Assembly: GCA_963676835.2 (NCBI GenBank)
Contig: CAXXFF010000002.1
Coordinates: 109,344 to 173,343 of the forward strand
Direction: 5' to 3'
Length of the DNA stretch: 64,000 nt
From: Marispirochaeta sp.
Lineage (GTDB): Bacteria > Spirochaetota > Spirochaetia > JC444 > Marispirochaetaceae
Shown here: positions 1 through 64,000 of the stretch, piece by piece
Numbering within the stretch: the first letter of the stretch is position 1
How the letters are laid out: each line of letters opens with the position of its first letter
The notes under the pieces: model-generated
Databases searched by the model: none
Told to the model about the DNA's origin: nothing
What the model saw: only the letters and a program-made list of their open reading frames with translations
Program-made: the position numbers and the translations under genes

Positions 1-320
1 CACTTGATATATGGCTTTCTTCCCAAAAGAACAGCATCAAAGACCGTCATATCAACCGATCCTGTATGTTGCGGAACGTAAGCGATTGTCCGGGCACGCT
101 CATTTCTGGTCATGGAAAACACATTTTCCTGCTCAACACATACCGAACCTTCCTGGACAGGACATATGCGGTTGATGCTCTTTAACAAAGTGCTTTTTCC
201 TGCTCCGTTATTACCCAGAATCGCTATACAGCGGTTCTTCTGAATATCAAAACTGACCTCGTCCAGAATATTCCGCGAGGTGCGGCTGTATGCAAAACTG
301 ATACTGTCTATTTCAACCAT
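1..320 (-). CDS. ABC transporter ATP-binding protein (iron-siderophore/cobalamin type), C-terminus outside window
   Basis: Own translation of the minus strand from ATG at 320: MVEIDSISFAYSRTSRNILDEVSFDIQKNRCIAILGNNGAGKSTLLKSI. Walker A is GNNGAGKST. Overlaps the permease stop by 8 nt. Confidence 0.85.
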   Translation of the reverse strand, partial: MVEIDSISFAYSRTSRNILDEVSFDIQKNRCIAILGNNGAGKSTLLKSINRICPVQEGSVCVEQENVFSMTRNERARTIAYVPQHTGSVDMTVFDAVLLGRKPYIK

Positions 321-1392
321 TGGTTTTACCCCCTTTAAACAGAATAAACAGAAACAATGGCGCTCCAAGGAAGGAGGTAATAGCTCCAATGGGCAGGATT
401 ACCGGCGCAATAATCAATCTGCCGAAGGTATCCGCCAGAATCAGAAGCAGTCCCCCGGCTACAGCAGAAGAGGGAATAAGATAGCGGTAATCATTGCCGA
501 CAAATCTGCGCATCATATGTGGAGCAACAAGCCCCACAAAACTGATAATCCCCACAAAAGAAACCGCAACTGCCGAGGTCAGCGAACATATGCTCATACT
601 TACCAGCATGACTGCCCGGGTATTCACACCAAGGCTCTTTGCTGTATCCGCTCCACCTGCCATTGCGTTGTAGTTCCAGCGGTTCAACGAGAAAAAAAGC
701 ATGGCTAAAAACAAAACGATCCCGAGGATTGAAAGTTCCGGCCAGCTTGTTGCCCCAAGATTCCCGAAGGTCCAGAAAACCACGGTGCTGATCTTTGTTT
801 CATCCGCGAAATACTGAAGCAGCGTACTTCCACCGGCAAAAAGAGAACTCAAGGCAACTCCGGCAAGGATAAACCCGCCGGGCCCCAGATCTTTCTTGAG
901 CCCCGACAGGGCGATAACCACAAAAGTGGACAGTGAACCGCAGAGAAATGCGCAGATGGTAACAATGTAGGGGTTATTTATTGAAACCGCTGTAGCTGCT
1001 GAATCGGAGTTCACCACTCCGCCGCCGAATACAATAATGCCCAGAGCGGCGCCGAAGGCCGCCCCATGAGAGACACCAAGGGTCGACGCTGAAGCAAGCG
1101 GGTTTCGTAAAACACATTGCATAACAGCACCTGAAGCCGCCAGGGCGGCTCCGACTATGACAGCAGTAACAACCCGGGGCAGCCGGATATTCATGACAAC
1201 CGTCTGTGTCCGGGCATTCCCTCCGCCGAAAATGGTGGAAAGTACATCGGTCACAGGGATCTTCAACGATCCGGCACTGACGGCAAACAGACTGATCAGA
1301 ACTGTCACAAGTACGGACAATGCAAATACAATGCTTTTCTTCTGCAAAAATGCATCATACTGCTTCTGCTGTGCAATGGATTCAACTGCCAT
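313..1392 (-). CDS. FecCD-family ABC permease (iron chelate / B12 type)
   Basis: 359-aa polytopic membrane protein with typical FecCD/BtuC features: NIRLPRV, LGVSHGAAFGA, and a C-terminal PIGAITSFLGAPLFLFIL. Confidence 0.9.
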   Translation of the reverse strand: MAVESIAQQKQYDAFLQKKSIVFALSVLVTVLISLFAVSAGSLKIPVTDVLSTIFGGGNARTQTVVMNIRLPRVVTAVIVGAALAASGAVMQCVLRNPLASASTLGVSHGAAFGAALGIIVFGGGVVNSDSAATAVSINNPYIVTICAFLCGSLSTFVVIALSGLKKDLGPGGFILAGVALSSLFAGGSTLLQYFADETKISTVVFWTFGNLGATSWPELSILGIVLFLAMLFFSLNRWNYNAMAGGADTAKSLGVNTRAVMLVSMSICSLTSAVAVSFVGIISFVGLVAPHMMRRFVGNDYRYLIPSSAVAGGLLLILADTFGRLIIAPVILPIGAITSFLGAPLFLFILFKGGKTNG

Positions 1393-1395
1393 TGC

Positions 1396-2529
1396 TTATG
1401 CGCCTAAATCGATTTTACAATAACCGTATCCGGCCTCTTCCAGTTTACTCAGATAATTATCTGCTCCCAGAAAAAACTTGAAGATTTCATTTGCCTTTTG
1501 GGTGAAATCGATATCCTTGAACTGTTCCGGATACAGAATGCTCCCGGCATAGTAACTGTTCACAATGGGAATCTCGACATTCGAGTAATATGAGGTTGAA
1601 CTGGGATACTGATACACCGTCCCGCCTTCAACCGCTTGCAGCTGCTTATAAAAATCAGGGTTCTTTTCATAATCAAGCTCAACAAGATTTACTCCTCCGC
1701 TGTCGAGAAAAATAACCTGAGGATTCCATCCGAGAATCTTCTCCTTATCCACAAGCACCCCGCCGGATTTCTCCGCAATTCCTGCAGCAACATCATTAGC
1801 GGCTATTGCCTGAAATACTGCATATTTTGAATAAACCCCCTCAATTCCGTGCGCCCCTTTGAAGGTAGCCGCTGCTCCCAGAACCGAAGGTTTATGAGAA
1901 GCAGGAACGCCTGCCGTTCTTTCTCCAAGATCCTTAAGAGAATCATGAATAAAGGTTATCACCTCATCCGCCCGCTCCGGGACATTGCAGACATCAGCTA
2001 AAATACGCAGAGCCTCCTGGTAATCTTTTCCGAAGAGTGTTCCCATCGGCACAGCTACTACAGGGATCCCGGTCTTGCTCGTAATCTCGTCCGCCAGTTC
2101 CGCATTATAGGAACAGAAAATGACATCAGGATTTACACTGATAATCTGTTCAGGATAGTAGTTGGTTGCCCCCCTGGCATCGGTACCCACCATAGGCACA
2201 TTCGACCAGAGTTCTTTTGTCGCATAGGCATAGGCGGTAACAGGACTGATGGTCTCAGGATCCATCCCACCAACACCGACAACCTTCCCGGCCAATCCGA
2301 GGTAAGTAATCATGCGGGGCGTATTCCCAAGGGGAACAAAGCTCTCCACCACCTTCGGCACCTCAACCTCACGTCCAAGACTGTCAGTGATAATACGTGT
2401 TTCCTCCTGCACAGTCTCTGTTGTCGTATTTTTACTACAACCGGTGAAACCCCCGGCAGCAAGGGCGAAAATCAGCATCGATACGGCAATGTTCTTCATT
2501 TGACGACTCCTTTCTCTTGTAATGTTCAT
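1396..2529 (-). CDS. ABC periplasmic substrate-binding lipoprotein (Fe3+-chelate/cobalamin class)
   Basis: Signal peptide with lipobox FTGCSK. Sits in an operon with the FecCD permease and ATPase (4-nt gap). Confidence 0.8.
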   Translation of the reverse strand: MNITRERSRQMKNIAVSMLIFALAAGGFTGCSKNTTTETVQEETRIITDSLGREVEVPKVVESFVPLGNTPRMITYLGLAGKVVGVGGMDPETISPVTAYAYATKELWSNVPMVGTDARGATNYYPEQIISVNPDVIFCSYNAELADEITSKTGIPVVAVPMGTLFGKDYQEALRILADVCNVPERADEVITFIHDSLKDLGERTAGVPASHKPSVLGAAATFKGAHGIEGVYSKYAVFQAIAANDVAAGIAEKSGGVLVDKEKILGWNPQVIFLDSGGVNLVELDYEKNPDFYKQLQAVEGGTVYQYPSSTSYYSNVEIPIVNSYYAGSILYPEQFKDIDFTQKANEIFKFFLGADNYLSKLEEAGYGYCKIDLGA

Positions 2530-2565
2530 TTCTTAATAAGCAGAATTGCTCATGCAGCCTGTAAC

Positions 2566-3095
2566 TCACCAGCCTCTGGTATAACTGGTGAAACAGTCGG
2601 CACAGACAGTTTTTCCTTCCTGCAGGTGCATTTTATGTTCAGGAGCCCCTTCGCCGCAATTTTCACAAATCAGGGTAGTAAAAAGCCGGGCTCTTTCGGG
2701 AAGCTCAAAATCCGGTGTGGAAAAGGTAAAAATTTCATCCACCGGAGATGCGAGAAGCTGCTGCTGCCACGCTGCCCGGTCCATATCTTTCTCTTTCTTC
2801 CCGGGAATAAGACAGACCCGTATTTTTTTCCGCTGGTTCGGTCGAAGAACGAGAAGGCCTGCTTCCCTGTGCCCCGGTACATCAGGTTCCCCTTTCCAAA
2901 GGTACAGCTTAAGAGAGCCTGCACCGCATCAACACCGCAGGCATCATTCTCGGTTACACAGACAATCTGTTCATCATCAGATACCCCGATCCCCATCTTT
3001 TCCCTGGCCGCCTCACAGGCCTTGAAACCGATGGCAAGTCCGGGACATTCATGGCCGTGAAAATTCACGGCTTTCTGCCATAATTCGCTTTTCAT
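2566..3095 (-). pseudogene. FmdE-family protein (COG2191-like) split by a 1-nt frameshift in an A7 (T7 on + strand) homopolymer
   Basis: The N-terminal ORF (2670..3095) has FHGHECPGLAIGF and ENDACGVDA. The C-terminal ORF (2566..2784) has the zinc-ribbon tail CENCGE..CADC. Adding one A to the run at 2823-2829 joins them as ..SGKKIRVCLIPGKKEKDMDRAAWQQ.. (about 176 aa). Confidence 0.7.
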
Positions 3096-3191
3096 ATGTT
3101 TTCCTTTTTCTGCTGGTACTGCAGGATTTCTCGAGTATTGATGTTGTTTTATGCACTATCTCACCACATATCACATTAATCAACTATTTTT

Positions 3192-3207
3192 AATCACATT
3201 TTTGATT
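3192..3207. promoter_or_regulatory. Inverted repeat AATCA-N6-TGATT in the divergent fmdE/larC intergenic region (possible operator)
   Basis: Read directly: AATCAcattttTGATT, immediately 5' of a TTGACA hexamer at 3206-3211. Confidence 0.25.
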
Positions 3208-3302
3208 GACAATGGTTTTATATGATGTTTTCATACAGGTGTCACCATGCTATAGATCAAGGCCTGTTTTTATCACACATGAAATTACCTGGAGCAGAAG
3301 CA

Positions 3303-4538
3303 ATGAAAACCTTAATATACGATCCTTTTTCCGGAATCAGCGGCGATATGCATATGGGAGCTATGATAGATCTCGGCGTTCCGGAAGAGTACATAATAGA
3401 AAGTCTTAAGTGCCTGAATCTGCCGGGATGGAAGGTTCAGTTCACCCGGGACAGCCGCTGCGGCATTGCAGGAGTACGCGCCGTGGTTCACGCTGAGGGG
3501 GAGCACGATCACTCCCACGATCATGGCCACTCCCACGAGCACGATCACTCCCACGAGCACGATCACTCCCACGAGCATGGCCACTCCCATGTGCATGAAC
3601 ACAGAGGCCTGAAGGAAATTCGCGCCATGATCGAGAACAGCACTCTGTCTGCGGGAGTAAAAAAAAGGAGCCTGGAAATGTTTCAGGTTATCGCAGAAGC
3701 GGAAGCAAAAGTACACGGATCCACGATTAAAGAGGTTCACTTTCATGAGGTGGGGGCTGTGGACTCAATTGTAGATATCGTCACTGCAGCCGCCGCAATA
3801 GAATACCTGAAGCCCGACAGGATACTATCTTTTCCGCCGGAACTGGGAGGTGGTTTTGTAAACTGCGCTCACGGACGGATTCCGGTGCCCGCACCGGCAA
3901 CGGTGGAAATTCTCACCAATATCGAATGCCGCAGGGGAGCTGTCGATAAGGAGACAACCACTCCGACAGGAGCGGCGATTCTTGCAGCAAATGTGGATGC
4001 GTTTATCAGTACCGGCAATTTCTCCATAACAAGCACCGGATATGGACTGGGCAAACGTGAGCTGCCAATTCCCAATGCCCTCCGGGTATTTCTGGCAGAG
4101 ACGGATGAAAAAACCACAACCGAGGCCCTGCTTCTGGAATGTAATGTTGATGACATGAATCCGGAACTCTATGACAATGTTATTACAAGGCTGCTCACCG
4201 CTGGAGCGAAGGATGCCTATCTTACACCGGTGCAAATGAAAAAAAACCGTCCAGGCACACTGCTTAGCGTAATGACAACCTGTGATAAGCGCGAAGAGAT
4301 AGCGGATATCATCTTCCGCGAGACCACCACCGGCGGCCTGCGGGAATTTCCGGTTACCCAGACCATGCTTGAGCGAAAATTTGAAACCTCCAGAACTCCC
4401 TATGGAGATCTGAAACTCAAGAAATTCTTCCATAAGGGAGAATGTGTTTCCTGTAAGGCTGAATACGAGGAAGTGAAGGATCTGGCTGATAAAAACGGAG
4501 TTCCCATGAAAGAGATCTACCGGGAGATTCACTGGTGA
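3303..4538 (+). CDS. larC: LarC, nickel insertion protein (pyridinium-3,5-bisthiocarboxylate mononucleotide nickel chelatase, DUF111)
   Basis: MKTLIYDPFSGISGDMHMGAMIDLG, a His-rich Ni-binding tract, and HFHEVGAVDSIVDIV. GGAG lies 9 nt upstream of the ATG at 3303; the tracked ORF start at 3222 is probably too long. Confidence 0.9.
   Translation: MKTLIYDPFSGISGDMHMGAMIDLGVPEEYIIESLKCLNLPGWKVQFTRDSRCGIAGVRAVVHAEGEHDHSHDHGHSHEHDHSHEHDHSHEHGHSHVHEHRGLKEIRAMIENSTLSAGVKKRSLEMFQVIAEAEAKVHGSTIKEVHFHEVGAVDSIVDIVTAAAAIEYLKPDRILSFPPELGGGFVNCAHGRIPVPAPATVEILTNIECRRGAVDKETTTPTGAAILAANVDAFISTGNFSITSTGYGLGKRELPIPNALRVFLAETDEKTTTEALLLECNVDDMNPELYDNVITRLLTAGAKDAYLTPVQMKKNRPGTLLSVMTTCDKREEIADIIFRETTTGGLREFPVTQTMLERKFETSRTPYGDLKLKKFFHKGECVSCKAEYEEVKDLADKNGVPMKEIYREIHW
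3504..3593 (+). repeat. Five tandem 18-nt units encoding H-[DG]-H-S-H-x (His-rich tract of LarC)
   Basis: cacgatcactcccacgag occurs twice perfectly (3540-3575), flanked by three variant units (cacgatcactcccacgat, catggccactcccacgag, catggccactcccatgtg). Confidence 0.9.
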
Positions 4539-5335
4539 ACTTCAGGCAGAAGTCAGAAGATCTGCAACAGCTGCTGCAGGAACTTCCCGAGTTTGCCATT
4601 GCTTTTTCAGGAGGCGTTGATTCAGGGCTCCTCGCGGCAGCGGCGGTGAGATCAGGAAAAACACCACTGCTGATCACTGTGCGTCCCCCATGGGTTCCAG
4701 AGCGTGAATACCGTGATGCGTCAGCAACAGCAGACTTCCTGGGGATGGTATGGCACTGTATTCCAATGAAAATGCCGGATGAGCTGAAGGATAATCCCGA
4801 TGATCGCTGTTACCTGTGCAAGAAATATATTCTTGAAAACATACGGAATAAAGCCGAAGAGAACGGCATTCACACCATTCTGGACGGCTCCAATGCTGAC
4901 GACAGCAAGGACTACAGGCCGGGAAAAAAGGCACTTCATGAGTTTGCTGTACGGAGTCCGCTGGAAGAGTGCGGATTCACCAAATCCGAAGTCCGCGCCC
5001 TGGCCGCACAGTACAGCCTTGCTATCTGGAACAAACCTGCATACTCCTGCCTGCTCACCAGATTCCCTCACAATACTACTATCGAAGGCACGGTACTTTC
5101 CGCAGTGGAAAAGGGAGAAGATATTCTGATTAACGAAGGATTCCCGGAAGTTCGTCTCCGCAGCCACGGAAACCTGGCGCGCATAGAGATTTCTCCGGAG
5201 GATAGAACCAGGTTCTGTACTCCGGAACGAATGGACCGTATAAACAGCAGCCTAAAAAACATTGGATTCCGCTATGTTTCCCTTGATCTGGAAGGCTACC
5301 GCTGCGGAAAAATGGACAGGACGGACAAAACATGA
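4535..5335 (+). CDS. larE: LarE, ATP-dependent sacrificial sulfur transferase (PP-loop ATPase)
   Basis: PP-loop AIAFSGGVDSGLLAAAA and conserved Cys region AYSCLLTRFP. 4-nt overlap with larC. Confidence 0.9.
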   Translation: MNFRQKSEDLQQLLQELPEFAIAFSGGVDSGLLAAAAVRSGKTPLLITVRPPWVPEREYRDASATADFLGMVWHCIPMKMPDELKDNPDDRCYLCKKYILENIRNKAEENGIHTILDGSNADDSKDYRPGKKALHEFAVRSPLEECGFTKSEVRALAAQYSLAIWNKPAYSCLLTRFPHNTTIEGTVLSAVEKGEDILINEGFPEVRLRSHGNLARIEISPEDRTRFCTPERMDRINSSLKNIGFRYVSLDLEGYRCGKMDRTDKT

Positions 5336-6087
5336 GTACCGAACAGAAACTGGAAGAACTGCTCAATAGCTTCAAGCAGGGAGAAACTGACCTGTACAGC
5401 ACCCGGCAGGCGGTGAAGGATCTCTTTTTTACCGACCTGGGGCATACCAGGCTGGACACCAACCGCGCCGAGCGTACCGGCTATCCCGAAGTAATCTACT
5501 GTGCCGGAAAAACAGCAGACCAGATCCGACAAATCATGCACCACATGAAAAACCGCGGAATCAATATCCTGGCCACCAGAATGAGCGAATCGGTATACAC
5601 GGAACTACAAGCTGAGTTTGGGGAAGGCCGCTACACCGCCGGCCCTGGAATATTTACGCTTACACAGAAACCGGTGGAGAAAAACAGCAAAGGAGAAATT
5701 GCTGTGGTCAGTGCCGGGACCTCGGACTTTCGTGTAGCCGAGGAAGCAGCCCTTACCGCCGAGTTTTACGGCCATACCGTTTCCCGCTACAGCGACGTAG
5801 GAGTAGCGGGCATTCACCGGCTGCTGGCGTCCATCGAAGATATTCGCAGGGCCAGGGTTATAGTAGTGGTTGCCGGAATGGAAGGAGCCCTGGCCAGCGT
5901 CGTGGCCGGACTGGTTCAGTCCCCGATAATCGCCGTGCCCACAAGTGTGGGTTACGGGGCAAACTTTCAGGGACTGACCGCACTGCTTTCAATGATCAAC
6001 AGCTGTTCCGCCGGTATCTCGGTAGTCAACATCGACAATGGATTCGGCGCCGGATTTCTCGCGGGAATGATTAACTCTCTGGAATAG
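5332..6087 (+). CDS. larB: LarB, nicotinic acid adenine dinucleotide carboxylase/hydrolase (PurE-like)
   Basis: YPEVIYCAGKT, IAVVSAGTSDFRVAEEA, VGVAGIHRLL, VVAGMEGALASVVAG. 4-nt overlap with larE. Confidence 0.9.
   Translation: MSTEQKLEELLNSFKQGETDLYSTRQAVKDLFFTDLGHTRLDTNRAERTGYPEVIYCAGKTADQIRQIMHHMKNRGINILATRMSESVYTELQAEFGEGRYTAGPGIFTLTQKPVEKNSKGEIAVVSAGTSDFRVAEEAALTAEFYGHTVSRYSDVGVAGIHRLLASIEDIRRARVIVVVAGMEGALASVVAGLVQSPIIAVPTSVGYGANFQGLTALLSMINSCSAGISVVNIDNGFGAGFLAGMINSLE
6021..6082 (+). repeat. Direct repeat copy 1 (the functional 3' end of larB)
   Basis: 62 nt, 54/62 identical to 7716-7777. The last 29 nt (tttctcgcgggaatgattaactctctgg region) are identical. Confidence 0.9.
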
Positions 6088-6183
6088 GATAAGGGTCCCC
6101 TGAAAATTCTCTGATCAGATACTGATTTTTCCATGGATACCGGAGATACACGTTACAGATTGCTTATCCACCGGTTCAATCTG

Positions 6184-7590
6184 TCAGTTTTCCGGTTCAA
6201 GTGAAATTGAATCCCGGCTATCCAGATAATTGTTTAATTTCTCAACTTCAAATAACGGCAGCCCAATTAGCTTGCTTGTCAACTCTCTACCCGAACCCGG
6301 TTCAGGCAATTTATGATTAATACTGGAAACACGCCGTCTTCGTTCCATAAGATCAAACTTAACAACATACTTTGGACCTTTATCCTCAATATATTTCCAC
6401 AATGATTTTATTTTTCCGGTTTTGCCCGCCTTCACTTCTACAGGAAAGATTTCTCCGCCCCGGGAGTAGATGAAATCAATCTCGGCAGCCCCTTTTCTTT
6501 TGTTGTTAAGCCAGTAATAAAGTTCCGGTACCGGGTTTCCCGGATTGGTAAATTTCAGATGCTGGGCAATAAACTGTTCCGCCATAACACCTTTAGTCAA
6601 AAGCTTATCCGAAGAAAGATTAAATAGATCATTCCATCCCGTATCATTCAGCGCATTGTACAGGCCCACATCCAGGAAGAACAGTTTCACTGTAGACGGA
6701 TTCGTACCTGCAGATAAGGGTAAACCATTGCAATAGGTAAATGTCGTTCTTATTATGACCCCTGCTTTAGCAAGCAGCTCTATAGCTTTTTGAACACTAC
6801 TGGAATGGGTGTTGGAGACATCGGAAAATACAACCTTTTCTCCAAGATGGCCAACCGTATATTCAAAAACATCCAGCGCCCGGGAATACTCTTTATTTAC
6901 TGTGTATTTGGGAATATCATCGCGATACGTTTGTATAATGGAATGATGAATATCCCGGACTTCCTGATAATCACCTCCTTCGGTCCAACACCTGACTGCT
7001 TCGGGCATACCCCCGGTATAGTAATACTCTTTTAACAAAGCAGAGCCATATTCCAGCCAGGTCTGATCAGTTTCATCTTCCAGAGTCATATCATGGATTC
7101 GTTCAAGAAAGATATTCTCTTCTTTTGCCATGAGGAATTCGGTGAATGTCATCGGTCCCAGCTGATAATACTGCACCCTGCCAACGGGCATGGAAAAACG
7201 GGATGAATTCAGAGTAACTTCAAGCAGAGAGCCTGCGGCAATTACTCTCAGCTCAGCTCTTTTTTCATAAAAATAACGAAGTCGATTAATAACTCTCGGC
7301 TGCAGTTGAACCTCATCAAAAAAAATGAGGGATTTTTCAGGAACCACTTTCTTCCCGGAGATAAGCTCAATTTCCTGTAGTACTTTTTCTATGGAGAAGG
7401 ATGTGTCATTCTCTATCTGTCTGAGTTTTACTGTTTCAAAATCCAACTCAATCAGGTCTATATTGTTTTGACTGCAGAAGAGATGAACAAGTGTGGATTT
7501 TCCCACCTGACGGGCACCCCTTAAAATAAGGGGCTTCGACGTTCTGTTTTTATACCAATTTATTAAGAAATCAAGGGCGGACCGCTTCAT
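6184..7590 (-). CDS. AAA+ ATPase (AAA_14 / DUF4143, COG1373-like) with PD-(D/E)xK-like C-terminus
   Basis: Walker A LILRGARQVGKSTL and Walker B LIFFDEVQ. C-terminal AAEIDFIYSRGGEIFPVEVKAGK has the D..ExK pattern. Confidence 0.85.
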   Translation of the reverse strand: MKRSALDFLINWYKNRTSKPLILRGARQVGKSTLVHLFCSQNNIDLIELDFETVKLRQIENDTSFSIEKVLQEIELISGKKVVPEKSLIFFDEVQLQPRVINRLRYFYEKRAELRVIAAGSLLEVTLNSSRFSMPVGRVQYYQLGPMTFTEFLMAKEENIFLERIHDMTLEDETDQTWLEYGSALLKEYYYTGGMPEAVRCWTEGGDYQEVRDIHHSIIQTYRDDIPKYTVNKEYSRALDVFEYTVGHLGEKVVFSDVSNTHSSSVQKAIELLAKAGVIIRTTFTYCNGLPLSAGTNPSTVKLFFLDVGLYNALNDTGWNDLFNLSSDKLLTKGVMAEQFIAQHLKFTNPGNPVPELYYWLNNKRKGAAEIDFIYSRGGEIFPVEVKAGKTGKIKSLWKYIEDKGPKYVVKFDLMERRRRVSSINHKLPEPGSGRELTSKLIGLPLFEVEKLNNYLDSRDSISLEPEN

Positions 7591-7715
7591 ACCATTAATA
7601 ATAGTACAATATCACCAAATTAGCAACCTGTTTAAGAATACAGATACTATATCTGAGGCCTGTTTTAGTAAAATCCATCAATCATGTATTGCATCAGATG
7701 CTTTTCGAGAGTTTA

Positions 7716-7777
7716 GGTAGTCAACATCAATAACGGCTTCGAAGCAGGTTTTCTCGCGGGAATGATTAACTCTCTGG
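7716..7777 (+). repeat. Direct repeat copy 2 (orphan, diverged larB 3' end fragment)
   Basis: Encodes VNINNGFEAGFLAGMINSL versus VNIDNGFGAGFLAGMINSL in larB. Preceded by an in-frame TAG; ends 1 nt before the stop of the convergent pentapeptide gene. Confidence 0.9.
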
Positions 7778-7778
7778 C

Positions 7779-8399
7779 TCAGTCCTTTATCTCAATCCCA
7801 AACCCGCTTAAAAGAGACAGCACATCCGGAACTGAGAATACCGCCTGCTTTAATTTGTTCGAATACGGGTCTATTGCATATCCCTCTGCCTGATAAAACG
7901 AGGCTTTCCGCAAATCCGAGGAATCAAACAGGGTGTCCGAAAATTTCGCACCGGTAAAATCTGCTTCCACCAGATAGCTGTTCTGAAAAGCGCAGCCGGA
8001 AATCTCACAATTGCTGAAGTCAGAACCCTTCATGGAAAGATCACTGAAATTGCAGCTGCGTATAAGACACCCGGGAAAAGACGGGCTGAATGCCATGGGG
8101 CTGCATTTATAAAAGCGAAGGCCTAACAGCTTACACTCATTAAACTTTGTATCGATAAAACTGGTATCATCAATCAGGGTGTTGCTGATATTGCAGCCGG
8201 AAAAAGTACAGGATTCAAAACTGCTGCCCGCAAAAGAAGTTTCTATAAAAGTGCAGTTGTAAAAGCGGCAGCTGTAGAACTCCATACCACTCATGTTATT
8301 GGATGAAAAGTCGCGTCCGCGGAACTCTTTATTCTGGTAGTCATCTTCAGTCAGCTCAAACATGGGGAGAATAATACACCTCCATAACATGGTTTCCAA
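7779..8399 (-). CDS. Pentapeptide-repeat protein, Qnr/MfpA-like size and layout
   Basis: Continuous A(D/N)LxX-type repeats (FRGRDFSSNNMSGMEFYSCRFYNCTFIETSFAGSSFESCTFSGCNIS...), about 200 aa. Alternative start at M13 (8363). Confidence 0.85.
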   Translation of the reverse strand: METMLWRCIILPMFELTEDDYQNKEFRGRDFSSNNMSGMEFYSCRFYNCTFIETSFAGSSFESCTFSGCNISNTLIDDTSFIDTKFNECKLLGLRFYKCSPMAFSPSFPGCLIRSCNFSDLSMKGSDFSNCEISGCAFQNSYLVEADFTGAKFSDTLFDSSDLRKASFYQAEGYAIDPYSNKLKQAVFSVPDVLSLLSGFGIEIKD

Positions 8400-8586
8400 T
8401 CCCGCAGCGTGAACATCCGGGAAGCACTACATATCCAGGCCCAGTCAGTATTCTGGAAAGCTCCCTTAAAAATCACTGTTTATAATTTCCCTTCCGGCCT
8501 CACAAAGATTACATTATCTGTAATATATAATCCTGCTTTTTCCATGAGAGAATGGAAACTGGCAGTACTTTTCCTGGAGATTGAAT

Positions 8587-9582
8587 ATGACAGACGCACT
8601 GGCTTTGCATAAAGAAGCAATTCTCATAGACGGCCTGAATATCTGTAACTGGGACCGGGAAATTTTTGAAGAGTATCGGGAAGGCGGCGTAACAGCCGTC
8701 TCATGTACAGCAGCAGTATGGGAAAACTTCCAGGACGGTATGCTGGAAGTATCAAAGTGGCTCCAATGGTTTGAGGAGTTCTCCGACCTGATCATGCCGG
8801 TTCACAGCATAGCCGATATTCTGGAAGCAAAGAAACAGAATAAAACCGGCATTATCCTTAACTGGCAGAATACATCTCCCCTGGAGGACCGCCTGCAGTT
8901 TCTCCCGCTCTTTAAAAAACTTGGTGTCGGCATTATGCAGCTGACCTATAACACCCAGAATTATGCAGGGTCCGGATATCTGGAATCCACCGATTCCGGC
9001 CTCAGTGACTGGGGAAAAGAGCTTGTGGATGCCATGAACGAATGGGGTGTTGTGTGCGACTTGTCCCACGTTGGAGACAAAACTTCGGCAGATGTTATTG
9101 AATATTCAAAAAAACCGGTGGCCTATACCCATGTCCTGCCCCGGGGACTGCTGGACCGCCCGCGGAATAAACCTGACGAGCTTATGAAAGCAGTTGCGGA
9201 GAAAGGCGGCATAGTAGGCTTCTCCCTCTTTGCGCCGGGAATGAAAAACGGCAATGATTCCACCATTGTCGATGTAGTGGAGGCAATATGCTACATGGTC
9301 GATCTCCTTGGTGAGGATCATGTAACCGTAGGAACCGACTTCAGCCTCAAACATCCCAGGCCCGGTGAATTCCTTGAATGGTGCAACAAGGACAAGGGGG
9401 ATGCCCGTTTCCTCACCCAGTTCGGCTCCAAGCCGGTGAAAAAGCCCAAGGGCATTGAGCGAATCCGGGAATTCCCGAATCTGACCGAAGCTCTTCTGAA
9501 ACAGGGCTTCACCGCTGAACGTATAAAGAAGATTTATGGTGAAAACTGGATGCGGCTGCTGCAGGCAGTCTGGGAAGAATAA
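8587..9582 (+). CDS. Membrane dipeptidase (peptidase family M19)
   Basis: HKEAILIDGLN, MQLTYNTQNYAGSG, CDLSHVGDKT, VTVGTDF. GGAG lies 8 nt upstream of the ATG at 8587. Confidence 0.85.
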   Translation: MTDALALHKEAILIDGLNICNWDREIFEEYREGGVTAVSCTAAVWENFQDGMLEVSKWLQWFEEFSDLIMPVHSIADILEAKKQNKTGIILNWQNTSPLEDRLQFLPLFKKLGVGIMQLTYNTQNYAGSGYLESTDSGLSDWGKELVDAMNEWGVVCDLSHVGDKTSADVIEYSKKPVAYTHVLPRGLLDRPRNKPDELMKAVAEKGGIVGFSLFAPGMKNGNDSTIVDVVEAICYMVDLLGEDHVTVGTDFSLKHPRPGEFLEWCNKDKGDARFLTQFGSKPVKKPKGIERIREFPNLTEALLKQGFTAERIKKIYGENWMRLLQAVWEE

Positions 9583-9670
9583 AAACGGGTAAAATCTAAA
9601 ACATTCTCAATCCGGAGAATCATATAAGCTATACAGGTAATATCCCGGCCTTTTATTGTTGCGGATACAG

Positions 9671-11140
9671 TCAGGTTCCGCAGAAGGTGCGGTATGGTGT
9701 ATTTGAAGGTTCAGGCGGCTTAAAGTATTCCTCCTGCTCAGCAGAGTGCTTATAGGGCCGGGAGAGAGCATCCAGAAACCGGTTCATTACATTGTAATCT
9801 CCCTTCTCAGCTGCTTTCAGGGCCTCTTCGACCCGGTGATTCCGGGGAATCAGGGCCGGATTGCTCCTCTTCATCAAATCAAAGGAGGAGCTTTCAGACT
9901 CTTCCTGCCCGCTCAATCTGGCCCGCCAGTTTTCATACCAGGCATCGAATTCTGAAATCCCGGACATTGCAATCTCATCAGGTCTGTTAAACGTCAGGGC
10001 CAGAAAGGTATTGGTATAGTCAGCCTTATTTGTTTCCATCAGGCTTAACAGATCCTGAATAAGCTCTGCATCGCCATGCTCTTCGTTAAATAATCCCAGC
10101 TTTGCCCGCATTCCCGCCAGCCACTGCTCCCGGTATATCAGATAAAAACCTTCCAGCACATTTTGTGCAGCTTCTACAGCCTTTTCCTCATTGTCACTTA
10201 TCAGAGGCAGCAGGGTCTCGGCAAATCTTGCCAGATTCCAGACAGCCATGTGCGGCTGGTTACCAAAGGCGTATCGGCCGGAATTATCAATGGAACTGAA
10301 AACTGTTGCCTCGTCATAGGTATCCAGAAAGGCACAGGGACCATAGTCTATGGTTTCTCCGCAGATAGACATATTATCCGTGTTCATAACACCGTGGATA
10401 AATCCCGCGAGCTGCCATTTGGCAATCAGTTCAGCCTGGCGCCTTACTACCTCTTTCAACAGAAACAAATAACGGTTGCCAACAGAATCATTTACCGGGA
10501 AATGCCGCTGCAGGACATAGTCGGCTAAAATTCTGACATCCTCACCACTTCCCCACTGGGCAGCATACTGAAATGTTCCGACCCTCAAATGACTTGAAGC
10601 GGTCCGGGTCAGAATTGCTCCGGTTTCATAACCCTGGCGAAATACTTTTTCACCTGTTGTTACAACAGCCAGACTCCGGGTGGTGGGAATACCCAATGCA
10701 TGCATGGCCTCGCTGATGATATATTCCCTGAGCATGGGACCAAGAACCGCCTTTCCGTCTCCCCCCCGGGAATAGGGAGTCCTGCCGGAACCCTTAAGCT
10801 GTATATCAAAGCGTTTTCCCTTCGGGGTGATCTGCTCTCCAAGCAGCAGCGCCCTTCCGTCTCCCAGCATGGTAAAATGACCAAACTGATGGCCTGCGTA
10901 GGCCTGGGCAAGGGGGTCTGCTCCTTCAGGAAAAACAGCTGCAGACAGCATTCCTGCCCACTCGTCAGCATGCAGAGCCTCTAAATTCAGACCCAGAGAC
11001 CCAGCCAGAGAATGATTTACCACAACCAGCTCCGGTGATGGTACCGCCGAATGTCCGATCCTTGAATAAAACATTTCAGGGAGGTCCGTATAGCTGTTGT
11101 CGAACTTCCATCCTGTTATTGTTGTTTGTGCTGCTGTCAT
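9671..11140 (-). CDS. selO: SelO/YdiU protein adenylyltransferase (UPF0061)
   Basis: [73 protein letters not shown]. Confidence 0.9.
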
Positions 11141-11200
11141 GAAAATCTTAATCTCTGCCCTCTGATCATATATCGCTTACCTGCGGATAATGCACTTCTA

Positions 11201-12205
11201 TCAATGGACAATCGCCAGGGGATCTGGTTTCATCAGCAGCTTCGCATACTGGGCCCGTTTGTATGCCCAGTGATCAGATCCATTCTTCCGGCTCATACTG
11301 CCCCGGAAGTTTTCCAGAGAGGAATACCCTTTACCATCCATCCAGGAGCTGAGATCATTAAGGATCTTCCCTACCTGGGAGATTTTATTTCTGTACAGGG
11401 TGCTCACCACCTGAACAGCATCAGCACCGGCAAGAATCATCCTGGCGACATCCTGACCATCCATAATTCCGCTGGAAGTACTGATACTTGCAGTAGTCTC
11501 TCCGTACAGCAGACCTGCATACCGGAGGGGCAGAAGACTGTCCCCTGGCTGGCTTAAGGTGAGAGGCAAGGTGGTTTGCTCTTTTACGGGATCGATGTCG
11601 GGAAGAAAGAATTTGTTAAAGAGTACCAGCCCTTTAGCCCCCGCTTCCGCGAAAGATTTTGCAGCTGACAAAGGTGCGGTATAGAACATACTCATTTTGA
11701 TGGAGACAGGAATCTTCACGCTCTTTACCACTTCCTTCACGACCGCAATCTGGTCCTTTTCAATGGAAGCGCCTGCGTCAGCCTGGAGTTCGGGATTGGC
11801 AAAAAAGTTCAATTCCAGACCATCTACACCAGTCTCTGCAAGCTTTCCAGCCCATTCGACCCAGGTATCTCGATTCACCGCATTCAGGCTGGCAATGACC
11901 GGAATATCACAGGCCTCCTTTGCTTTACGGACCCACATAAGGTGTTCATCCGGTCCGGCATGCTCAATATCGGGGAAGACAGTTGTCATTTCTGCATGTA
12001 TATCGTCGTACTGATGTTTCGCCTCGTCAAACCTGGCTATTTCCAGCTGAATCTGCTCTTCGAACAGACTCTTGATTACCAGAGCCCCGGCACCGGAGTC
12101 TTCAATTTTCCGGATAGAATCCATATTGGATGTAAGTTCAGACGCGCCTGCAATTACAGGATTTTTCAGCTCAATACCCATATATTGTGTTTTCAAATCG
12201 GCCAT
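11201..12205 (-). CDS. Dihydroorotate dehydrogenase-like protein (class 1 DHOD/DPD fold, function uncertain)
   Basis: GIELKNPVIAGAS, DGLELNF, and a TIM-barrel flavoprotein pattern through the C-terminal SGIMDGQDV. Confidence 0.75.
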   Translation of the reverse strand: MADLKTQYMGIELKNPVIAGASELTSNMDSIRKIEDSGAGALVIKSLFEEQIQLEIARFDEAKHQYDDIHAEMTTVFPDIEHAGPDEHLMWVRKAKEACDIPVIASLNAVNRDTWVEWAGKLAETGVDGLELNFFANPELQADAGASIEKDQIAVVKEVVKSVKIPVSIKMSMFYTAPLSAAKSFAEAGAKGLVLFNKFFLPDIDPVKEQTTLPLTLSQPGDSLLPLRYAGLLYGETTASISTSSGIMDGQDVARMILAGADAVQVVSTLYRNKISQVGKILNDLSSWMDGKGYSSLENFRGSMSRKNGSDHWAYKRAQYAKLLMKPDPLAIVH

Positions 12206-12334
12206 TCAAGTACCTCCTGTTTACATACATTACTGTAAAGGTAATAAATAGAAGGCTGCAGGACAAACTAGTTTTATCCGGAGCCGGGAAAACAAGGCAT
12301 CGCAGTTCATACTGAAAAATGTTCCAAACAAACA

Positions 12335-12373
12335 GGGGTGCAAGTTAGAGTTGACATCTCTAACTTGCACCCC
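12335..12373. repeat. Perfect 16-bp inverted repeat with 7-nt loop
   Basis: GGGGTGCAAGTTAGAG ttgacat CTCTAACTTGCACCCC, read directly. It sits at the 5' truncation point of the DUF4143 remnant. Confidence 0.95.
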
Positions 12374-12951
12374 ATATATGCGCGGGAAGGACAGGGCAGC
12401 TCCTTAACCTCTCCAATCTGGCCGATGATGTTGGCATCAGTTACAAGACAGCAGGTCATTGGATCTCACTGCTGGAAACAAGTTTTATTGTATTCAGGGT
12501 TCCCCCCTATCATGCAAATATAAACAAGAGATTGATCAAATCAGCGAAACTCTATTTTTATGACACCGGCCTGGCCGCTCATCTGCTGGGTATTGAGGAG
12601 TCTAGACAGATTCCAACACACCCTTTAAGGGGAGCACTTTTTGAAAATATGGTTATTGCAGAAGCGATGAAATATCGCTACAACCGGGGAAAACGGGAAA
12701 ACCTCTTGTTCTTCCGCGATGCCAAAGGGCATGAGGTTGATCTCCTGTTAACATCCGCCAATGATCTGTCGGCAGTGGAAATTAAGGCAGCCCAGACTTT
12801 TAAAAACGAGTTCTTCAAAGGATTGGAATATTTCAATACCTACATCAAAAAATGCACCCACTCACTGGTAGTCTATAACGGTGAACGTAACGAAAAACGT
12901 ACAAAAGGAACCGTAACCGATATTCATCACATGTTTGATTGGCTGGAATAA
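12364..12951 (+). pseudogene. 5'-truncated AAA_14/DUF4143 ATPase remnant (C-terminal half only)
   Basis: The frame is open from 12364 with no ATG: ..AGRTGQLLNLSNLADDVGISYKTAGHWISLLETSFIVFRVPPYHANINKRLIKSAKLYFYDTGL.. then HEVDLLLTSANDLSAVEIKAAQ (D..ExK). The Walker A/B half is absent, and an in-frame TAA lies at 12361-12363 inside the palindrome. Confidence 0.8.
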
Positions 12952-12985
12952 TTCACCACCCCTGATAATGAGGCAAGTCCTTCGC

Positions 12986-13462
12986 TTACTCCCGCCAGAC
13001 AAATTTCTGCACCTCCGGACTACTTCCCGGGTTCTCAAAAGCCTTCTCCGGGATAAACGATGGATACACCGTCAGCTCCGAAATCTCATCCCGGGAAAAC
13101 CAGCGAAAAGAGAGTTCCAGTTCTCCATCCCGGCCGGACCACTGCTCTTTCCTTAACAGGGAGGAATCCTCCGGCAGGCTGCAGCGGTAGTAGAAGCAGA
13201 TTTCGTGACAGGGTTTATCCGCCCAGGGATAAAAGTTCTCAACCAGCCAGAGAAGGCCCCCGGGGATCACCTCCTCACCTGTCTCCTCCCGCATCTCCCG
13301 TACCAGGGTATCTTCACTGGCTTCACCGAACTCTATACGGCCTCCGGGAAGAGACCAGAAACTGTCCCGGTTTGAGGTATGCAGTAAGAGCTTATTCCCG
13401 TTAAACAGAACAGCTGCCACCCTGCAGTTGAAGAGGCCTTCTGTATGCGGAAATGTCAGCAC
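12986..13462 (-). CDS. NUDIX hydrolase
   Basis: Nudix box GGRIEFGEASEDTLVREMREETGEEV. Confidence 0.85.
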   Translation of the reverse strand: MLTFPHTEGLFNCRVAAVLFNGNKLLLHTSNRDSFWSLPGGRIEFGEASEDTLVREMREETGEEVIPGGLLWLVENFYPWADKPCHEICFYYRCSLPEDSSLLRKEQWSGRDGELELSFRWFSRDEISELTVYPSFIPEKAFENPGSSPEVQKFVWRE

Positions 13463-13474
13463 CCTGTTCTTTCC

Positions 13475-13840
13475 TCACCCTTCCCGGTTTACCCGGTCCG
13501 GGGAAAAGGCGGGCACACAGACAGAGACATACTCCGTCTCCTCATCGAAGGGATTGGAGTACTGAACGGTGGTTCCTGCATGAACCTTTATGGACTGCCC
13601 CCCGGTGAGAACAATGGATTCGCCGTTGATCATTATCTCTTTGCGTCCCCGTATTACCAGGGTATATTCATCGAATTCCGGGGTCTGAGGCGGTTCGCTC
13701 CATCCGGGAGGTGCCACCATGCGGGCAATGCTCACAGAATCCTCACTGGTGGAAGCCATACCGAAATGCTCCTCAATGAGCTTTCCGTCAGTGGTAGGTA
13801 CGATAAACGGATCAACCTGCTTTACATATGCCTTTTTCAT
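13475..13840 (-). CDS. Cupin-domain protein
   Basis: 121 aa, small beta-barrel pattern (HFGMASTS..ARMVAPPGW..YTLVIRGRKEIMINGE..VHAGTTVQYSNP). Confidence 0.65.
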   Translation of the reverse strand: MKKAYVKQVDPFIVPTTDGKLIEEHFGMASTSEDSVSIARMVAPPGWSEPPQTPEFDEYTLVIRGRKEIMINGESIVLTGGQSIKVHAGTTVQYSNPFDEETEYVSVCVPAFSPDRVNREG

Positions 13841-13935
13841 ACTTCCTCCTCTCTGAAGTGGGGGAAAGCCCTTTGACTTAACCCGGAAAACACTGGTACT
13901 CTTGGCGCAGAATCATCTTTTTAAGGACCCTGTTC

Positions 13936-15159
13936 ATGGCCACCATTCGAAGCTTTAAGGCCCTTCGGCCGCAACCGGACCTGGCAAAAAAAATTGCCAG
14001 TGTTCCCTATGATGTAGTCAACACAGAAGAGGCCAGAGAACTGGCGAAGGGAAACGAATTGAGTTTCCTCCACGTTGTACGCCCCGACATAGACCTTCCT
14101 GACACTATAGACCCCTACGATTCAGCTGTCTACGAGAAAGCAGCGGAGAACTTCAACCGCCTCAAAGAGTCAGGGAGCCTGGTAGAGGAAGATTCTCCCT
14201 CGCTGTATATCTATCGCCTGACCATGGACGGACGCAGTCAGATCGGAATTGCCGGCTGCTGCATGGTTGATGAATATAATGACGATACAATAAAGAAACA
14301 TGAGTTTACCCGTAAGGCCAAAGAGGACGACCGGGTCCGCCATATGCTGACCCTTAATGCCCATGCAGGACCGGTGCTGCTCACCTATCGGAGAACCGAA
14401 GCTCTGGCGCAGCTGCTGGAAAAAGAGATCAAAGAGACTCCCCTCTTTGATTTCACCGCCGTTGACGGTGTTCAGCATACCATCTGGCGCTGCACCGACG
14501 CGGCAGCCATGGAAACAGCCTTCAAGGAAGTTCCGTCCCTCTACATTGCCGATGGACACCACCGTGCAGCAGGTGCGAGCCGGGTAAAGGCTCACATGGT
14601 GGAAAAGAACGGCTCTGCCTCAGGCGATGAGGAGTTCACCAGCTTTCTTACGGTAGTATTCCCCTCGGACCAGCTCTCTATTTTTGCCTATAATAAATAT
14701 ATCGCCGACACCAACGGCCTGAGCACTGAAGATCTTCTCAAATCCCTGGAACCGGAATTTGAGATTGCAGAAACCACACAGAAAGATCCGGCGTCCAAGG
14801 GGAGCTTCAACATGTACCTTGCAGGCCAGTGGTACTCCCTGAAGATAAAAAACCCTGCCATAGATCCAAATGATCCGGTTACAACTCTTGACCTGGTGCA
14901 GTTCCAGATCAAGCTTCTTGAGCCGGTGCTCAATATTATGGATCAGCGCAAATCAGACAGGATTGATTTTGAAGGCGGCATTGGTTCCAGTAAAAAACTG
15001 CAGGCCCGGGTCGACAGTAAAGGCGGGATTGCCTTCACTTTTTATCCCGTAAGCGTGGAAGAGCTTATGCAGGTTTCGGACGCGGGAATGGTTATGCCTC
15101 CCAAGTCAACCTGGTTTGCCCCTAAGCTCCGGTCCGGACTGCTTGTCCACCAGTTTTAG
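13936..15159 (+). CDS. DUF1015 family protein
   Basis: MATIRSFKALRPQPDLAKKIASVPYDVV, IADGHHRAAGA, FAPKLRSGLL. Confidence 0.85.
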   Translation: MATIRSFKALRPQPDLAKKIASVPYDVVNTEEARELAKGNELSFLHVVRPDIDLPDTIDPYDSAVYEKAAENFNRLKESGSLVEEDSPSLYIYRLTMDGRSQIGIAGCCMVDEYNDDTIKKHEFTRKAKEDDRVRHMLTLNAHAGPVLLTYRRTEALAQLLEKEIKETPLFDFTAVDGVQHTIWRCTDAAAMETAFKEVPSLYIADGHHRAAGASRVKAHMVEKNGSASGDEEFTSFLTVVFPSDQLSIFAYNKYIADTNGLSTEDLLKSLEPEFEIAETTQKDPASKGSFNMYLAGQWYSLKIKNPAIDPNDPVTTLDLVQFQIKLLEPVLNIMDQRKSDRIDFEGGIGSSKKLQARVDSKGGIAFTFYPVSVEELMQVSDAGMVMPPKSTWFAPKLRSGLLVHQF

Positions 15160-15185
15160 ATTTACCCGATTACAGGAGGAAGATA

Positions 15186-16268
15186 ATGAGAAAATTCAAC
15201 TTTTATGCAGGTCCGTCAACTCTTCCCCTTGAGGTTCTGGAAGAACTGAAAGAGGAAATCGCCGATTATCACGGAGAAGGGCTCTCCATGATAGAAACCA
15301 GCCACCGCAGCCCCATGTACGATTCGGTACACTCGGAAACTGTGGAGATGTTCCACAAGCTTTTGGGCATTCCATCAAACTATAAGGTTCTTTTTATCGG
15401 CGGCGGCGCTTCCATGCAGTTCGGCATGATTCCCATGAACCTGATGAAACCGGGAAAAACCGCGGAATATGTAAACTCCGGCGCCTGGGCTGGTAAAGCT
15501 GTTAAGGATGCACAAAAGGTAGGCGATGTACGGGTAGTCTGGGACGGAAAAGATTCCAGCTACATGACACTGCCTGAAGCTTCTTCCATAAAACCCGGCA
15601 GTGATGCTGCCTATCTGCACATTACCAGCAACGAGACCATCGGCGGCGTTCAGTGGAAAGCTTTCCCCAAAACCGGCGATGTCCCCCTGGTTGCGGATAT
15701 GTCCTCAGATATTTTAAGCAGACCGGTTCCCGTAGAGGATTTCGGCCTGATCTATGCCGGTGCCCAGAAAAACATCGGCCCCGCCGGAGTTACGGTGGTT
15801 ATCATCCGTGAGGATATTGCAGCGGCATCTCCGGAGAAGCTTCCGGCATATCTCCGCTACAAAACCCATGCGGACAAAAACTCTCTCTACAATACACCCC
15901 CGGTATTCTCCATCTATGCGGTACACAAGGTACTGAAGTGGCTGGAATCCAAAGGCGGTGTTGAAGGCATCGAAAAAATCAACAAGGACAAAGCTGCTGC
16001 CATCTACAACAGCATCAATGCCTTTCCCGAGTTCTTCTCCTGCCCGGTAGATGAAAACTATCGCTCCCACATGAATGTGGTATTCCGGCTGCCTTCGGAA
16101 GATCTTGAGAAACAGTTTGTTTCCGAAGCAAAAGGCGAAGGTATGCTGGGACTGAAGGGACACCGGGATGTTGGTGGCTGTCGTGCCTCTATTTACAACG
16201 CCCTGCCTCTTGAGGGAGCGAAGGCCCTTGCGTCGTTTATGAAGAACTTTGCTAAAAAGAACGGATAA
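15186..16268 (+). CDS. serC: Phosphoserine aminotransferase
   Basis: FNFYAGPSTLPLEVLEE, SHRSPMY, GAQKNIGPAGVTVVIIRED, GHRDVGGCRASIYNA. Confidence 0.92.
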   Translation: MRKFNFYAGPSTLPLEVLEELKEEIADYHGEGLSMIETSHRSPMYDSVHSETVEMFHKLLGIPSNYKVLFIGGGASMQFGMIPMNLMKPGKTAEYVNSGAWAGKAVKDAQKVGDVRVVWDGKDSSYMTLPEASSIKPGSDAAYLHITSNETIGGVQWKAFPKTGDVPLVADMSSDILSRPVPVEDFGLIYAGAQKNIGPAGVTVVIIREDIAAASPEKLPAYLRYKTHADKNSLYNTPPVFSIYAVHKVLKWLESKGGVEGIEKINKDKAAAIYNSINAFPEFFSCPVDENYRSHMNVVFRLPSEDLEKQFVSEAKGEGMLGLKGHRDVGGCRASIYNALPLEGAKALASFMKNFAKKNG

Positions 16269-16303
16269 ACAAGGGACGTATTCAGTTACATTTTAAACAC
16301 AAG

Positions 16304-16330
16304 CCTCCCGGTTCAGCGGGAGGTTTTTTT
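16304..16330 (+). terminator. Rho-independent terminator after serC (shared with the convergent gene)
   Basis: CCTCCCG gttcag CGGGAGG followed by T7. Confidence 0.8.
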
Positions 16331-16853
16331 ATGGCAAACTGTACCGCAAACCTGCAACAGGCATTATCCGCGGCCCTTTCCAGCCTGAATCCCGCTGCCA
16401 TTCCCACCAGGGTCCGGCACCGGTGATCAGGCTGTACTGGCCTGTTTTCCCACGATAACCCCAAACCAGGACAGCACCGGGGATTATTCCATGGAAGGGA
16501 TCATCAATAATCGGATCCCAATCCACATATTCTCCCTCAAAGTAGTTGAAGTAGCCCAGCAGAATACCGACTTCACCATCCAGCTGGAACCTCCGTTCAG
16601 CAGCCCTGAAGTGGTAGTATCCTGTCCCACTGTAGGTCATTGTAGCGATACCAAATGGGCTTGCTCCGAAACTGATCCGTCCTCCCAGAGTCTCATTAAA
16701 AGGCAGCGAGAGCCCTGCACGGATGCTGAGGATCTGATCAAAATCCAGCGAAAACCGTAAGGAGGTGTTGGTATTATCCCCAAAGGTATAGACAGAAACA
16801 GCGAAAAACAGAATGAGAACAAAAAACCGTAATAATGGTTTTACCGGTCCCAT
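16329..16853 (-). CDS. Hypothetical exported beta-rich protein
   Basis: N-terminal hydrophobic signal-like segment and a Gly/Tyr/Trp-rich beta-strand-like sequence. No motif recognised. Confidence 0.45.
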   Translation of the reverse strand: MGPVKPLLRFFVLILFFAVSVYTFGDNTNTSLRFSLDFDQILSIRAGLSLPFNETLGGRISFGASPFGIATMTYSGTGYYHFRAAERRFQLDGEVGILLGYFNYFEGEYVDWDPIIDDPFHGIIPGAVLVWGYRGKTGQYSLITGAGPWWEWQRDSGWKGPRIMPVAGLRYSLP

Positions 16854-16904
16854 ACTGTTAAATATACCCCGGTTTAGGGCAAAAAATGATTTGCAGCGAA
16901 TTAT

Positions 16905-18380
16905 TCAGAAGGAAATTTTTTCAGTATCCCTGCGCAGAACACGGGCAAGGAAAAACGGAAGCAGGGTCAGAATAAACAGGACAATAAATGCCAGTCTGAA
17001 ACCTCCTGCTATCTCCAGCATATCCTGCCTATCCACCTGAGCCAATGCACCGTCATATACTGCCGCCTTCAGCCGGGGAGAAAGAGTTATAGTAACCGCC
17101 ATCAGTGAGAGTGCAGTACTTAATACAATACCGATATTAAGCAGCATGGAGCGGATCCCGTTGGCCATGCCCCGGGTCTCCTTCGGAACGGTGAGCATGA
17201 TTGACTTTGTGTTCGGGGTCATCAGAAAACCGGTACCGAAGCCGACAAGAAACTGACCTGCCACTATCATCAGATAGGATGGCTCAAGATTCATATTTAA
17301 AGTGAGTATTAGCATTCCCAAGGAGGTCAGTACAAGTCCGAAGTTTACCAGATGCAGCGTCCGGTAAAACCGACATAAAAATCCTGCCAGAGGTGAGGCC
17401 AGAAGCATACCCAGGGTAATAGGCAGAACCCGAAGGCTTACGGTAAAGGTATTTTCCTTTGCAATAACCTGATAGAAAAACGCCACCAGAAGCACAACCG
17501 AAGACCGGGCAAGGGAATTGAGAAAAACCGTGGATGTGGCGAAAAGAAACTGCGGGTCCCGAAACAGGCCCAGATCAACAGTCGGAGCTGAAACCCGCTT
17601 CTCCCAGACAAGAAAAAGAGCAAAAAAGACGGCAAATAGAATAAAACCAATCAGAACCGACGGATCTGTCCAGCCTGCCGTTCCTGCCCTGGTCAAAGCA
17701 AAAAGAAGCCCCCCCAGACTGAGAAAAATGGCGATATTTCCAACATAATCTATTCTGTCTTCTGCAGCATGCCCGCGGGAAGGCTTGAGAACTATAAATC
17801 CGAGAAGAAAACTTATAATACACAGGGGCACATTAAACCAGAAAACCCAGCGCCACCCGAAATGATAGACAAAAAAACCGCCAACTACTGGCCCGAGAAG
17901 CAGCGATCCCGAACCGACAAGAACATTTATTCCCAGGGCTGTACCCAGATGTTTTTCCGGGAAAACATCCGTAATATACGGTGTGGTATTGGTAAGAATA
18001 AGGGCACCACCGACGGCCTGCACCACCCGGAGAGCAATAAGCAGCCAGACATGCTCTACACATCCCAGGACAAGACTGGCCGCAGTAAAAACAATAATCC
18101 CCGCCAGGTACAGCTTGCGTCTGCCGCAGATATCCGCCATTTTCCCGAAGATAAGAATGCAGATGGAATTTACCAGCATGTATGAAAGCAGGATCCACCC
18201 CGAAGCAAAGGGACTCGCATTAAAATGGTTTGTCAGTACCGGAAGAATGACATTCAGGCTGCCGATATTCAGATATACTGCAATAACAGTTATACTGGTT
18301 ACCAGAAGCAGCAGCCAGGGATAGCGGGAATCTTGCATATAACTCCGATGTACAAACCTGAGATCAGGCGGGATATACAA
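16905..18380 (-). CDS. MFS transporter, DHA2 (EmrB/QacA-like, about 14 TMS)
   Basis: 491 aa, with GKMADICGRRKLYLAGI and a repeated TM pattern. Confidence 0.85.
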   Translation of the reverse strand: MYIPPDLRFVHRSYMQDSRYPWLLLLVTSITVIAVYLNIGSLNVILPVLTNHFNASPFASGWILLSYMLVNSICILIFGKMADICGRRKLYLAGIIVFTAASLVLGCVEHVWLLIALRVVQAVGGALILTNTTPYITDVFPEKHLGTALGINVLVGSGSLLLGPVVGGFFVYHFGWRWVFWFNVPLCIISFLLGFIVLKPSRGHAAEDRIDYVGNIAIFLSLGGLLFALTRAGTAGWTDPSVLIGFILFAVFFALFLVWEKRVSAPTVDLGLFRDPQFLFATSTVFLNSLARSSVVLLVAFFYQVIAKENTFTVSLRVLPITLGMLLASPLAGFLCRFYRTLHLVNFGLVLTSLGMLILTLNMNLEPSYLMIVAGQFLVGFGTGFLMTPNTKSIMLTVPKETRGMANGIRSMLLNIGIVLSTALSLMAVTITLSPRLKAAVYDGALAQVDRQDMLEIAGGFRLAFIVLFILTLLPFFLARVLRRDTEKISF

Positions 18381-18437
18381 TCCTATACTTCATGGAGACA
18401 TTAGTAAACATGTGCTCGTTTTTTATGTGTCTGCTTT

Positions 18438-18451
18438 GTTGAGTACTCAAC
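18438..18451. promoter_or_regulatory. Perfect 14-bp palindrome GTTGAGTACTCAAC, operator-like, between the MFS gene and sua5
   Basis: Read directly, 58 nt upstream of the MFS start. TTGACG-N17-TATGGT follows at 18471-18499 on the + strand. Confidence 0.3.
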
Positions 18452-18505
18452 ATTATCTCCACATTACAGCTTGACGCGGACAACCCCCCGCCGTATGGTT
18501 AGGAT

Positions 18506-19807
18506 ATGAATATGCGCCACAGCACCCCTGAAAAACCGGGTACCGTCTATATAGATACTCAAATAAAGTCTGATTATAAACTCAAGCCTTCCATCGCCTC
18601 GCTGCGCATACACTGGATCAATATCCGGGAAAACGACCTTTCGGGGTGCTCAGCCGGAGCACCGGTTATTTCCTGTGATACAGACTTTCTCAGCACTGCG
18701 GAAGCTTCCGGATTCCTGCCCCTGCATATTCTGGACAGCACCAGCCTGCGTCACCTTGACACTATTCCTCCGGACAGGCTCCTCTTTCATTCTCTTCCTT
18801 CCGCCCTTGAATGGGCAGGAAATCATCCTTCGGGACTTGCAGATCTTGAGAGCATGATAAAACTCGGTGCCGGAGCCCTCAAAGAAGGTGAGCTGACCGC
18901 CTTCCCTACAGAAACTGTGTACGGCCTGGGCGCTAATGCCCTGGACTCCCTGGCGGTGGAAAAAATCTTTACAGCAAAGAAAAGACCAAAATACGACCCT
19001 TTGATTCTGCATATTTCGGAAATGGATCAACTGAATCAACTGGTTTCCTCCATTCCAGACAATGCCCTGAAACTGGCAGAAAAATTCTGGCCCGGGCCGC
19101 TGACCATGGTGTTTCCCAAAAGCAGCCTTGTTCCGGATATCTGCACCTCAGGGCATCCCACGGTAGCAGTCCGCATGCCCTCCAACCCCTGGGCGCGGAA
19201 GCTTATTCATCAGGCGGGAGTTCCGGTTGCCGCACCGAGTGCCAATCTTTTCGGGCGTACCAGCCCCACAACGGCTGCCCATGTAGCGGAGCAGCTTGAG
19301 GGAAGCTATTCGGTACTCATTGATGCCGGAGCCTGCAGGGTCGGCGTTGAATCCACTGTGCTTTCCCTGACCGGCAACAAGCCGCAGCTGCTCAGAGCCG
19401 GAGGGATAAGCCGGGAAGCAATAGAGAGGGTTATTGGTCCCATTGAGATTCCGGAGGCAAAGCATGCGAAAGACTCGGAGAGCCCGGGCATGCTCCCCAA
19501 TCATTATGCTCCCCGAACCCCTCTCATGATGGTTCCCGATGTCAGGGATTACACGGAAAACCACGATATCGGGGTAATCCTGTACAAGGAGTATGCAGAA
19601 GAGTTTAATGGCCCGGTCCGAAGCATCAGCCGCCGCAGGGATCCACGGGAAATAGCCCTGGGGATTTATGCTGCCCTGAGAGAACTGGACAATGAAGATA
19701 TTTCTCTCATTGTAGCAGAATGGTGTCCCGAAGAAGGTATTGGAGCGGCGGTTAACGACCGGCTGAAGAAGGCCTCAGCCCCTGCTGTAATCAGTACGGA
19801 AAAATAA
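18506..19807 (+). CDS. tsaC: L-threonylcarbamoyladenylate synthase (Sua5/YrdC plus Sua5 C-terminal domain) with a possible N-terminal extension
   Basis: FPTETVYGLGANALD, KKRPKYDPLILHI, FWPGPLT, VAVRMPSNP, APSANLFGRTSPT. An alternative ATG at 18854 would give a canonical-length protein. Confidence 0.85.
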   Translation: MNMRHSTPEKPGTVYIDTQIKSDYKLKPSIASLRIHWINIRENDLSGCSAGAPVISCDTDFLSTAEASGFLPLHILDSTSLRHLDTIPPDRLLFHSLPSALEWAGNHPSGLADLESMIKLGAGALKEGELTAFPTETVYGLGANALDSLAVEKIFTAKKRPKYDPLILHISEMDQLNQLVSSIPDNALKLAEKFWPGPLTMVFPKSSLVPDICTSGHPTVAVRMPSNPWARKLIHQAGVPVAAPSANLFGRTSPTTAAHVAEQLEGSYSVLIDAGACRVGVESTVLSLTGNKPQLLRAGGISREAIERVIGPIEIPEAKHAKDSESPGMLPNHYAPRTPLMMVPDVRDYTENHDIGVILYKEYAEEFNGPVRSISRRRDPREIALGIYAALRELDNEDISLIVAEWCPEEGIGAAVNDRLKKASAPAVISTEK

Positions 19808-19809
19808 AA

Positions 19810-21156
19810 GTGGAAGAGCAGAATGCCATGGAACCTCACAAACTGAATTTCAGGCTGAGAATGCTGAAAACCCTGCGCAGCAGTATTCAGAAATATGAAG
19901 ATCAGATTACTGCCGCCCTTGAAAAGGACCTTGGAAAAAGCTCTTTTGAGGCCTATGCTACAGAAACCGGCCTTATCTACAATGAGTTAAGTTATGCGAT
20001 CCGCAGACTCAGACTCTGGGCCCGTCCACGCAGGGTAGGTTCACCGCTGGTGCTCTGGCCTGCGGTAAGCCGGGTGTATCCCGTCCCCCTGGGCCGGGTG
20101 CTGATAATTGCCCCCTGGAACTACCCTTTTCAGCTGCAGATCGCTCCTTTAATAGCTGCTATTGCAGCCGGTAACCGGGCAATCCTGAAGCCTTCAGAAC
20201 TTACCCCCGCAACCGCAGATGTTATTCAGAAGATGATTTCGGAATCCTTTCCCCGGGACTATATCTCGGTGGTGTGCGGCGAAGGAGCTGTTGTTGTTCC
20301 GGATCTTATACAAAATGAAAGCTTTGACCATATTTTCTTCACCGGAGGAACAAGGACAGGCGGGAAGATTGCCGCCCAGGCCGCGGAACAGCACATTCCG
20401 GTAACCCTGGAACTGGGGGGTAAAAGTCCCGCTATTGTAGACAGCAGTGCAGATATAGCCAACGCTGCGAAGAGTATTATCTATGGAAAAAGTATCAATG
20501 CCGGGCAGTCCTGCATTGCCCCGGATTATCTGCTGATTCATCAATCATTAAAGGATGAGTTTATAAATGAGGCAAAGAAAACTGTTCAGTCATTCTTTCC
20601 TGATGGGGCGCTTTTTTCACCGGACTACGGCCGCATCATCAACCGGTCCCGTTTCGATTTTCTCAGCGGACTGCTTAAAGATGGCACAGTACTTATCGGC
20701 GGCGGCAGCAGCACTGAAAATCTGAAGATAGAACCTGCGGTAATGGAGAACATCGATCCTCAATCTCCGCTGCTGTCGGATGAGATATTCGGCCCCATAC
20801 TTCCACTTTTTACCTGGGAAACCAGAGAAGAGCTCTCCGACCTTCTCGATCAGAGACCGGACCCTCTGGCGCTCTACCTCTTTACCTCGTCAGACAGCCT
20901 GCAGGAATATATATTTACCAGACACAGCTTCGGCGGGGGCTGTGTAAATGATACTATGCTTCATTTTGCAAATCCGGCCCTTCCCTTCGGCGGTACCGGG
21001 AAGTCCGGCCGGGGAAACTATCACGGCAAGGCGGGATTTATAACCATGTCTCATATGCGTTCCATGGTTCACAGTCCCCGAAGATTCTCCCTGCCCTTCA
21101 AGTTTCCTCCCTACACCCGGAGTGCCCACCGTATAGTACGAAGATTCCTGCGCTAA
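19810..21156 (+). CDS. Aldehyde dehydrogenase family protein (ALDH3-like)
   Basis: ELGGKSPAIVD and NAGQSCIAPDYLLIH (catalytic Cys), FGPILP. Start is GTG 19810 or ATG 19828. Confidence 0.85.
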   Translation: MEEQNAMEPHKLNFRLRMLKTLRSSIQKYEDQITAALEKDLGKSSFEAYATETGLIYNELSYAIRRLRLWARPRRVGSPLVLWPAVSRVYPVPLGRVLIIAPWNYPFQLQIAPLIAAIAAGNRAILKPSELTPATADVIQKMISESFPRDYISVVCGEGAVVVPDLIQNESFDHIFFTGGTRTGGKIAAQAAEQHIPVTLELGGKSPAIVDSSADIANAAKSIIYGKSINAGQSCIAPDYLLIHQSLKDEFINEAKKTVQSFFPDGALFSPDYGRIINRSRFDFLSGLLKDGTVLIGGGSSTENLKIEPAVMENIDPQSPLLSDEIFGPILPLFTWETREELSDLLDQRPDPLALYLFTSSDSLQEYIFTRHSFGGGCVNDTMLHFANPALPFGGTGKSGRGNYHGKAGFITMSHMRSMVHSPRRFSLPFKFPPYTRSAHRIVRRFLR

Positions 21157-21647
21157 TGGCTGAGAAATTCTTTTATAGCCTTCCAGTCTTCAAGCTTTTT
21201 TTCATATGCGACAGCATGTGCAGGACTGGTTGAGGGAAGCCGGAAAAGCTGCATTCCCTCCGGCAGCTCCACATGGCGCTTGAACAACTGAAAAGATTTG
21301 CTGCCGTTACAGAAGACAACGCGTATTGATGGATACAGGGCGAAGAGACCGGCAAAATCATTCGGTTCCGGATTTTTAATATTCTGATCAAGACTGCCTT
21401 CACGGCTGCAGGCGGAAATAACATCCCACAGGGCAATACCATGCAGGGTAAGCTGCTGCTTCCTCTTTTCGTATTCAGGCGCCAGATCCTCTTCAAGAAG
21501 CTCCCCCATAATTTTCCAGAAGGAGTTCCGGGGATGCCCATAGTACTGCTGAACCCTCAGGGATTCCACGCCCGGGATAGATCCCAGGATAAGAACCACC
21601 GGATTATCTCCGCAGACAGGAGGAAAAGAGTGAATCAGCCCTGCCAT
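21153..21647 (-). CDS. DNA-deoxyinosine glycosylase (UDG superfamily, family 6-like)
   Basis: VLILGSIPGVESLRVQQYYGHPRNSFW and LPSTSPA. Confidence 0.7.
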   Translation of the reverse strand: MAGLIHSFPPVCGDNPVVLILGSIPGVESLRVQQYYGHPRNSFWKIMGELLEEDLAPEYEKRKQQLTLHGIALWDVISACSREGSLDQNIKNPEPNDFAGLFALYPSIRVVFCNGSKSFQLFKRHVELPEGMQLFRLPSTSPAHAVAYEKKLEDWKAIKEFLSH

Positions 21648-22414
21648 ACCTTCATTGCGGCTTTCACAGAGCGGGCCATTTCGGCTGCATAGTCTGCGGT
21701 ATATTTTCTCGCAAAAAGATCCTGCCCATAGTTTTCCCCGCCACTTTCGAAACTGCCGTCTTTGTAATAACGCTTTTCTACAGGAGCATACAGATCCGCC
21801 AGCTCTTCCGAACTCAGACGATGGTAGGTATCTTCAAAAAAGAGTTTTTCCCTGTCAACTTTAGGCGTTGGCCGCCGGTTGTAGTAGTCGCCCCGGGAGT
21901 AGCCGGCAACCACAAGGGAGAGGGGAAAAACAAAGTCAGGAAGATTGAAAATCTTCCGGTGTTCTTCATAATTCTCCATGATATCTCCAATATAGCATGA
22001 GCCGAGCCCCATGGATTCAGCCGCAAGCACCGAAGTATGAGCAGCAATCATTGCATCCTGGCAGGCAAGCATAAGAAATCCCTCATCGGGAGTTGCGAAC
22101 TCTTTGCCGGTTTTAGCGGCATACTCTGCAGCACCTGAATAGTCAAGATAATCATAGAGGCGCTGACAGTCAGCCAGAAACAGCAGCACCACAGGGGCCT
22201 GGGCAATAAAGGGCTGATTGTCGCATGTCTTTGCCAGGGTGTCCTTGAGGTTCTGATCTTTTACCCGGATTACCGAGTAGAGAGCCATACTTCCGGCGGT
22301 GGGTGCATAACGCACCGCACCGAGGATCATATCTACTTTTTCTTCAGGCACCCTGCGGTCCGCAAAGGATCGCAGGGATTTGCGGTTATAAAGAAGCTTC
22401 AGAGTCTCATTCAT
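21635..22414 (-). CDS. Nitroreductase family protein
   Basis: LLYNRKSLRSF, VRYAPTAGSM, DAMIAAHTSVLAAESMGLGSCYIG. Confidence 0.8.
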   Translation of the reverse strand: MNETLKLLYNRKSLRSFADRRVPEEKVDMILGAVRYAPTAGSMALYSVIRVKDQNLKDTLAKTCDNQPFIAQAPVVLLFLADCQRLYDYLDYSGAAEYAAKTGKEFATPDEGFLMLACQDAMIAAHTSVLAAESMGLGSCYIGDIMENYEEHRKIFNLPDFVFPLSLVVAGYSRGDYYNRRPTPKVDREKLFFEDTYHRLSSEELADLYAPVEKRYYKDGSFESGGENYGQDLFARKYTADYAAEMARSVKAAMKVWQG

Positions 22415-22426
22415 TATTCGGGTATA

Positions 22427-23407
22427 TCAGATAATTCCCTTCTCGCCCAGATAGCGTTCTGCATCAAGGGCAGCCATACAGCCCGAACCTGCAGCGCTAA
22501 TCGCCTGGCGGTAGACTTTATCCTTCACGTCGCCGCAGGCAAAAACACCTTCAATTTCCGTTGCGGTTGAATCAGGCTTGGCCTTAAGATAGCCTGTCTC
22601 ATCTGTGGGAAGCTGACCGCCGAGGAATTCGGTATTCGGTTTATGGCCGATGGCATAGAAAAGACCCTTGGCGGGGATTTCAGACTCTTCGCCGGTCTGG
22701 TTATTCTTTACCTTTATACCGCCGAGAAACTGCATGCCGAACTTATTCGCCTCACCTTTCACAGCCTCAACGGCATTGGTGTTCCAGTGGATTTTGATTT
22801 TCTCGTTATTGAATACCCGTTCCTGCATGGCCTTGCTTGCCCGGAACACATCCCGGCGGACCAGCATATGAATGGTAGAGCCGAACTTTGACAGGTAGGT
22901 TGCCTCTTCACAGGCGGTATCTCCTCCGCCGATTACAATCAGGGGCTGGTCTCGGTACATGGGAAGGGCGCCATCACATACGGCACAGGCGGAAATTCCT
23001 TTCTGCCAGAGCTCATCTTCTCCTGTAATATGCAGCCGCTGTGCAGTTGCACCTGTTGCAATTATCACAGCATGGGCCAGGTAAGTCTCACCGCCGACGA
23101 CAACCTTTTTCGGTTCGCTTTTCAGGTCCACCGAGTCGACAGTCTTTGTCTCAATCCTGGCTCCGTATTTAAGAGACTGGGCCCTCATCTGATCCATCAG
23201 CTCCGGTCCGCTTATGGCTTCCGGAAACCCCGGGAAATTCTCTATCTCCGTGGTGGTTGTCAGCTGTCCGCCTGCGGCAACTCCCCCCGCCATAAATCCT
23301 TCAAACATAAGGGGTTTGAGTTCTGCCCGGGCTGCATAAATAGCAGCAGTATGCCCTGCGGGGCCTGATCCTATAATGATTACATTTTCAACAGCTTCAG
23401 ATGCCAT
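22427..23407 (-). CDS. trxB: Thioredoxin-disulfide reductase
   Basis: IIIGSGPAGHTAAIYAAR, redox CAVCDG, GGGDTACEEA, FACGDV. AGGAGG lies upstream of the ATG at 23407; the tracked start at 23539 overlaps the next gene. Confidence 0.92.
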   Translation of the reverse strand: MASEAVENVIIIGSGPAGHTAAIYAARAELKPLMFEGFMAGGVAAGGQLTTTTEIENFPGFPEAISGPELMDQMRAQSLKYGARIETKTVDSVDLKSEPKKVVVGGETYLAHAVIIATGATAQRLHITGEDELWQKGISACAVCDGALPMYRDQPLIVIGGGDTACEEATYLSKFGSTIHMLVRRDVFRASKAMQERVFNNEKIKIHWNTNAVEAVKGEANKFGMQFLGGIKVKNNQTGEESEIPAKGLFYAIGHKPNTEFLGGQLPTDETGYLKAKPDSTATEIEGVFACGDVKDKVYRQAISAAGSGCMAALDAERYLGEKGII

Positions 23408-23450
23408 ACAAATCCTCCTGCTCTTAATATATATTTTTTCATATATAGCG

Positions 23451-23945
23451 TCAATACAATATTTCTTGTGCGAATTTTTCGCCAGCCCGGTCCATGATAC
23501 CCTCTTCCCAGATATCAAGCTGTGCATCCGCTGATTCAACTGCAGCCCTGAGCCTTGAATGGCTGATTTCTACAGATCCTGAAACTCTGGCGGCAAGGGC
23601 ACCTGTTTTATCCAGAATATCGATATCCAGAACTACCCGGCACTCAAGACTCACAAAGGCAATACCCGCCTGACGTTTTACATCCTGAATTTCAGCGTTA
23701 CGTACCATGAGAGCAACACCGTCTTCACTGTAGAGACTATCAAGCCTTAAAGCCCGGTTCAGAGAACGGATAAAGGTAATATTTCCGGCATCATCCCTGT
23801 CGGCATAAAACATACTGCCTTCAGGAAGTGCTCCTTCAAGTACAAGCCCCGAACCGCTGTGGCTGTTCAGGCCGGCACATCCAGTCAGGAACAACCATAC
23901 AAGCAAGGCCGTCCCGAAAACAGGAAAAATCCTTCTAATGTTCAT
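23451..23945 (-). CDS. Hypothetical lipoprotein
   Basis: Signal peptide with lipobox LTGCAG. Confidence 0.55.
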   Translation of the reverse strand: MNIRRIFPVFGTALLVWLFLTGCAGLNSHSGSGLVLEGALPEGSMFYADRDDAGNITFIRSLNRALRLDSLYSEDGVALMVRNAEIQDVKRQAGIAFVSLECRVVLDIDILDKTGALAARVSGSVEISHSRLRAAVESADAQLDIWEEGIMDRAGEKFAQEILY

Positions 23946-23980
23946 CTGTTAAAAATAGCCTATTGATAGTTGCGGAGCAA

Positions 23981-24940
23981 CTATCCGAGGCCGCTGATTT
24001 TCAAAACAGTGAGAAAAAGAGAAATGGTAAGAAAACAGGCGGCGGTACTTACCACAATAATACTTCCGGCTATATGCCGGTCTCCGCCCATGGCATCGGT
24101 CATTGCATAGCTTGCAACAGCTGCAGGCGCTCCGGCGTAGATACTGAGTATGAGCAGAGGCTCATTGCGTACCCCCATGAGAATACCGAACAGAAGCGCC
24201 AGAACCGGCATTACTATCAGCTTGAAAAAACTGCTCGCAGCTGCCACGGGGTATCTGCCTCCTGTGGAGTAGCGGCCTACAGACCCGCCGATACCGACAA
24301 GAGCAAGGGGCAGCGCAAGGTAGCGAAGATACCAGAGAGCGTCTGAAAATACCCTGGGCAGGGGAATATTGTTAAGGGAGAAGAAAATGCCAAGGAGAAT
24401 AGACACGGTAAGGGGATTCTGGAAACTCCTGAGAATTACCAGTCCAAGTTTTTTCAGTGGATGTGATGCTGCAGATGAATCCACCGCACAGGAAGTGAGA
24501 ATCAGTACACTGGCGACATTATGAATAAGCAGAAAAAACGCCAGCAGAACAGCCCCGTGAGGAAGCCAGGAGGACCCCAGAACCTGATCGACCACCGCAA
24601 GACCTATAATTGCGAAATTTCCACGAACCATTCCCTGAAGAAAGGGACCTTTCCTTGGAGGATCCAGCTTCAGAATCCGCGCAAAGGCATAACCTGCAAC
24701 AGTGGTAATAATAATGGCGCCGATAAATGCAAGAACTTCCCGCCAGGGAAGTTCTCCGGAAAAGTCGGCATTGCTTACACTCAGGAAAACCAGCGCAGGC
24801 ATGGCAATATAAAAAACCAGCCTGTTGGCACTGATGATAAAGCCGTCATCTATCCATTTAGCGGTAAAAGCCACATACCCGAGAAACATCACCAGAAAAA
24901 TCGGCGTGATCTTGAGAAGAATCAGCAGGAGGACAGTCAA
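23981..24940 (-). CDS. AEC (auxin efflux carrier) family transporter
   Basis: 319 aa, about 10 TMS, typical two-half AEC layout. Confidence 0.75.
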   Translation of the reverse strand: MTVLLLILLKITPIFLVMFLGYVAFTAKWIDDGFIISANRLVFYIAMPALVFLSVSNADFSGELPWREVLAFIGAIIITTVAGYAFARILKLDPPRKGPFLQGMVRGNFAIIGLAVVDQVLGSSWLPHGAVLLAFFLLIHNVASVLILTSCAVDSSAASHPLKKLGLVILRSFQNPLTVSILLGIFFSLNNIPLPRVFSDALWYLRYLALPLALVGIGGSVGRYSTGGRYPVAAASSFFKLIVMPVLALLFGILMGVRNEPLLILSIYAGAPAAVASYAMTDAMGGDRHIAGSIIVVSTAACFLTISLFLTVLKISGLG

Positions 24941-24951
24941 GGTATTCTCCC

Positions 24952-26406
24952 CTATCTACGCCAGAAAGAGGGAACCAGCAGGATCAGTACGGTATACACC
25001 TCAAGACGACCGACCAGCATGGCCAGACTGAGTACCCATTTTATGTAGGGCTCATAAAAGGCGTAATTCATTGCCGGGCCAACCTTGGCAAAACCGGGAC
25101 CGATATTTCCCACCGTTGCCAGAGCACTGGAGAAAGAGGTAACCAGATCGTATCCTCCAAGAGCAACTACTCCCGTGGTTACCAGCAAACAGAGGATGTA
25201 CAGGAAAAAGAATCCCAGTACGGTATAGACAAAATCCTTGCGCACCGGTTCTCCGTTAATCCGTACCTGATGTACCCCGTTATGCCGCAGCAGATACTTC
25301 ATCTCGGTTACCGCCTGTTTAAACAGGGTTACAATACGGATAACCTTGATACCACCCCCGGTTGACCCGGAACAGCCGCCGACAAACATGAGAAAGAAGA
25401 GAACATACTTGGCAAACTCCGGCCAGAGATCAAAATCGGCTGTGGCGTAACCGGTGGTGGTTATAACTGTGGCCGACTGAAATCCGGCATAGCGGAGACT
25501 CTGGGCAAAACTGGGATAGACTACCTTGTTGATGGAAACAGCAATAGCCAGGGTGGTTATACCGAAGATAAGCAGATAGGCCACAAACTCGGTATTCTTA
25601 ATCAGATCCCTGAACCGGCCCTGAAGGGCCCGGAAATAGAGGCCGAAATTAAGCCCCGCAGCAACCATAAAGACAGTAATAACCACATCGATATAGGCGG
25701 AATTATAGTGCCCGACACTGGCAGCCTTGGGAGAAAATCCACCGGTTGCGAGGGTTCCGAAGGTATGGGTCAGGGCATCAAAGAGATTCATACCGCCGAA
25801 CATCAGCAGCACCGTCTCAATAATTGTCAGCCCGAGATAAATCAGCCACAGAATCTTGGCAGTCTCTGCAACCTTGGGGGTGATCTTTTCCAGAGTAGGC
25901 CCGGGAGATTCAGCCCGCATGAGCTGAGCTCCGCCGACACCGAGAATCGGGAGGATTGCGACGGTAAGTACAACTATACCCATACCTCCCAGCCAGTGGG
26001 TAAGGGAGCGCCAGAAAAGCAGCGCCGGTGACATGGCTTCAATGTCAGTAAGAATGGAGGCTCCGGTGGTGGTAAAACCGGATATGGTTTCAAAATAGGC
26101 GTCAGTATAGAAAGGGATCTCTCCGGAAAGAAAGAAGGGCAGCGCCCCTACACCGGAAGCGACAATCCAGCTTAAGGTTACCATCAGGAATCCCTCTTTT
26201 GCCCGCAGATAGCGGCGGCGGAAGGGCCTGGTGGCAAAATAAACAATAATACAAAGAACTATAGCCGGAACAATGGTCTCCAGAAATGCCGCTGTAACCA
26301 CGCTGTTGTGGTTGTAGACAGCAATCCCGAGAGGAACCAGCATGAAAAGAGAGACAATAAAAATCAGCGCCGCCAGTATGTTGAGTATCAGACTGTACTG
26401 GATCAT
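24952..26406 (-). CDS. trkH: TrkH potassium uptake protein
   Basis: FETISGFTTTGAS, TLATGGFS, ITTTGYAT, GGCSGSTGGGIKV. Confidence 0.9.
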   Translation of the reverse strand: MIQYSLILNILAALIFIVSLFMLVPLGIAVYNHNSVVTAAFLETIVPAIVLCIIVYFATRPFRRRYLRAKEGFLMVTLSWIVASGVGALPFFLSGEIPFYTDAYFETISGFTTTGASILTDIEAMSPALLFWRSLTHWLGGMGIVVLTVAILPILGVGGAQLMRAESPGPTLEKITPKVAETAKILWLIYLGLTIIETVLLMFGGMNLFDALTHTFGTLATGGFSPKAASVGHYNSAYIDVVITVFMVAAGLNFGLYFRALQGRFRDLIKNTEFVAYLLIFGITTLAIAVSINKVVYPSFAQSLRYAGFQSATVITTTGYATADFDLWPEFAKYVLFFLMFVGGCSGSTGGGIKVIRIVTLFKQAVTEMKYLLRHNGVHQVRINGEPVRKDFVYTVLGFFFLYILCLLVTTGVVALGGYDLVTSFSSALATVGNIGPGFAKVGPAMNYAFYEPYIKWVLSLAMLVGRLEVYTVLILLVPSFWRR

Positions 26407-27806
26407 TGGCCTGAAATCGTCCCTTCAATTTTCTTGATATCGTCGGTGCGGGCAATAATCAGAACCCGGTCTCCAAGCTGCAGGGTCACATCACCATGGG
26501 GAAGTATATGCTCGTTCTGGCGCACTACAAGCAGAATCAGGCTCTGTTTGGGAAGTTTAATATCCTTAACGGCCTTACCCACAATCCCGGATCCCTTCTC
26601 CAGGGCAAATTCAATAATCTCGAACATACTGTCCGAAATGGTATGCACACTGCGTATATTGCCCCGGCGGATAATCTTCAGAATTGAATTGACCAGAGCA
26701 TTGTTAAGACTGACCACCACATCGATCCCCAGATCCTGGGCAATGTTCATGTACCCCTTTTTCTGAACTAGAGCGATGGTACGGTCGATTCCCATCTTCT
26801 TGGCATACATGGCGGTGATAATGTTGAGCTCCTGATTACCCGTTGCAGTCAGCAGCAGATCATAACCTTCAATCTCACCGGACTCAAGAATCCCTTCATC
26901 GGAAATATCCGCGTGGGTAACCTGAGACTCAGGGTAGCGGTCGATCAGGGATTTACATTTATCATAATCCTGCTCGATAAAATGGACCTGACGGTTTTTA
27001 CCGGGAATGATCTTTTTGAACATCCGGGTAAAGAAGCTGGCTCCGGGGTTGGAACCCTGATACAGGTCATCGGCAATATAGCGGCTGATCTTTCCGCCGC
27101 CGGCAATGGCAATCCTGTTTATGGCAGCCCGTTTACGGCCGTTTATCTCAAGGATTGTATCCAGTTCCGGTTCGCTTCCCAGCAGATAGAGCTGGTCGCC
27201 GGCATATACAACCGTATCTCCCGAGGGGATAATATAGGAATCGTTCCGGGCCAGAAGTGCTATAAGAAAAACACTGTCCACTTCGGAACGGATTGTGCGT
27301 ATGGGCTTGCCGACAAAATCGGAGTCTTCCGGTATAGTCACGTCGCAGAGCTGCAGGTCTCCCTGATCAAAAAAGAGAATATTGCTCTTTGCTCCCCAGT
27401 CAATGGCCCTGACCACCACCCTGGCAGCTTCAATCTCGGGGTTTACCACATGATTAATGCCGAATAATGGATGCTCAAGCATACGGGATGCCGAGTAGTC
27501 AAGATTTCTGACCCTGGCCACGGTTACTGGTTTGGAAAACTCTGCAGCAACCAGTCCGCAGGAGATCATGTTGATTTCATCACTGTCTGTTACAGCAACG
27601 AAAAAGTCCGCGTCTTCAATTCCGGCTTCCCGGAGAACTGCGGGGCTGTTGCCCTCCTCGTTGATAACGTGACAGTCCACCGTGTTGGAAAGCTGTTTAG
27701 CCTTTGCCGAGTCCTTTTCGATAACCGTAACCTGCTTGTCTTCTCCCACGAGCTGACGGGCAAGCTGAAAACCGATGCGGCCGGCGCCAAGTATAATCAC
27801 CTTCAT
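26403..27806 (-). CDS. trkA: TrkA, potassium uptake NAD-binding subunit (double RCK)
   Basis: MKVIILGAGRIGFQLARQL and a second IAIAGGGKISRY. 4-nt overlap with trkH. Confidence 0.9.
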   Translation of the reverse strand: MKVIILGAGRIGFQLARQLVGEDKQVTVIEKDSAKAKQLSNTVDCHVINEEGNSPAVLREAGIEDADFFVAVTDSDEINMISCGLVAAEFSKPVTVARVRNLDYSASRMLEHPLFGINHVVNPEIEAARVVVRAIDWGAKSNILFFDQGDLQLCDVTIPEDSDFVGKPIRTIRSEVDSVFLIALLARNDSYIIPSGDTVVYAGDQLYLLGSEPELDTILEINGRKRAAINRIAIAGGGKISRYIADDLYQGSNPGASFFTRMFKKIIPGKNRQVHFIEQDYDKCKSLIDRYPESQVTHADISDEGILESGEIEGYDLLLTATGNQELNIITAMYAKKMGIDRTIALVQKKGYMNIAQDLGIDVVVSLNNALVNSILKIIRRGNIRSVHTISDSMFEIIEFALEKGSGIVGKAVKDIKLPKQSLILLVVRQNEHILPHGDVTLQLGDRVLIIARTDDIKKIEGTISGQ

Positions 27807-27920
27807 TGGAGGATACGTTATGCTATCCTTATTGGCCTGTCAACTGTTATTGCAATGCAGGAGAGCAATAACTATCTCATCACTCCAAATATTGCTCCGT
27901 CTGTAACAGAAAAATCGACT

Positions 27921-28436
27921 TTACCCCTCTATTAGAGGTAAGATTGTACTCAAAATTCTGTCAACAGCCAAAATTGTATTCTTTTTTGAAGAGGCCATGG
28001 TTAATGCATCAATCTCGATATCCTTTTTCTTCCACTTACCTGAGTCTGCGGTGATTATCAGGCTGTAAAGGCCCTGATCCTTGCGTTCCCGCAGCAGCAT
28101 ATCGGCCGCTTCTGGAATGTCTCCGGACTCAACGGTGGTAAAGAGCACAATATGATCCCAATTCTCTTCCACTGGAAGTGATGCTTTAGTTATCTCACCC
28201 ACGGAAATACGGATACCGGTTCCTGCAGTCCTTTCTGCCAGCCCGGACATTACCTCGTCTTTGAAACTGCTGCTTTGAGTCAGCACAAGAACAGTCTTGG
28301 CGCCGCCTTCTGGATTAAGGGTATAAGGCTCAACGATGCCCTGACTTTTGACAATCCGATAGGTTAACGCCGATCCGACAAAAAGAACCAGCAGAGAAGC
28401 AAGTACAATACCTGTTACCTTGAAAATTTTCTTCAC
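27921..28436 (-). CDS. Hypothetical membrane-anchored protein
   Basis: Single N-terminal TM segment followed by an alpha/beta-looking domain. No motif recognised. Confidence 0.45.
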   Translation of the reverse strand: MKKIFKVTGIVLASLLVLFVGSALTYRIVKSQGIVEPYTLNPEGGAKTVLVLTQSSSFKDEVMSGLAERTAGTGIRISVGEITKASLPVEENWDHIVLFTTVESGDIPEAADMLLRERKDQGLYSLIITADSGKWKKKDIEIDALTMASSKKNTILAVDRILSTILPLIEG

Positions 28437-28556
28437 AGTTTCCTCCTCTATTCAATATTGAGTAGTATACGACCTCTTTTCCAACTATTCAAGTTTTAAT
28501 AGTTTATTTTTACTACTTTATATTATATACTCCAGTCTGCAGCCAGGAGGTACATA

Positions 28557-29105
28557 GTGAATGTTTCAAAATTTCTTGTTCTCGGTGCTCTGGACAGCCT
28601 CGGCACCGGAAGCGGTTATGATGTACAGCGGGAGCTTGAACAGAGAAGGGTTACCAACTGGACGGGTATTAAAACCGGTTCCATTTACTTCGCTATCCGC
28701 CAGCTGGAAAAGGATGCCTGTATTGAGGTAGTCGCAAAGAAACAGTCCGGAGCATTTCCGGTAAAAAGCATCTACCGGACAACCGAAACAGGAAGAAAAA
28801 TCTTCGACGAGATGCAGGAGGAAGCATTCCGGGGGCTGTATCCTCAATACTACGGCTTTAAACTGGCCCTCAAGTTTAATCGCCGCAGGACCGCAGATGA
28901 AATTATAGCCTTTACAGGAATTGCCATCGAAAACATCGGGAAAACCTTACGTGCAATGGACGAGTATCTTGAGACAGCTGATCCGGAAACTCTGGATGAC
29001 GACCGCTTCTTTATCCGCCATGATAAGCTCTTACTGGAGGCGGAAAAGCAGTGGATTAAGGAAGTTCAGCCATTTATCCGTCAGCCAGCCTGCACAAATT
29101 CCTGA
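28557..29105 (+). CDS. PadR family transcriptional regulator
   Basis: LVLGALDSLGTGSGYDVQRELE..TGSIYFAIRQLEKDACI. GTG start with AGGAGG 6 nt upstream. Confidence 0.85.
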   Translation: MNVSKFLVLGALDSLGTGSGYDVQRELEQRRVTNWTGIKTGSIYFAIRQLEKDACIEVVAKKQSGAFPVKSIYRTTETGRKIFDEMQEEAFRGLYPQYYGFKLALKFNRRRTADEIIAFTGIAIENIGKTLRAMDEYLETADPETLDDDRFFIRHDKLLLEAEKQWIKEVQPFIRQPACTNS

Positions 29106-29179
29106 CTTTTTACATCTTCTTTAGCGCTGAAAATTGACATGAGCAAAAATCCGCATACTCTTTGTAAGTGGAGGAGCTT

Positions 29180-30781
29180 ATGTTTAGAAACTTCAAAATA
29201 TCATCCCGCCTGATACTGCAAACGGTATTAATTGTTCTTCTCCTTATTGCAGTAAATGTGGTCTATATTATCGGTATCGATTATATCCGGGATTTCAGCA
29301 GTGCCCAGGGCAGTGAGATTATGCTGGACGGACAAAAGGACAAAATCAAGGTTGCCACGGAAAACCTGGCCGAGGGGCTGGGAAACCTGCTGAAAAATGT
29401 TCCCCCTTCGGAACAGGATGATTTAATACGCAGCTTTGTCGATCCCATACGCTTCGAAGAAGATAAATCAGGCTATTTCTTTGTGTACCGCCAGACAGTT
29501 ACCGTTGCCTTACCTCCACAGCCCGACCTGGTCGGGGAGGACAGAAAGAACATTCAGGACTCCAAAGGAACCTACCTGCTTCAGGAACTGCATAAAGCTG
29601 CGGAAGAAGGGGGTGGATTTGTTGAATACTGGTATGCGAAACCCGGCGCGGGAGAACAACCTAAACTTGCCTACTCCGCCATGATTCCCGGTACAGATCT
29701 CTGGATTGGAACCGGTGTCTATATAAGCAATGTTGAGGAGATGCGGGGTATCATCGACGCCAGAGTACGTACTATCTCAAGAAACCTGGTGCTTATGATT
29801 GTAGGAGGAATAAGCCTTCTGCTGCTTATAATATTCCTCCCCTTCACTGTTTTCCTTTACCGTAGTATTACGCTCCCGCTGCGTAATGCAGTCAACGTCA
29901 CCGACAGTATTGCCGGCGGCGACCTCAGAGCTCAGATCCGGGACAAGGGAAAAGATGAAGTTGCCCAGCTGATCCGCTCCATAAACATGATGCAGGTAAA
30001 ACTGCAGCAGATTGTAGCCAGTGTGAAAACAATAGCCGGAAAACTGTCCACAGGCAGCCGGGAAATCAGCACCACATCGCAGCAGGTTTCATCGGGTTCA
30101 ACTCAGCAGGCTGCTGCAACGGAAGAGACCAGTGCATCCATGGAAGAGATGGCCTCCACGGTACAGCACACATCGGATAATGCTGTTCAGACTGAAAAGA
30201 TCGCCCTTGCGGCACAGGAAACCGCCAAACGAGGCAGCCATGCGGTCCATGAAACCATCAGTGCCATGGAGAATATTCAGGGACGTACGGAACTTATAGA
30301 AGCCATTGCACGGCAGACAAATATGCTTGCCCTGAATGCCGCAATTGAAGCAGCCAGGGCCGGAGAAGCAGGGAAAGGCTTTGCGGTGGTTGCGGCGGAA
30401 GTCCGCAAGCTTGCTGAACGTTCACAGGAAGCTGCTGCTGTAATCACCAAAATCAGCACCGAGAGCATGACCGTCTCCCGGGAAGCCGGCAGGGTATTCG
30501 ACGAGATGCTCCCCGGTATTGAACGGACAGCAGACCTGGTACAGGAGATCAGCGCAGCCTCACGGGAGCAGTCAACCGGTATCGATCAGGTGACCAATGC
30601 CCTTACTCAACTGGATCAGACAGTACAGCACAATGCAGCAATATCCGAAGAGTTATCCGCCATGGCCAGGGAATTTGCCGACGGTGCTGCAGAGCTTGAA
30701 GAGATCATGCAGTATTTCACCGTCTCAGAGACAGAGAATAACCAGGATATTCCTCTTCTGCTGGACTCCAGCGAAAAGTAA
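29180..30781 (+). CDS. Methyl-accepting chemotaxis protein (Cache-like sensor, HAMP, MA domain)
   Basis: GYFFVY..YWYAKPG sensor, then the signalling hairpin [47 protein letters not shown] lies upstream of the ATG at 29180. Confidence 0.9.
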
Positions 30782-30806
30782 ATCCTCTTGCATTCCGGGA
30801 ACAGCC

Positions 30807-33800
30807 CTATTCCGTTTGGTCTGTTCCCGGAACCAGTTCCTTCATAGAATAAACAAGATCTTTGTACTTCTCAGCAGGCTCCCGCCAGCTGTAGACATTC
30901 CGGATCATATTATCCCGGGCAGCAGAGAGCTTTTCCGGTGTCTCTTCAGTGAAGATACGGTGAAAACGCTGCATGGCATCATACAGAGCGGGAGCAGTGT
31001 AATCCGAGAATAGTACTCCGTTACCCTGCAGAGACCTGCCGCTGCGCGCCAGGGACTTAACGGTATCCTTCAATCCTCCCGTTGCCCGTGCACAGACAAA
31101 GGATCCGCAGGCAAATGCCTCCAGCTGGCTGATTCCTCCCGGTTCATGCATGGAGGGCATCAGGAAAAGATCAGCCCCCAAAAGGGGAATCCGGACATCC
31201 TGGTATCCGATGCCCACGGAAACCTGACGGGGAAAGAAATCCGCCAGCTGTAACAGTCCCCGGGCAAGCTCATCACCCCGTTCATCGCCGCCGGCAACAG
31301 CCCCCCCGATAATTCCCTGATAGCCCAATGTGGAAAAAATGCCCCGGGAGGCTTCCAGAAGCAGCTGGAATCCCTTCTGTTCCGTCAAACGGTGGATCAT
31401 TACACAAAGAGGCGCATCGGGATCTACCTGCAGCCCCCGGGAGAGCTGAACAAGCAGCTTGATACGCATCCTCTCAAGGACCTGTCTGCGCCTTCCCGCC
31501 TTCATGGTATCAACAGTTTCCGGCTGCAGAAGTTCGGGATATTTTTCTTCAAGCTGATCTTTCAGCAAGGAGTCCCTGCTGACCGCATCCTTCAAGCCGG
31601 AAAGATTGCGCCGGATAAAATTATCCTCCCGCATTTTATTCATGGCCCGGACACGGAAATCAGTTCCCACACCGTTGTTTATTCCGGTTACATCGTGGAG
31701 AATACGTTCCATGCCGTCGGCCCCTATCTTCAGCTGCTCTGCGTAGCTCGGGGAAACAGTGACAATCCTGTCGGCGGAACGGATACCTGCGGCCATGCAG
31801 TTTATCCTGCCGGAATCAGACGGGTCTTCAACCCTCCAGTACTCATGATCCCCAAGATTAAACAGCCGGTACAGATCCGTGCCTTTTTCGTATCTGTGGT
31901 AGGCATCAAAGTACTGCCAGCCTCCGTTGTGGACAATATGAACAAGGCTGGCCCGGTCAAAGGGCGGATGCCCGGCGTACCCGGGATCACTTCGTATAAT
32001 GGAGCAGAATATTCCGGTAAAGGCATCGTTGGTAAATACCGCAAGGGGATCAAGTTCAAAGGTTCTGATAACTTCCGCCGAAGCCCGGGCAAAGGCTGTC
32101 CGCCGCCTCAGACGTTCTTCACCGGTAACGCCGAAGTAAAGTCCATCAAAGAACTCATGATGGTCAAGAAGATAGTAGTGGATACCATCCACAAGGCCGT
32201 AATGTACGCCTATTTCGTACTCCCTGCTCTGGATATAAAAGCGGACAGTCCTGCCGGTATAACGGATGCCGTAGCGGCGTACGGATTCATCCATCTTTTT
32301 ACGGACCTTGTCATCTCCCTGCTTGTAATAGGGGGTGATAACAACCGTCTCTTCTCCCATTACCGAAAGTTCCCGGGGGAGCTCGTAGACAACATTGGCA
32401 AGCCCTCCGGATTTCGAGAAGGGGTCCGCTTCGGCGGCAAGAAAAATAAGACTTCCGCCGCGGAAGGCATTGCTCAGAGAAGCACCGAGGCTGCTTAACG
32501 CTTCATCAGCATCAGCCTGCAGGCTTGTAATCAGATACCAGACCGCTGCAGCTGCGTTCCGGCTTTCCTCCAGCCGGTAAAAATTATACATAAAGCGTTT
32601 TACCGCCAGATGATAAGTTTCCCGATGTCCATCCAGAAGGGGCAGCAGGGTATTCAGCAGAAAATCACGGAACTTGCGATAGGACCCGCTGCGGGCCTTT
32701 AATTCCCCGAAAGCAAAATTGGCAAGAAAATAGTTCCTGCCGTTTCCGGAACAGAGACGAAAGACCGACTGCTTCAAGACCTCCGGGTAAGCCGCCGCTT
32801 TTTTCTCTTCATCCGTCTCTGCCGTAAGATTAAGCAGTTTATACCGGTCGGTATGGGGAATAATCGCCTCTATCCTGCTTTCTCTCAGCTCCCTGCCGGA
32901 ATACCATCCGGCCTGGCCGGTTACGGTTGAATACACCGGATCGATAATCTGATAAAACGCATCATCATCAATTGGAAGAGAGGGATCATCAAACTGAAGA
33001 AAAACACGCTCATCCCGGTCGGCAAAATTAAATGCCCCGAGCACGCCCTTTCTGCCTGAAAAGCGGACAGCCGCAGCAACCATATTATTATTGGCCCATA
33101 TAAGATGAGCCCGGCCTTTCTGCCGGCGGTGATTTCCATAAAGATTGGAATAGAACCCCTGGGTTCCCCGGTTTGCCTCCCGCTCAAAATCATTCCAGTT
33201 TACATAGATGTTATCCAGATATACCTTCCAGGATTCCCCTTCCGCACTGCCCTCATAGTCAAGAATAATACGGCTCAAGAAACCGGTAAGCATGACAGCT
33301 GCTTTGAATCCCCGGGCACCGAAGGTATTGAGCGCCCGACGTTCATCATGGTTGCCCAGGATGCCCAGCAGTTCCGCTCCCGGAGGCAGAATAGAGGGGT
33401 AATGCTGCTGGTAGATGTGGTAAATCTCCCGGACATCGGTCTTTCCATGAATAATGTTTTCACAGATTTTAAAGAGCGCCGAGTTGTAGGGAACCGTTCC
33501 GGTTCTGGAAAGATACTGTTCCCTGCCCCAGTAGCACTCTGCCAGGTTTACAAAATACTTCTTCCCCAGCCGCAGCAGCAGCCGGTGAATACGCTGGTAC
33601 AGATAATAATGGAAAGGTACTGCAATGAGTTCCGCACAGGCGGAATCATAATAACCGGTGGTAACATAATGGTCATACTCACGGTTGTTGTCGATGATTT
33701 CTCCTTCCACCAGGGACTCTCTGCTGCGGTAATCACCATGCAGAAAGGGGTAGTTATTGCGCCGCATCATTACCGGGACAGCATGGGAGGAGTCGAAGCG

Positions 33801-35729
33801 GATTCCATCTATATCGAACTTCTCTATGAGGGTGCAGACTGAATCGGCCAGCCATTCCCAAACCGCAAATTTCCGGTAATTGAGAAGCTTGCCGTCATTC
33901 CAGCTGCCGTAGCGGCCGTCTGTAGAGCCCCGTACTACAAGATTGCCCTGACTGTCGTAGCAGCGTACTGCCATTTCATCCGGAAGCTCCTCAGAGCGGC
34001 GGTTAAGATGGGGAATAATATCAACAATAATCTTTATTCCCAGGCGGTGGGCCTCTTCGACCAGGCCGAGAAACCCCTCCTCCCCGCCGAGGGCCGGCTC
34101 AAGGGCGGTAAGACTCATGGGAGCGAAGGGAGAAGGCGATCTCGCCTCCTCTGCCCAGTCTTCCCGGTTGCTCCCCCGCTTCTGTATTCCAAGAACATAC
34201 AGGGCGCTGATGGAATAGCGGGATTTGAGATCCTCCAGATGAGCCCTGATATCACCGAAGGTACCGGTACGGATGATCTGCCCGGACTCATTGAACACCA
34301 TCCCGGGATTTTCAGAGCCCCAGTAGAGCCTGGTGTGGCCGTGAATATCGGGAAATATCTCGAGGACAAGCTCTCCATCCAGGCTTGGCTGAACATTCAG
34401 ACGTCCGCCGCTTCCGTCCACCCAGCGGGGCCCGTTCTTCAGATTACGGTAGACCACCCAGTCATAGCTCCCCAGGGTACGGAAGATTCTGGAAACCTCC
34501 CATATGCCGCTCTCCCGGGAGTAATTGAGGGTGATATCGGTATAATCGAGATTTCCGTCTACAAAAAGCTTCTCCGCCGATCGGTCCCCGTAGATACGCA
34601 GAAAATAACCGGTCTTGCTGCGGGGGAGCTCAAATCTGAAGGTGTGGCTGGTGCCGGCATCTATGGTGACAAACTGAGTTGCCAGGGGAGCATCAAATTC
34701 CTTGGGGGCAAAAACACGTTCAAGAAGGATATTTGCCCGGTTACGGATTTCATGAATATCATGTCCTGAAGCGGCAACAAGCAGTCTCACCACTTCACGG
34801 AGGGAAGTGGCATCGTTATGGGTTTTAAACCGCCGGGCCAGTCTTTCCAGCTCATCCAGCGCTGTCCGGCACTGGTTATAATCGAAGAGACCGGACTCAC
34901 CGGGAAGCCTGGCATCCAGCTGCTCAAGCAGTGAGTTCCGCTGCTTTTGGGAAAAGGGCCGTGCTTTGCCTGAAATAGGCGCCGGAGGGGATTCAAATAC
35001 ACCGGCCCGGGTGATTACCCGGTCCAGCAGCAGATCAAACTGCCGTTCCTGCTCCCTGCTCAGCGGATCGGTGTGGGTGTATCCTGTCTCGACAGCCCGC
35101 TCCTCAATTCGGAGAAGGGTAAGAAACATCCCGTATGAATCCTCCAGCCCTTCGGAGAGATCGGCGTAGACACTGTCAGTCAGATTAAAGCCCAGATAGA
35201 TCGTGGGCTGCTCTTTTTCCGGCGGGCCTGCATCAACCCAGGCAAGGAGAGAAGTATCGGTGGAGATGTGAAAGATGGTAGGACTTGCCGGTCTTTCCCT
35301 GACAAAAACAAAACGGCGTCCCGAGAGCAGGGAATGATCAATATCTGAAAGAGCACGGTGAACCAGAACAAGTCCGTCAAGAAGACGGTCCGCGAGACGT
35401 CCCTGACTGGCCACTCTTCTTTTGCCGGACGGTTCATTCTCTGCAGCAGCAGCAAGCATCTGATCCCGAAGGGGAATCAGCAGGGAGGAGGCATCACTGG
35501 CATTTCCTTCAATCTGAAAGGCCTTGACTGCATTCAGATCCGGATAGAAAGGGAAACTCCTGGACTGACGAATAGATTCATCTATTTCATGTTCAATATC
35601 CCGGGCACTAAAGAGCTTCCGGTCCTCATCACGGCATCGAATCAGGGCGGAAGGAAAATGTACCGAATGGTTCCAGCTCATAGGCACCTCGCTTACGTCC
35701 ATAGTACCAGCCCCGGGGGTAACAGGCAA
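30807..35729 (-). CDS. Giant fusion protein: N-terminal region with no recognised catalytic motif (about 470 aa), GH13 alpha-amylase-family catalytic domain, linker, and GT5 glycogen/starch synthase domain
   Basis: GH13 conserved regions: IKIIVDIIPHLN (34003-34045), DGIRFDSSHA (about 33780-33816), NLAECYWG (about 33527-33549), LGNHDERR (about 33337-33360). GT5: LIFLAAEADPFSKSGGLANV (about 32396-32455) and EPGGISQLEAFACGSFVCARATGGLKDTV. Start uncertain: TTG 35729, ATG 35702, or ATG 35681 with a GAGGTG SD. Confidence 0.85.
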   Translation of the reverse strand: MPVTPGAGTMDVSEVPMSWNHSVHFPSALIRCRDEDRKLFSARDIEHEIDESIRQSRSFPFYPDLNAVKAFQIEGNASDASSLLIPLRDQMLAAAAENEPSGKRRVASQGRLADRLLDGLVLVHRALSDIDHSLLSGRRFVFVRERPASPTIFHISTDTSLLAWVDAGPPEKEQPTIYLGFNLTDSVYADLSEGLEDSYGMFLTLLRIEERAVETGYTHTDPLSREQERQFDLLLDRVITRAGVFESPPAPISGKARPFSQKQRNSLLEQLDARLPGESGLFDYNQCRTALDELERLARRFKTHNDATSLREVVRLLVAASGHDIHEIRNRANILLERVFAPKEFDAPLATQFVTIDAGTSHTFRFELPRSKTGYFLRIYGDRSAEKLFVDGNLDYTDITLNYSRESGIWEVSRIFRTLGSYDWVVYRNLKNGPRWVDGSGGRLNVQPSLDGELVLEIFPDIHGHTRLYWGSENPGMVFNESGQIIRTGTFGDIRAHLEDLKSRYSISALYVLGIQKRGSNREDWAEEARSPSPFAPMSLTALEPALGGEEGFLGLVEEAHRLGIKIIVDIIPHLNRRSEELPDEMAVRCYDSQGNLVVRGSTDGRYGSWNDGKLLNYRKFAVWEWLADSVCTLIEKFDIDGIRFDSSHAVPVMMRRNNYPFLHGDYRSRESLVEGEIIDNNREYDHYVTTGYYDSACAELIAVPFHYYLYQRIHRLLLRLGKKYFVNLAECYWGREQYLSRTGTVPYNSALFKICENIIHGKTDVREIYHIYQQHYPSILPPGAELLGILGNHDERRALNTFGARGFKAAVMLTGFLSRIILDYEGSAEGESWKVYLDNIYVNWNDFEREANRGTQGFYSNLYGNHRRQKGRAHLIWANNNMVAAAVRFSGRKGVLGAFNFADRDERVFLQFDDPSLPIDDDAFYQIIDPVYSTVTGQAGWYSGRELRESRIEAIIPHTDRYKLLNLTAETDEEKKAAAYPEVLKQSVFRLCSGNGRNYFLANFAFGELKARSGSYRKFRDFLLNTLLPLLDGHRETYHLAVKRFMYNFYRLEESRNAAAAVWYLITSLQADADEALSSLGASLSNAFRGGSLIFLAAEADPFSKSGGLANVVYELPRELSVMGEETVVITPYYKQGDDKVRKKMDESVRRYGIRYTGRTVRFYIQSREYEIGVHYGLVDGIHYYLLDHHEFFDGLYFGVTGEERLRRRTAFARASAEVIRTFELDPLAVFTNDAFTGIFCSIIRSDPGYAGHPPFDRASLVHIVHNGGWQYFDAYHRYEKGTDLYRLFNLGDHEYWRVEDPSDSGRINCMAAGIRSADRIVTVSPSYAEQLKIGADGMERILHDVTGINNGVGTDFRVRAMNKMREDNFIRRNLSGLKDAVSRDSLLKDQLEEKYPELLQPETVDTMKAGRRRQVLERMRIKLLVQLSRGLQVDPDAPLCVMIHRLTEQKGFQLLLEASRGIFSTLGYQGIIGGAVAGGDERGDELARGLLQLADFFPRQVSVGIGYQDVRIPLLGADLFLMPSMHEPGGISQLEAFACGSFVCARATGGLKDTVKSLARSGRSLQGNGVLFSDYTAPALYDAMQRFHRIFTEETPEKLSAARDNMIRNVYSWREPAEKYKDLVYSMKELVPGTDQTE

Positions 35730-35874
35730 TTTTTATATGAGGGGATACTCTAAAAACGTGGTGTTTTTGTCATTGTCAGGGATAAAAGGTTTTGCATCCC
35801 GGGAGGAGCGCGGGAAATCCCGAGGTCGCAGGTTATGGCTGAAAGAGCAGTTTTTAAAGCTTCCTTGCGAATAA

Positions 35875-37071
35875 TTGGTGTATACTTCCCCCATGGAAAG
35901 TTCCAGGGAGATCAGCAGTATAAAAAACAGGTTCCCCGAGAAGATGCTGGGCCATATAACAGAATGCATCGACCCCTTCGGCAGCGGTACAACGCTGACA
36001 GAAGCAATCAATTTCTTCAACGAGAACCCGGAGTATGGAGCCTGGCCGGTAGAGACAGAGAAGGGCAGCCTTGGAATAATTCCGCGGGATATTCTCCTGG
36101 AAAAAGGCAAGTCTAGGCTGGAGAAAATCCGGAACAGAAAGGCTGCTGATTTTTCTATTCCACGGATAAAAAGCTATGAAGCCCGGGATAACTGTCAGGC
36201 GGTGGCCGCAAAAATTGTTGAGAATGAAATCCGGACTGATACACTTATTATCTACAGCAACGGCACCTTTATGGGTATTATTCCGGTAAACCGACTCCTG
36301 AAACATGCTGCCCATCTTCGCAGCCGGGAACTCGGCTATGCCAGAGAGATTCAGGAATTTCTTCTCAGGCGCTCAAAACCGGAAGAACGAGGTTTTACCT
36401 ACCGATATCTGCTGAAACAGTCCAACGATATAGGGGGAGACTTTTACCAGGTAATCAAACTGGGAAACAGGACAGTCCTTGCCTCCTTTGACGTGAGTGG
36501 AAAGAATGTTTCTGCATCACTGGCAACATCCATGATAAGTGCGGTACTGGCAACCCTGGAAGAATCACCGGATCAGCAGCATAACCCTGCAGAGTTTCTC
36601 ACACTGTTTAATAATATTCTCTGCAAAATCACCCCCCTGGATCTCTTTGTGGCAGGTCTATTCTACTTCATCAGCCCCGAAAACAGTGAAGTGGAAATTT
36701 TTAATTTTGGATATTCCCGGATCTTCATAATTTCCCGGGGGGAAAATAGAACAGGCAGGATCACTGCCGCAGAACCGCAGCTTCGTCCTCTGGGAATTGA
36801 TGCAATTGATGATCCGGCGGTGCTGGAAAAGGTTAAACTTGTACTGTCAGGCCAAAACAGGCTGACTCTGGTAAGCTGGTCTGACGGACTGGAGGATATG
36901 CAGAACCCCATGGGCCGGAAATTCGGAGAGAAACGAATTGAAGATTTTGTACGGAAAAATTATGCCTTAAGCCCGGAGAGGTTTATAGCTGATCTGGAAC
37001 AAACCATTGATGAGTTTCGCCGGGACACGCCCCAGCCTGATGACATTACAGCCCTCTGTCTGAAACTGTAA
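35875..37071 (+). CDS. CBS-pair plus PP2C/SpoIIE-type serine phosphatase (RsbU-like)
   Basis: Two CBS-like units (WPVETEKGSLGIIPRDILL; GTFMGIIPVNRLL), then IGGDFYQV, FDVSGKNVSASL and DDITALCLKL. Start uncertain (TTG 35875 or ATG 35893). Confidence 0.8.
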   Translation: MVYTSPMESSREISSIKNRFPEKMLGHITECIDPFGSGTTLTEAINFFNENPEYGAWPVETEKGSLGIIPRDILLEKGKSRLEKIRNRKAADFSIPRIKSYEARDNCQAVAAKIVENEIRTDTLIIYSNGTFMGIIPVNRLLKHAAHLRSRELGYAREIQEFLLRRSKPEERGFTYRYLLKQSNDIGGDFYQVIKLGNRTVLASFDVSGKNVSASLATSMISAVLATLEESPDQQHNPAEFLTLFNNILCKITPLDLFVAGLFYFISPENSEVEIFNFGYSRIFIISRGENRTGRITAAEPQLRPLGIDAIDDPAVLEKVKLVLSGQNRLTLVSWSDGLEDMQNPMGRKFGEKRIEDFVRKNYALSPERFIADLEQTIDEFRRDTPQPDDITALCLKL

Positions 37072-37130
37072 CTTTCTTGGAGATACCCGACAACCGCTTG
37101 GTGTGCTTCCGGCTGTCGGGTATCCGGGAG

Positions 37131-37325
37131 CTATTCCTCTTCGTCCCCGATCTCATCTTCAGAATCCTCGCCGGGAACATAAAACAAATCCCTCAGGGTA
37201 TCTTCGTCAGCGATCTGACCGCCGTCGGTTTCACCCTCTTTCTTTTTTAATTTCTTCTCTTCTTTTTTCTTTTTCTTTTCTAGTTCGCGCCGTCTTTTTT
37301 CGTAACTGAACTGATTTCTGCCCAC
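37131..37325 (-). CDS. Small highly charged protein (about 64 aa; Lys-rich centre, acidic tail)
   Basis: GTG at 37325 is preceded by AAGGAGG with 4-nt spacing. Sequence: GRNQFSYEKRRRELEKKKKKEEKKLKKKEGE...EDSEDEIGDEEE. Confidence 0.4.
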   Translation of the reverse strand: MGRNQFSYEKRRRELEKKKKKEEKKLKKKEGETDGGQIADEDTLRDLFYVPGEDSEDEIGDEEE

Positions 37326-37390
37326 TATACCTCCTTCTCTTACTGATCCTTTCAACTGTGCAGACAATAATTCGAATATGTACTGGTGAA

Positions 37391-37424
37391 AGGAAAAAAG
37401 AAAAGCCAGGCTTTACAGCCTGGC
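37391..37424 (-). terminator. Rho-independent terminator after the RRM gene
   Basis: Minus strand: GCCAGGCT gtaa AGCCTGGC followed by TTTTCTTTTTT. Confidence 0.7.
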
Positions 37425-37444
37425 CTTAACTGTCAACGTTCGGT

Positions 37445-37720
37445 TTAGTACTGAAACCGCCGTTCCCGGGGTTTCCGGTCGTTTGCTTCGCTGACCCGAA
37501 GTTCTCTTCCGTCGAGTTCCTGACCGTTGAGAGCGGAGATAGCAGCTTCTGCCGCATCATCCTCTTCCATCTCAACAAAGCCGAAGCCCTTTGAGCGGTC
37601 GGTGTAACGATCGGTGATGATTTTTGCGCTCAGAACCGCACCATACTGTGCGAAAGCCTGATTCAGCGCATCATCGGTGGTAGAGTAATTGAGATTACCC
37701 ACATAGATCTTTTTTGCCAT
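37445..37720 (-). CDS. RNA-binding protein (single RRM; RNP-1/RNP-2)
   Basis: RNP-2 IYVGNL and RNP-1 KGFGFVEM. GGAG lies upstream of the ATG at 37720. Confidence 0.9.
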   Translation of the reverse strand: MAKKIYVGNLNYSTTDDALNQAFAQYGAVLSAKIITDRYTDRSKGFGFVEMEEDDAAEAAISALNGQELDGRELRVSEANDRKPRERRFQY

Positions 37721-37973
37721 GATTCTACTCCTGTGCACCTGTTCTACAGGTAAACCTTAATTTATGTAACTTTGTGTTCCTTGCGGATAAAGACCAGTAC
37801 CAGAAAAAAGGAAGGTGCAATCGAGAGAAGCGCCATAGCGAGAACATAAGGCCGATAAGCAGTCTAGGACCTTTTAGAGAACCAGTATAGTACAAAGAAC
37901 AACAGCATACTCTTATGCCGTCATTTGGGTTACCTCTTCATCCTAGCAGAGATAGGTGGTGACGTCAAGCAGA

Positions 37974-38951
37974 TTAATCTGCACCTCTCCAAAGCAGTCC
38001 AAGAACCTCTCTGGATGGACTTGATTCGGGAAAATCCGGCCCTTTTACTACCTTACCGCCCTCAAACAGGCCAGGGATATACTCCTTAACCTGACTTTTA
38101 AGCCAGTTTTCCGGTGCATCGGGAGCATTCAGGAGTGTCATAAGGACACCATGCGGAGCAAGCCATTTCCCCGCCCGGCGCAGAAGTTTGGGATAATCCC
38201 GGTTATATTGAAAACTCCGCCCCTGCCGCGAGGGAGGATCGGCAATAATAATATCAAAGAGTCCCATACGGTCCACCCGGGAGAAGGATTTCATAATATC
38301 CAGAGAAAGATACGATACCCTGCATGGTATCCCGTCTCCAAAATTAAGGACATGGTTCTCCCTGCCCCGGTCAAGAACCGCCTGTTTCATATCGATATTC
38401 ACCACTTCACCAGCTCCTCCTGCCGCGGCAGCAACGGAAAAGCCGCAGGTGTAGGCAAACAGGTTCAGAACTCTCATGTCCCGGGAATGCTCCCGCACCC
38501 AGCTTCTGGCAGAACGGGCATCAAAGAAAAAGCCGGGGTTTTGTCCCCGCAGGGGTTCGGCAAAAAATTTCAGACCATCTTCAAGAAAGGTAAGCTTTTC
38601 CGGAACCGGAAAACCCGCAGAGGCAACAATTTCAGAGCCGCGGGAACTGCGTTCCTGAACAATTGCAGATCGGATTTCGTGAAGATCCCGGAATTCATCC
38701 AAAAGCCTTTTTAGAATTTTTTCCATATCCCCCCTCTCCTGCCCGGTCAGAGACCGGTACACCACGATAAAAAGAAGGGAACCATATACATCGGCGGAAA
38801 AATCCTCTAGTCCTGCAGCAGTGCCGCCGCGGCCATGAAGAAGCCTTCCGCTGAAACCGGAGGGTTTATCGGCAAGCTGCCGGTGAATATACTGAAAAAA
38901 ATCCTGAGAAAAAAGGGAAACCACGGCGCATGCTATAGGGTCGGACCGCAA
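37974..38951 (-). CDS. Class I SAM-dependent methyltransferase (RlmI/RlmK-like)
   Basis: [26 protein letters not shown] and DIIIADPPS. Confidence 0.75.
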
Positions 38952-39031
38952 ATGGTCAAGTCTGCCACTTCCTATTCGATCCGTTCGATTGTAGACTGTT
39001 TTCCAGGAAGCCCATAAGCAAAGGAGTTCTC

Positions 39032-40033
39032 ATGGCGTTTTTCGACCTGCCCCTGGAGGAACTTGCAATTTACCAGCCCGATGTCAAAGAACCTGATGAT
39101 TTCGATCAGTTCTGGTCGGATACTCTCTCGGAAAGCCGCAGTTTTGACTTGGATCCCCGGTTTGAGAAAAAAGATTTCGGTCTTACCCAGATAGAAACCT
39201 ACGATGTGAGTTTCCGGGGTTTTGCAGGACAGGAGATCAAAGGCTGGTTCCTGCTGCCCTCCGGAGCCGAGGGCCCTCTTCCGGGGATTGTGCAGTATAT
39301 CGGCTACGGCGGCGGCCGGGGCTTTGCCACGGACTGGCTGGGCTGGCCTGCCGCTGGTTACGGCTGTCTGGTAATGGATACCCGGGGCCAGGGATCAAAA
39401 TGGCGGAGAGGAGATACTCCCGACCTGGAACTCTCCGGCGGCAATCCCCAGTACCCGGGCTTCATGACCAGGGGTATTCTCAACCGCAATGACTATTACT
39501 ACCGCAGACTTATTACCGATGCAGTCAGAGCCGTGGAAACAATCCGCAGTCACCATAAAATTGACGGAGACAGAATTGCCCTTACAGGTATCAGCCAGGG
39601 AGGGGGTCTTTCCATTGCCGCTGCCGCCCTGGACGGAAAAGTTACCGCCGCAATGCCGGATGTTCCCTTTCTCTGCCATTTCCGCCGGGCATGCACCATT
39701 ACCGATATGCTACCCTATAAGGAGATCGCCGAGTTCTGCCACACCCACCGGGATAAAGAAGAGATAGTCTTCAACACATTGAACTATTTTGACAACCTCC
39801 ATTTTGCCAGACGGGCAGAGATGCCCGCGCTCTTTTCCACCGCCCAGATGGACCAGATATGCCCTCCTTCAACTGTCTATGCCGCCTATAACAGCTGGCG
39901 GGGAAAGAAAGAGATACGGACATATACCTTTAACGGTCACGAAGGGGGAGAAAGCTATCAGTTTCTCGAGCAGCTCTCTTTCCTGTCAGGAATGGCAAAA
40001 ATGACAAAAGCTGCCGGGCCAAACGGACAGTGA
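39032..40033 (+). CDS. CE7 acetyl esterase (acetylxylan esterase / cephalosporin-C deacetylase family)
   Basis: [25 protein letters not shown], nucleophile elbow [21 protein letters not shown], and His in FNGHEGG. Confidence 0.88.
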
Positions 40034-40380
40034 CAAAGGACTCTCTTCCGGGACTGCTGTTTCCGGTACTTACCGTTGCCCTACTGGCGGCAGGTCAGGT
40101 TTCCGCAAAATACGGTGCCTCCCTTAAAGCCGCTGGCAGCGGAGGTCTTCTCTATCTGCTCATTTCATACGGATGCTATATGCTCAGGGGAATTACCTGG
40201 GCAGGGACGCTGCGCCGCATGCCGGTAAGCCGGGCATACCCCTTACTGGCCGCTGGATATCCTCTTATTCTCATCCTTTCATTTGCGATTTTCCGGGAAG
40301 AGTTAAATGCCGTAAAAGCTGTGGGCGCCGCTTTCATTACCCTGGGAGTCATTCTTGCCGGAGCATCTTCTGATGAATAG
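40030..40380 (+). CDS. SMR/EamA-like small membrane protein, ArnE-like flippase subunit
   Basis: 116 aa, 4 TMS-like. The GTG start overlaps the esterase stop (GTGA). Confidence 0.65.
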
Positions 40381-40735
40381 CTGTACAGCCGCCGCAGAAG
40401 TAATTCTCACCGGGATAATAACCTCAACAGCACAGATCCTGCTGCGCCAGGCCGCCCCGAAGATTGTCTTTAACCGGGGACCGGTGAGTTTCATTGCTTC
40501 TGTTATCAATCCGCGTCTTGTAATCGGCGTATGTCTTGCCGCCGGGGCGCCACTGCTTTATTTTCATGCCCTCCAGACCCTTCCACTCTCCCTGGCCTTC
40601 GGCCTTTCAGCCCTCTCCTATATATGGGTACCCCTGGGAGGATGTCTCGTTCTCCGGGAACGCATTAACCGCCGGCGCCTTCTGGGAACTGCCGGCATCA
40701 TCACCGGACTGCTGATCTGGAGTATCGGGCTTTGA
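40373..40735 (+). CDS. SMR/EamA-like small membrane protein, ArnF-like flippase subunit
   Basis: About 120 aa, 4 TMS-like. The ATG at 40373 overlaps the preceding stop by 8 nt. Confidence 0.65.
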   Translation: MNSCTAAAEVILTGIITSTAQILLRQAAPKIVFNRGPVSFIASVINPRLVIGVCLAAGAPLLYFHALQTLPLSLAFGLSALSYIWVPLGGCLVLRERINRRRLLGTAGIITGLLIWSIGL

Positions 40736-41481
40736 AAATTACCCTGGTTATTCCCACATTTAACGGCTCCGAAGAGCTCAAGCGGCTTATGGAACAGGTG
40801 GAAGCAGTACTCGAACAGTCAGACTTTGCGGATTACGAAATAGTCCTGGTGGATGACGGAAGCTGCGGGGAATACCGGCTCTTTATTGAAGACAAACTGA
40901 TGCCGGAGCACCCCTGCCTGAGGGTACTCTACCTCCAGGGGAACTATGGGCAACAGCTTGCAACTATTACCGGACTAGCTCATGCCCGGGGAGATATAAT
41001 AGCCACCATGGATGATGACCTGGAACACCCCCCGGCACAGCTGACCACATTAATACAAAGTATCCGGGAAGGCAGCGACCTTGCTTATGGAATTGCCGAA
41101 ATTTCCTACGGTTCGCTGCTGAGAAAGTGGGGAGCCCTTCTCAGAGACCAGGTGTTTCGCCGCGTACTCAGGGTCCCTGCGGGGATACGGGTTTCAAGCT
41201 TCAGAGCCATGACCCGGGAGCTCGCCCTGGCGGTTATCGCCGGCCCCTGCCCCTGGCCCTACTTTTCCGCCATGGCCGTACGCCGCCATCCCCGTATTGC
41301 AAATATCGCCATGGATTTTCCCCGCAGAACCGACGGCAGGCAGAGAATTCTCCCTCTTGCCTTACTTCTGCTTAGAATCCTCCTGGCCTATTCTCTCCCG
41401 GGAGCAAAAAAGGCTCCACCGGTCAAGCTGCCTCCCCATGCGGAAATATTCTGCTCCCCCGCAGCGGGAGAGCTGCCGTGA
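40732..41481 (+). CDS. Family 2 glycosyltransferase (ArnC/GtrB/DPM1-like polyprenyl-phosphate glycosyltransferase)
   Basis: ITLVIPTFNGSE, EIVLVDDGS, IATMDDDLEHPP (DxD/ED region). The TTG start overlaps the preceding stop (TTGA). Confidence 0.85.
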   Translation: MKITLVIPTFNGSEELKRLMEQVEAVLEQSDFADYEIVLVDDGSCGEYRLFIEDKLMPEHPCLRVLYLQGNYGQQLATITGLAHARGDIIATMDDDLEHPPAQLTTLIQSIREGSDLAYGIAEISYGSLLRKWGALLRDQVFRRVLRVPAGIRVSSFRAMTRELALAVIAGPCPWPYFSAMAVRRHPRIANIAMDFPRRTDGRQRILPLALLLLRILLAYSLPGAKKAPPVKLPPHAEIFCSPAAGELP

Positions 41482-42722
41482 GTACAATCCTTGTATTGGG
41501 AGGCGGAAGCAGTCAGTTTTCGGGAATCCACCGCTGCCGCGAAATGGGACACCGGGTTATTGTTGCGGATATAAACGCGAATGCCCCGGGCTGTGCCCTT
41601 GCCAATGGCTTTGCGGAAGCCAGTACCTTTGATCCGATAGGGGTTATCCAGGCGGCAAAAAAACACAGGGCCGACGGGATTCTCACCATGGGAAGCGACC
41701 AGCCGGTCCTCACCCAGGCCATTGCAGCGGCCGAGCTGGGACTGCCGTCATTCCTTTCTCCGGAAGCAGCCCTGGCGGCAACCAATAAAAAAGCGATGAA
41801 GCTTCCACTCCGGTCGGCAGGCGTTCCGCTTGCCCCCTTTGATATCCTTTCAGCCGGAATCCGGCGGGTACCGGAGTCAATTAAACTCCCGGCAGTTATG
41901 AAACCCCTGGACAGCCAGGGCCAGCGGGGTATTTTTTACCTTACCCGGAGGGAGATTCCCCGGGAAAACATAGAGGAAACCCTCTCCTATTCGAGGCAGA
42001 CGGAATTTATAGTAGAAGAGTTTTATCCCGGAGGAGAGGTTACCCTCTCCGGCTGGCTCTGCGGGGGAGAACTGCAGGTGTTCAGTATCACCGACCGGGT
42101 AACCCGCCACCTGCTGCCCCGGCTGGGGGTTTGTTTTGCCCACCGTTTTCCCAGCATGTATGCAGACAGGAGAGCTGATATTACCGCTGTCGCCGAGGAC
42201 GCACTCAAGACCCTGAACATAACGGAAGGACCGGTTTACATACAGCTTTTTGTCGGCCCGGAAGGAATCGTTATTAACGAAGTAGCCTGCCGCCTTGGCG
42301 GTGCCTACGAGGATGAGTTTATACCTCTTATAACAGGTATAGATATCCTTGATCTGCTCATCCGGGGCAGCCTGGGTGAAAAAATACTGCCGGAAGAGAT
42401 TCGCCCTGCAATAACCAGCCCTCCGGCAGTGACTGTACCACTGCTCTTCTGCCGTCCGGGAAAAATAGATCACTGGCAGGGAACAGCTGAAGCCGCAGCA
42501 ATTCCAGGGATAGTGAATTATACACCGATTCTGCCGGCAGGCACCGTTATCGGCAACACGGAAAACTCTACCCAGCGGGCAGCCTACGCAATTATCAGCA
42601 GCCCCACTCCGGCGGAGGCAAACCTTTCTGTAGAGGAGTTTTTCCGCACCGCAGGCCCTGTTGATGAAGAAGAAAACCCCATGTTTATCGATTCCCGCCA
42701 TGAGATGTGCTTTCCTTTTTAG
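41478..42722 (+). CDS. ATP-grasp domain ligase
   Basis: ILVLGGGSSQ, NKKAMK, LPAVMKPLDSQGQRGIF, VEEFYPGGEVTLSGW, INEVACRLGG. The GTG start overlaps the GT2 stop (GTGA). Confidence 0.8.
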   Translation: MSTILVLGGGSSQFSGIHRCREMGHRVIVADINANAPGCALANGFAEASTFDPIGVIQAAKKHRADGILTMGSDQPVLTQAIAAAELGLPSFLSPEAALAATNKKAMKLPLRSAGVPLAPFDILSAGIRRVPESIKLPAVMKPLDSQGQRGIFYLTRREIPRENIEETLSYSRQTEFIVEEFYPGGEVTLSGWLCGGELQVFSITDRVTRHLLPRLGVCFAHRFPSMYADRRADITAVAEDALKTLNITEGPVYIQLFVGPEGIVINEVACRLGGAYEDEFIPLITGIDILDLLIRGSLGEKILPEEIRPAITSPPAVTVPLLFCRPGKIDHWQGTAEAAAIPGIVNYTPILPAGTVIGNTENSTQRAAYAIISSPTPAEANLSVEEFFRTAGPVDEEENPMFIDSRHEMCFPF

Positions 42723-42760
42723 TGTTATTTCTTAACGCCTTTCTCCGATCTCTCCGCTCT

Positions 42761-42796
42761 CTTCGATCACTTCGATAACTTCGATAACTTCGATCT
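42761..42796. repeat. Four copies of CTTCGAT at a strict 9-bp period
   Basis: cttcgatca cttcgataa cttcgataa cttcgatct, in the 136-nt gap between the ATP-grasp gene and the ABC substrate-binding gene. Confidence 0.9.
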
Positions 42797-42857
42797 TTAT
42801 GTTTCCGGCCCGGGAACTCTTTACTGCCGCCATGCCGAAAAGGTATTCTGAAGTTCT

Positions 42858-43868
42858 ATGACAGGATTTCCGGGTTTAACCAGCAGCTTTACAAGCTTTA
42901 CGTCAGGCAAATTATTTCGAATCATTACCTCTGCTCTGATACTTCTTTCAGCAGGACTTTTTTTCAGCTGTTCCGGTAAAGACAGCACCCAAACCCTGCG
43001 TATCGCAGAGCAGTATGGTCTGGCCTATGCTCCCCTTCAGCTTATCCGCCTGGAGAAACAGCTTGAAGAAGCAGGAATAAAGACGGAATGGGTCAAACTG
43101 ATCAACACCGCCTCCATCCGGGAAGCCATGCTGGCCGGCAGGGTGGATATCGGCTTTATGGGGATTCCCCCGTTTCTCATCGGCCGGGATAAAGGTATGG
43201 ACTGGAAGATTTTCACCGGACTCTGCCGGGCGCCCCTGGGGCTGGTCAGCCGCAACAGGGAACTCAACAGCCTCGCAGACTTAAGAGCGGAAGACAGAAT
43301 AGCCCTTCCCCAGCCGGGAAGTATTCAGCATATTCTTCTCTCCATGGCCGCCGAAAGGGAACTGGGGGACAGCCGCCGCTTCGACTCCAGGCTGGTTACC
43401 CTCTCCCACCCCGACGGATTTTCCGCACTCTCGAAGGGCAGCGGCATCAGCGCCCACTATACATCGCCCCCCTATCTGTTCGAGGAGCTTAAACTTAAGG
43501 GAGCACGACTGCTTTCGGACGGAGAAACAGCCTTCGGCGGCCCTTTTACCTTTATTGTGGGAGTTGCCCGGGGAAATCTGTCTATGGAAAAACAGAAACT
43601 GCTGCGGAACTTCAATCGTATTCTAATAGCAGCCATGGAACGTTTTGAATCAGATCCTGAAAGCACCATACAAACTCTGAAATCAGAATACGCCATTTCC
43701 GAGTCCCTGCTCACTGAGTACCTCCTATCCGAAGGGCTTGAATACACTCCGGAAATTCTGGGAGTAGAACGGTTTCAGGATTTTATGTACACCTCAGCGT
43801 TGATAGAATCTTCTCCGGCGAAAATTGATTCACTTATCCTGAAAGTGGCCGGAGAAGTACAGCAGTGA
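42858..43868 (+). CDS. NitT/TauT-family ABC substrate-binding lipoprotein (NMT1/SsuA-like)
   Basis: Lipobox FFSCSG. The PBP type-2 pattern is LRIAEQYGLAYAPL..AGRVDIGFMGIPPF. Confidence 0.75.
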   Translation: MTGFPGLTSSFTSFTSGKLFRIITSALILLSAGLFFSCSGKDSTQTLRIAEQYGLAYAPLQLIRLEKQLEEAGIKTEWVKLINTASIREAMLAGRVDIGFMGIPPFLIGRDKGMDWKIFTGLCRAPLGLVSRNRELNSLADLRAEDRIALPQPGSIQHILLSMAAERELGDSRRFDSRLVTLSHPDGFSALSKGSGISAHYTSPPYLFEELKLKGARLLSDGETAFGGPFTFIVGVARGNLSMEKQKLLRNFNRILIAAMERFESDPESTIQTLKSEYAISESLLTEYLLSEGLEYTPEILGVERFQDFMYTSALIESSPAKIDSLILKVAGEVQQ

Positions 43869-44659
43869 AAATCTCAGGATTTCTTAATTCCCTGAAAAAA
43901 ACTGCAGTCCGCCTCCTGATTTTCCTGCTGACAGGTCTGATCTGGGAAATCACCCGCAGGGCAAGCGGAGCACCGGAGGCACTGTTTCCTTCAATACCTG
44001 CAATTCTGAACCGACTTGCCATAGCCGTATTCAATGAGGATCTGAAAGAGCAGATACTCTTTTCCCTGATACTTATCGGTTCAGGCCTTGCCGCCGGTTC
44101 TGTAACCGCCGCCTTTCTGGTTTTCCTTGCAGAACTGCACCCCGTCATGGGAAAGGCAGTTGATACCGCTGCCGCTGTATTCCACCCCCTGCCGGGGATT
44201 GCCCTCCTGCCGGTGGTAATACTCTGGTTCGGCACCGGAATTCCTGCAGTACTTATTATAATCGTCCACTCTGTTCTCTGGCCCCTGACGGTGAATCTGA
44301 AAAGCGGGTATGAAAACCTGCCAGCCACATGGAGAATGGTGGCGGATATCTTCGGGTATTCCCCTGCAGAACGGTTTTTCCGCATAACCCTTCCCGGCTC
44401 CTTTCCTTTTGTGCTGTCAGGCCTCAAGATCGCCTGGGCAAGAGCCTGGCGGGCCCTCATCAGCGCCGAAATGGTTTTTGGTGCCGTAGCCTATGCCGGA
44501 GGGATCGGCTGGTTTATTTTTTCCCGGAGGATATTCATGGATACCGCCGGCATCTTTGCGGGGATTCTGGTGGTAGTCGCCCTGGGACTCATTGTCGAGC
44601 AGGGCCTGTTCCGCCCCCTTGAAAAAGCCGCCCGGAAAAGATGGGGAACCCTGCCGTGA
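43865..44659 (+). CDS. NitT/TauT-family ABC permease
   Basis: EAA-loop region ADIFGYSPAERFFRITLPGSFPFVLSGLKIAWARAWRALISAEM. Confidence 0.85.
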   Translation: MKISGFLNSLKKTAVRLLIFLLTGLIWEITRRASGAPEALFPSIPAILNRLAIAVFNEDLKEQILFSLILIGSGLAAGSVTAAFLVFLAELHPVMGKAVDTAAAVFHPLPGIALLPVVILWFGTGIPAVLIIIVHSVLWPLTVNLKSGYENLPATWRMVADIFGYSPAERFFRITLPGSFPFVLSGLKIAWARAWRALISAEMVFGAVAYAGGIGWFIFSRRIFMDTAGIFAGILVVVALGLIVEQGLFRPLEKAARKRWGTLP

Positions 44660-45393
44660 AGAACCTTCTCTCCTTCAGAAACACCCGTATTGAATATCCC
44701 GGAAGCCCTCGGCCGGTACTGCAGAATTTTTCCATGGAGCTTAAACAGGGAGAACTCCTCTGCGTTCTCGGACCATCGGGCTGCGGAAAATCCACCCTGC
44801 TTAAAGCCGCTGCAGGCCTTATCTCTCCCGCAAAGGGCAGTATAACTCTATCACCGTCATCTCCGGAGAGGCTGTACCCGCGGGTTCTGGTACTTCAGCA
44901 GGAGGATCAGCTCTTTCCATGGATGACTGTAGAGGATAATGCCGGCATTCCCTTGAAAAGAGGGGGAAACAAAAACTGGCGGCAGAAAACACGGGAAATC
45001 CTTGCATCCCTTTCCATGGGGGATGCCGCCGGACTCTATCCGCACCAGCTTTCCGGGGGTATGCGGCAGAGGGCGGTCCTGGCCAGGGCCCTTGCCGCGG
45101 AACCGGAACTGCTGATGCTCGATGAACCCTTTGCCCATCTGGATGCCTCGGTGCGCTCATCCCTGCAGCATCTGGTAACAGATATCTGGCAGCAAAAAGA
45201 GAGCATGCCTTCCACGATTCTGTTTGTTACCCACGATATACAGGAAGCCCTGGTTCTGGCCTCAAGGATTCTGCTGTTTGACAGTAAAGGAAATATCCGG
45301 GAAGACAGAATAATAGAACTCCCCCGTCCGCGGGATCCCTTTGACGAAGAACTTGTTGCCATGGTCAGGGAAATCAGGAATCTCCTGGACTGA
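44641..45393 (+). CDS. NitT/TauT-family ABC ATP-binding protein
   Basis: Walker [10 protein letters not shown], signature LSGGMRQR, Walker B LLMLDEPF. Confidence 0.9.
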   Translation: MGNPAVKNLLSFRNTRIEYPGSPRPVLQNFSMELKQGELLCVLGPSGCGKSTLLKAAAGLISPAKGSITLSPSSPERLYPRVLVLQQEDQLFPWMTVEDNAGIPLKRGGNKNWRQKTREILASLSMGDAAGLYPHQLSGGMRQRAVLARALAAEPELLMLDEPFAHLDASVRSSLQHLVTDIWQQKESMPSTILFVTHDIQEALVLASRILLFDSKGNIREDRIIELPRPRDPFDEELVAMVREIRNLLD

Positions 45394-46963
45394 AATCGAG
45401 CCGGTAGATTCGAACCTTCCACTCTTCCCGGTAGCGGTAGGCAGCAATCCTCATCCCGTAACCCGGGCTGGAAAACTCTTTTATAAGAGTGCCATCATTT
45501 TTCAGCAGCTCCTTCATTTCCGGATACCAGTAGGCAATATTGCCGTACAGTACATTCCACACCGGTCTGCGGGAATAAATAAAATCCAGCTCATCCGACA
45601 GAATTACATACTCTACAGACCGTTCCTTCAGGTACTCATCCAGACTGATTCCCGCAGAGCGGAGTTCCGCAAGATTTCTCCAGTCATAAAACTGCCCACC
45701 CGTCCCGGTCACATATTCGCCATAAAGATTACTCACTACTGTAGAATCCGCAGACACCACATCCCGGATCTCTCCCATAAAGGACTGAAAGGACTCGGTC
45801 TCCCGGGAAATATCAGACAGGGAAAACCGGATATTTGCGGCCAAAAGAAGAACCGGAATCACCAGCAGGAGTTTTTTCAGCATGAAATTCCCCGCAGGAA
45901 GAAGCGCACCGTAGATCCCCAGGTAAAAGAAAGGCAGGAGAAAAACGATTGAAGGCTGACTGTACTTACCAATAAGTGCCACAGCTATTGAAAAGCCCGC
46001 AAAGCCTGCCAGGGGCAGAGAATTACGGTTCCGGAAAAAATCGATAGTCAGAACCAGGGGAAACAGCAGCATCTGCAGCATAATCGGCGGAGTATGATAG
46101 GTCCCGCCTATGCGGAAAAACAGCTTTTTATAGAAAGCGGGAAGTCTCAGCCATTTAATATCCGCCGGCTCCAGAACACCCAGAGGCCTGCCGTAGGCCA
46201 GATAATCAGAAATAAACGATGCATTAAAAAGGAAGCTGAGCAGCACAAAAACCGACGCAAAAATCCCCGTAGACAGAAGAAAAAGAAGCCCCTCTTTTAG
46301 GGTCCGTTTTCTTAACCCGATTGAGACCAAAAGAAAAAGTCCTGCCGGCCAGGCAATAATAAAAGCATTGGGATGAAAACCGGCAGCAAGCCCCGTCACC
46401 GCCCCGGCAAAAAAGCCGCGCTTACCCGGGGGTAAATCATTTTTTGTCAGAAGAACCAGAACAGCAGTTTCCAGCAGAAGCAGCAGACTCTCCTGCCTGG
46501 CAAAATGGCTGCTGTAGATAAACTGAATATCCGCAGCCATTAGTAGGAGCATAAAAATTCGCAGGAATTCTGATCTTCTGTTTTCCGCCTCATTCCGCCC
46601 CTCCCCGCCATTGCCGGGAGAGATATTGTGCAGAAGACGCCAGAATAAGAGCAGACTTACTGTTCCGGCCAGAAGTGAGAGAAGCCGCACAGCAAAAAGG
46701 CTGTAGCCGAAGAGCAGAACAAAGGGTATCTGCAGCAGATGGTAGAGTATTTTTATTGCATGGGGATGCCGGGGATAAAGATCAAAGAAGTCTTCCGTTG
46801 CAGCAGGAGATCCGGCATCCATCATGGAGAGGGTAAGCCCGCTCAGCCATGGCTCATCGGTATGAACAAAAGGATAGGTATCCAGAAAAAGCAGGTTTAC
46901 GGCAAACCACGACAGAGCGATAAAAATGACTATATGAGCTTCGCGGAGTTTACAGTCGACCAT
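45374..46963 (-). CDS. GT-C fold membrane glycosyltransferase (ArnT / PMT_2 / GT39-83-like) with soluble C-terminal domain
   Basis: About 11 TMS. First-loop acidic motif FVHTDEPW, and a C-terminal soluble domain of about 150 aa. The start is 1 nt downstream of the tauB-like stop. Confidence 0.7.
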   Translation of the reverse strand: MVDCKLREAHIVIFIALSWFAVNLLFLDTYPFVHTDEPWLSGLTLSMMDAGSPAATEDFFDLYPRHPHAIKILYHLLQIPFVLLFGYSLFAVRLLSLLAGTVSLLLFWRLLHNISPGNGGEGRNEAENRRSEFLRIFMLLLMAADIQFIYSSHFARQESLLLLLETAVLVLLTKNDLPPGKRGFFAGAVTGLAAGFHPNAFIIAWPAGLFLLVSIGLRKRTLKEGLLFLLSTGIFASVFVLLSFLFNASFISDYLAYGRPLGVLEPADIKWLRLPAFYKKLFFRIGGTYHTPPIMLQMLLFPLVLTIDFFRNRNSLPLAGFAGFSIAVALIGKYSQPSIVFLLPFFYLGIYGALLPAGNFMLKKLLLVIPVLLLAANIRFSLSDISRETESFQSFMGEIRDVVSADSTVVSNLYGEYVTGTGGQFYDWRNLAELRSAGISLDEYLKERSVEYVILSDELDFIYSRRPVWNVLYGNIAYWYPEMKELLKNDGTLIKEFSSPGYGMRIAAYRYREEWKVRIYRLDFSPGDS

Positions 46964-46964
46964 A

Positions 46965-47729
46965 TCAGGCCCAGATATACTTGAGAACTTCCTCTCTCAG
47001 GGCGACAAACTCAGGTAAAGATTTTATCTCCCGGCTGTCCCGGTCGGAGTAACCGGAGCTGAACGGCGTCTCCACCTTCTGCAGAATCCGTCCGGGAAGT
47101 TCAGACATCACATAAACCTGAGTGGAGAGATAAATAGCTTCTTCAACGCTGTGAGTAATGAATAACACAGTTTTCCGGGTTTCCCTCCACAGGCTCAGGA
47201 GCTCTTCCTGAAGGTGCTCACGGGTAAGAACATCCAGCGCTCCGAAGGGTTCATCCATGAGCAGAATATCCGGATCATTGGCAAGAATCCGGGCAATGGC
47301 TACCCGCTGCTGCATTCCCCCCGAAAGCTCATAGGGCTGCATGTGGCCGAAATCCGACAAATGAACCCTGCGCAGGTTCTCCTCAACAATTCTCTTCTGC
47401 TCCGATCTGGCAACTCCCCGCATTTTCAGCCCGAAGGCGACATTCTGTTCCACATTGAGCCATGGATAGAGGGAGGGCTTCTGGAATACTATCCCCCGGT
47501 CCTTTCCGGGGGCTGTCAGGGGGGCACCCTTTTCCATAATCGTACCCCTGGTCGGGGGAAGAAACCCGCCGATAACGTTAAGCAGGGTCGACTTTCCGCA
47601 GCCCGAAGGGCCGACAATACTGATAAAATCACCCTGATTCACCGTCAGGGAAACATCCTGTACCGCGGAAAGAGGACCCTTTTTTGTCTCAAAGTCTACG
47701 GATATCCCGGAGAGTTCCAGAAGATTCAA
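46965..47729 (-). CDS. tauB: Taurine-type (NitT/TauT) ABC ATP-binding protein
   Basis: [29 protein letters not shown]. Confidence 0.85.
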
Positions 47730-47733
47730 ACTG

Positions 47734-48762
47734 CTACTGCCCCAGAGCCTCTTCTATATACTCAGGATGAAGAGCCGCCTTGAAGGCATCAATATCGGGA
47801 GACGAGATAATGGTCTGCTGGGTAACCAGAAAATCCGCAGTTGCCTTCAGCACACCGGCAAGATCTCCGATCTGCCCCTGTGTTCCCATATACCGGGAGG
47901 AGATCTGGTCTTCTCCGGTCAGCAGCACCAGACTTTTCATCTGCCGGGCAGCCTCTGCCTCGGGAATATCGAACTGACGGCTTACTGCAGCAGCAGCCTC
48001 ACTGCTGTTTTCATTGTAAAAATCTACAGCACGGATCTCGCTCTTTATATACTTTGTCACCAGGTCGGGGTATTTTTCGGCGAACCCCTTTCTAACCACG
48101 GTAATATCTCCGGTAAGGTATCCGGCCGCTGCCAGTTTTCTGGAGTAGACAACAACCTTACCGCCACTCTCAACCATTTTTGCAAGAGTGGGCTCCCAGA
48201 TAAAGCTGCCGTCAATATCTCCCCGGTGCCAGGCTGCCAGGGCATCAGGAGGCTGCATATCAAAAATATCAACAGTTTCGGGATCTACCCCTTCAAGCTC
48301 CAGGGCTGCCAGCAGATGATAATGAGTGGTTGCACCAAAGGGAACAGCAATCTTCTTGCCCGCAAGGCTCTTTACATCGGTAATGCCAGAATCGTTTTTA
48401 ACCACCAGAGCCTCATTGTCTCCGATAATATCGTGTATCCAGATCACATCGAAGGGAACCTTGTTGGCAATACCCGCAGCAATTCCACTGCTTCCGGAAA
48501 GACCGATATCAATACTTCCCGCGGCAAGGCCAGTATTGAGTTCTGATCCCGAGTTCAGCTGAACCCATTCCACCAGAATACCGGTCTCCTCTTCGAACCA
48601 ACCAAAATCCTTGGAGATTATCTGGCCGTTTGGTATGGCCTGAAATCCGATAACGATCTTTTCCGGAGCACCGGAAGCGGATTCTTTATTCCCTGCAGCT
48701 GCAGCATCAAGTGCAAACAGTGCAAGAAGAGACAGCAGTACGATTCCTTTCTTCATAGTCAA
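47734..48762 (-). CDS. tauA: TauA-like taurine/sulfonate-binding periplasmic protein
   Basis: Blocks I recognise from E. coli TauA: GDNEALVVK, GKKIAVPFGATTHYHLLAAL, QPPDALAAWHRGDIDGSFIWEP, VVRKGFAEKYPDLV. Confidence 0.8.
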   Translation of the reverse strand: MTMKKGIVLLSLLALFALDAAAAGNKESASGAPEKIVIGFQAIPNGQIISKDFGWFEEETGILVEWVQLNSGSELNTGLAAGSIDIGLSGSSGIAAGIANKVPFDVIWIHDIIGDNEALVVKNDSGITDVKSLAGKKIAVPFGATTHYHLLAALELEGVDPETVDIFDMQPPDALAAWHRGDIDGSFIWEPTLAKMVESGGKVVVYSRKLAAAGYLTGDITVVRKGFAEKYPDLVTKYIKSEIRAVDFYNENSSEAAAAVSRQFDIPEAEAARQMKSLVLLTGEDQISSRYMGTQGQIGDLAGVLKATADFLVTQQTIISSPDIDAFKAALHPEYIEEALGQ

Positions 48763-48822
48763 TCCTCTTGTTCTTTATATTTTTCTGCCCTTTATACAAG
48801 GCCTCTTATACCTGTTGGATTT

Positions 48823-49614
48823 TTATACTTTCCCTTTCCAGGGAACGATCATCAGCTCGGCTATCCGGATAATCCTGTCCAGAATTATCCCGGTTATTCC
48901 CATAACAATAATCCCCATAAACATCACATCGCCCCGTAAGAATTTTCCCGCATCAAGCACCATCCAGCCGATACCGGAACGTGCCGCCACAATCTCCGAG
49001 GAGACAAGGGTGGTGTAGGTAAATCCTATACTGACCCGCATCCCGGTGAAAATACCCGGCAGACAGGAGGGAAAAATAACATGTACTAAAGTCTTCCATT
49101 TCCCCGCCCCGAGAGACCGGGCAACATGCACTCTCTCCATGGGGACAGAGGCAACAGCCGCCATGGCATTAATAGACAAAGGAGGAAAAGCAGCCATAAA
49201 AAGAAGGGTGATCTTCGATGCATTGCCAATGCCCAGCCATATAACCAGAATAGTGTAGTACGCCAGAGGCGGAAGGGGCCGGTAGAATTCAACCAGGGGA
49301 TCAAAAACTGCCTTCACCTTTCTGCTGTAGCCCATAAACATGCCTAAGGGGATGGCCACAATACAGGCTAAAAGAAAACCGGAAATAACCCGAAACAGAC
49401 TGTCCCCTAAATGGTCCAGCAGTGTTCCTCCCCGGTACCCGTTAAGTGCGATATCCTTGAAGGCCTGAAAGACGCTGGCAGGAGTTGGGATAAAGTACTC
49501 GGGGAAAATCTTCAGACCGGCAATAACCGTCCAGGCCAGTAAAATGGCCAGAACCGACAGTACCGAGATAATAAATTCACTTATTCTTTCTTTATCGTAC
49601 TTCTTCATTCCCAT
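48823..49614 (-). CDS. tauC: Taurine-type (NitT/TauT) ABC permease
   Basis: EAA-loop ARSLGAGKWKTLVHVIFPSCLPGIFTGMRVSIGFTYTTLVSSE. Confidence 0.85.
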   Translation of the reverse strand: MGMKKYDKERISEFIISVLSVLAILLAWTVIAGLKIFPEYFIPTPASVFQAFKDIALNGYRGGTLLDHLGDSLFRVISGFLLACIVAIPLGMFMGYSRKVKAVFDPLVEFYRPLPPLAYYTILVIWLGIGNASKITLLFMAAFPPLSINAMAAVASVPMERVHVARSLGAGKWKTLVHVIFPSCLPGIFTGMRVSIGFTYTTLVSSEIVAARSGIGWMVLDAGKFLRGDVMFMGIIVMGITGIILDRIIRIAELMIVPWKGKV

Positions 49615-49650
49615 AAGCGTCCAAGTACAGGATATAACCTATAATAATAA

Positions 49651-49687
49651 AAAAAGGGGGTCAGTTCACGGAACCGACCCCTTTTTT
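49651..49687 (-). terminator. Bidirectional-looking rho-independent terminator after the yeeE-like gene
   Basis: A7 then GGGGTC agttcacggaacc GACCCC then T6. Confidence 0.7.
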
Positions 49688-49699
49688 CTTGTGCTTAAA

Positions 49700-50983
49700 T
49701 CAGTTAACGCAGCTTGCCGCCGTTTTTCTGGCAACCACGTTGCCGATGATTCCTCCGCCTGTCAGGGCTGCAAGGAAAATCCATCCCGAAAGGGAAAAGT
49801 TGGCAATGGGAGTATACAGAGCACCCACGTTGCAGCCGTTGGCAAGACGGGTTCCAAATCCCATAAAGAGACCGCCCATGGCGAAGAACACAACCTGCAA
49901 AGGCTTAACCTTAAGCTCCGAGGTGAAAGTTGCCTTGAAGGTACCTGCCAGAAGAAGAGCTATAAGAGTACCAAGCACAATGCCTATGTTCTGCACCGAA
50001 ACGGGATTAACAAAAATGGATGTTTCAAAAAAGCCTGCCGGCATATGGGTAAATGCTGCAATGGATTCTGAAGAAACTCCAAAGAGCATCAGAAGCTTGC
50101 CAAACCACATACCGTAAACAGTGGAAGCCCCCCACCCTGCTTTTGTAATACCCATAAGCAGAGAAAAGACCACGGCAATTACAATTGCCCCGGTTCGCAT
50201 CTGCCAGGGACGGACAAAAAGCATATCATAGGTCTCACTGCTGAAAAGCTTGAAGGGTTTTGCAGCTCCCCGCTCTTCAAGAAGCCTGTTCTGCTCAAGC
50301 TCTGTTCCTACACCGGAAAACCGGTTCGCAGCAATCTGCTTATCTTCATATTTCCTGGCAAGCCAGGCGACCAGAGCCGCCAGCAGCACAGTAAGAATCA
50401 CCGCACCAAGGTAACCGCTCATACCGTCCCACATAAACAGATCCGGAAGATAGACACCGCCGGCAAGCTGCTCGCCGGTAACGGTGGAAAACCAGGAATC
50501 CGTAACCCATGATGCGGTCTTCTGTACAGGAAACCCGATAAAAACTCCAAAAGCGAAGAACACCAGGGTGGCTGCTGCCCGGGGAAGTCCGGTCACCAGG
50601 TCGGTAAGTACTCCCGAAGCACAGCACGAGGAAAAGGTCATACCGAAACCGAAGGAAAGACCACCGAGGATAAGCCCCAGGTTAATAGGGTTAACCCACA
50701 GGTTGTAGCTTGTGGCGTCTACTCCGTAGAGAAAAGCCACTGATACTGCAGCAGTTCCGGCAAACATCCACATAAGTACCCGCATCAGCTTTGCTGACCC
50801 GGTTCTGTATGCCCGGTTAACGCTTCCGGCAAAGCCCATAAAGGCCCGGGTCAGGGCATAGCCGAACCCGATTCCCGCCAGCAGCCGGAAGAAGAGCATC
50901 TGGGTACCCAGAAAAGCTCCGCCGAAAATCAGTACAACTGCAATCAGGGCAAAGCCCAGAATATTCTCAATTTTACTGTTCAT
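49700..50983 (-). CDS. YeeE/YedE family sulfur-compound transporter (long, 427 aa)
   Basis: Two sulfur-transport repeats with conserved Cys motifs: FSSCCASG and LANGCNVGALY. Confidence 0.85.
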   Translation of the reverse strand: MNSKIENILGFALIAVVLIFGGAFLGTQMLFFRLLAGIGFGYALTRAFMGFAGSVNRAYRTGSAKLMRVLMWMFAGTAAVSVAFLYGVDATSYNLWVNPINLGLILGGLSFGFGMTFSSCCASGVLTDLVTGLPRAAATLVFFAFGVFIGFPVQKTASWVTDSWFSTVTGEQLAGGVYLPDLFMWDGMSGYLGAVILTVLLAALVAWLARKYEDKQIAANRFSGVGTELEQNRLLEERGAAKPFKLFSSETYDMLFVRPWQMRTGAIVIAVVFSLLMGITKAGWGASTVYGMWFGKLLMLFGVSSESIAAFTHMPAGFFETSIFVNPVSVQNIGIVLGTLIALLLAGTFKATFTSELKVKPLQVVFFAMGGLFMGFGTRLANGCNVGALYTPIANFSLSGWIFLAALTGGGIIGNVVARKTAASCVN

Positions 50984-51001
50984 TCTGTGATCATCCCTTT
51001 A

Positions 51002-52702
51002 TCAGTCAAAGTTGTAACCGGTGAGTATGGGTTCCCTTCCGCTTACCTGATCATTGTAGTATTCGAAAAAGGAAATTCCCATAAATCCGCCGGAAATATT
51101 TATTACTTCATCCCAACCGCGGTTTTTCAGCGCCATAACAGCATTGTAACTTCTCTGTCCGCTTCGGCAGTGCAGGTAAATCGGCTTGTCTTTGGGGAAC
51201 TCATCAAGCCGTTCTCTGAGCTGACTCAGGGGAATATTAACCGCACCCTTAAGATGTGACTGTTCATATTCGTAGACTTCCCGAACATCAAAGATAGCAG
51301 CCCCGCTTTCTACCAGGCCCCGGACATCGCTGACATTTACCTGCCGGAAATCATCATGGAGAAGGTTGGTTCCTACATAGCCTGCAAAGTTAACCACGTC
51401 TTTTGCGGTGCCGAAGGGGGGCGCATAACAGAGCTCAAGGTCTTTCAGATCATGGATGGTTCCGTTGAACTTGATCACCGTTGCAATTACATCGATTCTC
51501 TTGTCAACATTTCCTTTTCCAATTGCCTGGGCTCCAAGGATTTTTCCGGTGGGGATTTCATACACAAGCTTGAAATGAAGGCTCTTGCTGGAAGGCATAA
51601 GCCCGACCTTGTCTCCGGGAATAATACGTACACAGCTGTAATCGATCTTCAAACCGCTGTGCTGAATAAATCCACAGGTCAAACCAGTGGAGGCGGCATT
51701 GTAATCAAACACCTTCAGAATTGAAGATCCGATATAGCCGCGGTTATCCACATACTGCTTATTGATATGGTCCGCAACACTTCTGGCCTGTTTCTGTGCC
51801 GGTCCGGCCAGGGGAAGCTTGAAATAGTCGTCAAAAAGGTAGCTGTATACTTCAATGGCATCACCAACAGCGTAGATATCCTTGTCTACTGTCCGGTAAT
51901 TCTGGTCCACCTTCATTGCACCGGTTTTTCCGAGCTCAAGGCCGGCCTGTTTTGCAAGATCTGTTTCCGGAGAAACTCCGATTGCCATTATTACAATGTC
52001 AGTTTCGATTTTCTTGCCCGATTCAAGAAGAATCGCATTGGTATCGAAAGCGGTCACCTTGTCGTCTACTATAAGGTTTACGCCCTGATCATGAATCTCC
52101 TTGTGGAGAATCTGCACCATATCGTAATCGAGGATTCTCAGAATCTGGGGCATAGCCTCAACGAGGGTCACTTCGTAACCGGCCTCTTTCAGGTTTTCAA
52201 CCGTTTCGATTCCGATAAATCCACCGCCGATTACACTGATCTTCTTAACATCCTTATTTCTGATTGCTTTGGCAATTTTAGCAATGTCTACTACATTTCG
52301 AATGGTGTAATGATTTACCTTCTCAATACCAGGAATAGGGGGAACAATAGGTTTTCCGCCGGGAGAGAGTATCAGCTTGTCATAAGACTCGGTATAGGTC
52401 TTTCCTGTATCAAGATCGGCAACAGTGACTTCTTTGGCCTCTCTGTTAATCGCAACAACTTCATTATTTATACGTACATCAATATTGTACTGTTTCTTGA
52501 AGAGCTCAGGCGTCATAAGGACAAGATCTTCAGCCTTTTCGATCATTCCGCTCAGATGATAGGGAAGACAACAGTTGGAAAAGGATACGTTCGGACCTTT
52601 CTCAAATACAATTATCTGATCTTCTTCACTGTGTCTTCGAAGCCGTGCAGCAGCTGATGCACCTCCGGCAACACCGCCGACAACAAGCATTTTTCTTGAC
52701 AT
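51002..52702 (-). CDS. CoA-disulfide / persulfide reductase with C-terminal rhodanese domain (Npsr-like)
   Basis: VVGGVAGGASAA, active-site SFSNCCLPY, a second NAD(P)H GxGxxG (VIGGGFIGIE), and rhodanese IYLHCRSGQRS. Confidence 0.88.
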   Translation of the reverse strand: MSRKMLVVGGVAGGASAAARLRRHSEEDQIIVFEKGPNVSFSNCCLPYHLSGMIEKAEDLVLMTPELFKKQYNIDVRINNEVVAINREAKEVTVADLDTGKTYTESYDKLILSPGGKPIVPPIPGIEKVNHYTIRNVVDIAKIAKAIRNKDVKKISVIGGGFIGIETVENLKEAGYEVTLVEAMPQILRILDYDMVQILHKEIHDQGVNLIVDDKVTAFDTNAILLESGKKIETDIVIMAIGVSPETDLAKQAGLELGKTGAMKVDQNYRTVDKDIYAVGDAIEVYSYLFDDYFKLPLAGPAQKQARSVADHINKQYVDNRGYIGSSILKVFDYNAASTGLTCGFIQHSGLKIDYSCVRIIPGDKVGLMPSSKSLHFKLVYEIPTGKILGAQAIGKGNVDKRIDVIATVIKFNGTIHDLKDLELCYAPPFGTAKDVVNFAGYVGTNLLHDDFRQVNVSDVRGLVESGAAIFDVREVYEYEQSHLKGAVNIPLSQLRERLDEFPKDKPIYLHCRSGQRSYNAVMALKNRGWDEVINISGGFMGISFFEYYNDQVSGREPILTGYNFD

Positions 52703-52957
52703 CTCAATCTCCTTATGAAGGTAAATGTATATATATGCTAAATGATATCTTAACTCTATATTACTGCTGTATCGTAACTATGTAAACAGAAACACCCATG
52801 TTTTTGTTCTTTCAGATCACAAAAACGCTATTTTTATATTTTTATTAAGAAAATTTGCATTCTAATAAACCTTGCACCAAACTTATTGACAACGGTAAAA
52901 TATAGATGTTAGTTTATATAGCAATAGAGAAATCTTACTTTATTAAGGATTTTATAT

Positions 52958-53881
52958 ATGATTAGAGTTCGGAAAATATGGGCTGTCTTAATCCTTATTC
53001 CGGTGCTGCTTGTCGGCGCCTGCTCTTTTGTGGATTACGCGGACTCAGGAACCCTTATTATCACCGCTTCTGATGCTGTGGATAAAATAGAATCCGGATA
53101 CATACTGGTGGACGCTCAGCGGGCATCCTCCTATAAAAAAGAACATATTGAAAATGCGGTCAACATCGAACGCAACCAGATAATGATTAAAGAGCCTGTT
53201 GCCAACACCCTGGCCACGGGAGATATTATTGCCGATGCTGCAGGAAAAGCAGGACTCACCGAAAACTCCAACCTGCTGATCTATGACGATAACATGAACA
53301 TGGATTCCTCCCGGCTCTGGTGGACCCTGAAGATATACGACCACAAAGGGGATATACGTATTGTTTCCGGCGGCCTGCCTGCATTGAAAGCCGCAGGACT
53401 GACCGTTACAGACAAGGCTGCCACCGTAACAGCAGCTGAATATAAAGCCTCCCCGCTCAACACAGATATGCTTGCAGTAAAAGAAGATATTCAGGCCAAC
53501 ATCAACGATCCTGCCGATGGATTTGTACTGATCGATGTCAGAAGCGATGAAGAATACAATGCAGGCACCATTCCCGGTTCAATTCATATAAATCACGAAA
53601 AAAATATGTTCGTTAACGAGGATAAGGGAACAACCTTCCGGCCGGTATCCCACAATCGCATCCTCTATAAGGAACTTGGCATAACACCGGACTGTGAGAT
53701 TGTGATGTACTGCAAGAGTTCAGTCCGTGCTGCCAATACCTATGCAGCCCTGTATAACGCAGGATACCGGAACCTGAAAATATATGACGGCGCCTATCTG
53801 GAGTGGGCGGCGGAAAAACTGCCTGTGATTAAAACAGAGGTAGATGTAAAGGTAACTACATCCCAGTCAGACAACTCCTGA
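52958..53881 (+). CDS. Exported tandem-rhodanese sulfurtransferase lipoprotein
   Basis: Lipobox LVGACS. Inactive N-domain (LIYDDNMNMDSSRLWWTL) plus an active C-domain, MYCKSSVRAANTY. Confidence 0.85.
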   Translation: MIRVRKIWAVLILIPVLLVGACSFVDYADSGTLIITASDAVDKIESGYILVDAQRASSYKKEHIENAVNIERNQIMIKEPVANTLATGDIIADAAGKAGLTENSNLLIYDDNMNMDSSRLWWTLKIYDHKGDIRIVSGGLPALKAAGLTVTDKAATVTAAEYKASPLNTDMLAVKEDIQANINDPADGFVLIDVRSDEEYNAGTIPGSIHINHEKNMFVNEDKGTTFRPVSHNRILYKELGITPDCEIVMYCKSSVRAANTYAALYNAGYRNLKIYDGAYLEWAAEKLPVIKTEVDVKVTTSQSDNS

Positions 53882-53937
53882 CGGGATAGTTAATAGTCTC
53901 TCACAAGAGATCGATTTTTGTTCAAGGAGATCATTGT

Positions 53938-54858
53938 ATGAAGAAATTTCTGTACTTGCTGCTTATGGCAGCCCTGGTTTTCAGTGCATGCAGCAAAAGT
54001 GAACCTGCAAGCGCAGCTGCGGAAAAACCCGCTGAGACTGCAGCTGCAGTAGAGACAGTTGATACCGTAAAGGTTGCAGCTGAAGCATATTTCGGAGATT
54101 ACCCCGGTTCCAGAATCATTCCCGCCGACAAGGTTTTCGAAGCCATGGATGCAGGAGAAGATTTCATCCTTCTCGATATCAGAAGAGCCGATGATTACGC
54201 AAAGGGTCACCTGAAAGGCGCAGTAAATGCACCCTGGGGACCTGCAATAGCAGACGCTTTAAACTGGCTGCCTGACGATGTTCCTGTATACGTCAACTGC
54301 TATACAGGTCAGACTGCAGGCCAGACTGTTGCGGTTCTCAACATTGCGGGCATTCAGGCACAGTCCATCAAATACGGATGGAACCTGGGTATTTCCAAAA
54401 CTGAGGGCTTTGACAACTATGTTGAAACCAGCGCCAATATGAGCCCCGATGCAGCGGGTGTAAAATATGATGCAGATGTAAAAGCTGCTGCTGAAGCTTT
54501 CTTCAACGCAATTCCCGACAAAGGAAGTAACATCATCGCAGCTCCTGCACTCAAGGAAAAGATGGATGCGGAAGAGCAGATGACCATAGTTTCCATCAGA
54601 CAGCCTGAAGATTATGCAAAGGGTCACATTGAAGGCGCAATCAACATTCCCTTCGGTGCCGGTATGCAGGAAAAATTCGCACAGCTTCCCACCGACGAAA
54701 AGGTTTACGTATACTGTTACTCCGGACAGACTGCAGGTCAAACTGTAGGTGTTCTGAGAATGCTTGGATACGATGCCGTATCGGTAAAAAGCGGAATGGG
54801 AACTACCGGTACCAACGGTTCCGGATGGGGCAATGAAGGCCTCCCCACTGTTCAGTAG
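53938..54858 (+). CDS. Exported tandem-rhodanese lipoprotein (both domains carry Cys)
   Basis: Lipobox VFSACS. Active-site loops VNCYTGQTAGQT and VYCYSGQTAGQT. Confidence 0.85.
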   Translation: MKKFLYLLLMAALVFSACSKSEPASAAAEKPAETAAAVETVDTVKVAAEAYFGDYPGSRIIPADKVFEAMDAGEDFILLDIRRADDYAKGHLKGAVNAPWGPAIADALNWLPDDVPVYVNCYTGQTAGQTVAVLNIAGIQAQSIKYGWNLGISKTEGFDNYVETSANMSPDAAGVKYDADVKAAAEAFFNAIPDKGSNIIAAPALKEKMDAEEQMTIVSIRQPEDYAKGHIEGAINIPFGAGMQEKFAQLPTDEKVYVYCYSGQTAGQTVGVLRMLGYDAVSVKSGMGTTGTNGSGWGNEGLPTVQ

Positions 54859-54880
54859 TTTATTCCACCGTTTTTATTCA

Positions 54881-54909
54881 ACCCGGAGCTTCGGCTTCGG
54901 GTTTTTTTA
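54881..54909 (+). terminator. Rho-independent terminator
   Basis: ACCCGGAGC ttcg GCTTCGGGT followed by T7. Confidence 0.8.
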
Positions 54910-55000
54910 TGTCCCTGCGAAAAAAAATCGTAGCTGTATTGAATTAACACAGTGCTGTGGACTATCTTAATAGCAAGTAATTGCCATTACGGAGGAAAAT

Positions 55001-55375
55001 ATGAAAAAGATCGGGCTTTTAGCAATTGTTGTACTTTTTATGGCGTCTTGTACCACCGTGAGTTTTCAGGGAATGCAGATGACCAAGGATGTACCATCCT
55101 TTAATGTTGTAGGAGAATTTGAGAAGGTTGTTGCCCATAACGGAATCATCGGAAACGCCGCCGGCTACAAACTTATTCAGATGAACGATAACGATGAGAG
55201 AATTTTCTCTATCATTACCGATGAAATTCAGAAGAAAGGCGGAGATGCCGCAATCGATGTAACCATCGAATACCGGGCTGACATCCTTGATATCCTTATT
55301 ACCGGTGTAACCTTCAGCCTCTTTTCTCCCTCTGACATTGTAATCAAGGGTACCATTATCAAGTACACAAACTGA
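55001..55375 (+). CDS. Hypothetical small lipoprotein
   Basis: Lipobox FMASCT, 124 aa. Confidence 0.5.
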   Translation: MKKIGLLAIVVLFMASCTTVSFQGMQMTKDVPSFNVVGEFEKVVAHNGIIGNAAGYKLIQMNDNDERIFSIITDEIQKKGGDAAIDVTIEYRADILDILITGVTFSLFSPSDIVIKGTIIKYTN

Positions 55376-55403
55376 TACTGCTCCACTTTTCGGAGCACCT
55401 TGA

Positions 55404-55430
55404 ACGGGCCTGACTTCAGGCCCGTTTTTT
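55404..55430 (+). terminator. Rho-independent terminator
   Basis: ACGGGCCTG actt CAGGCCCGT followed by T6. Confidence 0.8.
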
Positions 55431-55469
55431 AATACAAACACTCCTGCACGAATATCATTAGGATAATCA

Positions 55470-56636
55470 ATGAAACGAGATAAAAGGCTGCTGATCTATC
55501 CTGCAGCATTCGCAGTTAATGCCGGGATCACCATGCTGAATTTCAGTCTTATTTTCTTTATGCGCAGAAACTACGGAACATCCCCCTCCCTGGTGGGCTG
55601 GCTCTCCGCCTTCTGGGCCCTGGCCTACCTGGCAGGCTGCCTTGGACTTGGTGGATTAAGCCGCAGACTCTCGTACAGAAAAGCCCTGCCTCTGGCTACC
55701 TTTACCATGGGCCTTTCGGTACTGCTTATTCTCGTTATCCCATCAGAAACAGCCGCCTTTGTCTGGTATGTTCTCTTCGGTTTTATTACAGCCCTTCACT
55801 GGCCGCCGCTTATGGGCTGGCTTTCCGAGGGGCTGGAAGGTCAGGATTTGAACCGCTCCGTGGGAGGTTTCAATATCTCATGGAGCACTGGAGCCGGGGC
55901 CGGGCCCTTTATCGCAGGCTTTCTGGTGGAGCAAAGCGTTACCCTCCCCCTCTGGGTAATAACAGGTCTCTACTGGATTATTGCCCTGACCTATAGCATC
56001 TCCCTGATGGTCTACAGCGGAAAAACCGCCCTGATAAGCGAAGGGACATCATTAACGGAAGATCAGGTTCAGCAGAACGACAACAGCTCTCCTCTCCGAT
56101 TTGCCGGCTGGATAGGCGTTGGATCCTCCTATACCCTTTTAGGAGTACTCCTGTTTATTTTTCCCATGTATGCGGTAGACAAGCTTGGTTACAGCGAAAG
56201 CTTCACAGGCATGCTGCTCTTTATGCGGGGAACCGTTACTGTAGCCGGTTTCTATCTTGCCGGTAAAACACTCTTCTGGCACAACAACAGCAGGCAGATA
56301 AGCATAAGCCAACTGCTGCTGGGCTTGACGGCGCTGGCTCTTGCCTTTGTTTCAGCATCTTCTCTCTACATTGTGCTGTTTGTTCTGTTCGGGCTTACCT
56401 TCGCACTGCAGTATGCCACCAGCATTTTTCATGGTGTTTCCGGATCAATCGACAGGGAACGGCGGATGGCCATCCATGAATCCGCCCTGACCATAGGCAT
56501 TATGATAGGATCCGCCGGCGGCGGCCTCCTGTATGAAAGCCTCTCTTTCCGCACTGTTCTCATACTTACCGCTCTGCTGATCTTTCTTGCAGGACTTTCA
56601 CAGATAGTCAGCTTCAAAAAAAAGGCCGCTTCCTGA
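55470..56636 (+). CDS. MFS transporter (12 TMS)
   Basis: 388 aa, polytopic, two 6-TMS halves. Confidence 0.75.
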   Translation: MKRDKRLLIYPAAFAVNAGITMLNFSLIFFMRRNYGTSPSLVGWLSAFWALAYLAGCLGLGGLSRRLSYRKALPLATFTMGLSVLLILVIPSETAAFVWYVLFGFITALHWPPLMGWLSEGLEGQDLNRSVGGFNISWSTGAGAGPFIAGFLVEQSVTLPLWVITGLYWIIALTYSISLMVYSGKTALISEGTSLTEDQVQQNDNSSPLRFAGWIGVGSSYTLLGVLLFIFPMYAVDKLGYSESFTGMLLFMRGTVTVAGFYLAGKTLFWHNNSRQISISQLLLGLTALALAFVSASSLYIVLFVLFGLTFALQYATSIFHGVSGSIDRERRMAIHESALTIGIMIGSAGGGLLYESLSFRTVLILTALLIFLAGLSQIVSFKKKAAS

Positions 56637-56650
56637 AGCCAGGAAGCGGC
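56615..56650 (-). terminator. Rho-independent terminator after groEL
   Basis: Minus strand: GCCGCTTCCTG gctt CAGGAAGCGGC followed by T9. Confidence 0.8.
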
Positions 56651-56686
56651 AGATGTTACAAATCCTCTAAAAAGGGGAGCTAAAGC

Positions 56687-58596
<1,910 letters not shown>

Positions 58597-58663
58597 TTCC
58601 GATCTCCATATAATTGTGTTCTTTTATACTCTTCACCGAAGAGTTTGTTTGCCCAAAGATATT

Positions 58664-58679
58664 AGCAAAAATCGTGCCA
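58664..58679 (-). promoter_or_regulatory. Sigma-54 type -24/-12 promoter consensus upstream of groES
   Basis: The minus strand reads cTGGCACGatttTTGCTa, matching TGGCACG-N4-TTGCW at all 12 specified positions. It ends 67 nt upstream of the groES ATG. Confidence 0.5.
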
Positions 58680-58708
58680 GAAAAATTTCACAACTTAATT
58701 CATTGCTA

Positions 58709-58738
58709 AATATACATTTACGTATAATTAACTGTCAA
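58709..58738 (-). promoter_or_regulatory. Sigma-70-like promoter upstream of groES
   Basis: Minus strand: TTGACA-N18-TATATT. Confidence 0.45.
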
Positions 58739-58866
58739 CTCGGATCTTGCCTGTTTTTGTTAATAAGAAAAAATGACCCACACTTCAGAATTTACCACTT
58801 TTTATGTGTCATATTGACTCAACCGGCAGCATCAAGAGATGCATGCCGGCCTGGAGTCCTGACATA

Positions 58867-59403
58867 TTATCCTGCAGAAGAAAGAGGCCCGATAAACGTG
58901 GTGGGAACCGATACTGTTCGGGTTCCTAGATCCTTATCGAGCATAAAAAGACCGGGACCCTTCTCGCCTCCGGAGAGTTCAAGGTGAGCAATAATGTCGC
59001 TGGCGCTCTTTTCTTCCTCTACCTGCTCGGTTACATACCATTGCAGAAATGTATAGGTTGCATAATCATGCTCTTCTTCCGCAATCCGCACCAGGGCATT
59101 GATAGAGGCGGTAACCTCCTGTTCATGGGCCAGGGTTGACTTGAGAAGAGCCATAGCGGAATCCCAGCTCTCTTCAGGCTTATCAATAGCCTTCAGCACA
59201 ACCTTGCCGCCCTGATCCTGCACATACTCATACATCTTCATGGCATGAAACATCTCTTCGTGATATTGAGCCATAAACCAGGTGGCAAAGCCGTCGAGTC
59301 CTATATCACTGCTGTGGGATGACATGGCCATGTAGAGATAGCCTGAGTAAAGTTCCTTGTTAATCTGTTCATTTAACGCTTCAAGCATTTTCTTTGAAAT
59401 CAT
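58867..59403 (-). CDS. ftn: Ferritin (non-haem, Ftn-like)
   Basis: MLEALNEQINKELYSGYLYMAMS, QYHEEMFHAMKMYEY, LAHEQEVT. Confidence 0.88.
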   Translation of the reverse strand: MISKKMLEALNEQINKELYSGYLYMAMSSHSSDIGLDGFATWFMAQYHEEMFHAMKMYEYVQDQGGKVVLKAIDKPEESWDSAMALLKSTLAHEQEVTASINALVRIAEEEHDYATYTFLQWYVTEQVEEEKSASDIIAHLELSGGEKGPGLFMLDKDLGTRTVSVPTTFIGPLSSAG

Positions 59404-59472
59404 CTGAATCTCCTGAGAGTCTATTTGATCTCAAAGTACTAATCTTTATCAGGATGGTAAAGAAATATCAGT

Positions 59473-59985
59473 TCAACCCTCGCGCACCCGGAAGGTTGCC
59501 TTCAAAGCGGAGCCAAGGTCGGCAAGATGCCTGCTGCGGGGAGAATGAATACCCAGGTCAAGCAGAACATCATCCCGGTTTCGCTGCAGCCAGCGGTAAA
59601 TTCTGGAAGCCCCCTGATCGGGGTCGGTATACCCGGCTGAGGCCGCCTGTACAAGCCGCAGCATCTCATCCTCTCCGAAGGTTTTGCGCTGGGTCTGGAA
59701 GTCTACTATAAAACTTTTTCCAAAGGCTCCTTTTTCGATAACAACCGGCTGATTACTGTTCGGCTCACGTTTGACCGTATCGGTCTTTCCGGCACTAACG
59801 GATCGACCTGATGAAACCTTTTCTGCTTCCTGGTTCAGCATGTCCACCCGCTGGTTATAAATAAGGGTATTGGCCTGTTTAATAAGAAACAGCAGCCCAT
59901 CGGCATCGACATCCTTTATAAGGCCGCGAAGTTCTTTAAGATATTTCTGCCTGGGATCATCCTTATCAATGCTTTTCCCGCCCAT
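59473..59985 (-). CDS. Hypothetical protein
   Basis: 170-aa ORF, 15 nt downstream of the PAS-GGDEF-EAL gene on the same strand. No motif recognised. Confidence 0.45.
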   Translation of the reverse strand: MGGKSIDKDDPRQKYLKELRGLIKDVDADGLLFLIKQANTLIYNQRVDMLNQEAEKVSSGRSVSAGKTDTVKREPNSNQPVVIEKGAFGKSFIVDFQTQRKTFGEDEMLRLVQAASAGYTDPDQGASRIYRWLQRNRDDVLLDLGIHSPRSRHLADLGSALKATFRVREG

Positions 59986-60000
59986 TCCGGCCTCCCCTGA

Positions 60001-61824
60001 TTATATCCGGCCGCGGCGTTCGTCCTTGAGACGACGCAGAAGATCTTTTACCGCCAGAGCCTTACTGTAATAGTAGCCCTGATGCAGAAAACATCCATGA
60101 GATTCCAGAAAATTCACATGCCCCTCTGTCTGCACACCCTCAGCCACAACCTCCAGATTGAGGCTTTTTACCAGCCTTATGATACTCCGTACAATTTTCC
60201 GGTTTTTCTTTTCATGCAGCGCAGAAACAAAGGATTTATCAATTTTAATATAATCGATGGGCAGGGTGGAGAGATGACTGAAAGAAGAATAGCCTGTACC
60301 AAAATCATCCACCATAAAGCTGAGTCCTGGATGGTTCTGCTTCAGTCTGATAATCTTCCGCCGGGTTTCTTCCGGCTCTTTAAGAAAAGCGCCTTCGGTG
60401 ATCTCTATCTTAAGCCCCCGGGGATCCACATTATAACGGGACAGCATTACACTGACCATCTCTTCAAATTTTGGATCTTCAAACTGCCGGGGACTCACAT
60501 TTACGCTTATATATGCCTCGTAGTCATATTTCTGCAGATGGCCCAGCATACGGCAGGATTTCCGCATAATTTCCGCCCCCAGAGGAATAATCAGCCCCGT
60601 CTCTTCAGCGAGGGATATAAAATTTTCCGGAGAAATATTTCCATCCCGGGGATGTTTCCAGCGGATAAGGGCTTCCATGCCAAAGATCCCCCGGCCGGTA
60701 CGGTAGACAGGCTGGAATGCCACTTTTATCTGGGTGGTAAAAAGCGCTGCCCTCAGCCCCTCCTCAAGGTGCAGCCGCCGGGTAACCTGCCGGTTCATCT
60801 CCGTGGTAAAATAGCGGAAGGTGTTGCCCCGCTCTTTGGCTCTGTACATTGCAATATCGGCATTGCTGATAAGGGTGGAAATCTCCCAGCCATCGTCGGG
60901 AATAACCGCAATTCCGACACTGACTCCCAGACTTATGGAGGGCATTTTCGGGTTATACTGTATGGGATAGGGTTTTCGCACATCCTGAATGATCTTCCGT
61001 GCAACCACCGCCGCATCACTGGGATCTGCAAGATAGGGTAAAAGAACCACAAATTCATCACCACCGAAGCGGAAAACATCCTCCCCGGATTCTTCACCAT
61101 TCTGTTCAACCCGAAACACATGATCACTGTTCCTCAGGCAGCTGTGGAGCCTGTGGGAACATTCAACCAGAATATCGTCTCCCACATGATGCCCCAGGGT
61201 ATCATTCACCTTTTTGAATCCATCCAGATCCAGGAAAAGCAGAGCTCCCTTCCTGTTCCCGTAGCGGCGCATCTCATCCAGATACGCCTTGAGAGAATCC
61301 TGAAAGAGATCACGGTTTCCAAGGGCAGTCAGCTTGTCATGATAGGCCAGATACCGCAGCTTACGTTCGGTTTTCTTCCGCTCCGTAATATCACGGATAA
61401 TACAGGGAAGACTTTTCTTCCCCATTGTATCTACGGCAATCCCGAAGGAAATTTCCAGAGGGACTATTTCACCACTGCTGTTCCGGCCAAGTACTTCAAG
61501 ATGATTTCCCAGCCCCCGTGCTTTCCGGGCATCCAGATCGAGGTTAAAATAGTCTGCCACCTGAGGAGCAATCCTGCGGTATTCCGATGCCGGAAAAAGC
61601 TTTTTAACAGGGGAGCCTACAATTTCAGCAGGAGCAATACCGAAAAGTGATTTTATAACCGTATTGGCATAGAGGATTTCAAGCTCATCGGTAATCTGTA
61701 TAATTCCGTCAGAGGTTGTTTCAGCCAGGGACCGGTAACGCTTTTTAAGATCTATAAGTTCATTGCGGTATTGTTCCAGTTCCAGCGACTCATCCTGAGC
61801 TGTACTGATTACACTAACATCCAT
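60001..61824 (-). CDS. PAS-GGDEF-EAL protein (c-di-GMP cyclase/phosphodiesterase)
   Basis: PAS (TSDGIIQITDE), GGDEF (FRFGGDEFVVLL), EAL (GMEALIRW, DDFGTGYSS, IKIDKSF). Confidence 0.9.
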   Translation of the reverse strand: MDVSVISTAQDESLELEQYRNELIDLKKRYRSLAETTSDGIIQITDELEILYANTVIKSLFGIAPAEIVGSPVKKLFPASEYRRIAPQVADYFNLDLDARKARGLGNHLEVLGRNSSGEIVPLEISFGIAVDTMGKKSLPCIIRDITERKKTERKLRYLAYHDKLTALGNRDLFQDSLKAYLDEMRRYGNRKGALLFLDLDGFKKVNDTLGHHVGDDILVECSHRLHSCLRNSDHVFRVEQNGEESGEDVFRFGGDEFVVLLPYLADPSDAAVVARKIIQDVRKPYPIQYNPKMPSISLGVSVGIAVIPDDGWEISTLISNADIAMYRAKERGNTFRYFTTEMNRQVTRRLHLEEGLRAALFTTQIKVAFQPVYRTGRGIFGMEALIRWKHPRDGNISPENFISLAEETGLIIPLGAEIMRKSCRMLGHLQKYDYEAYISVNVSPRQFEDPKFEEMVSVMLSRYNVDPRGLKIEITEGAFLKEPEETRRKIIRLKQNHPGLSFMVDDFGTGYSSFSHLSTLPIDYIKIDKSFVSALHEKKNRKIVRSIIRLVKSLNLEVVAEGVQTEGHVNFLESHGCFLHQGYYYSKALAVKDLLRRLKDERRGRI

Positions 61825-61953
61825 AAATCATTAAACCTTTTCTATTACAGGTTCCAGTATACCAGATTTTGCATACACTGGAACACTTTTATTCCGCTTT
61901 TTACTTTAATCCCCGATTCGGGACTAGTACTTTCTATTTATGAGGCTTAAGAA

Positions 61954-62853
61954 GTGGTTGAATACAAAGATCCTGTTGCAGAACAGATAAAAGCCTACAT
62001 TCTGGACGATCCGCCCTTCTCCATGGACATCGGGAACACCACATCCGAGCCGGGATGGCACAAACTGAGATCCTCCGGCTCGCGAATATGGCTGCACGGC
62101 AGCGAAGAACTTGCTGCCGGTTTATGGAGCAGAGAGATAAGTGCCTACTATCTCAGTAACCGATCACTTCTTAACAGCCTTGAAACAGACTCTCCCGAGT
62201 TTCCCCTTATTGCAAAAGCCAACCAATTCCTGAAGGGCCTGCCTGAAAAAGAGAGAACCCAGGAAATCCTTTTTATAATTCATGCAAAAAGGATATTACG
62301 GGTTTCCCGCATGCTCTCGGCACGGATAATTACAGAAATTCCTGCCGCCGATGAGAGCGCAGAGGATATCTGCCGTTACATACGCCGACTCTACCAGATT
62401 GCCCCGGAAACGATATCCCCTGTTCTTCCCTATACAAAAACAAATTCATCAGCAGCGGCAGCTCTATGCCCGGATAAAATACCCCTGACACTCTCAGGTA
62501 TCCGCACTCCAGAAGAGGCCCTTATGGCAGCCGGATTTATAACCAGGGGCATAATCCTTCAAGCTCCTCCGGGGGTTACACCGGAATCACTGGCATGGGA
62601 TACCATGGCCGCCTTGAAAGCAGTTGAAACCGAAACCAAAGCCCCGGATCTTATTATAAACGGGGTTTCCGGCGAACAGGAGCTGATCAGCCTCAGCGGT
62701 TTTCCGGTAATCAATCTTCATGTGAATATTGCCAGTACATTACTGCACCAACCCGGAAGCAACGCGTCGCCGCTATCCGAGATGGAAGCCTCAGAACGGA
62801 TAAGAACCTTAAGATCAGATGATTTTTACCAGAGAATAACTGCCCGGCTTTAA
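61954..62853 (+). CDS. Hypothetical protein
   Basis: 299-aa ORF with a GTG start. Only a vague aldolase-barrel-like pattern, which I do not consider sufficient. Confidence 0.4.
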   Translation: MVEYKDPVAEQIKAYILDDPPFSMDIGNTTSEPGWHKLRSSGSRIWLHGSEELAAGLWSREISAYYLSNRSLLNSLETDSPEFPLIAKANQFLKGLPEKERTQEILFIIHAKRILRVSRMLSARIITEIPAADESAEDICRYIRRLYQIAPETISPVLPYTKTNSSAAAALCPDKIPLTLSGIRTPEEALMAAGFITRGIILQAPPGVTPESLAWDTMAALKAVETETKAPDLIINGVSGEQELISLSGFPVINLHVNIASTLLHQPGSNASPLSEMEASERIRTLRSDDFYQRITARL

Positions 62854-62956
62854 AACTCCTGTTGAGAACATTGAAAAAAACGTATAAAACAGGCGATTTC
62901 CAATAAAATTTCCTATACTTACACGAAGAACTTCGATTGAAAGAAGAAATTCAGGT

Positions 62957-64000
62957 ATGAGTGACATTGAACAGAAAGCAGTAAAAACCGGAAAGACTTT
63001 TCCTGCATCCCGAATCTCTATTCTCATTTTTTTCGTCGGTATGCTGATTGTTGCAGCCGGCAGATTCGTTACCTGGCTCCCCATGGGAATCGTCGCCCTT
63101 CCCGCCCTTTTTTATGTACTCAACGGATCACGCCGGGGAACGGTCTTCACCCTGCTGTTTCTGCCTGTACCGGTGGTAACCGCTATTCTCTATATCCCCC
63201 ATGAATGCAGGTTGGGCCTGACTATCATTGCCTATTTAATTCAGATTCCCCTGGCTTTTACCCTGCAGTACCGGAAAGAACAGAGCGAACTGATTCTCCA
63301 GCGGCAAATATACTTTGACTGCCTCACAGGCCTTCCCAACCGTTATAAACTGCTTTCCGACCTGGGCACTTCAGAAATTCCTATACTGTTTCTGGTCAAT
63401 ATCGATGATTTCAAGGAGATCAATGATGTATTCAGCCCGAAAGCAGGAGATACAATACTCTATGAACTCAGCCGGCTTATAGGAGATATAACCAGGGATG
63501 AACCCTGCAGGCTCTATCGTCTTACAGCAGATGAGTATGCCCTGCTGTTTGATAATAAACGCACCGCCCTGAGCAGGGCCCATCTTTCGAGGCTGGCAGA
63601 AAAAATCTGTAAAGAGGCCGCTGCGGCAACATTCGCCCTCAACTCCTCCGAAATCCGGCTCAGAGTTACCATAGGTATTGGAGATTCCCGCATTGAGAGC
63701 AGCGACAATCTCCTTGCCCAGGCGGATATGGCACTTAAAACAGCCAAGGCGGGGCATAAATCCTTCCTGTTTTTTACCCAGACCATTGATACACGGAAGA
63801 ATTATGAAAAGAACATACAGTCCTTACGGATTCTAACCGACGCCCTGGAAAACGGCAGAGTTATACCCTATTTCATGCCCATCTCCAATTCTGCCAGCGG
63901 CATAATAGAAAGCTACGAATGTCTTGCCCGGCTGGTGGATGCTGACAACAGAGTCTATCCTCCCTACTTTTTCCTTGAAATAGCCAAAAAAGCCAGGCTC
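62957..64000 (+). CDS. Membrane-anchored degenerate-GGDEF plus EAL protein, C-terminus outside window
   Basis: Own translation from the ATG at 62957 stays open to the window end: MSDIEQKAV.., 3-4 TMS, DCLTGLPNRY, then RLTADEYALL in place of GGDEF, then the start of an EAL domain (YECLARL). Absent from the ORF track because it has no stop in the window. Confidence 0.8.
   Translation, partial: MSDIEQKAVKTGKTFPASRISILIFFVGMLIVAAGRFVTWLPMGIVALPALFYVLNGSRRGTVFTLLFLPVPVVTAILYIPHECRLGLTIIAYLIQIPLAFTLQYRKEQSELILQRQIYFDCLTGLPNRYKLLSDLGTSEIPILFLVNIDDFKEINDVFSPKAGDTILYELSRLIGDITRDEPCRLYRLTADEYALLFDNKRTALSRAHLSRLAEKICKEAAAATFALNSSEIRLRVTIGIGDSRIESSDNLLAQADMALKTAKAGHKSFLFFTQTIDTRKNYEKNIQSLRILTDALENGRVIPYFMPISNSASGIIESYECLARLVDADNRVYPPYFFLEIAKKARL

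Follow-up and report, generated by a model that had tools for sequence, protein, structure and literature searches.

A conserved lipid-carrier sugar-transfer cluster associated with rhodanese and sulfur genes in Spirochaetota and Bacillota

A region of 10.6 kb (positions 39032-49614) in the 64,000-nt stretch of DNA from a Marispirochaeta-like spirochaete analysed here, referred to as the window, encodes two glycosyltransferases, a pair of small membrane proteins, an ATP-grasp ligase, an esterase and two ABC importers, and it raises the question of which sugar is handled by these proteins and to which acceptor it is transferred. Uninterrupted open reading frames were found for every gene listed in the initial annotation, at the coordinates given for them there. 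The flagged region is only a portion of a larger conserved cluster, covering approximately 39032-54903, of which it comprises the sugar arm and two importers. To the right of position 49614, outside the originally drawn boundary, the same cluster continues with genes at 49700-54858 encoding a YeeE-type sulfur transporter, a CoA-disulfide/persulfide reductase-rhodanese fusion and two extracytoplasmic rhodaneses. A terminator-like hairpin (49657..49681, minus strand), with an 11-bp stem and a downstream T run, is located between the YeeE and tauC genes and suggests two transcription units, while another (54880..54903, plus strand) closes the rhodanese operon.

Conservation of the cluster was analysed using two independent seeds. 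Searches with the GT-C transferase gene covered 80 species of Spirochaetota and Bacillota, and gene counts refer to the 40 loci whose flanks extend for 6 kb or more in both directions. A rhodanese gene adjoins the GT-C gene in all 40 loci, the ATP-grasp ligase is present in 38, the GT2 glycosyltransferase in 35 and a DegT aminotransferase in 23; in 27 loci the cluster encloses a gene for a LysR regulator. The ATP-grasp gene, used as the second seed in metagenomes, yielded 22 loci with enough room, which showed the same arrangement (GT2 in 22, GT-C in 21 and Rhd2 in 20). In Clostridia the genes form single co-directional operons in the order YeeE-TusA-YeeE-reductase-Rhd-Rhd-GT-C-(DegT)-GT2-ATP-grasp, and Rhd-Rhd-GT-C operons occur in two phyla, the hosts of the cluster being both diderm and monoderm. 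Dozens of species from both phyla share this gene combination, which is far beyond chance; co-conservation, which the initial annotation had named beforehand as a refutation test, is thus borne out. The flagged genes form a genuine system for sugar transfer on a lipid carrier, and it is conserved in both phyla. At one sampled locus no sugar arm lies near the sulfur module and the two rhodanese genes, and the cluster of Oceanispirochaeta is apparently split over two sites, in two different assemblies; rhodanese genes therefore need not be linked to the sugar genes. We found no paper describing the link between sugar transfer and rhodanese genes.

The sugar arm includes a membrane-surface GT2 glycosyltransferase of the polyprenyl-phosphate-sugar synthase type (40732..41481, plus strand; 249 aa; PF00535, 86.8 bits), with a DDD motif and a single C-terminal amphipathic hydrophobic helix at residues 206-224. 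Its best matches in PDB are ArnC, dolichol-P-mannose synthase (DPMS) and GtrB, with the similarity to ArnC being far under the family cutoff, and residues D41, D42 and D94-D96 are conserved across 46 orthologues. The next gene encodes an ATP-grasp carboxylate-amine ligase with an L-amino-acid-ligase C-terminal domain, LAL_C2 (41478..42722, plus strand; PF18603, 45.2 bits; PF13535); in the public gene call its start lies 22 codons further downstream, at 41544. The closest folds to its structural model (pLDDT 95) are L-amino-acid ligases, PurT, PurK and biotin carboxylase. Fusions of GT2 and ATP-grasp proteins exist and are frequent; among the best 150 cluster representatives, about two dozen fit such a fusion by length and match position. 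The ligase, rightly counted from the start as a member of the system, is a core member and the constant partner of the GT2.

Upstream of the GT2 gene are located genes for two small membrane proteins, a multi-helix protein of 116 aa (40030..40380, plus strand) with hydrophobic segments, and a second one of 126 aa (40355..40735, plus strand). The best NCBIfam matches are ArnF for the former (44.8 bits against a cutoff of 99) and ArnE for the latter (37.2 bits against 92), both far under the cutoffs, and their EamA matches (E-value 2e-4 for the 116-aa protein; 26.8 bits against 28.2 for the 126-aa protein) are below the Pfam gathering score. The 116-aa protein is a candidate flippase half for a lipid-linked sugar, and the 126-aa protein its candidate partner. 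An HMM built from orthologues of the 116-aa protein matched in spirochaete-type loci only, and the EamA-type protein and DegT aminotransferase never co-occur (EamA only in 24 loci, DegT only in 73, both in none); no flippase candidate was found in the Firmicutes loci.

The membrane glycosyltransferase of the GT-C fold (45374..46963, minus strand; 529 aa) was recognised from an AlphaFold model (pLDDT 92) that matches STT3, ArnT and ALG12/ALG9 in Foldseek with TM scores of 0.5-0.6. Evidence from sequence is weak, comprising a PMT_2 match of 20 bits, under the cutoff, and no NCBIfam match. In relatives the protein is annotated as GT39/ArnT-like, and genome species representatives contain 330 relatives. 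The H-[ST]-D-E-x-W motif of the first outer loop is invariant, residues D36 and E37 are nearly invariant, and the protein has a C-terminal soluble domain. Homology and gene context show a catalytic loop that is oriented outward.

The nature of the donor sugar is indicated by related loci. A WecE-type sugar aminotransferase is encoded in most Firmicutes-type loci and in two spirochaete loci, some loci also containing RmlB, and the DegT and RmlB representatives score above the NCBIfam equivalog cutoffs for WecE and dTDP-glucose 4,6-dehydratase. Since WecE-type aminotransferase and RmlB occur together in Firmicutes loci, the donor there is probably a 4-amino-4,6-dideoxyhexose and not a uronic acid, and would itself supply the amine of the amide. 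These loci speak against the chemistry originally envisaged, in which a uronate would receive an imported amine such as taurine. The absence of the Arn tailoring enzymes was confirmed for the flagged region, where no homologues of ArnA, ArnB or ArnD were found, but does not extend to the wider system, in which the WecE-type aminotransferase of relatives can be considered an 'ArnB analogue'. No DegT or RmlB homologues were detected anywhere in the 64,000 nt of the window, which does not encode the source of the sugar and so leaves any donor sugar of this organism putative.

The CE7 acetyl esterase of the AXE1 family (39032..40033, plus strand; PF05448, E-value 2.7e-114) has no signal peptide, and its gene overlaps the downstream gene by 4 nt. 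It had been included in the pathway, but was found in only one of the 40 full loci, being confined to the window and its Marispirochaeta relative, and is a lineage-specific accessory outside the conserved core.

The two NitT/TauT-type importers differ in their linkage to the sugar genes. Importer A consists of a substrate-binding lipoprotein of the SsuA/NMT1 family (42858..43868; TIGR01728, 72.9 bits against a cutoff of 163.5) with the lipobox FFSC, a permease (43865..44659; PF00528), whose gene follows directly 3' in a conserved order, and an ATPase (44641..45393; PF00005, 112 bits), all encoded on the plus strand; the ATPase and GT-C genes are convergent and overlap by 20 nt at their 3' ends. 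The binding protein retains one of six TauA ligand-contact positions, the main-chain Gly at position 90, which is mostly Ala in its relatives; at the four side-chain contacts it has A, P, I and I instead. Importer B, encoded on the minus strand, comprises a TauB-like ATPase (46965..47729; NF008421, 281.9 bits against a cutoff of 357), a TauA-like binding protein with a signal peptide (47734..48762; TIGR01729, 235 bits against 304) and a TauC-like permease (48823..49614; NF007545, 223.7 bits against 342). Its binding protein is clearly TauA-like, as first described, matching E. coli TauA (6ssy) with an E-value of 2e-46 and retaining all six of its taurine-contact residues, Q41, G72, G90, E117, T145 and D219 (PMC6906117). 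Association of the importers with the sugar genes holds for importer A, which travels with them in 31 of 40 loci, but not for importer B, which co-occurs with YeeE and CoA-persulfide reductase instead (15 of 40 loci). Likewise, tauB does lie upstream of the GT-C gene on the same strand, 1 nt apart, but the two are joined only in close relatives of the window spirochaete; elsewhere the GT-C gene is either preceded by rhodanese genes or is the first gene of a DegT-GT2-ATP-grasp operon. By the company of its genes, TauCAB is part of the sulfur module.

This module includes here, besides TauCAB, a YeeE/YedE-family transporter of thiosulfate type (49700..50983, minus strand; 427 aa; PF04143, 170.6 bits), present in 32 of 40 loci, and a CoA-disulfide/persulfide reductase fused to a rhodanese domain (51002..52702, minus strand; PDB 3icr, E-value 1.5e-151, and Pfam domains), which also matches Npsr (3nta) and CoA-persulfide reductase (8a56). 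Elsewhere it contains TusA, split YeeE and a TrxR-like reductase, and in related loci genes for TusA-type sulfur carriers lie in between those of the sugar arm. Rhodanese lipoprotein 1 (52958..53881, plus strand; PF00581) has two rhodanese domains, with lipobox Cys22, found in 56 of 64 orthologues, and active-site Cys252, and rhodanese lipoprotein 2 (53938..54858, plus strand) has two active-type domains (Cys121 and Cys260); the catalytic cysteines are conserved. The rhodaneses of the cluster are secreted or lipoprotein forms orthologous to Halanaerobium thiosulfate-reduction rhodaneses, those tracked in thiosulfate-dependent sulfidogenesis (PMC5497025). An orthologue of lipoprotein 2 is the H. 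congolense protein Q6Q1E1, deposited as 'Rhodanese' and probably RdlA, which is identical in sequence to the marker rhodanese that PMC5497025 lists in its Data Set S2. This association with rhodaneses and with sulfur import and reduction, the dominant one, was overlooked in the initial annotation.

We propose, with a probability of about 0.6 for the reading as a whole, that the cluster moves a carrier-linked, amide-modified sugar outside the membrane, onto the rhodaneses or their envelope partner. The GT2 would load the sugar, in most Firmicutes relatives a dTDP-4-amino-4,6-dideoxyhexose made by RmlB and the WecE-type aminotransferase, on undecaprenyl phosphate. On the cytoplasmic side of the membrane, the ATP-grasp enzyme would then equip it with an amide, in the simplest case by using some carboxylate to acylate the amino group of the sugar, and importer A may provide the ligase substrate. 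The ArnE/F-like pair would flip the lipid-linked sugar, and the GT-C enzyme would hand it over on the extracytoplasmic side. The most likely acceptor is either the rhodaneses of the cluster or an envelope component partnering them in the uptake of sulfane sulfur, which would be taken from thiosulfate or polysulfide, then imported and reduced to sulfide.

General envelope remodelling, in which a cationic or amide-decorated amino sugar is placed on a bulk polymer or lipid (LPS-like glycolipid, teichoic acid or membrane glycolipid, as in Arn, Lgm, Flm and Gtr) and the rhodaneses are not the target, appears rather unlikely. The sulfur genes would then be co-regulated only because the modification guards against sulfide or polysulfide, or draws anionic sulfur species. 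The closest solved relatives of the GT2 include ArnC, ArnT is among the top fold matches of the GT-C protein, the LysR regulator lies inside the cluster in 27 of 40 loci, and all characterised bacterial systems of GT2, small membrane protein and GT-C modify, to our knowledge, envelope glycans or lipids. However, the rhodanese adjacency, with Rhd-Rhd-GT-C operons in two phyla, is unusually tight, beyond what simple co-regulation would need, and the diderm and monoderm hosts have no envelope polymer in common. A thiol-carrier variant, which we regard as improbable, has the ligase join a thiol acid, e.g. cysteine, to the amino sugar, and the GT-C enzyme display the thiol sugar outside the membrane, where it accepts sulfane sulfur from the rhodaneses before import and reduction. 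It would supply the thiophilic acceptor that rhodaneses require, for which the outer compartment has no encoded candidate; this variant also agrees with the likeness of the ligase to L-amino-acid ligases, the amino sugar made next door in Firmicutes-type loci, and the interleaved TusA-type carriers. However, PurT, PurK and biotin carboxylase folds are equally close to the ligase, nothing singles out the carboxylate substrate, and we know of no thiol-bearing sugar of this kind.

The scheme initially put forward, in which an imported taurine, amine or sulfonate is ligated to a polyprenyl-phosphate uronic acid that is trimmed by CE7, flipped and transferred to the envelope, draws on the six taurine contacts of the TauA-like protein, on tauCAB being contiguous with the GT-C gene in the window, and on spirochaete-type loci without an aminotransferase, which leave room for a non-amino sugar. 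It is very improbable, as TauCAB tracks the sulfur genes, CE7 is all but restricted to the window, and no UDP-glucose dehydrogenase or other uronate-forming gene occurs among the conserved families or the Pfam-annotated neighbourhoods of these loci; in Firmicutes, moreover, orthologous ligase genes lie directly 3' of WecE-GT2, and TauA orthologues have two contact residues changed, Gln to Leu and Asp to Asn. Least probable of all is that sugar and sulfur genes are neighbours by descent or chance, as the locus without a sugar arm and the apparent split in Oceanispirochaeta might suggest, since the neighbourhood persists in two phyla although its gene order and orientation have been extensively reshuffled, was recovered from both seeds, and forms a single operon in some genomes.

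With respect to known systems, the cysteine-amino sugar product of the thiol-carrier variant would resemble mycothiol and bacillithiol. The Arn-like logic recognised at the outset is upheld, as the GT2, the small membrane pair and the GT-C enzyme fit an undecaprenyl-phosphate-sugar scheme of the Arn/Gtr kind; unlike Arn, the region in the window is devoid of ArnA, ArnB and ArnD, and an ATP-grasp ligase belongs to the core of the cluster.

The region 39032-49614 contains twelve closely packed genes, and the components listed for it in the initial annotation were recovered by Pfam, NCBIfam and fold matches. The plus strand encodes a putative esterase, two small membrane proteins of 116 and 126 aa, whose top matches (ArnF, ArnE and EamA) are all below threshold, a family 2 glycosyltransferase of 249 aa (GT2; PF00535, 86.8 bits), an ATP-grasp ligase with an L-amino-acid-ligase C-terminal domain, and an ABC importer of the NitT/TauT type (importer A, 42858-45393), consisting of a lipoprotein binding protein, a permease and an ATPase. 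The esterase is a member of the CE7/AXE1 family by a full-length match to the AXE1 model (PF05448, E 2.7e-114, 381.7 bits, positions 1-319 of 321), and its sequence contains a GxSxG motif (GISQGG). The minus strand, convergent on these genes, carries tauC-, tauA- and tauB-like genes (TauCAB, 46965-49614) and a gene for a 529-aa membrane protein, the GT-C gene, which begins 1 nt past tauB. The stop-proximal ends of the importer A ATPase gene (plus) and the GT-C gene (minus) overlap by 20 nt (45374-45393), and there is no terminator between the two convergent operons, so that transcription from each side would enter the other. No homologues of ArnA, ArnB or ArnD were found in the window, as had been noted before.

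Directly on the right, the region is adjoined by genes coding for a YeeE-family sulfur transporter (49700-50983), a fusion of CoA-disulfide/persulfide reductase with a rhodanese domain (51002-52702), and two double-rhodanese proteins, divergently transcribed (52958-54858). A strong terminator-like hairpin parts TauCAB from the YeeE and CoA-persulfide reductase genes in the window. Regarding transcription signals, only two strong terminator-like hairpins were relied on; the promoter scan of the window returned 22 sites, which is not above the shuffled background of 16 +/- 4.8, and the Rfam and tRNA scans of the window gave no matches. On the left, a gene at 30807-35729 (minus) encodes a 1640-aa protein with a weak alpha-amylase-type segment and starch-synthase (GT5) and GT1 domains, an unusually large fusion of glycogen/alpha-glucan metabolism that adjoins the cluster in a Marispirochaeta relative too. 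Genes for an RRM-type RNA-binding protein of 97 aa (37445-37738, minus) and a SpoIIE/PP2C phosphatase (35875-37071, plus) are located just left of the cluster, and their synteny extends to the Marispirochaeta relative and not beyond.

Homologues of the GT-C protein place the window in Spirochaetales. Its nearest relative is the chromosome of a Marispirochaeta MAG, with 66% identity for the GT-C protein, 65-94% for its neighbours, and full synteny. Seeding with GT-C gave 80 loci, each of a different species, which belong to Spirochaetia, Halanaerobiales and many Clostridia, and the window proteins were mapped on all of these. The counts refer to 40 loci that extend 6 kb or more to either side. 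Among these 40 loci, rhodanese genes were present in all, followed by the ATP-grasp ligase (38), GT2 (35, the remainder being mostly GT2::ATP-grasp fusions), the YeeE-type transporter (32), importer A (31), a LysR regulator (27), a DegT aminotransferase (23), the TauA-type importer (15), the CoA-persulfide reductase (14) and the small EamA pair (10). The CE7 esterase, previously counted as a part of the system, occurs in a single one of the 40 and is best left out of it. Independently, metagenome contigs seeded with the ATP-grasp ligase revealed the same architecture: of 22 loci with sufficient room, GT2 is present in 22, GT-C in 21 and Rhd2, the second rhodanese, in 20. The co-conservation seen from both the GT-C and the ATP-grasp seeds bears out the proposal of a conserved Arn-like lipid-carrier system with non-Arn enzymes.

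When loci were sampled starting from the rhodanese genes, three from Clostridia (L167, L170 and L171) proved to be organised as a single co-directional operon, in the order YeeE half, TusA, YeeE half, TrxR-like reductase, rhodanese, presumed four-domain rhodanese, GT-C, (DegT), GT2 and ATP-grasp; one further locus has the sulfur genes without the sugar arm, i.e. GT2, ATP-grasp ligase and GT-C. In Oceanispirochaeta the cluster appears to be split over two sites with one rhodanese each, as seen in two different assemblies. One site (L169) contains Rhd2, importer A, ATP-grasp and GT2 together with two small unannotated genes (112 and 120 aa, no Pfam match) in the position of the EamA pair, and the other (L004) contains the first rhodanese (Rhd1), the reductase, YeeE, TauCAB and GT-C. 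The persistence of this neighbourhood despite wide changes of gene order and orientation across lineages indicates that the sugar arm and the rhodanese/sulfur genes are functionally linked.

Both window rhodaneses (Rhd1, 52958-53881, and Rhd2, 53938-54858, plus strand) have lipoprotein signal peptides and tandem PF00581 domains. They share 44-47% identity with a pair from H. congolense, which is identical to sequences of Data Set S2 of PMC5497025 and to UniRef Q6Q1E1. The export signals and the catalytic Cys252, Cys121 and Cys260 are conserved among orthologues, and one of the H. congolense pair is a 2004-era UniProt entry named 'Rhodanese'. This entry is presumably RdlA of Ravot et al. 2005. 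Their domains, catalytic cysteines, export signals and orthology to the Halanaerobium proteins place the window rhodaneses in the RdlA-type extracytoplasmic class of thiosulfate-reducing anaerobes. Carriers of the cluster include the thiosulfate or sulfur reducers Dethiosulfatibacter, Halanaerobium and Sediminispirochaeta. S. smaragdinae is documented to reduce sulfur, and Halanaerobium to reduce thiosulfate (PMC3035371, PMC5497025). A study of Halanaerobium from shale used rhodaneses, more abundant with thiosulfate, as markers of thiosulfate reduction (PMC5497025), and its marker sequences are those identical to the H. congolense pair. Rhodaneses of the RdlA type are nearly always encoded with a dedicated GT2/ATP-grasp/GT-C arm, often accompanied by a WecE-type aminotransferase and an importer. 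The reductase at 51002-52702 matches CoADR-RHD of B. anthracis with an E-value of 1.5e-151, and Npsr and CoAPR are also among its matches (1e-130 to 1e-151).

In many Clostridia the Rhd2-type protein is doubled to about 530 aa (L167, L170, L171; proteins P0258-P0299), and is read as a four-domain rhodanese from its doubled length; in L170 a methyltransferase gene lies between this rhodanese and GT-C. The locus of Desulfitobacterium sp. THU1 (L086) encodes a C_GCAxxG_C_C-family protein in place of one rhodanese, and the selenocysteine genes selA and selB directly adjoin its sugar operon. Several weak NCBIfam matches to selenium-related families were recorded for the rhodaneses and YeeE. The NCBIfam family 'rhoda_near_glyco' (NF045521) was considered as a lead and rejected, with a score of about 41 bits where the cutoff is 145.

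The two importers differ in their context and in their binding proteins. The TauA-like protein (47734-48762, minus) matches E. coli TauA with an E-value of 2e-46, and retains each of the six residues in contact with taurine in the TauA crystal structure, namely Gln30, Gly61, Gly79, Glu106, Thr132 and Asp205 (PMC6906117). The TauA, TauB and TauC equivalog scores are 235, 282 and 224 bits, under the cutoffs of 304, 357 and 342, respectively. In orthologues from Halanaerobiales and Clostridia (loci L017-L083) Gln30 is replaced by Leu and Asp205 by Asn. TauCAB co-occurs with YeeE and the CoA-persulfide reductase, and tauD is absent from the context of the TauA-like transporter. This context, the lack of tauD and the changed contacts in Firmicutes make a hypotaurine- or thiotaurine-type ligand possible; the transporter could thus import a taurine-like sulfur carrier, not taurine for desulfonation. 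The TauA-like importer and the GT-C gene had been described as one operon; in the window tauB and GT-C lie 1 nt apart on the same strand, and gene maps place TauCAB beside the GT-C gene only in the close relatives of the window spirochaete. This adjacency was read from gene maps because a test based on upstream ORFs undercounted it, owing to stop-to-stop ORF boundaries.

The companion importer of the sugar arm is importer A. Of the six TauA contact positions, the binding protein of importer A retains a single one, a main-chain Gly that is Ala in most of its relatives; at the four side-chain contacts of TauA it has small or hydrophobic residues instead. In NCBIfam, the name that fits importer A best is the SAO selenoprotein-associated ABC transporter, but the scores are low (SaoA 175.6 against 360, SaoP 68.5 against 295), and the SAO system as described includes no rhodanese and no glycosyltransferase (10.1101/2022.07.06.499078). 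This assignment was rejected, importer A being unrelated to SAO beyond the family level.

The GT-C protein is difficult to recognise by sequence: it matches PMT_2 (PF13231) with 20.1 bits, below the Pfam gathering threshold of 26.1, and has no match in NCBIfam at E <= 1e-3. Many of its orthologues have precomputed PF13231 or PF02366 matches, and relatives are annotated as GT39. A sequence-profile search of the PDB was uninformative, its sole match being spurious, so that structure prediction was required. The resulting model has a pLDDT of 92 and gave 17 PDB fold matches at E <= 1e-3, the first 16 of which are STT3, ArnT, ALG12 and ALG9. Such matches of a confident model identify a true GT-C enzyme, and the modelled 529-aa protein is thus assigned to the GT-C superfamily, with an outward-facing fold. 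An acidic pair in the first outer loop, D36 and E37, is nearly invariant. In the PDB, the GT2 comes closest to ArnC, dolichol-phosphate-mannose synthase and GtrB. It has a GT-A domain with a conserved D94-D96 (DxD motif) and one hydrophobic helix, which is amphipathic (206-224); it belongs to the polyprenyl-phosphate glycosyltransferases of the ArnC/GtrB/DPMS type and is predicted to be active as such. The small membrane proteins score 44.8 bits with ArnF (cutoff 99) and 37.2 bits with ArnE (cutoff 92) in NCBIfam; their genes are neighbours and each product has several helices, as in the ArnE/ArnF architecture.

The ATP-grasp protein exceeds the cutoffs of PF18603 (45.2, cutoff 29.4) and PF13535 (27.9, cutoff 27). 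Its model (pLDDT 95) resembles the ligases RizA, BL00235 and YwfE, with Foldseek TM values of 0.66-0.78; PurT and PurK are similar, and biotin carboxylase is also about as close as the L-amino-acid ligases. By sequence and model this protein is assigned as a carboxylate-amine ligase, L-amino-acid-ligase-like. The public gene call (392 aa) begins at 41544, 22 codons past a GTG at 41478 that opens an ORF of 414 aa; the longer form has a 4-nt overlap with the GT2 stop, and the alignment of orthologues runs from residue 3 or 4 on.

Fusions of GT2 with the ligase at its C-terminus are frequent. Four database proteins contain both Pfam domains of the fusion, three of which were examined over the full sequence, long fused GT2-ATP-grasp ORFs are present in 8 loci, and among the best 150 cluster representatives some two dozen fit a fusion in their length and in the position of the match. 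In the fusions the hydrophobic helix of GT2 sits between the GT2 and ATP-grasp domains; as both domains are cytoplasmic, this helix is probably interfacial and not membrane-spanning. The ligase would then sit on the membrane surface, next to the lipid-linked sugar, by analogy with ArnD, which acts on a lipid-linked intermediate of the Arn pathway.

When the ORFs of all loci were clustered, several families emerged that the relatives have and the window lacks. One is a DegT-family aminotransferase, whose gene directly precedes that of GT2 in most loci of the Firmicutes type; the others are a dTDP-glucose 4,6-dehydratase, TusA-like sulfur carriers, split YeeE genes and, as a cluster member, a TrxR-like reductase. 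The window does encode a thioredoxin-reductase-like flavoprotein (22427-23539, minus), 16 kb from the cluster, with 34% identity to the TrxR-like reductase that is a cluster member in other lineages. The aminotransferase representative scores above the WecE cutoffs (522 bits against 375, and 465 against 435), and the dehydratase representative above that of RmlB (473 against 365). Because these curated cutoffs are exceeded, the donor in the relatives that carry DegT and RmlB is very probably dTDP-4-amino-4,6-dideoxyhexose, as predicted from sequence. The simplest chemistry for the ligase would be N-acylation of the 4-amino group of the sugar. The chemistry initially suggested, taurine ligated to a uronate with trimming by the CE7 esterase, is not supported: the related loci have RmlB and a WecE-type enzyme, and the sugar would more likely contribute the amine. 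The slot upstream of GT2 is taken either by the aminotransferase or by the small EamA pair, which were never seen in one locus together (73 loci with DegT only, 24 with EamA only and none with both; L005-L166), the split tracking lineage. No flippase candidate was seen in the Firmicutes loci.

In the proposed pathway, GT2 would form an undecaprenyl-phosphate sugar, the ATP-grasp ligase would put an amide on it, the EamA pair would flip the lipid-linked sugar, and GT-C would pass the sugar to an acceptor outside the membrane. The likeliest acceptor would be the co-encoded rhodaneses or a partner component, as suggested by the Rhd-Rhd-GT-C operons, by the GT39-like annotation with the D-E motif, and by the fact that monoderm and diderm hosts have no envelope polymer in common. 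A further-reaching proposal is that the glycoconjugate is no mere decoration, being an active part of extracytoplasmic sulfur transfer: an aminoacyl-amino-sugar, possibly thiol-bearing in the manner of mycothiol or bacillithiol, would be built on the lipid carrier, fixed by GT-C to the rhodaneses or the membrane, and hand on to the importers the sulfane sulfur of thiosulfate or polysulfide. This is considered improbable; if true, it would be a new kind of cofactor or post-translational modification in the dissimilatory sulfur metabolism of fermentative anaerobes. Halanaerobium, Sediminispirochaeta and many Clostridia convert thiosulfate or sulfur into sulfide without the classical respiratory reductases, and such sulfide production causes souring of oil and gas reservoirs and corrosion of steel; rhodaneses serve as its genetic marker. 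The lead obtained here is that either these rhodaneses are glycoproteins, or a new surface glycoconjugate participates in sulfur capture. The data also define a large GT-C subfamily and a family of ATP-grasp ligases with common GT2-ligase fusions.

Regarding known systems, the Arn pathway comprises a DegT-family aminotransferase, N-acylation of the sugar amine, a GT2 that transfers the sugar to undecaprenyl phosphate, a four-helix flippase pair and a GT-C enzyme. The order of the steps proposed here agrees with it, the aminotransferase step being found in related loci, where the WecE-type enzyme belongs to the ArnB superfamily; among solved structures GT2 is closest to ArnC, and the GT-C enzyme has ArnT among its top hits, at the fold level only (TM about 0.5, 12% identity). 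However, all components are far under the equivalog cutoffs, and ArnA and ArnD are missing. ArnC has two C-terminal transmembrane helices. The GT2 described here has one hydrophobic helix and 249 aa, against 322-363 residues in the solved ArnC chains (PDB), and scores 73.3 bits with NF007986 (ArnC), whose cutoff is 529. The sugar route also differs, being that of a dTDP-6-deoxyhexose (RmlB, WecE) instead of UDP-glucuronate; an ATP-grasp ligase is found where Arn has a folate-dependent formyltransferase; the hosts include monoderm Clostridia, which have no lipid A; and the cluster is coupled to rhodaneses. Since no component reaches an Arn equivalog cutoff, the system is not a member of Arn; by analogy it may work like Arn, Gtr, Lgm and Flm.

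The scheme of a GT2 forming an undecaprenyl-phosphate monosaccharide, a small membrane helper or flippase, and a GT-C enzyme transferring the sugar outside is shared with GtrA/B/C, CsbB/GtcA/YfhO, GacI/J/L, LgmA/B/C and FlmF/FlmK. The acceptors in those systems are O-antigen, teichoic acids, rhamnan and lipid A, and to our knowledge an ATP-grasp ligase, a dedicated ABC importer and rhodaneses are absent from all of them. The cluster would bring to the Arn/Gtr scheme both a new sugar and a new biological role. The actinobacterial GT39 mannosyltransferase Pmt, which acts with Ppm1, is comparable through the GT39-annotated relatives of GT-C and the D-E pair of the first outer loop. GT39 O-mannosylation acts on secreted proteins and lipoproteins, and GT-C here has secreted or lipoprotein rhodaneses, candidate acceptors, as its constant neighbours. 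In contrast to Pmt, GT-C is below the PMT_2 cutoff and has no MIR domain, its fold is fitted worse by the solved Pmt structures than by STT3 and ArnT, and the donor is probably an amino-deoxyhexose, not mannose.

On the sulfur side, the cluster resembles the RdlA, YeeE-YeeD and Npsr/CoAPR systems in its orthologous rhodanese pair, matching reductase and YeeE-family transporter, and differs from them in the attached glycosylation arm, of which no description was found in the literature searched. On the sugar side, the Fuc4NAc branch of enterobacterial common antigen (RmlB, WecE, WecD) likewise makes dTDP-4-amino-4,6-dideoxyhexose, as in the related loci, which is then N-acylated, although here acylation would use an ATP-grasp ligase instead of an acetyl-CoA transferase. 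ATP-grasp enzymes can form sugar amides; with the capsule amidoligase of Campylobacter jejuni HS:2 the sugar contributes the carboxylate, whereas in the present cluster it would more likely contribute the amine. Both of these systems are directed to polymer assembly, while the cluster described here would use undecaprenyl monophosphate and GT-C transfer.

Follow-up and report, generated by a model that had tools for sequence, protein, structure and literature searches.

A CE7 esterase abutting a putative Arn-like envelope decoration cassette in Marispirochaeta

Organisation of the locus

We analysed a 64,000-nucleotide stretch of a Marispirochaeta sp. genome (contig CAXXFF010000002.1; hereafter the window), in which a preliminary description had picked out a chain of five overlapping genes. 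All five reading frames and the four junctions between them had been placed correctly, and assignment with Pfam and NCBIfam upheld the family calls. The first gene (39032–40033, + strand) encodes a CE7 acetyl-xylan esterase/cephalosporin-C deacetylase (Pfam AXE1, 381.7 bits, spanning 319 of 321 positions), with the motifs GxSQG, RGQ and HE legible in its translation. Two small membrane proteins follow on the same strand, A (40030–40380; 116 aa, three to four helices predicted from hydropathy) and B (40373–40735; 120 aa, four helices predicted likewise). They do form an EamA/ArnE/ArnF-like pair, as had been described, but the labels were reversed: A scores nearer to ArnF (44.8 bits, against 33.5 for ArnE) and B nearer to ArnE (37.4 bits, against 29.6 for ArnF), all four NCBIfam scores being below cut-off. 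Protein A, the product of the first true cassette gene, would be one half of a putative flippase for a lipid-linked sugar.

The fourth gene (40732–41481, + strand) encodes a 249-aa ArnC-like GT2 polyprenyl-phosphate glycosyltransferase (Pfam Glycos_transf_2, 86.8 bits) with DDG and MDDDLEHPP motifs. The catalytic domain and interface helices are present and the C-terminal transmembrane hairpin is missing. Its family profile matched ArnC best of all PDB chains (E = 2.5e-52, positions 2–222, i.e. 221 positions), with weaker matches to GtrB (1e-42) and DPMS (4.6e-33). The fifth gene (41478–42722, + strand) encodes a 414-aa ATP-grasp carboxylate–amine ligase of the L-amino-acid-ligase type (Pfam LAL_C2, 45.2 bits, plus ATP-grasp_4), whose predicted structure (pLDDT 95.2) has as its nearest folds 4DIM, the L-amino-acid ligases RizA, BL00235 and BacD, and PurT. 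Since all scores against the Arn-family equivalogs fell far below cut-off, we regard the cassette proteins as analogues or distant homologues of the Arn proteins, not as orthologues.

The unit reaches beyond these five genes and takes in an ABC importer as well as an ArnT-fold transferase. The importer comprises a lipoprotein substrate-binding protein (SBP) of the NitT/TauT (SsuA/TauA-like) family (42858–43868, + strand; NCBIfam SsuA_fam, 72.9 bits, below cut-off; PDB matches SsuA 2X26 and TauA 6SSY; lipobox LFFSC), a permease (43865–44659, +; Pfam BPD_transp_1, 57.6 bits) and an ATPase (44641–45393, +; Pfam ABC_tran, 112 bits). Convergent with the ATPase gene, and overlapping its 3' end by 20 nt, lies the gene for a 529-aa GT-C glycosyltransferase (45374–46963, − strand; GT39/GT83-like). 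The top match of its structural model (pLDDT 90.8) was ArnT with bound undecaprenyl phosphate (5F15, TM 0.60), followed by STT3 and ALG9/12; its homologues are named ArnT family or GT39, and D35 and E36 are invariant.

The spacer between the ATP-grasp and SBP genes carries a promoter-like element, TTTACT-N18-TATTCT (42820–42849, + strand), which ends 8 nt upstream of the start codon of the SBP gene and is conserved in the window and in three related loci (L001, L089 and L002) where the flanking spacer is not. The SBP ATG at 42858 has no Shine-Dalgarno sequence ahead of it, and the element probably gives the ABC genes a separate, near-leaderless transcript. The same spacer contains a genome-specific insertion with four tandem 9-bp units (CTTCGATAA-like; 42762–42794, + strand; four matches against 0.29 expected). 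Such units are absent from the orthologous spacers, and two more lie upstream of the esterase gene (38975–38989).

The cassette is part of an island of about 15 kb (40030–54858) that also contains lipoprotein rhodaneses and YedE-type sulfur genes. A second ABC importer (46965–49614, − strand) lies 1 nt upstream of the ArnT-like gene and is co-oriented with it; it consists of an ATPase (46965–47729), a TauA-like SBP (47734–48762; NCBIfam taurine SBP, 235 bits) and a permease (48823–49614), and its gene order is common to L001 and L064. Beyond it are genes for a YedE/YeeE-type sulfur transporter (49700–50983, −; Pfam Sulf_transp, 170.6 bits) and a CoA-disulfide-reductase-like protein with a rhodanese domain (51002–52702, −; Pfam Pyr_redox_2, 205 bits, and Rhodanese, 70 bits). 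The right end of the island is formed by two tandem-domain rhodanese lipoproteins (52958–53881 and 53938–54858, both +; Pfam Rhodanese, 113 and 94.5 bits), whose lipoboxes, LVGAC and VFSAC, are also found in the L085 and L086 orthologues.

Conservation of the cassette

With the ATP-grasp protein as bait, 508 related loci were found in species genomes, of which 80 were inspected; the ATP-grasp gene is thus present by construction, and denominators within this panel differ from gene to gene (for example 73 for GT2, 64 for the esterase and 66 for the ArnT-like gene). The hosts include Spirochaetia, Clostridia, Halanaerobiales and others. GT2 is the gene immediately before ATP-grasp in 70 of 73 loci, with a junction of exactly −4 in 16 of the 70 and of +15 nt or less in 53. 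Moreover, the two are fused in nature, GT2 N-terminal and ATP-grasp C-terminal, in four proteins (P0036, P0061, P0101 and P0114). A sulfonate-type ABC importer, its SBP after the ATP-grasp gene, is present in 63/74 loci and the ArnT-like gene in 61/66; many of the closest ArnT-like homologues appear, from contigs of equal length, to share contigs with ATP-grasp homologues. Rhodaneses were found in 49 of the 51 loci with full flanks. The small membrane pair is restricted to 18 of 72 loci, all spirochaetal.

These patterns support the view that the small membrane pair, GT2 and ATP-grasp belong together as a conserved unit of closely spaced genes that share a function. The proposal that all five genes do so is thus supported for genes 2–5 but not for the esterase, which 62 of the 64 related loci lack, an outcome that the preliminary description had itself named as contrary to its reading.

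A model for the cassette

On balance, we favour a model in which the five-gene chain is a composite of a backbone esterase and the left end of the island, and in which the cassette specifies an Arn-like, lipid-carrier-dependent pathway of envelope decoration. It draws on the family and fold assignments, the gene order, the GT2::ATP-grasp fusions, the gain or loss of the island as a block and the absence of the esterase elsewhere; the mechanistic steps we infer by analogy.

The first step would be synthesis of a nucleotide-activated 4-amino-4,6-dideoxyhexose. A WecE-type transaminase gene directly precedes GT2 in 46/72 loci, often with RmlA and RmlB; in L085, both RmlB (421 bits, curated equivalog cut-off 365) and the transaminase (503 bits, cut-off 375) are found at this position. 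No WecE, RmlA or RmlB gene lies within the 64-kb window, and in this genome the sugar would be made elsewhere. Nor was one found within 10 kb where spirochaetes have the small membrane pair, so the sugar may differ in this lineage. The ATP-grasp enzyme would then activate a small carboxylate or an amino acid as its acyl-phosphate and use it to N-acylate the sugar at the 4-amino position, a step corresponding to N-formylation by ArnA. On the cytoplasmic side of the membrane, the ArnC-like GT2 would load the modified sugar onto undecaprenyl phosphate; these two steps could occur in either order. The ArnE/ArnF-like heterodimer would flip the lipid-linked sugar, and the ArnT-like GT-C enzyme would pass it to an extracytoplasmic acceptor, which may be a lipid, a wall polymer or a lipoprotein. 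Finally, the ABC importer may supply or recycle the ligated compound, as choline uptake does for the lic system.

Alternatively, the ATP-grasp protein and the ABC importer might constitute a separate small-molecule module, for instance for dipeptide synthesis or the salvage of a sulfur-containing compound, travelling with an independent GT2/ArnT-like pair and the sulfur genes. The LAL_C2 domain is that of dipeptide-forming ligases, and the SsuA/TauA-like SBP lies in an island rich in sulfur genes. The L-amino-acid ligase LdmS has been tied to sulfur amino-acid metabolism (PMC9486568), a link that favours this arrangement. However, the four independent fusions keep the order of the separate genes, almost every locus has ATP-grasp between the GT2 and ABC genes, 53 of 70 junctions being 15 nt or less, and the WecE-type transaminase adjoining upstream offers an obvious amine substrate. 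We consider a separate module unlikely.

It is also conceivable that the decoration is a uronic acid, with the ATP-grasp enzyme joining an imported amine, for example taurine, to its carboxylate. Campylobacter offers a precedent, in that glucuronate is amidated by an ATP-grasp enzyme during synthesis of its capsule. The SBP of the cassette belongs to the sulfonate/taurine family, the TauA-like SBP of the second importer is encoded co-directionally and directly upstream of the ArnT-like gene, and no transaminase accompanies the small membrane pair in the spirochaete loci that have it. Against this, the transaminase found directly before GT2 in 46/72 loci, in several with RmlA and RmlB, points to a 6-deoxy amino sugar with no carboxylate, GT2 has its closest counterpart in ArnC, which acts on a 4-N-acylated amino sugar, and the loci showed no UDP-glucose dehydrogenase. 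Uronic acid amidation is therefore improbable.

The esterase and the operon junctions

The esterase is a canonical 323-aa cytoplasmic CE7 enzyme: its homologues are all about 323 aa long and cover 96% of the query, and it shares >60% identity with hundreds of 323-aa enzymes across phyla, including those of Chloroflexota and Bacteroidota. As a full member of this family it differs only by a 10-residue C-terminal extension, confined to this genome, which derives from a 19-nt insertion at the 3' end relative to L001. Both of the panel loci that have the gene (2 of 64) are from Marispirochaeta; in other spirochaetes the first small membrane gene opens the cassette, and the genes before it are unrelated. 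In L088, the glucan synthase–RRM–esterase ... orf124–MFS–GroEL backbone is kept and the whole island is missing as a block. Where esterase and cassette adjoin, in three genomes, their spacing is −4 (window), +8 nt (L001) and +34 nt (L089), whereas in L002 and L090 they are about 2 kb apart, separated by an opposite-strand gene of 643–645 aa. The −4 spacing in the window is due solely to the 19-nt insertion.

The preliminary description had assigned the esterase to the place of ArnD, as an integral, stoichiometric partner of the flippase that deacylates the lipid-linked sugar before flipping. Its stop codon overlaps the flippase start, so that a separate promoter could not fit between them; the two genes are neighbours in L001 and L089 as well, and the cassette has no other conserved candidate for a deacylase. 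Nevertheless, the esterase is missing from almost all related loci, persists without the cassette in L088, is parted from it in L002 and L090, closely resembles enzymes from other phyla, and owes its overlap to an insertion unique to the window. The chemistry also differs, since CE7 enzymes are serine esterases that hydrolyse O-acetyl esters and ArnD is a metal-dependent, CE4-type de-N-formylase. An ArnD role for the esterase is thus very improbable; the Arn analogy holds for the rest of the cassette, in which the additional enzyme, the ATP-grasp ligase, most plausibly takes the step of ArnA-type N-acylation. The esterase itself is probably a housekeeping-type gene of the local Marispirochaeta backbone that has only recently come to abut the cassette, such that the first operon of the island would now be under the esterase promoter in this lineage. 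As it is very probably co-transcribed with the cassette in this genome, it may have a lineage-specific accessory role.

The overlaps themselves are real. The esterase and protein A genes share GTGA (40030–40033), the two small membrane genes overlap by 8 nt (40373–40380; the ATG at 40373 lies inside the preceding gene, which stops at TAG 40378–40380), TTGA (40732–40735) joins protein B to GT2 and GTGA (41478–41481) joins GT2 to ATP-grasp. The N-termini of both small membrane proteins match their L001 orthologues residue for residue, and the ATG at 40373 is homologous to the L001 start, with the 8-nt overlap kept. The GT2 beta-1 strand KITLVIPTFN begins two codons after TTG 40732, and the ATP-grasp motif LVLGGGxxQ, in which G8, G9 and Q13 are invariant in 26 homologues, four codons after GTG 41478. 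GGAG or GGGAG lies 7–9 nt upstream of ATG 40373, TTG 40732 and GTG 41478; GTG 40030 has no usable Shine-Dalgarno sequence ahead of it. The unusual start codons are therefore supported by N-terminal conservation and GGAG boxes. That the overlaps are annotation artefacts, with true starts downstream and separate expression, is scarcely credible: GTG or TTG serves as the start codon in three of the four genes after the esterase, and the window's own gene call starts ATP-grasp 22 codons later (392 aa), but that call would remove LVLGGGxxQ, the junctions within genes 2–5 recur in L001, the GGAG boxes precede three starts, and no in-frame alternative starts lie ahead of the conserved elements.

Conservation of overlaps and gene order in homologous loci, suggested as a check, was seen for genes 2–5 in the close relative L001, which has the same −8/−4/−4 junctions; the junction with the esterase stands apart. 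The pattern is not exceptional, since overlaps of 4 or 8 nt are an ordinary operon junction here, as at SBP/permease (4 nt, 43865–43868), and would reflect ordinary translational coupling inside the cassette operon.

Relation to known systems

The closest parallel, part for part, is the Arn (PmrHFIJKLM) pathway that adds aminoarabinose to lipid A in Enterobacteria and Pseudomonas. Both have a DegT-family 4-transaminase (ArnB, and the WecE-type gene in 46/72 loci), a GT2 that would charge undecaprenyl phosphate with a 4-N-acylated amino sugar (ArnC being the best PDB match), paired small four-helix flippase subunits (ArnE and ArnF being the best NCBIfam matches) and a GT-C transferase (ArnT being the top fold match). 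The cassette differs in its low equivalog scores, in a sugar that is probably a dTDP-linked 4-amino-4,6-dideoxyhexose instead of UDP-Ara4N, in the proposed N-acylation by an ATP-grasp ligase in place of the folate-dependent formyltransferase of ArnA, in the lack of a conserved ArnD-type deformylase and of the ArnC transmembrane hairpin, in an integral ABC importer, in a host range that extends to Gram-positive Clostridia, organisms without lipid A, and in its linkage to sulfur genes.

The same logic, from a GT2 polyprenyl-phosphate sugar synthase through a small flippase to an extracytoplasmic GT-C, operates in the Gtr, CsbB–YfhO and GtlA–GtlB systems and with PgfS of Streptococcus mutans. GtrB (1e-42) and PgfS (2.6e-20) are clear homologues of the cassette GT2; however, these systems lack the ATP-grasp and ABC importer genes, use a GtrA-type flippase and have GT-Cs of other families. 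In the Ppm1/Pmt system of Actinobacteria, a GT2 polyprenyl-phosphate sugar synthase and a GT39/PMT-type GT-C O-mannosylate secreted lipoproteins, and the neighbours of the cassette GT-C gene likewise encode lipoproteins (the two rhodaneses and the SBPs), although the cassette sugar is not mannose and the ligase and importer genes are additional. The L-amino-acid ligases (BacD/YwfE, RizA, BL00235 and LdmS) and PurT share with the cassette ligase the ATP-grasp fold, the LAL C-terminal domain and amide formation through an acyl-phosphate, and PurT is a precedent for an ATP-grasp enzyme that N-formylates a sugar-linked amine. Identity to these enzymes is only 16–19%, the closest solved relative, 4DIM, is itself without known function, and the cassette ligase is set apart by its genomic association with a glycosyltransferase, in some cases as a fusion protein.

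The Arn-like model leaves the strong linkage to sulfur-trafficking genes unaccounted for. The cassette itself appears to be undescribed so far, and genes 2–5 are best read, with some confidence, as the start of a widely conserved, uncharacterised pathway in which a modified sugar would be placed on a membrane lipid carrier and flipped outward.

Overlapping junctions and alternative starts

The five-gene chain lies on one strand and, as read from the raw sequence and its ORFs, consists of the CE7 esterase (39032-40033), two small membrane genes (40030-40380 and 40373-40735; the longest ORF for the second runs from TTG 40355), the GT2 glycosyltransferase (40732-41481) and the ATP-grasp gene (41478-42722). 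All four overlaps of the preliminary description were confirmed in the raw sequence, namely GTGA at 40030-40033, 8 nt at 40373-40380, TTGA at 40732-40735 and GTGA at 41478-41481. Pfam and NCBIfam likewise returned the families it had named (CE7, ArnE/F-like, GT2 and ATP-grasp).

That description had also allowed that the GTG and TTG starts might be wrong. The starts hold, given the conserved N-termini and, on inspection of the sequence, a GGAG or GGGAG at 7-9 nt before three of them; GTG 40030 has no usable Shine-Dalgarno sequence upstream. Alignment of 26 ATP-grasp homologues shows a conserved LVLGGGxxQ motif (G8, G9 and Q13 invariant) that begins four codons past GTG 41478, and the source's 392-aa gene call is therefore too short. 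The call, from ATG 41544, drops 22 residues (41478-41543), including the invariant GGG...Q nucleotide-binding strand. Similarly, TTG 40732 is followed two codons later by the beta-1 strand of GT2, and the N-termini of both small membrane proteins align with those of their orthologues in L001, a closely related locus. The junctions in L001 (-8/-4/-4) are the same as those in the window, where the pair of genes for the solute-binding protein (SBP) and permease of the downstream ABC importer also overlaps by 4 nt. The overlaps are thus genuine, yet typical for operons here.

Gene order in related loci

An ATP-grasp search combined with a scan of 185,579 species genomes, with the ATP-grasp protein as query, yielded 508 related loci, and all ORFs of the best 80 were searched with the window's proteins (counts below refer to assessable loci of this panel). 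The 80 loci came from Spirochaetia, Halanaerobiales, Clostridia, Desulfitobacterium, Acetobacterium and one Calditrichales genome, the closest being Marispirochaeta with 74% and 61% identity. GT2 lay directly 5' of ATP-grasp in 70 of the 73 loci, with a junction of exactly -4 in 16/70 and of at most +15 nt in 53/70. Four proteins are fusions of an N-terminal GT2 to a C-terminal ATP-grasp, with domain order equal to gene order. An SsuA/TauA-like SBP-permease(-ATPase) set followed ATP-grasp on its 3' side in 63/74 loci, and a convergent ArnT-like gene was present in 61/66; rhodaneses (49/51) and YedE/YeeE-type transporters (43/51) were similarly frequent. The small membrane pair was found in 18/72 loci, spirochaetes only, and a WecE-type transaminase stood immediately 5' of GT2 in 46/72. 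The esterase was found in 2/64, both Marispirochaeta. Conservation of overlaps and gene order, proposed as a check on the chain, therefore holds for GT2/ATP-grasp and fails for the esterase. The claim of a shared function divides in the same way: the small membrane pair, GT2 and ATP-grasp belong with the conserved cassette, and the esterase does not.

In spirochaete loci the slot 5' of GT2 holds either the ArnE/F-like pair or the WecE-type transaminase, never both within 10 kb (loci L044, L052 and L069 versus those with the pair). Loci of the Clostridia type have the transaminase and lack a dedicated flippase gene. In one of these, L085, the upstream genes encode an RmlA-like enzyme as well as RmlB (421 bits, cut-off 365) and a dTDP-4-amino-4,6-dideoxyhexose transaminase of the WecE type (503 bits, cut-off 375). 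No WecE- or ArnB-like (DegT-family 4-aminotransferase) gene was found in the 64-kb window. The complete genome OY763414.1 has the cassette with no transaminase close by.

The esterase is a flanking gene

The preliminary description had seen the esterase in the slot of ArnD, the lipid-linked Ara4FN deformylase, which is a metal-dependent de-N-acylase of the polysaccharide-deacetylase (CE4) type. The esterase matched AXE1 of Pfam with 381.7 bits (cut-off 21) over model positions 1-319 of 321, and its translation contains the CE7 signatures RGQ, GxSQG and HE of the Ser-Asp-His triad as DTRGQGS, GISQGGG and GHEGG. No CE4 or ArnD model of Pfam or NCBIfam matched it, a serine esterase of the alpha/beta-hydrolase type in family CE7. 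The enzyme is canonical, of 323 aa, with more than 60% identity to those of Chloroflexota and Bacteroidota, and inspection of its translated N-terminus revealed neither a hydrophobic leader nor a signal peptide. All homologues cover just 96% of the query, and the window esterase must therefore have a unique 10-residue tail. DNA alignment with L001 revealed a 19-nt insertion in the window gene; through the resulting frameshift the ancestral stop is read past, and the gene reaches into the GTG of its neighbour.

The surroundings of the gene differ among Marispirochaeta loci. In L088 the backbone of glucan synthase, RRM protein, esterase, 656-aa gene, orf124, MFS and GroEL is intact and the whole island (the cassette with its sulfur genes) is absent. 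L002 and L090 have the island, and an opposite-strand gene of 643-645 aa separates it from the esterase. This gene is gone in L089, L001 and the window, where the esterase-to-cassette spacing is +34, +8 and -4 nt, respectively. In other spirochaetes the operon begins with the first small membrane gene, and the genes upstream are unrelated. From these four contexts the esterase is a flanking backbone gene, whose promoter now probably drives the cassette in the window lineage. We rejected a lineage-specific ArnD substitute on three grounds: its distribution, its chemistry and the indel from which the overlap arose. The functional link read into the esterase-flippase coupling was mistaken: the esterase is an accident of gene neighbourhood, and its coupling as an ArnD substitute is of little consequence. 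More generally, a start/stop overlap alone is no proof of shared function if one of the two genes lies at the border of an inserted island.

The conserved 643-656-aa protein between the esterase and the island site (L002 4531-6462, minus strand; L088 7994-9964; L090 7430-9367) had no Pfam match. All Marispirochaeta loci also have a giant 1640-aa ORF (30807-35729, minus strand), glycogen-synthase-like with Glyco_transf_5/Glycos_transf_1 matches, whose orthologues show a faint alpha-amylase signal.

Proteins of the cassette

The GT2 family profile aligned with ArnC at an E-value of 2.5e-52 (positions 2-222 to ArnC residues 9-230), with GtrB and DPMS behind, consistent with a GT-A catalytic domain and juxtamembrane helices homologous to those of ArnC/GtrB/DPMS. 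The signature MDDDLEHPP places the DxD in a D-x-D-L-Q/E-x-P-P context, and D94-D96 are invariant. ArnC and PgfS were the best NCBIfam matches, the score for the ArnC equivalog (73.3 bits) lying below its cut-off of 529. The protein, of 249 aa, lacks the C-terminal transmembrane hairpin of ArnC and has one hydrophobic helix (206-224). Since the cytoplasmic ATP-grasp domain comes after this helix in the fusions, it must be interfacial and cannot be a single membrane span. The adjacent EamA-type genes beside GT2 encode proteins of 116 and 120 aa, in which 3-4 helices are predicted; they fit the ArnE/ArnF pattern of about 110-130 aa and four DMT/SMR-like helices; their best scores were below the NCBIfam equivalog cut-offs (44.8 bits for ArnF, cut-off 99; 37.4 for ArnE, cut-off 92).

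The ATP-grasp protein matched LAL_C2 (45.2 bits, cut-off 29.4) and ATP-grasp_4 (27.9 bits, cut-off 27) of Pfam. Its model (pLDDT 95.2) was nearest in fold to 4DIM, a structure without an assigned function, to the L-amino-acid ligases RizA, BL00235 and BacD, and to PurT. The fusion to GT2 and the adjacent transaminase argue for a sugar-linked amine as partner rather than two free L-amino acids. Besides aminoacylation, PurT-like formylation and PurK-like carboxylation were considered as its possible chemistry. The SBP of the importer downstream is a lipoprotein of the sulfonate/taurine/nitrate family.

The ArnT-like sequence (45374-46963) found no match in the PDB or NCBIfam, so that fold comparison was needed. 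It stayed under the gathering score of Pfam PMT_2 (20.1 versus 26.1 bits); many orthologues carry PF13231 or PF02366. The AlphaFold model (pLDDT 90.8) is of the GT-C type, combining a membrane domain of many helices with a C-terminal domain on the periplasmic side. Its top match was ArnT with bound undecaprenyl phosphate (5F15; TM 0.60, E 5.8e-07), and STT3 and ALG9/12 came next. The first extracytoplasmic loop contains D35 and E36, which are (nearly) invariant among 32 homologues. The gene overlaps the convergent ABC ATPase gene by 20 nt at their 3' ends (45374-45393); many loci show similar convergent overlaps, ranging from -4 to -38 nt, which leave no space for terminators.

Putative regulatory elements

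A promoter-like TTTACT-N18-TATTCT (42820-42849) ends 8 nt 5' of the SBP start codon and is kept in four genomes, the remaining spacer being variable. This conserved element suggests a separate ABC transcript, and since no Shine-Dalgarno sequence precedes the SBP start, that transcript may be leaderless. A consensus scan for sigma-70 promoters and terminators gave no promoters above background, its sole terminator yield being a weak terminator-like palindrome at 42801-42817. A search for RNA-seq data turned up, among sequencing runs that contain the locus, DNA runs and runs of unknown type only. No RNA family passed the Rfam gathering thresholds anywhere in the window, and so no riboswitch or leader accounts for regulation.

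TTCGAT hexamers with a 9-bp period occur twice 5' of the esterase (38975-38989) and four times in the ATP-grasp/SBP spacer (42762-42794), and these are the only matches to TTCGATNNNTTCGAT in the 64 kb (0.29 expected). As a shared operator, TTCGAT-N3-TTCGAT was rejected: it is absent from the corresponding regions of L001, L002 and six further loci, and the ATP-grasp/SBP copies lie within a genome-specific insertion of about 84 nt that the spacers of L001, L089 and L002 lack. We treat it as a probable local tandem repeat and not as a conserved regulatory site.

Sulfur genes in the island

The island (40030-54858) has further genes. A TauA-like ABC set and a YedE-like transporter run in the same direction as the ArnT-like gene, and there are also a CoA-disulfide-reductase/rhodanese fusion and two further rhodaneses. 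These two (52958-53881 and 53938-54858) have tandem domains and are predicted lipoproteins, with a lipobox and an Ala/Pro/Glu-rich linker. Rhodanese orthologues in Clostridia and other spirochaetes also have lipoboxes (L085 15451-17514; L086 16203-18069), and the linkage of the cassette to sulfur genes is kept across phyla. In related Marispirochaeta genomes the cassette and sulfur genes are gained or lost as a single block of about 15 kb between the esterase and orf124-MFS-GroEL (window 40030-54858 versus L088 7972-10168). No clear GC island signature was seen at 30-60 kb of the window (GC 0.43-0.57).

Discussion

The cassette is of the Arn/Gtr type, in a form that departs from the known ones. 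Compared with the Arn pathway, GT2 corresponds to ArnC, the small membrane pair to ArnE/ArnF, the GT-C enzyme to ArnT, and the transaminase, present in 46/72 related loci and missing from the window, to ArnB; in contrast, an ArnD-like deacylase is not conserved. The ATP-grasp enzyme would most plausibly N-acylate the 4-amino group of the sugar, the step done by the ArnA formyltransferase, and PurT is an ATP-grasp enzyme capable of such chemistry. The acyl or amino-acid part would then come from, or be recycled by, the importer. We infer the whole of this mapping. Two components are unusual relative to an Arn-type pathway, the binding-protein-dependent importer and the ATP-grasp ligase, which in some cases forms a fusion with the ArnC-like transferase. 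We found no description of this gene combination in the searchable literature; two leads, the TupA-like ATP-grasp protein CfmP (PMC13419641) and LdmS (PMC9486568), proved to belong to different systems.

The sulfur linkage, including the extracytoplasmic rhodaneses beside a glycosylation cassette, is beyond what the Arn analogy explains. It is conceivable, and we consider it quite unlikely, that the cassette forms one system with its co-inherited sulfur genes (the two extracytoplasmic lipoprotein rhodaneses, the YedE/YeeE-TusA importer and persulfide or thioredoxin-type reductases). The ATP-grasp enzyme would add a sulfur-bearing acid or amino acid, such as cysteine or an imported sulfonate, to the 4-amino sugar; undecaprenyl phosphate would carry the sugar across, and the ArnT-like enzyme would install it either at the cell surface or onto the lipoprotein rhodaneses. 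If true, anaerobes would gain an envelope-anchored group with which sulfane sulfur outside the cell is captured, trafficked or detoxified.

The Arn/Gtr-like cassette itself is conserved in some 500 species genomes, which belong to anaerobic Spirochaetia, Clostridia, Halanaerobiales and other groups. It deserves experimental work: this would bring to light a new envelope modification in diderm as well as monoderm anaerobes and a new route to N-acylated sugar amines, and might explain the puzzling tie to extracellular sulfur handling.

Follow-up and report, generated by a model that had tools for sequence, protein, structure and literature searches.

An ArnT-like glycosyltransferase gene behind a taurine-type importer operon in marine spirochaetes, and a link between glycosylation and sulfur-handling genes

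Why would the gene of an envelope glycosyltransferase stand last in an operon for a taurine-type importer? The 64,000-nt stretch of Marispirochaeta sp. DNA analysed here (the window) raises this question, since on its minus strand the genes of a permease, a TauA-like binding protein and an ATPase are followed by a 529-aa ORF that a first-pass annotation had read as a GT-C glycosyltransferase, with the proposal that the imported compound feeds, or regulates, the modification reaction. The four ORFs lie exactly where that annotation had placed them, all on the minus strand (Table 1), and the junction letters (...gcc TGA t ATG gtc...) confirm the spacer of 1 nt between the ATPase stop and the GT-C start. 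The answer that we favour, and regard as moderately probable, is another one: the GT-C enzyme would act as terminal transferase in an Arn-like pathway, its gene having come to lie behind the operon of a sulfur module by a local rearrangement.

Table 1. Features of the window around the GT-C gene (positions in the window)
Feature	Positions	Strand	Basis or remark
Two overlapping small EamA-type membrane genes (40030-40380, 40355-40735), ArnE/ArnF-like flippase pair	40030..40735	+	
ArnC-like GT2, predicted polyprenyl-phosphate sugar transferase	40732..41481	+	PF00535 2e-24
ATP-grasp ligase, L-amino-acid-ligase type	41478..42722	+	LAL_C2 1.2e-11, ATP-grasp_4
Lipoprotein binding protein, importer 2, distant SsuA/NMT1 family	42858..43868	+	TIGR01728 2.4e-20
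Permease, importer 2	43865..44659	+	PF00528; position conserved among loci
ABC ATPase, importer 2 (ATPase2)	44641..45393	+	converges on GT-C gene
ArnT-like GT-C glycosyltransferase gene, 529 aa	45374..46963	-	AlphaFold2 fold and Foldseek
tauB-like stop TGA (46967-46965), one base, GT-C start ATG (46963-46961)	46961..46967	-	sequence
TauB-like ABC ATPase, system 1	46965..47729	-	NF008421 4.6e-84, 282 bits against a cut-off of 357
TauA-like periplasmic binding protein, system 1	47734..48762	-	TIGR01729 (taurine_ABC_bnd) 1e-69
TauC-like permease, system 1	48823..49614	-	NF007545 3e-66
Hairpin with U-run between YeeE-like gene and permease	49657..49681	-	11-bp stem
Fused YeeE/YedE-type sulfur transporter	49700..50983	-	PF04143 8e-50
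CoA-disulfide/persulfide reductase with C-terminal rhodanese domain (CoADR-RHD)	51002..52702	-	Pfam Pyr_redox_2 and Rhodanese
Rhodanese lipoprotein A, tandem domains, one CKSSVR catalytic loop, lipobox	52958..53881	+	PF00581 1e-32
Rhodanese lipoprotein B, two CY(T/S)GQTAGQ loops	53938..54858	+	PF00581 6e-27

What kind of enzyme is the 529-aa protein? Its AlphaFold2 model (pLDDT 91.4, pTM 0.92), with some 13 TM helices and, from residue ~390 to 529, an extracytoplasmic alpha/beta domain at the C-terminus, has ArnT (5F15) as top Foldseek match (E 5.6e-7), and the matches at ranks 1-21 are all GT-C enzymes. When PDB sequences were searched by profile, no GT-C relative came up, so that membership is based on the fold and on weak Pfam matches: PMT_2 stays below threshold on the protein itself (20.1 bits for a cut-off of 26.1) and is matched by 14 of 22 relatives. 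The 165 homologues found carry GT39/ArnT family source names; their alignment holds 33 invariant columns, with D36 and E37 conserved in at least 90%, and the conserved first-loop motif reads H-T-D-E-P-W. The modelled fold bears out the first assignment and is that of an ArnT-like GT-C enzyme.

At the tauB-GT-C junction, a search revealed neither a promoter-like nor a credible terminator-like site, and RNA folding was not above that of shuffles (z = +0.31). Given the common strand, the 1-nt spacer and the lack of such signs at the junction, the four genes look like a single transcription unit with the GT-C gene in last place, as had been claimed, although a weak promoter may lie within tauB. 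No Shine-Dalgarno sequence is evident before the GT-C ATG, which makes translational coupling to tauB likely. On the other side of the unit, just upstream of the permease gene, the hairpin at 49681-49657 (dG -22.9 kcal/mol, z = -5.15; 0 of 200 shuffles equally stable) is a strong predicted terminator or attenuator, and hairpins of different sequence occupy the same position in loci L001, L009, L081, L083 and L004. The hairpin would separate the tauCAB-GT-C unit from the preceding CoADR and YeeE-like genes.

The Tau-like assignments of the first three genes hold in the sense of "-like" families, because TauC, taurine_ABC_bnd and TauB are the best NCBIfam matches and all three score below the equivalog cut-offs. 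The closest solved relative of the binding protein is E. coli TauA 6SSY (2e-46), and the taurine-contact residues described for TauA (PMC6906117) are conserved at 8 of 8 positions: Q41, S71, G72, G90, E117, T145, W189 and D219 correspond to TauA Gln30, Ser60, Gly61, Gly79, Glu106, Thr132, Trp176 and Asp205. Firmicute orthologues show two contact changes, Gln to Leu and Asp to Asn. Judged by these residues, the tauCAB-like genes encode a genuine TauABC-type importer, with taurine or a close analogue as predicted substrate. For the permease the second ATG (49608) is the more likely start, in agreement with the closest relative, L001, and the binding protein probably starts at the ATG at 48756 rather than at 48762.

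These genes are part of a sulfur-trafficking module together with two rhodanese lipoproteins, the CoADR-RHD and the YeeE-like transporter. The CoADR-RHD matches the PDB entries 3ICR (1.5e-151), NPSR 3NTA and CoA-persulfide reductase 8A56, and the YeeE-like protein weakly matches S. thermophila YeeE 6LEO. Rhodanese B, with conserved cysteines C121 and C260, has by cluster look-up H. congolense Q6Q1E1, probably RdlA, as its orthologue. Fermenters that reduce thiosulfate and sulfur, e.g. Halanaerobium (PMC5497025), are among the host taxa, and S. smaragdinae, a spirochaete outside the loci examined, also reduces thiosulfate and sulfur (PMC3035371).

The candidate partners of the GT-C gene lie on the opposite strand, in the converging operon (40030-45393), whose last gene, ATPase2, overlaps the 3' end of the GT-C gene by 20 bp (45374-45393). 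The EamA-type pair, present in spirochaete loci, has ArnF (1.4e-11) and ArnE (2.8e-9) as best NCBIfam matches, both below cut-off. In NCBIfam the GT2 protein best matches ArnC and in second place PgfS, its closest PDB entries being three ArnC structures followed by DPMS and GtrB; the ATP-grasp ligase matches 4DIM and 4WD3. The operon also carries an SBP-dependent importer of its own, whose binding protein we reject as a taurine binder, since 42 orthologues have A, N, T, G/A, P, S, S and I at the taurine-contact positions. Neither aminotransferase nor Rml genes were found within the window. The operon varies in that ArnE/F-like genes occur in spirochaetes and a WecE-like aminotransferase in Firmicutes, where this enzyme scores above the equivalog cut-off of WecE and RmlB above that of its own family. 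In the pathway that we propose, the ligase would modify a nucleotide sugar, which in the Firmicute relatives would be a dTDP-4-amino-4,6-dideoxyhexose formed through RmlA/RmlB and the WecE-like aminotransferase; the ArnC-like GT2 would put it on polyprenyl phosphate, the ArnE/F-like pair would flip it across the membrane, and the GT-C enzyme would perform the last, extracytoplasmic step, the transfer to an envelope acceptor.

How did the GT-C gene come to lie behind tauB? We compared 80 related loci and 8 extra contigs. The fusion recurs in 11 further distinct loci, all of the same marine spirochaete subclade, as TGAnATG, TGATG, a 4-nt overlap or a spacer of 26-41 nt, with the same or an overlapping stop/start in L001, L009, L081, L083, L085, L086 and L090; L081, from Spirochaeta isovalerica, also has the gene order of the window. 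The nearest relatives thus retain the adjacency, whose absence from all relatives the first-pass annotation had named as refuting. The fusion is missing from about 68 other loci examined, and in the GT-C tree (neighbour joining, no support values; L003 departs from the clade pattern) it is restricted to a single clade. The fusion is thus a derived feature of one spirochaete subclade, outside which two rhodanese genes mostly precede the GT-C gene (60 of 74 loci). The sister loci L005 and L007 read Perm1< YeeE< CoADR< RHOD> RHOD> GTC>, and from this order a single inversion spanning tauB to the rhodanese pair would suffice to bring the GT-C gene behind tauB. Most likely it now shares a transcript with tauB and is coupled to it in translation, and would then be expressed together with the sulfur module. 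Identity to the window falls at the tauB-GT-C junction: in L001 it is 86-87% for the tau genes, 65% for GT-C and 67-76% for the glyco operon, and in L009 80-85%, 56% and 38-50%, respectively. By these values, the GT-C gene diverges as fast as the glyco operon and unlike tauCAB.

Is the adjacency then a neutral by-product of rearrangement, in which the GT-C gene borrowed a promoter and its function is unrelated to sulfur handling? The derived origin of the fusion in a single clade and the GT-C divergence, like that of the glyco operon and unlike that of the tau genes, would fit such a view, but we consider it unlikely in the light of the neighbours that the GT-C gene keeps elsewhere. A member of the rhodanese A family is its immediate upstream neighbour in 60 of 74 loci, and among the 49 complete loci, those with 5 kb on both sides of the gene, 47 have rhodanese genes flanking it. 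This adjacency is seen in Spirochaetota as well as Bacillota and in either orientation, with YeeE, TusA, TrxR-like and LysR genes shuffled around it, and neighbours that stay together through so many rearrangements are usually linked in function. On its downstream side the GT-C gene faces the converging ATPase2 in 46 loci (in 28 of which the genes overlap by 4-51 nt), the ligase gene in 7 and the importer-2 permease in 3. In 6 Firmicute loci a DegT or GT2 gene follows co-directionally at a distance of -47 to +1 nt, which means that GT-C there heads the glyco operon directly. Ligase and GT2 genes are present in 44 and 39 of the complete loci. The constant partners of the GT-C gene in two phyla are therefore an opposite-strand sugar-modification operon and a pair of rhodanese genes, a link between glycosylation and sulfur handling that appears to be undescribed.

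The proposal that taurine or an analogue imported by TauCAB serves the GT-C pathway as a substrate or a signal, e.g. through a ligase amidating a sugar carboxylate with taurine, strikes us as quite improbable. A tight or overlapping junction has been kept in the window and 11 loci, and in the Oceanispirochaeta isolates L087 and L088 the GT-C gene has no glyco operon next to it but still follows tauCAB, so the tau/sulfur link is able to persist by itself, a point that counts against our own reading; moreover, the system-1 SBP retains all taurine-contact residues, an ATP-grasp ligase requires an amine or carboxylate partner, and the spirochaete clusters lack an aminotransferase gene. However, the fusion is absent from about 68 loci beyond the subclade, and the tau-like SBP occurs in only 12 of 49 complete loci, where it accompanies CoADR-RHD. 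The tau-like importer keeps company with CoADR-RHD and the YeeE-like gene, not with GT-C. The ligase shares its operon with another importer, in whose SBP the taurine residues are missing, and the Firmicute orthologues of the ligase adjoin a WecE-like aminotransferase, which implies an amino sugar as acceptor instead of an amine brought in from outside. Of the first-pass proposal, a compound feeding the reaction is not supported, whereas the looser tie of the GT-C family to sulfur-handling genes near an importer stands, and reaches much further than the window alone could show. That the enzyme O-glycosylates the adjacent rhodanese lipoproteins, as in actinobacterial Ppm1/Pmt or S. mutans Pgf, is very unlikely: GT39 source names, relatives matching PMT_2 and PMT, the PgfS match of GT2, the near-obligate rhodanese neighbours and an Ala/Thr/Pro/Glu-rich tether often seen after the lipobox of rhodanese B (68% STPAEQ, compared with 42% in rhodanese A) speak for it, but ArnT is the best fold match, PMT structures reach only ranks 20-21 (TM 0.33-0.46), and in many Halanaerobium rhodanese B ORFs as called no lipobox or tether was seen.

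How does an Arn-like pathway beside a sulfur module compare with known systems? As in E. coli TauABC(D), SBP, permease and ATPase all best match Tau proteins and the contact residues include the selectivity residue Asp205; the scores below equivalog cut-offs, the two residues changed in Firmicutes, the order C-A-B instead of A-B-C, a setting amid CoADR-RHD, YeeE-like and rhodanese genes with GT-C at the end, and the absence of tauD from the ORFs examined set the locus apart. The sulfur module resembles those of B. anthracis CoADR-RHD (through 3ICR), Shewanella NPSR and E. faecalis CoAPR, and the Halanaerobium rdlA-type rhodaneses through rhodanese B, but none of the published accounts of rhodanese/CoA-persulfide-reductase modules that we found mentions a glycosylation operon, GT-C or Arn-like, linked to them. 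With Gtr-type systems (GtrA/GtrB/GtrC; CsbB/GtcA/YfhO), Ppm1/Pmt and Pgf, the locus shares the set of GT2, small flippase and GT-C, as well as GT2 matches to GtrB and PgfS and the GT39 source names; the ligase and importer are extra, and the flippase is of ArnE/F, not GtrA, type. The Arn system of E. coli and Salmonella (pmrHFIJKLM; ArnB, ArnC, ArnA, ArnD, ArnT, ArnE, ArnF) differs in having ArnA (formyltransferase/decarboxylase) and ArnD, whereas here an ATP-grasp ligase stands at the step at which N-acylation would take place; in the loci studied the aminotransferase is WecE-like (dTDP-4-amino-4,6-dideoxyhexose) rather than ArnB, the operon embeds an SBP-dependent ABC importer, the GT-C gene occupies the other strand and is either fused to sulfur genes or has them on its flanks, and NCBIfam scores all stay below equivalog cut-offs. 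Also, the GT-C family occurs in Clostridia such as Desulfitobacterium, which are monoderm, and lipid A is therefore unlikely as a universal acceptor. Nevertheless, a GT-C transferase matching ArnT, a GT2 closest to solved ArnC, a small EamA-type pair closest to ArnE/ArnF and, in the Firmicute versions, a DegT-family aminotransferase are shared with Arn, and so would be the logic, in which a nucleotide amino sugar is modified, loaded on polyprenyl phosphate, flipped and transferred outside.

Calling of open reading frames recovered a TauC-like permease, a TauA-like binding protein (SBP1), a TauB-like ATPase and a 529-aa GT-C protein, all on one strand and separated by 60, 4 and 1 nt. As the first-pass annotation had described, the ATG of the GT-C gene lies one nucleotide after the ATPase stop (gcc-TGA-t-ATG-gtc). 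A consensus scan, whose match counts were near chance level, found nothing promoter-like and no credible terminator-like element at this junction, and the junction RNA folds no more stably than its shuffles (z = +0.31). By shared strand, short spacers and the lack of an internal terminator or promoter, tauC-tauA-tauB-GT-C qualifies as a predicted operon. The tight tauB/GT-C coupling is kept across the clade that carries this fusion, and the simplest reading of these sequences is that the GT-C gene would be co-transcribed and translationally coupled with tauB there. A search for RNA-seq runs containing the locus turned up runs of DNA or unknown type only. The sole convincing site of the scan is a hairpin with a U-run between the YeeE-like gene and the permease gene (dG -22.9 kcal/mol, z = -5.15). 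Its position is kept in five related loci (L001, L004, L009, L081 and L083) with a different sequence, and an A-run and a U-run flank it, giving it a bidirectional appearance. Between this hairpin and the tauC start there are only around 40 nt, A/T-rich and with -10-like hexamers, which points to a very short leader or to expression via read-through. Scanning the whole window against Rfam gave no riboswitch or leader.

Features of the stretch, ordered by position
Feature	Position	Strand	Remark
TrxR-like gene	22331-23386		unrelated
1640-aa ORF	30807-35729	-	weak alpha-amylase match, starch-synthase (GT5) and GT1 domains; unusually large fusion protein, unrelated to the GT-C finding
AXE1/CE7 acetyl esterase gene	39032-40033		PF05448, 2.7e-114
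Two overlapping small EamA-type genes	40030-40735	+	best matches ArnF, ArnE
GT2	40732-41481	+	nearest solved relatives three ArnC structures, then DPMS, GtrB
ATP-grasp ligase	41478-42722	+
9-bp tandem repeat	42742-42794		in the 135-nt ligase-SBP2 spacer
Importer 2 (SBP, permease, ATPase)	42858-45393	+
Shared 3' ends of glyco operon and GT-C gene	45374-45393		20 bp
GT-C gene (529 aa)	46963-45374	-	ORF call
ATPase (TauB-like)	47729-46965	-	ORF call
Binding protein (TauA-like, SBP1)	48762-47734	-	ORF call
Permease (TauC-like)	49614-48823	-	ORF call
Hairpin and U-run	49681-49657		in spacer 49640-49700

Is the 529-aa protein a GT-C enzyme? Pfam PMT_2 stays below its cut-off on the window protein (20.1 vs 26.1 bits), and at E <= 1e-3 it matched 14 of 22 relatives, PMT matching 5 of the 22. 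The family profile matched no GT-C protein among PDB sequences, so that a fold search was needed. An AlphaFold2 model built from the family alignment (pLDDT 91.4, pTM 0.92) returned only GT-C enzymes at Foldseek ranks 1-21, with ArnT 5F15 in first place (E 5.6e-7, TM about 0.5). Assignment to the GT-C fold, in which a multi-helix membrane module is joined to an extracytoplasmic domain, thus stands on the fold match, with Pfam below the gathering score. The 165 homologues are mostly from Spirochaetales, with Clostridia and Halanaerobiales, and carry the names GT39 or ArnT in their sources. Their alignment has 33 invariant columns, and its first extracytoplasmic loop carries a conserved H(S/T)DExWL motif, where H34, D36 and E37, each at least 90% conserved, lie between TM1 (residues 2-25) and a helix at 36-50. 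As genomic context, the ArnC-like GT2 and ArnE/F-like genes of the linked operon would fit a polyprenyl-phosphate-linked sugar donor.

The tau-like naming in the first-pass annotation also proved sound, although every component scores below its equivalog cut-off: the best NCBIfam matches are TauC (224 vs 342), the taurine binding protein (TauA, 235 vs 304) and TauB (282 vs 357), and the nearest solved relative of SBP1 is E. coli TauA 6SSY (2e-46). All taurine contacts of TauA as defined in PMC6906117, including the selectivity residue Asp205, are kept in the aligned SBP1 of the window, so that the label "TauABC-like" is well founded: Gln30, Ser60, Gly61, Gly79, Glu106, Thr132, Trp176 and Asp205 correspond to Q41, S71, G72, G90, E117, T145, W189 and D219. 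The four closest SBP1 orthologues likewise keep Gln30, Ser60-Gly61, Gly79, Glu106, Thr132 and Asp205. In Firmicute orthologues (Halanaerobiales, e.g. loci L013, L018, L029 and L079) Gln30 is replaced by Leu and Asp205 by Asn, the other six being kept, and these proteins may bind a ligand other than that of their spirochaete counterparts.

How widespread is the fusion? The first-pass annotation had called for comparative genomics of the junction, and the arrangement is indeed retained in near relatives but limited to one spirochaete subclade. For the closest homologues, eight more contigs were retrieved: Spirochaeta isovalerica (L081, genome assembly GCA_014207565.1, with L082 from a second source), metagenome contigs from JGI, ENA and Logan (L083-L086, L090), an Oceanispirochaeta isolate genome (L087, GCA_003346715.1), a near-identical JGI metagenome contig (L088) and a further metagenomic relative (L089); L082 and L084 duplicate L081 and L083. 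All eight have the window's gene order, save for one inserted gene in L089, an HD-domain gene (9023-9997) between tauB and the GT-C gene, 3 nt ahead of the GT-C start. Four forms of junction occur: TGAnATG, TGATG, a 4-nt overlap and a 41-nt spacer. When the GT-C proteins were placed in a neighbour-joining tree, drawn without support values, the fusion loci fell within a single spirochaete subclade with one exception (L003); the sister group of this subclade reads RHOD> RHOD> GTC>. Two sister-group loci, L005 and L007, read Perm1< YeeE< CoADR< RHOD> RHOD> GTC>, and we infer from these gene orders that inversion of the block from tauB to the rhodanese pair would yield exactly the order of the window.

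Wider sampling covered 80 loci, obtained by scanning a single genome for each species, in which window proteins were located by tblastn; ORFs were called crudely (longest ORF, greedy selection), grouped into families and named from Pfam and NCBIfam, names below cut-off being best matches only. Where the upstream neighbour of the GT-C gene was visible (74 loci), it is a tandem-domain rhodanese gene in 60, divergent in 47 and co-directional in 13, and a tau-type ATPase in only 5. Next to the GT-C gene on the downstream side is the converging ATPase of importer 2 (ATPase2) in 46 loci, with only its permease called in 3 more, and the ATP-grasp ligase gene in 7; in 6, a DegT aminotransferase or GT2 gene follows in the same direction, and spacers of -47 to +1 nt place it in one operon with the GT-C gene. 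Of the 49 loci flanked by 5 kb or more on each side, rhodanese is present in 47, the ATP-grasp ligase in 44, GT2 in 39, the second importer's binding protein (SBP2) in 32, a YeeE-type transporter in 28, CoADR-RHD in 16 and the Tau-like binding protein in 12.

Divergence rates bear on the same question, since amino acid identity to the window falls abruptly at the tauB/GT-C boundary in the four related loci L001, L002, L004 and L009 (from 87% to 65% in L001 and from 82% to 56% in L009). Sulfur genes, GT-C gene and glyco operon are 86-95%, 65% and 67-76% identical in L001, 80-86%, 56% and 38-50% in L009, 76-82%, 46% and 38-46% in L004, and 74-81%, 49% and 33-47% in L002. Judged by these identities, the GT-C gene is evolving together with the converging operon and not with the tauCAB operon to which it is attached; either the glyco genes change far more quickly than the sulfur genes do, or they have been exchanged as a block.

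Does imported taurine then feed GT-C glycosylation in the fusion clade, as the first-pass annotation had proposed for the imported compound? In favour of such a supply, the spirochaete clusters have no aminotransferase, the ATP-grasp ligase requires a partner substrate, and the GT-C gene of L087 and L088 remains with tauCAB despite a glyco operon that is not adjacent. The proposal, which may still hold for this clade, is nevertheless superfluous for explaining the fusion and agrees poorly with the wider pattern. When a single genome shows an operon fusion, the fusion can stem from a rearrangement within one clade, and the real partners of the GT-C gene are here on the opposite strand.

At the convergence of the two operons, no terminator-like structure was found on either strand of the GT-C/ATPase2 overlap (z = +0.88 and -0.26). 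The converging transcripts must overlap, which makes antisense interference between the operons possible. The 3' ends of these two genes overlap by 4-51 nt in 28 of 46 loci (L001-L079) from two phyla.

Beyond the clade-specific rearrangement, genes for sulfur trafficking surround the GT-C family and its Arn-like operon in two phyla, in shuffled gene orders that favour function, rather than inherited synteny, as the basis of the link. This broader association is supported by the gene content of the loci and is, as far as we found, undescribed: literature on ArnT with ATP-grasp and rhodanese, and on rdlA with glycosyltransferase, did not yield the cluster. Across the 80-locus families, tau-like genes are always accompanied by CoADR-RHD, whose nearest solved relatives are CoADR-RHD 3ICR, NPSR 3NTA and CoA-persulfide reductase 8A56. 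Speculatively, what the TauA-like importer takes up may be a taurine-type sulfane carrier (such as thiotaurine or hypotaurine) and not nutrient taurine. The rhodaneses mostly have lipoprotein or secretion signals and are therefore predicted to work at the membrane face where the GT-C active site lies. A cluster look-up identified rhodanese B of H. congolense as UniProt Q6Q1E1, which probably corresponds to RdlA (Ravot et al. 2005, cited in PMC3035371). Halanaerobium, one host genus of the cluster, has been linked with the sulfide formed in hydraulically fractured shale wells, and rhodanese proteins are implicated in its thiosulfate reduction (PMC5497025).

We tentatively propose, while holding it the less probable outcome, that Arn-like, lipid-carrier-dependent surface glycosylation is functionally coupled to extracytoplasmic rhodanese-based handling of thiosulfate and sulfur in Spirochaetota and Bacillota. 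The GT-C enzyme, the ArnC-like GT2, the ATP-grasp ligase and the dedicated importer would make up the pathway; its glycan, on the envelope or on the rhodaneses themselves, would be required by the sulfur module or co-regulated with it, and in the window's clade the fusion to tauCAB would hard-wire the coupling. If functional, it would join GT-C envelope glycosylation with the dissimilatory or detoxifying sulfur metabolism of anaerobic fermenters, fields that are normally apart. A selenium-specific cluster (MnmH in five Clostridia loci; YedE/LysR literature, PMC5322559) was rejected as not general enough. In those loci (L019, L031, L040, L042 and L055), MnmH, a tRNA 2-selenouridine synthase above its NCBIfam cut-off, adjoins the rhodanese pair, upstream of it, and the GT-C gene, with split YeeE/YedE, TusA, TrxR-thioredoxin and LysR genes close by; the sulfur module may handle selenium too in some lineages.

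How Arn-like is the glyco operon itself? The names ArnC, ArnE and ArnF denote best matches and not family members, scores being below the equivalog cut-offs (73 bits vs 529, 37 vs 92 and 45 vs 99, respectively). ArnA (formyltransferase/UDP-GlcA decarboxylase) and the deformylase ArnD are absent from the window cluster and from the families that the 80 loci have in common. Firmicute loci have an extra aminotransferase above the WecE equivalog cut-off (387 vs 375), reaching only 147 vs 631 for ArnB, and some of them additionally RmlA and RmlB; in the window, a search for DegT, RmlA, RmlB, LysR, TusA and MnmH homologues matched only the TrxR-like gene. SBP2 is unlike TauA at nearly every taurine-contact position (42 orthologues), so that its ligand should be something other than taurine. 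In the spacer ahead of SBP2, a 9-bp unit (TCTCCGATC / CTTCGATAA) is repeated in tandem about six times; the repeat is missing from all relatives fetched, in several of which the ligase and SBP2 genes overlap. At the head of the operon, the AXE1/CE7 gene, which shares 4 nt with the first ArnE/F-like gene, occurs in this position in the window and L001 only, outside the conserved core; its product may provide a deacylase step. Were the coupling functional, an Arn-type pathway with a ligase and an importer of its own would point to a new N-acylated amino-sugar decoration. Compared with the Arn pathway, the glyco operon is alike in its overall logic, whereas the ATP-grasp ligase takes the place of ArnA and ArnD and an importer is built into the operon.
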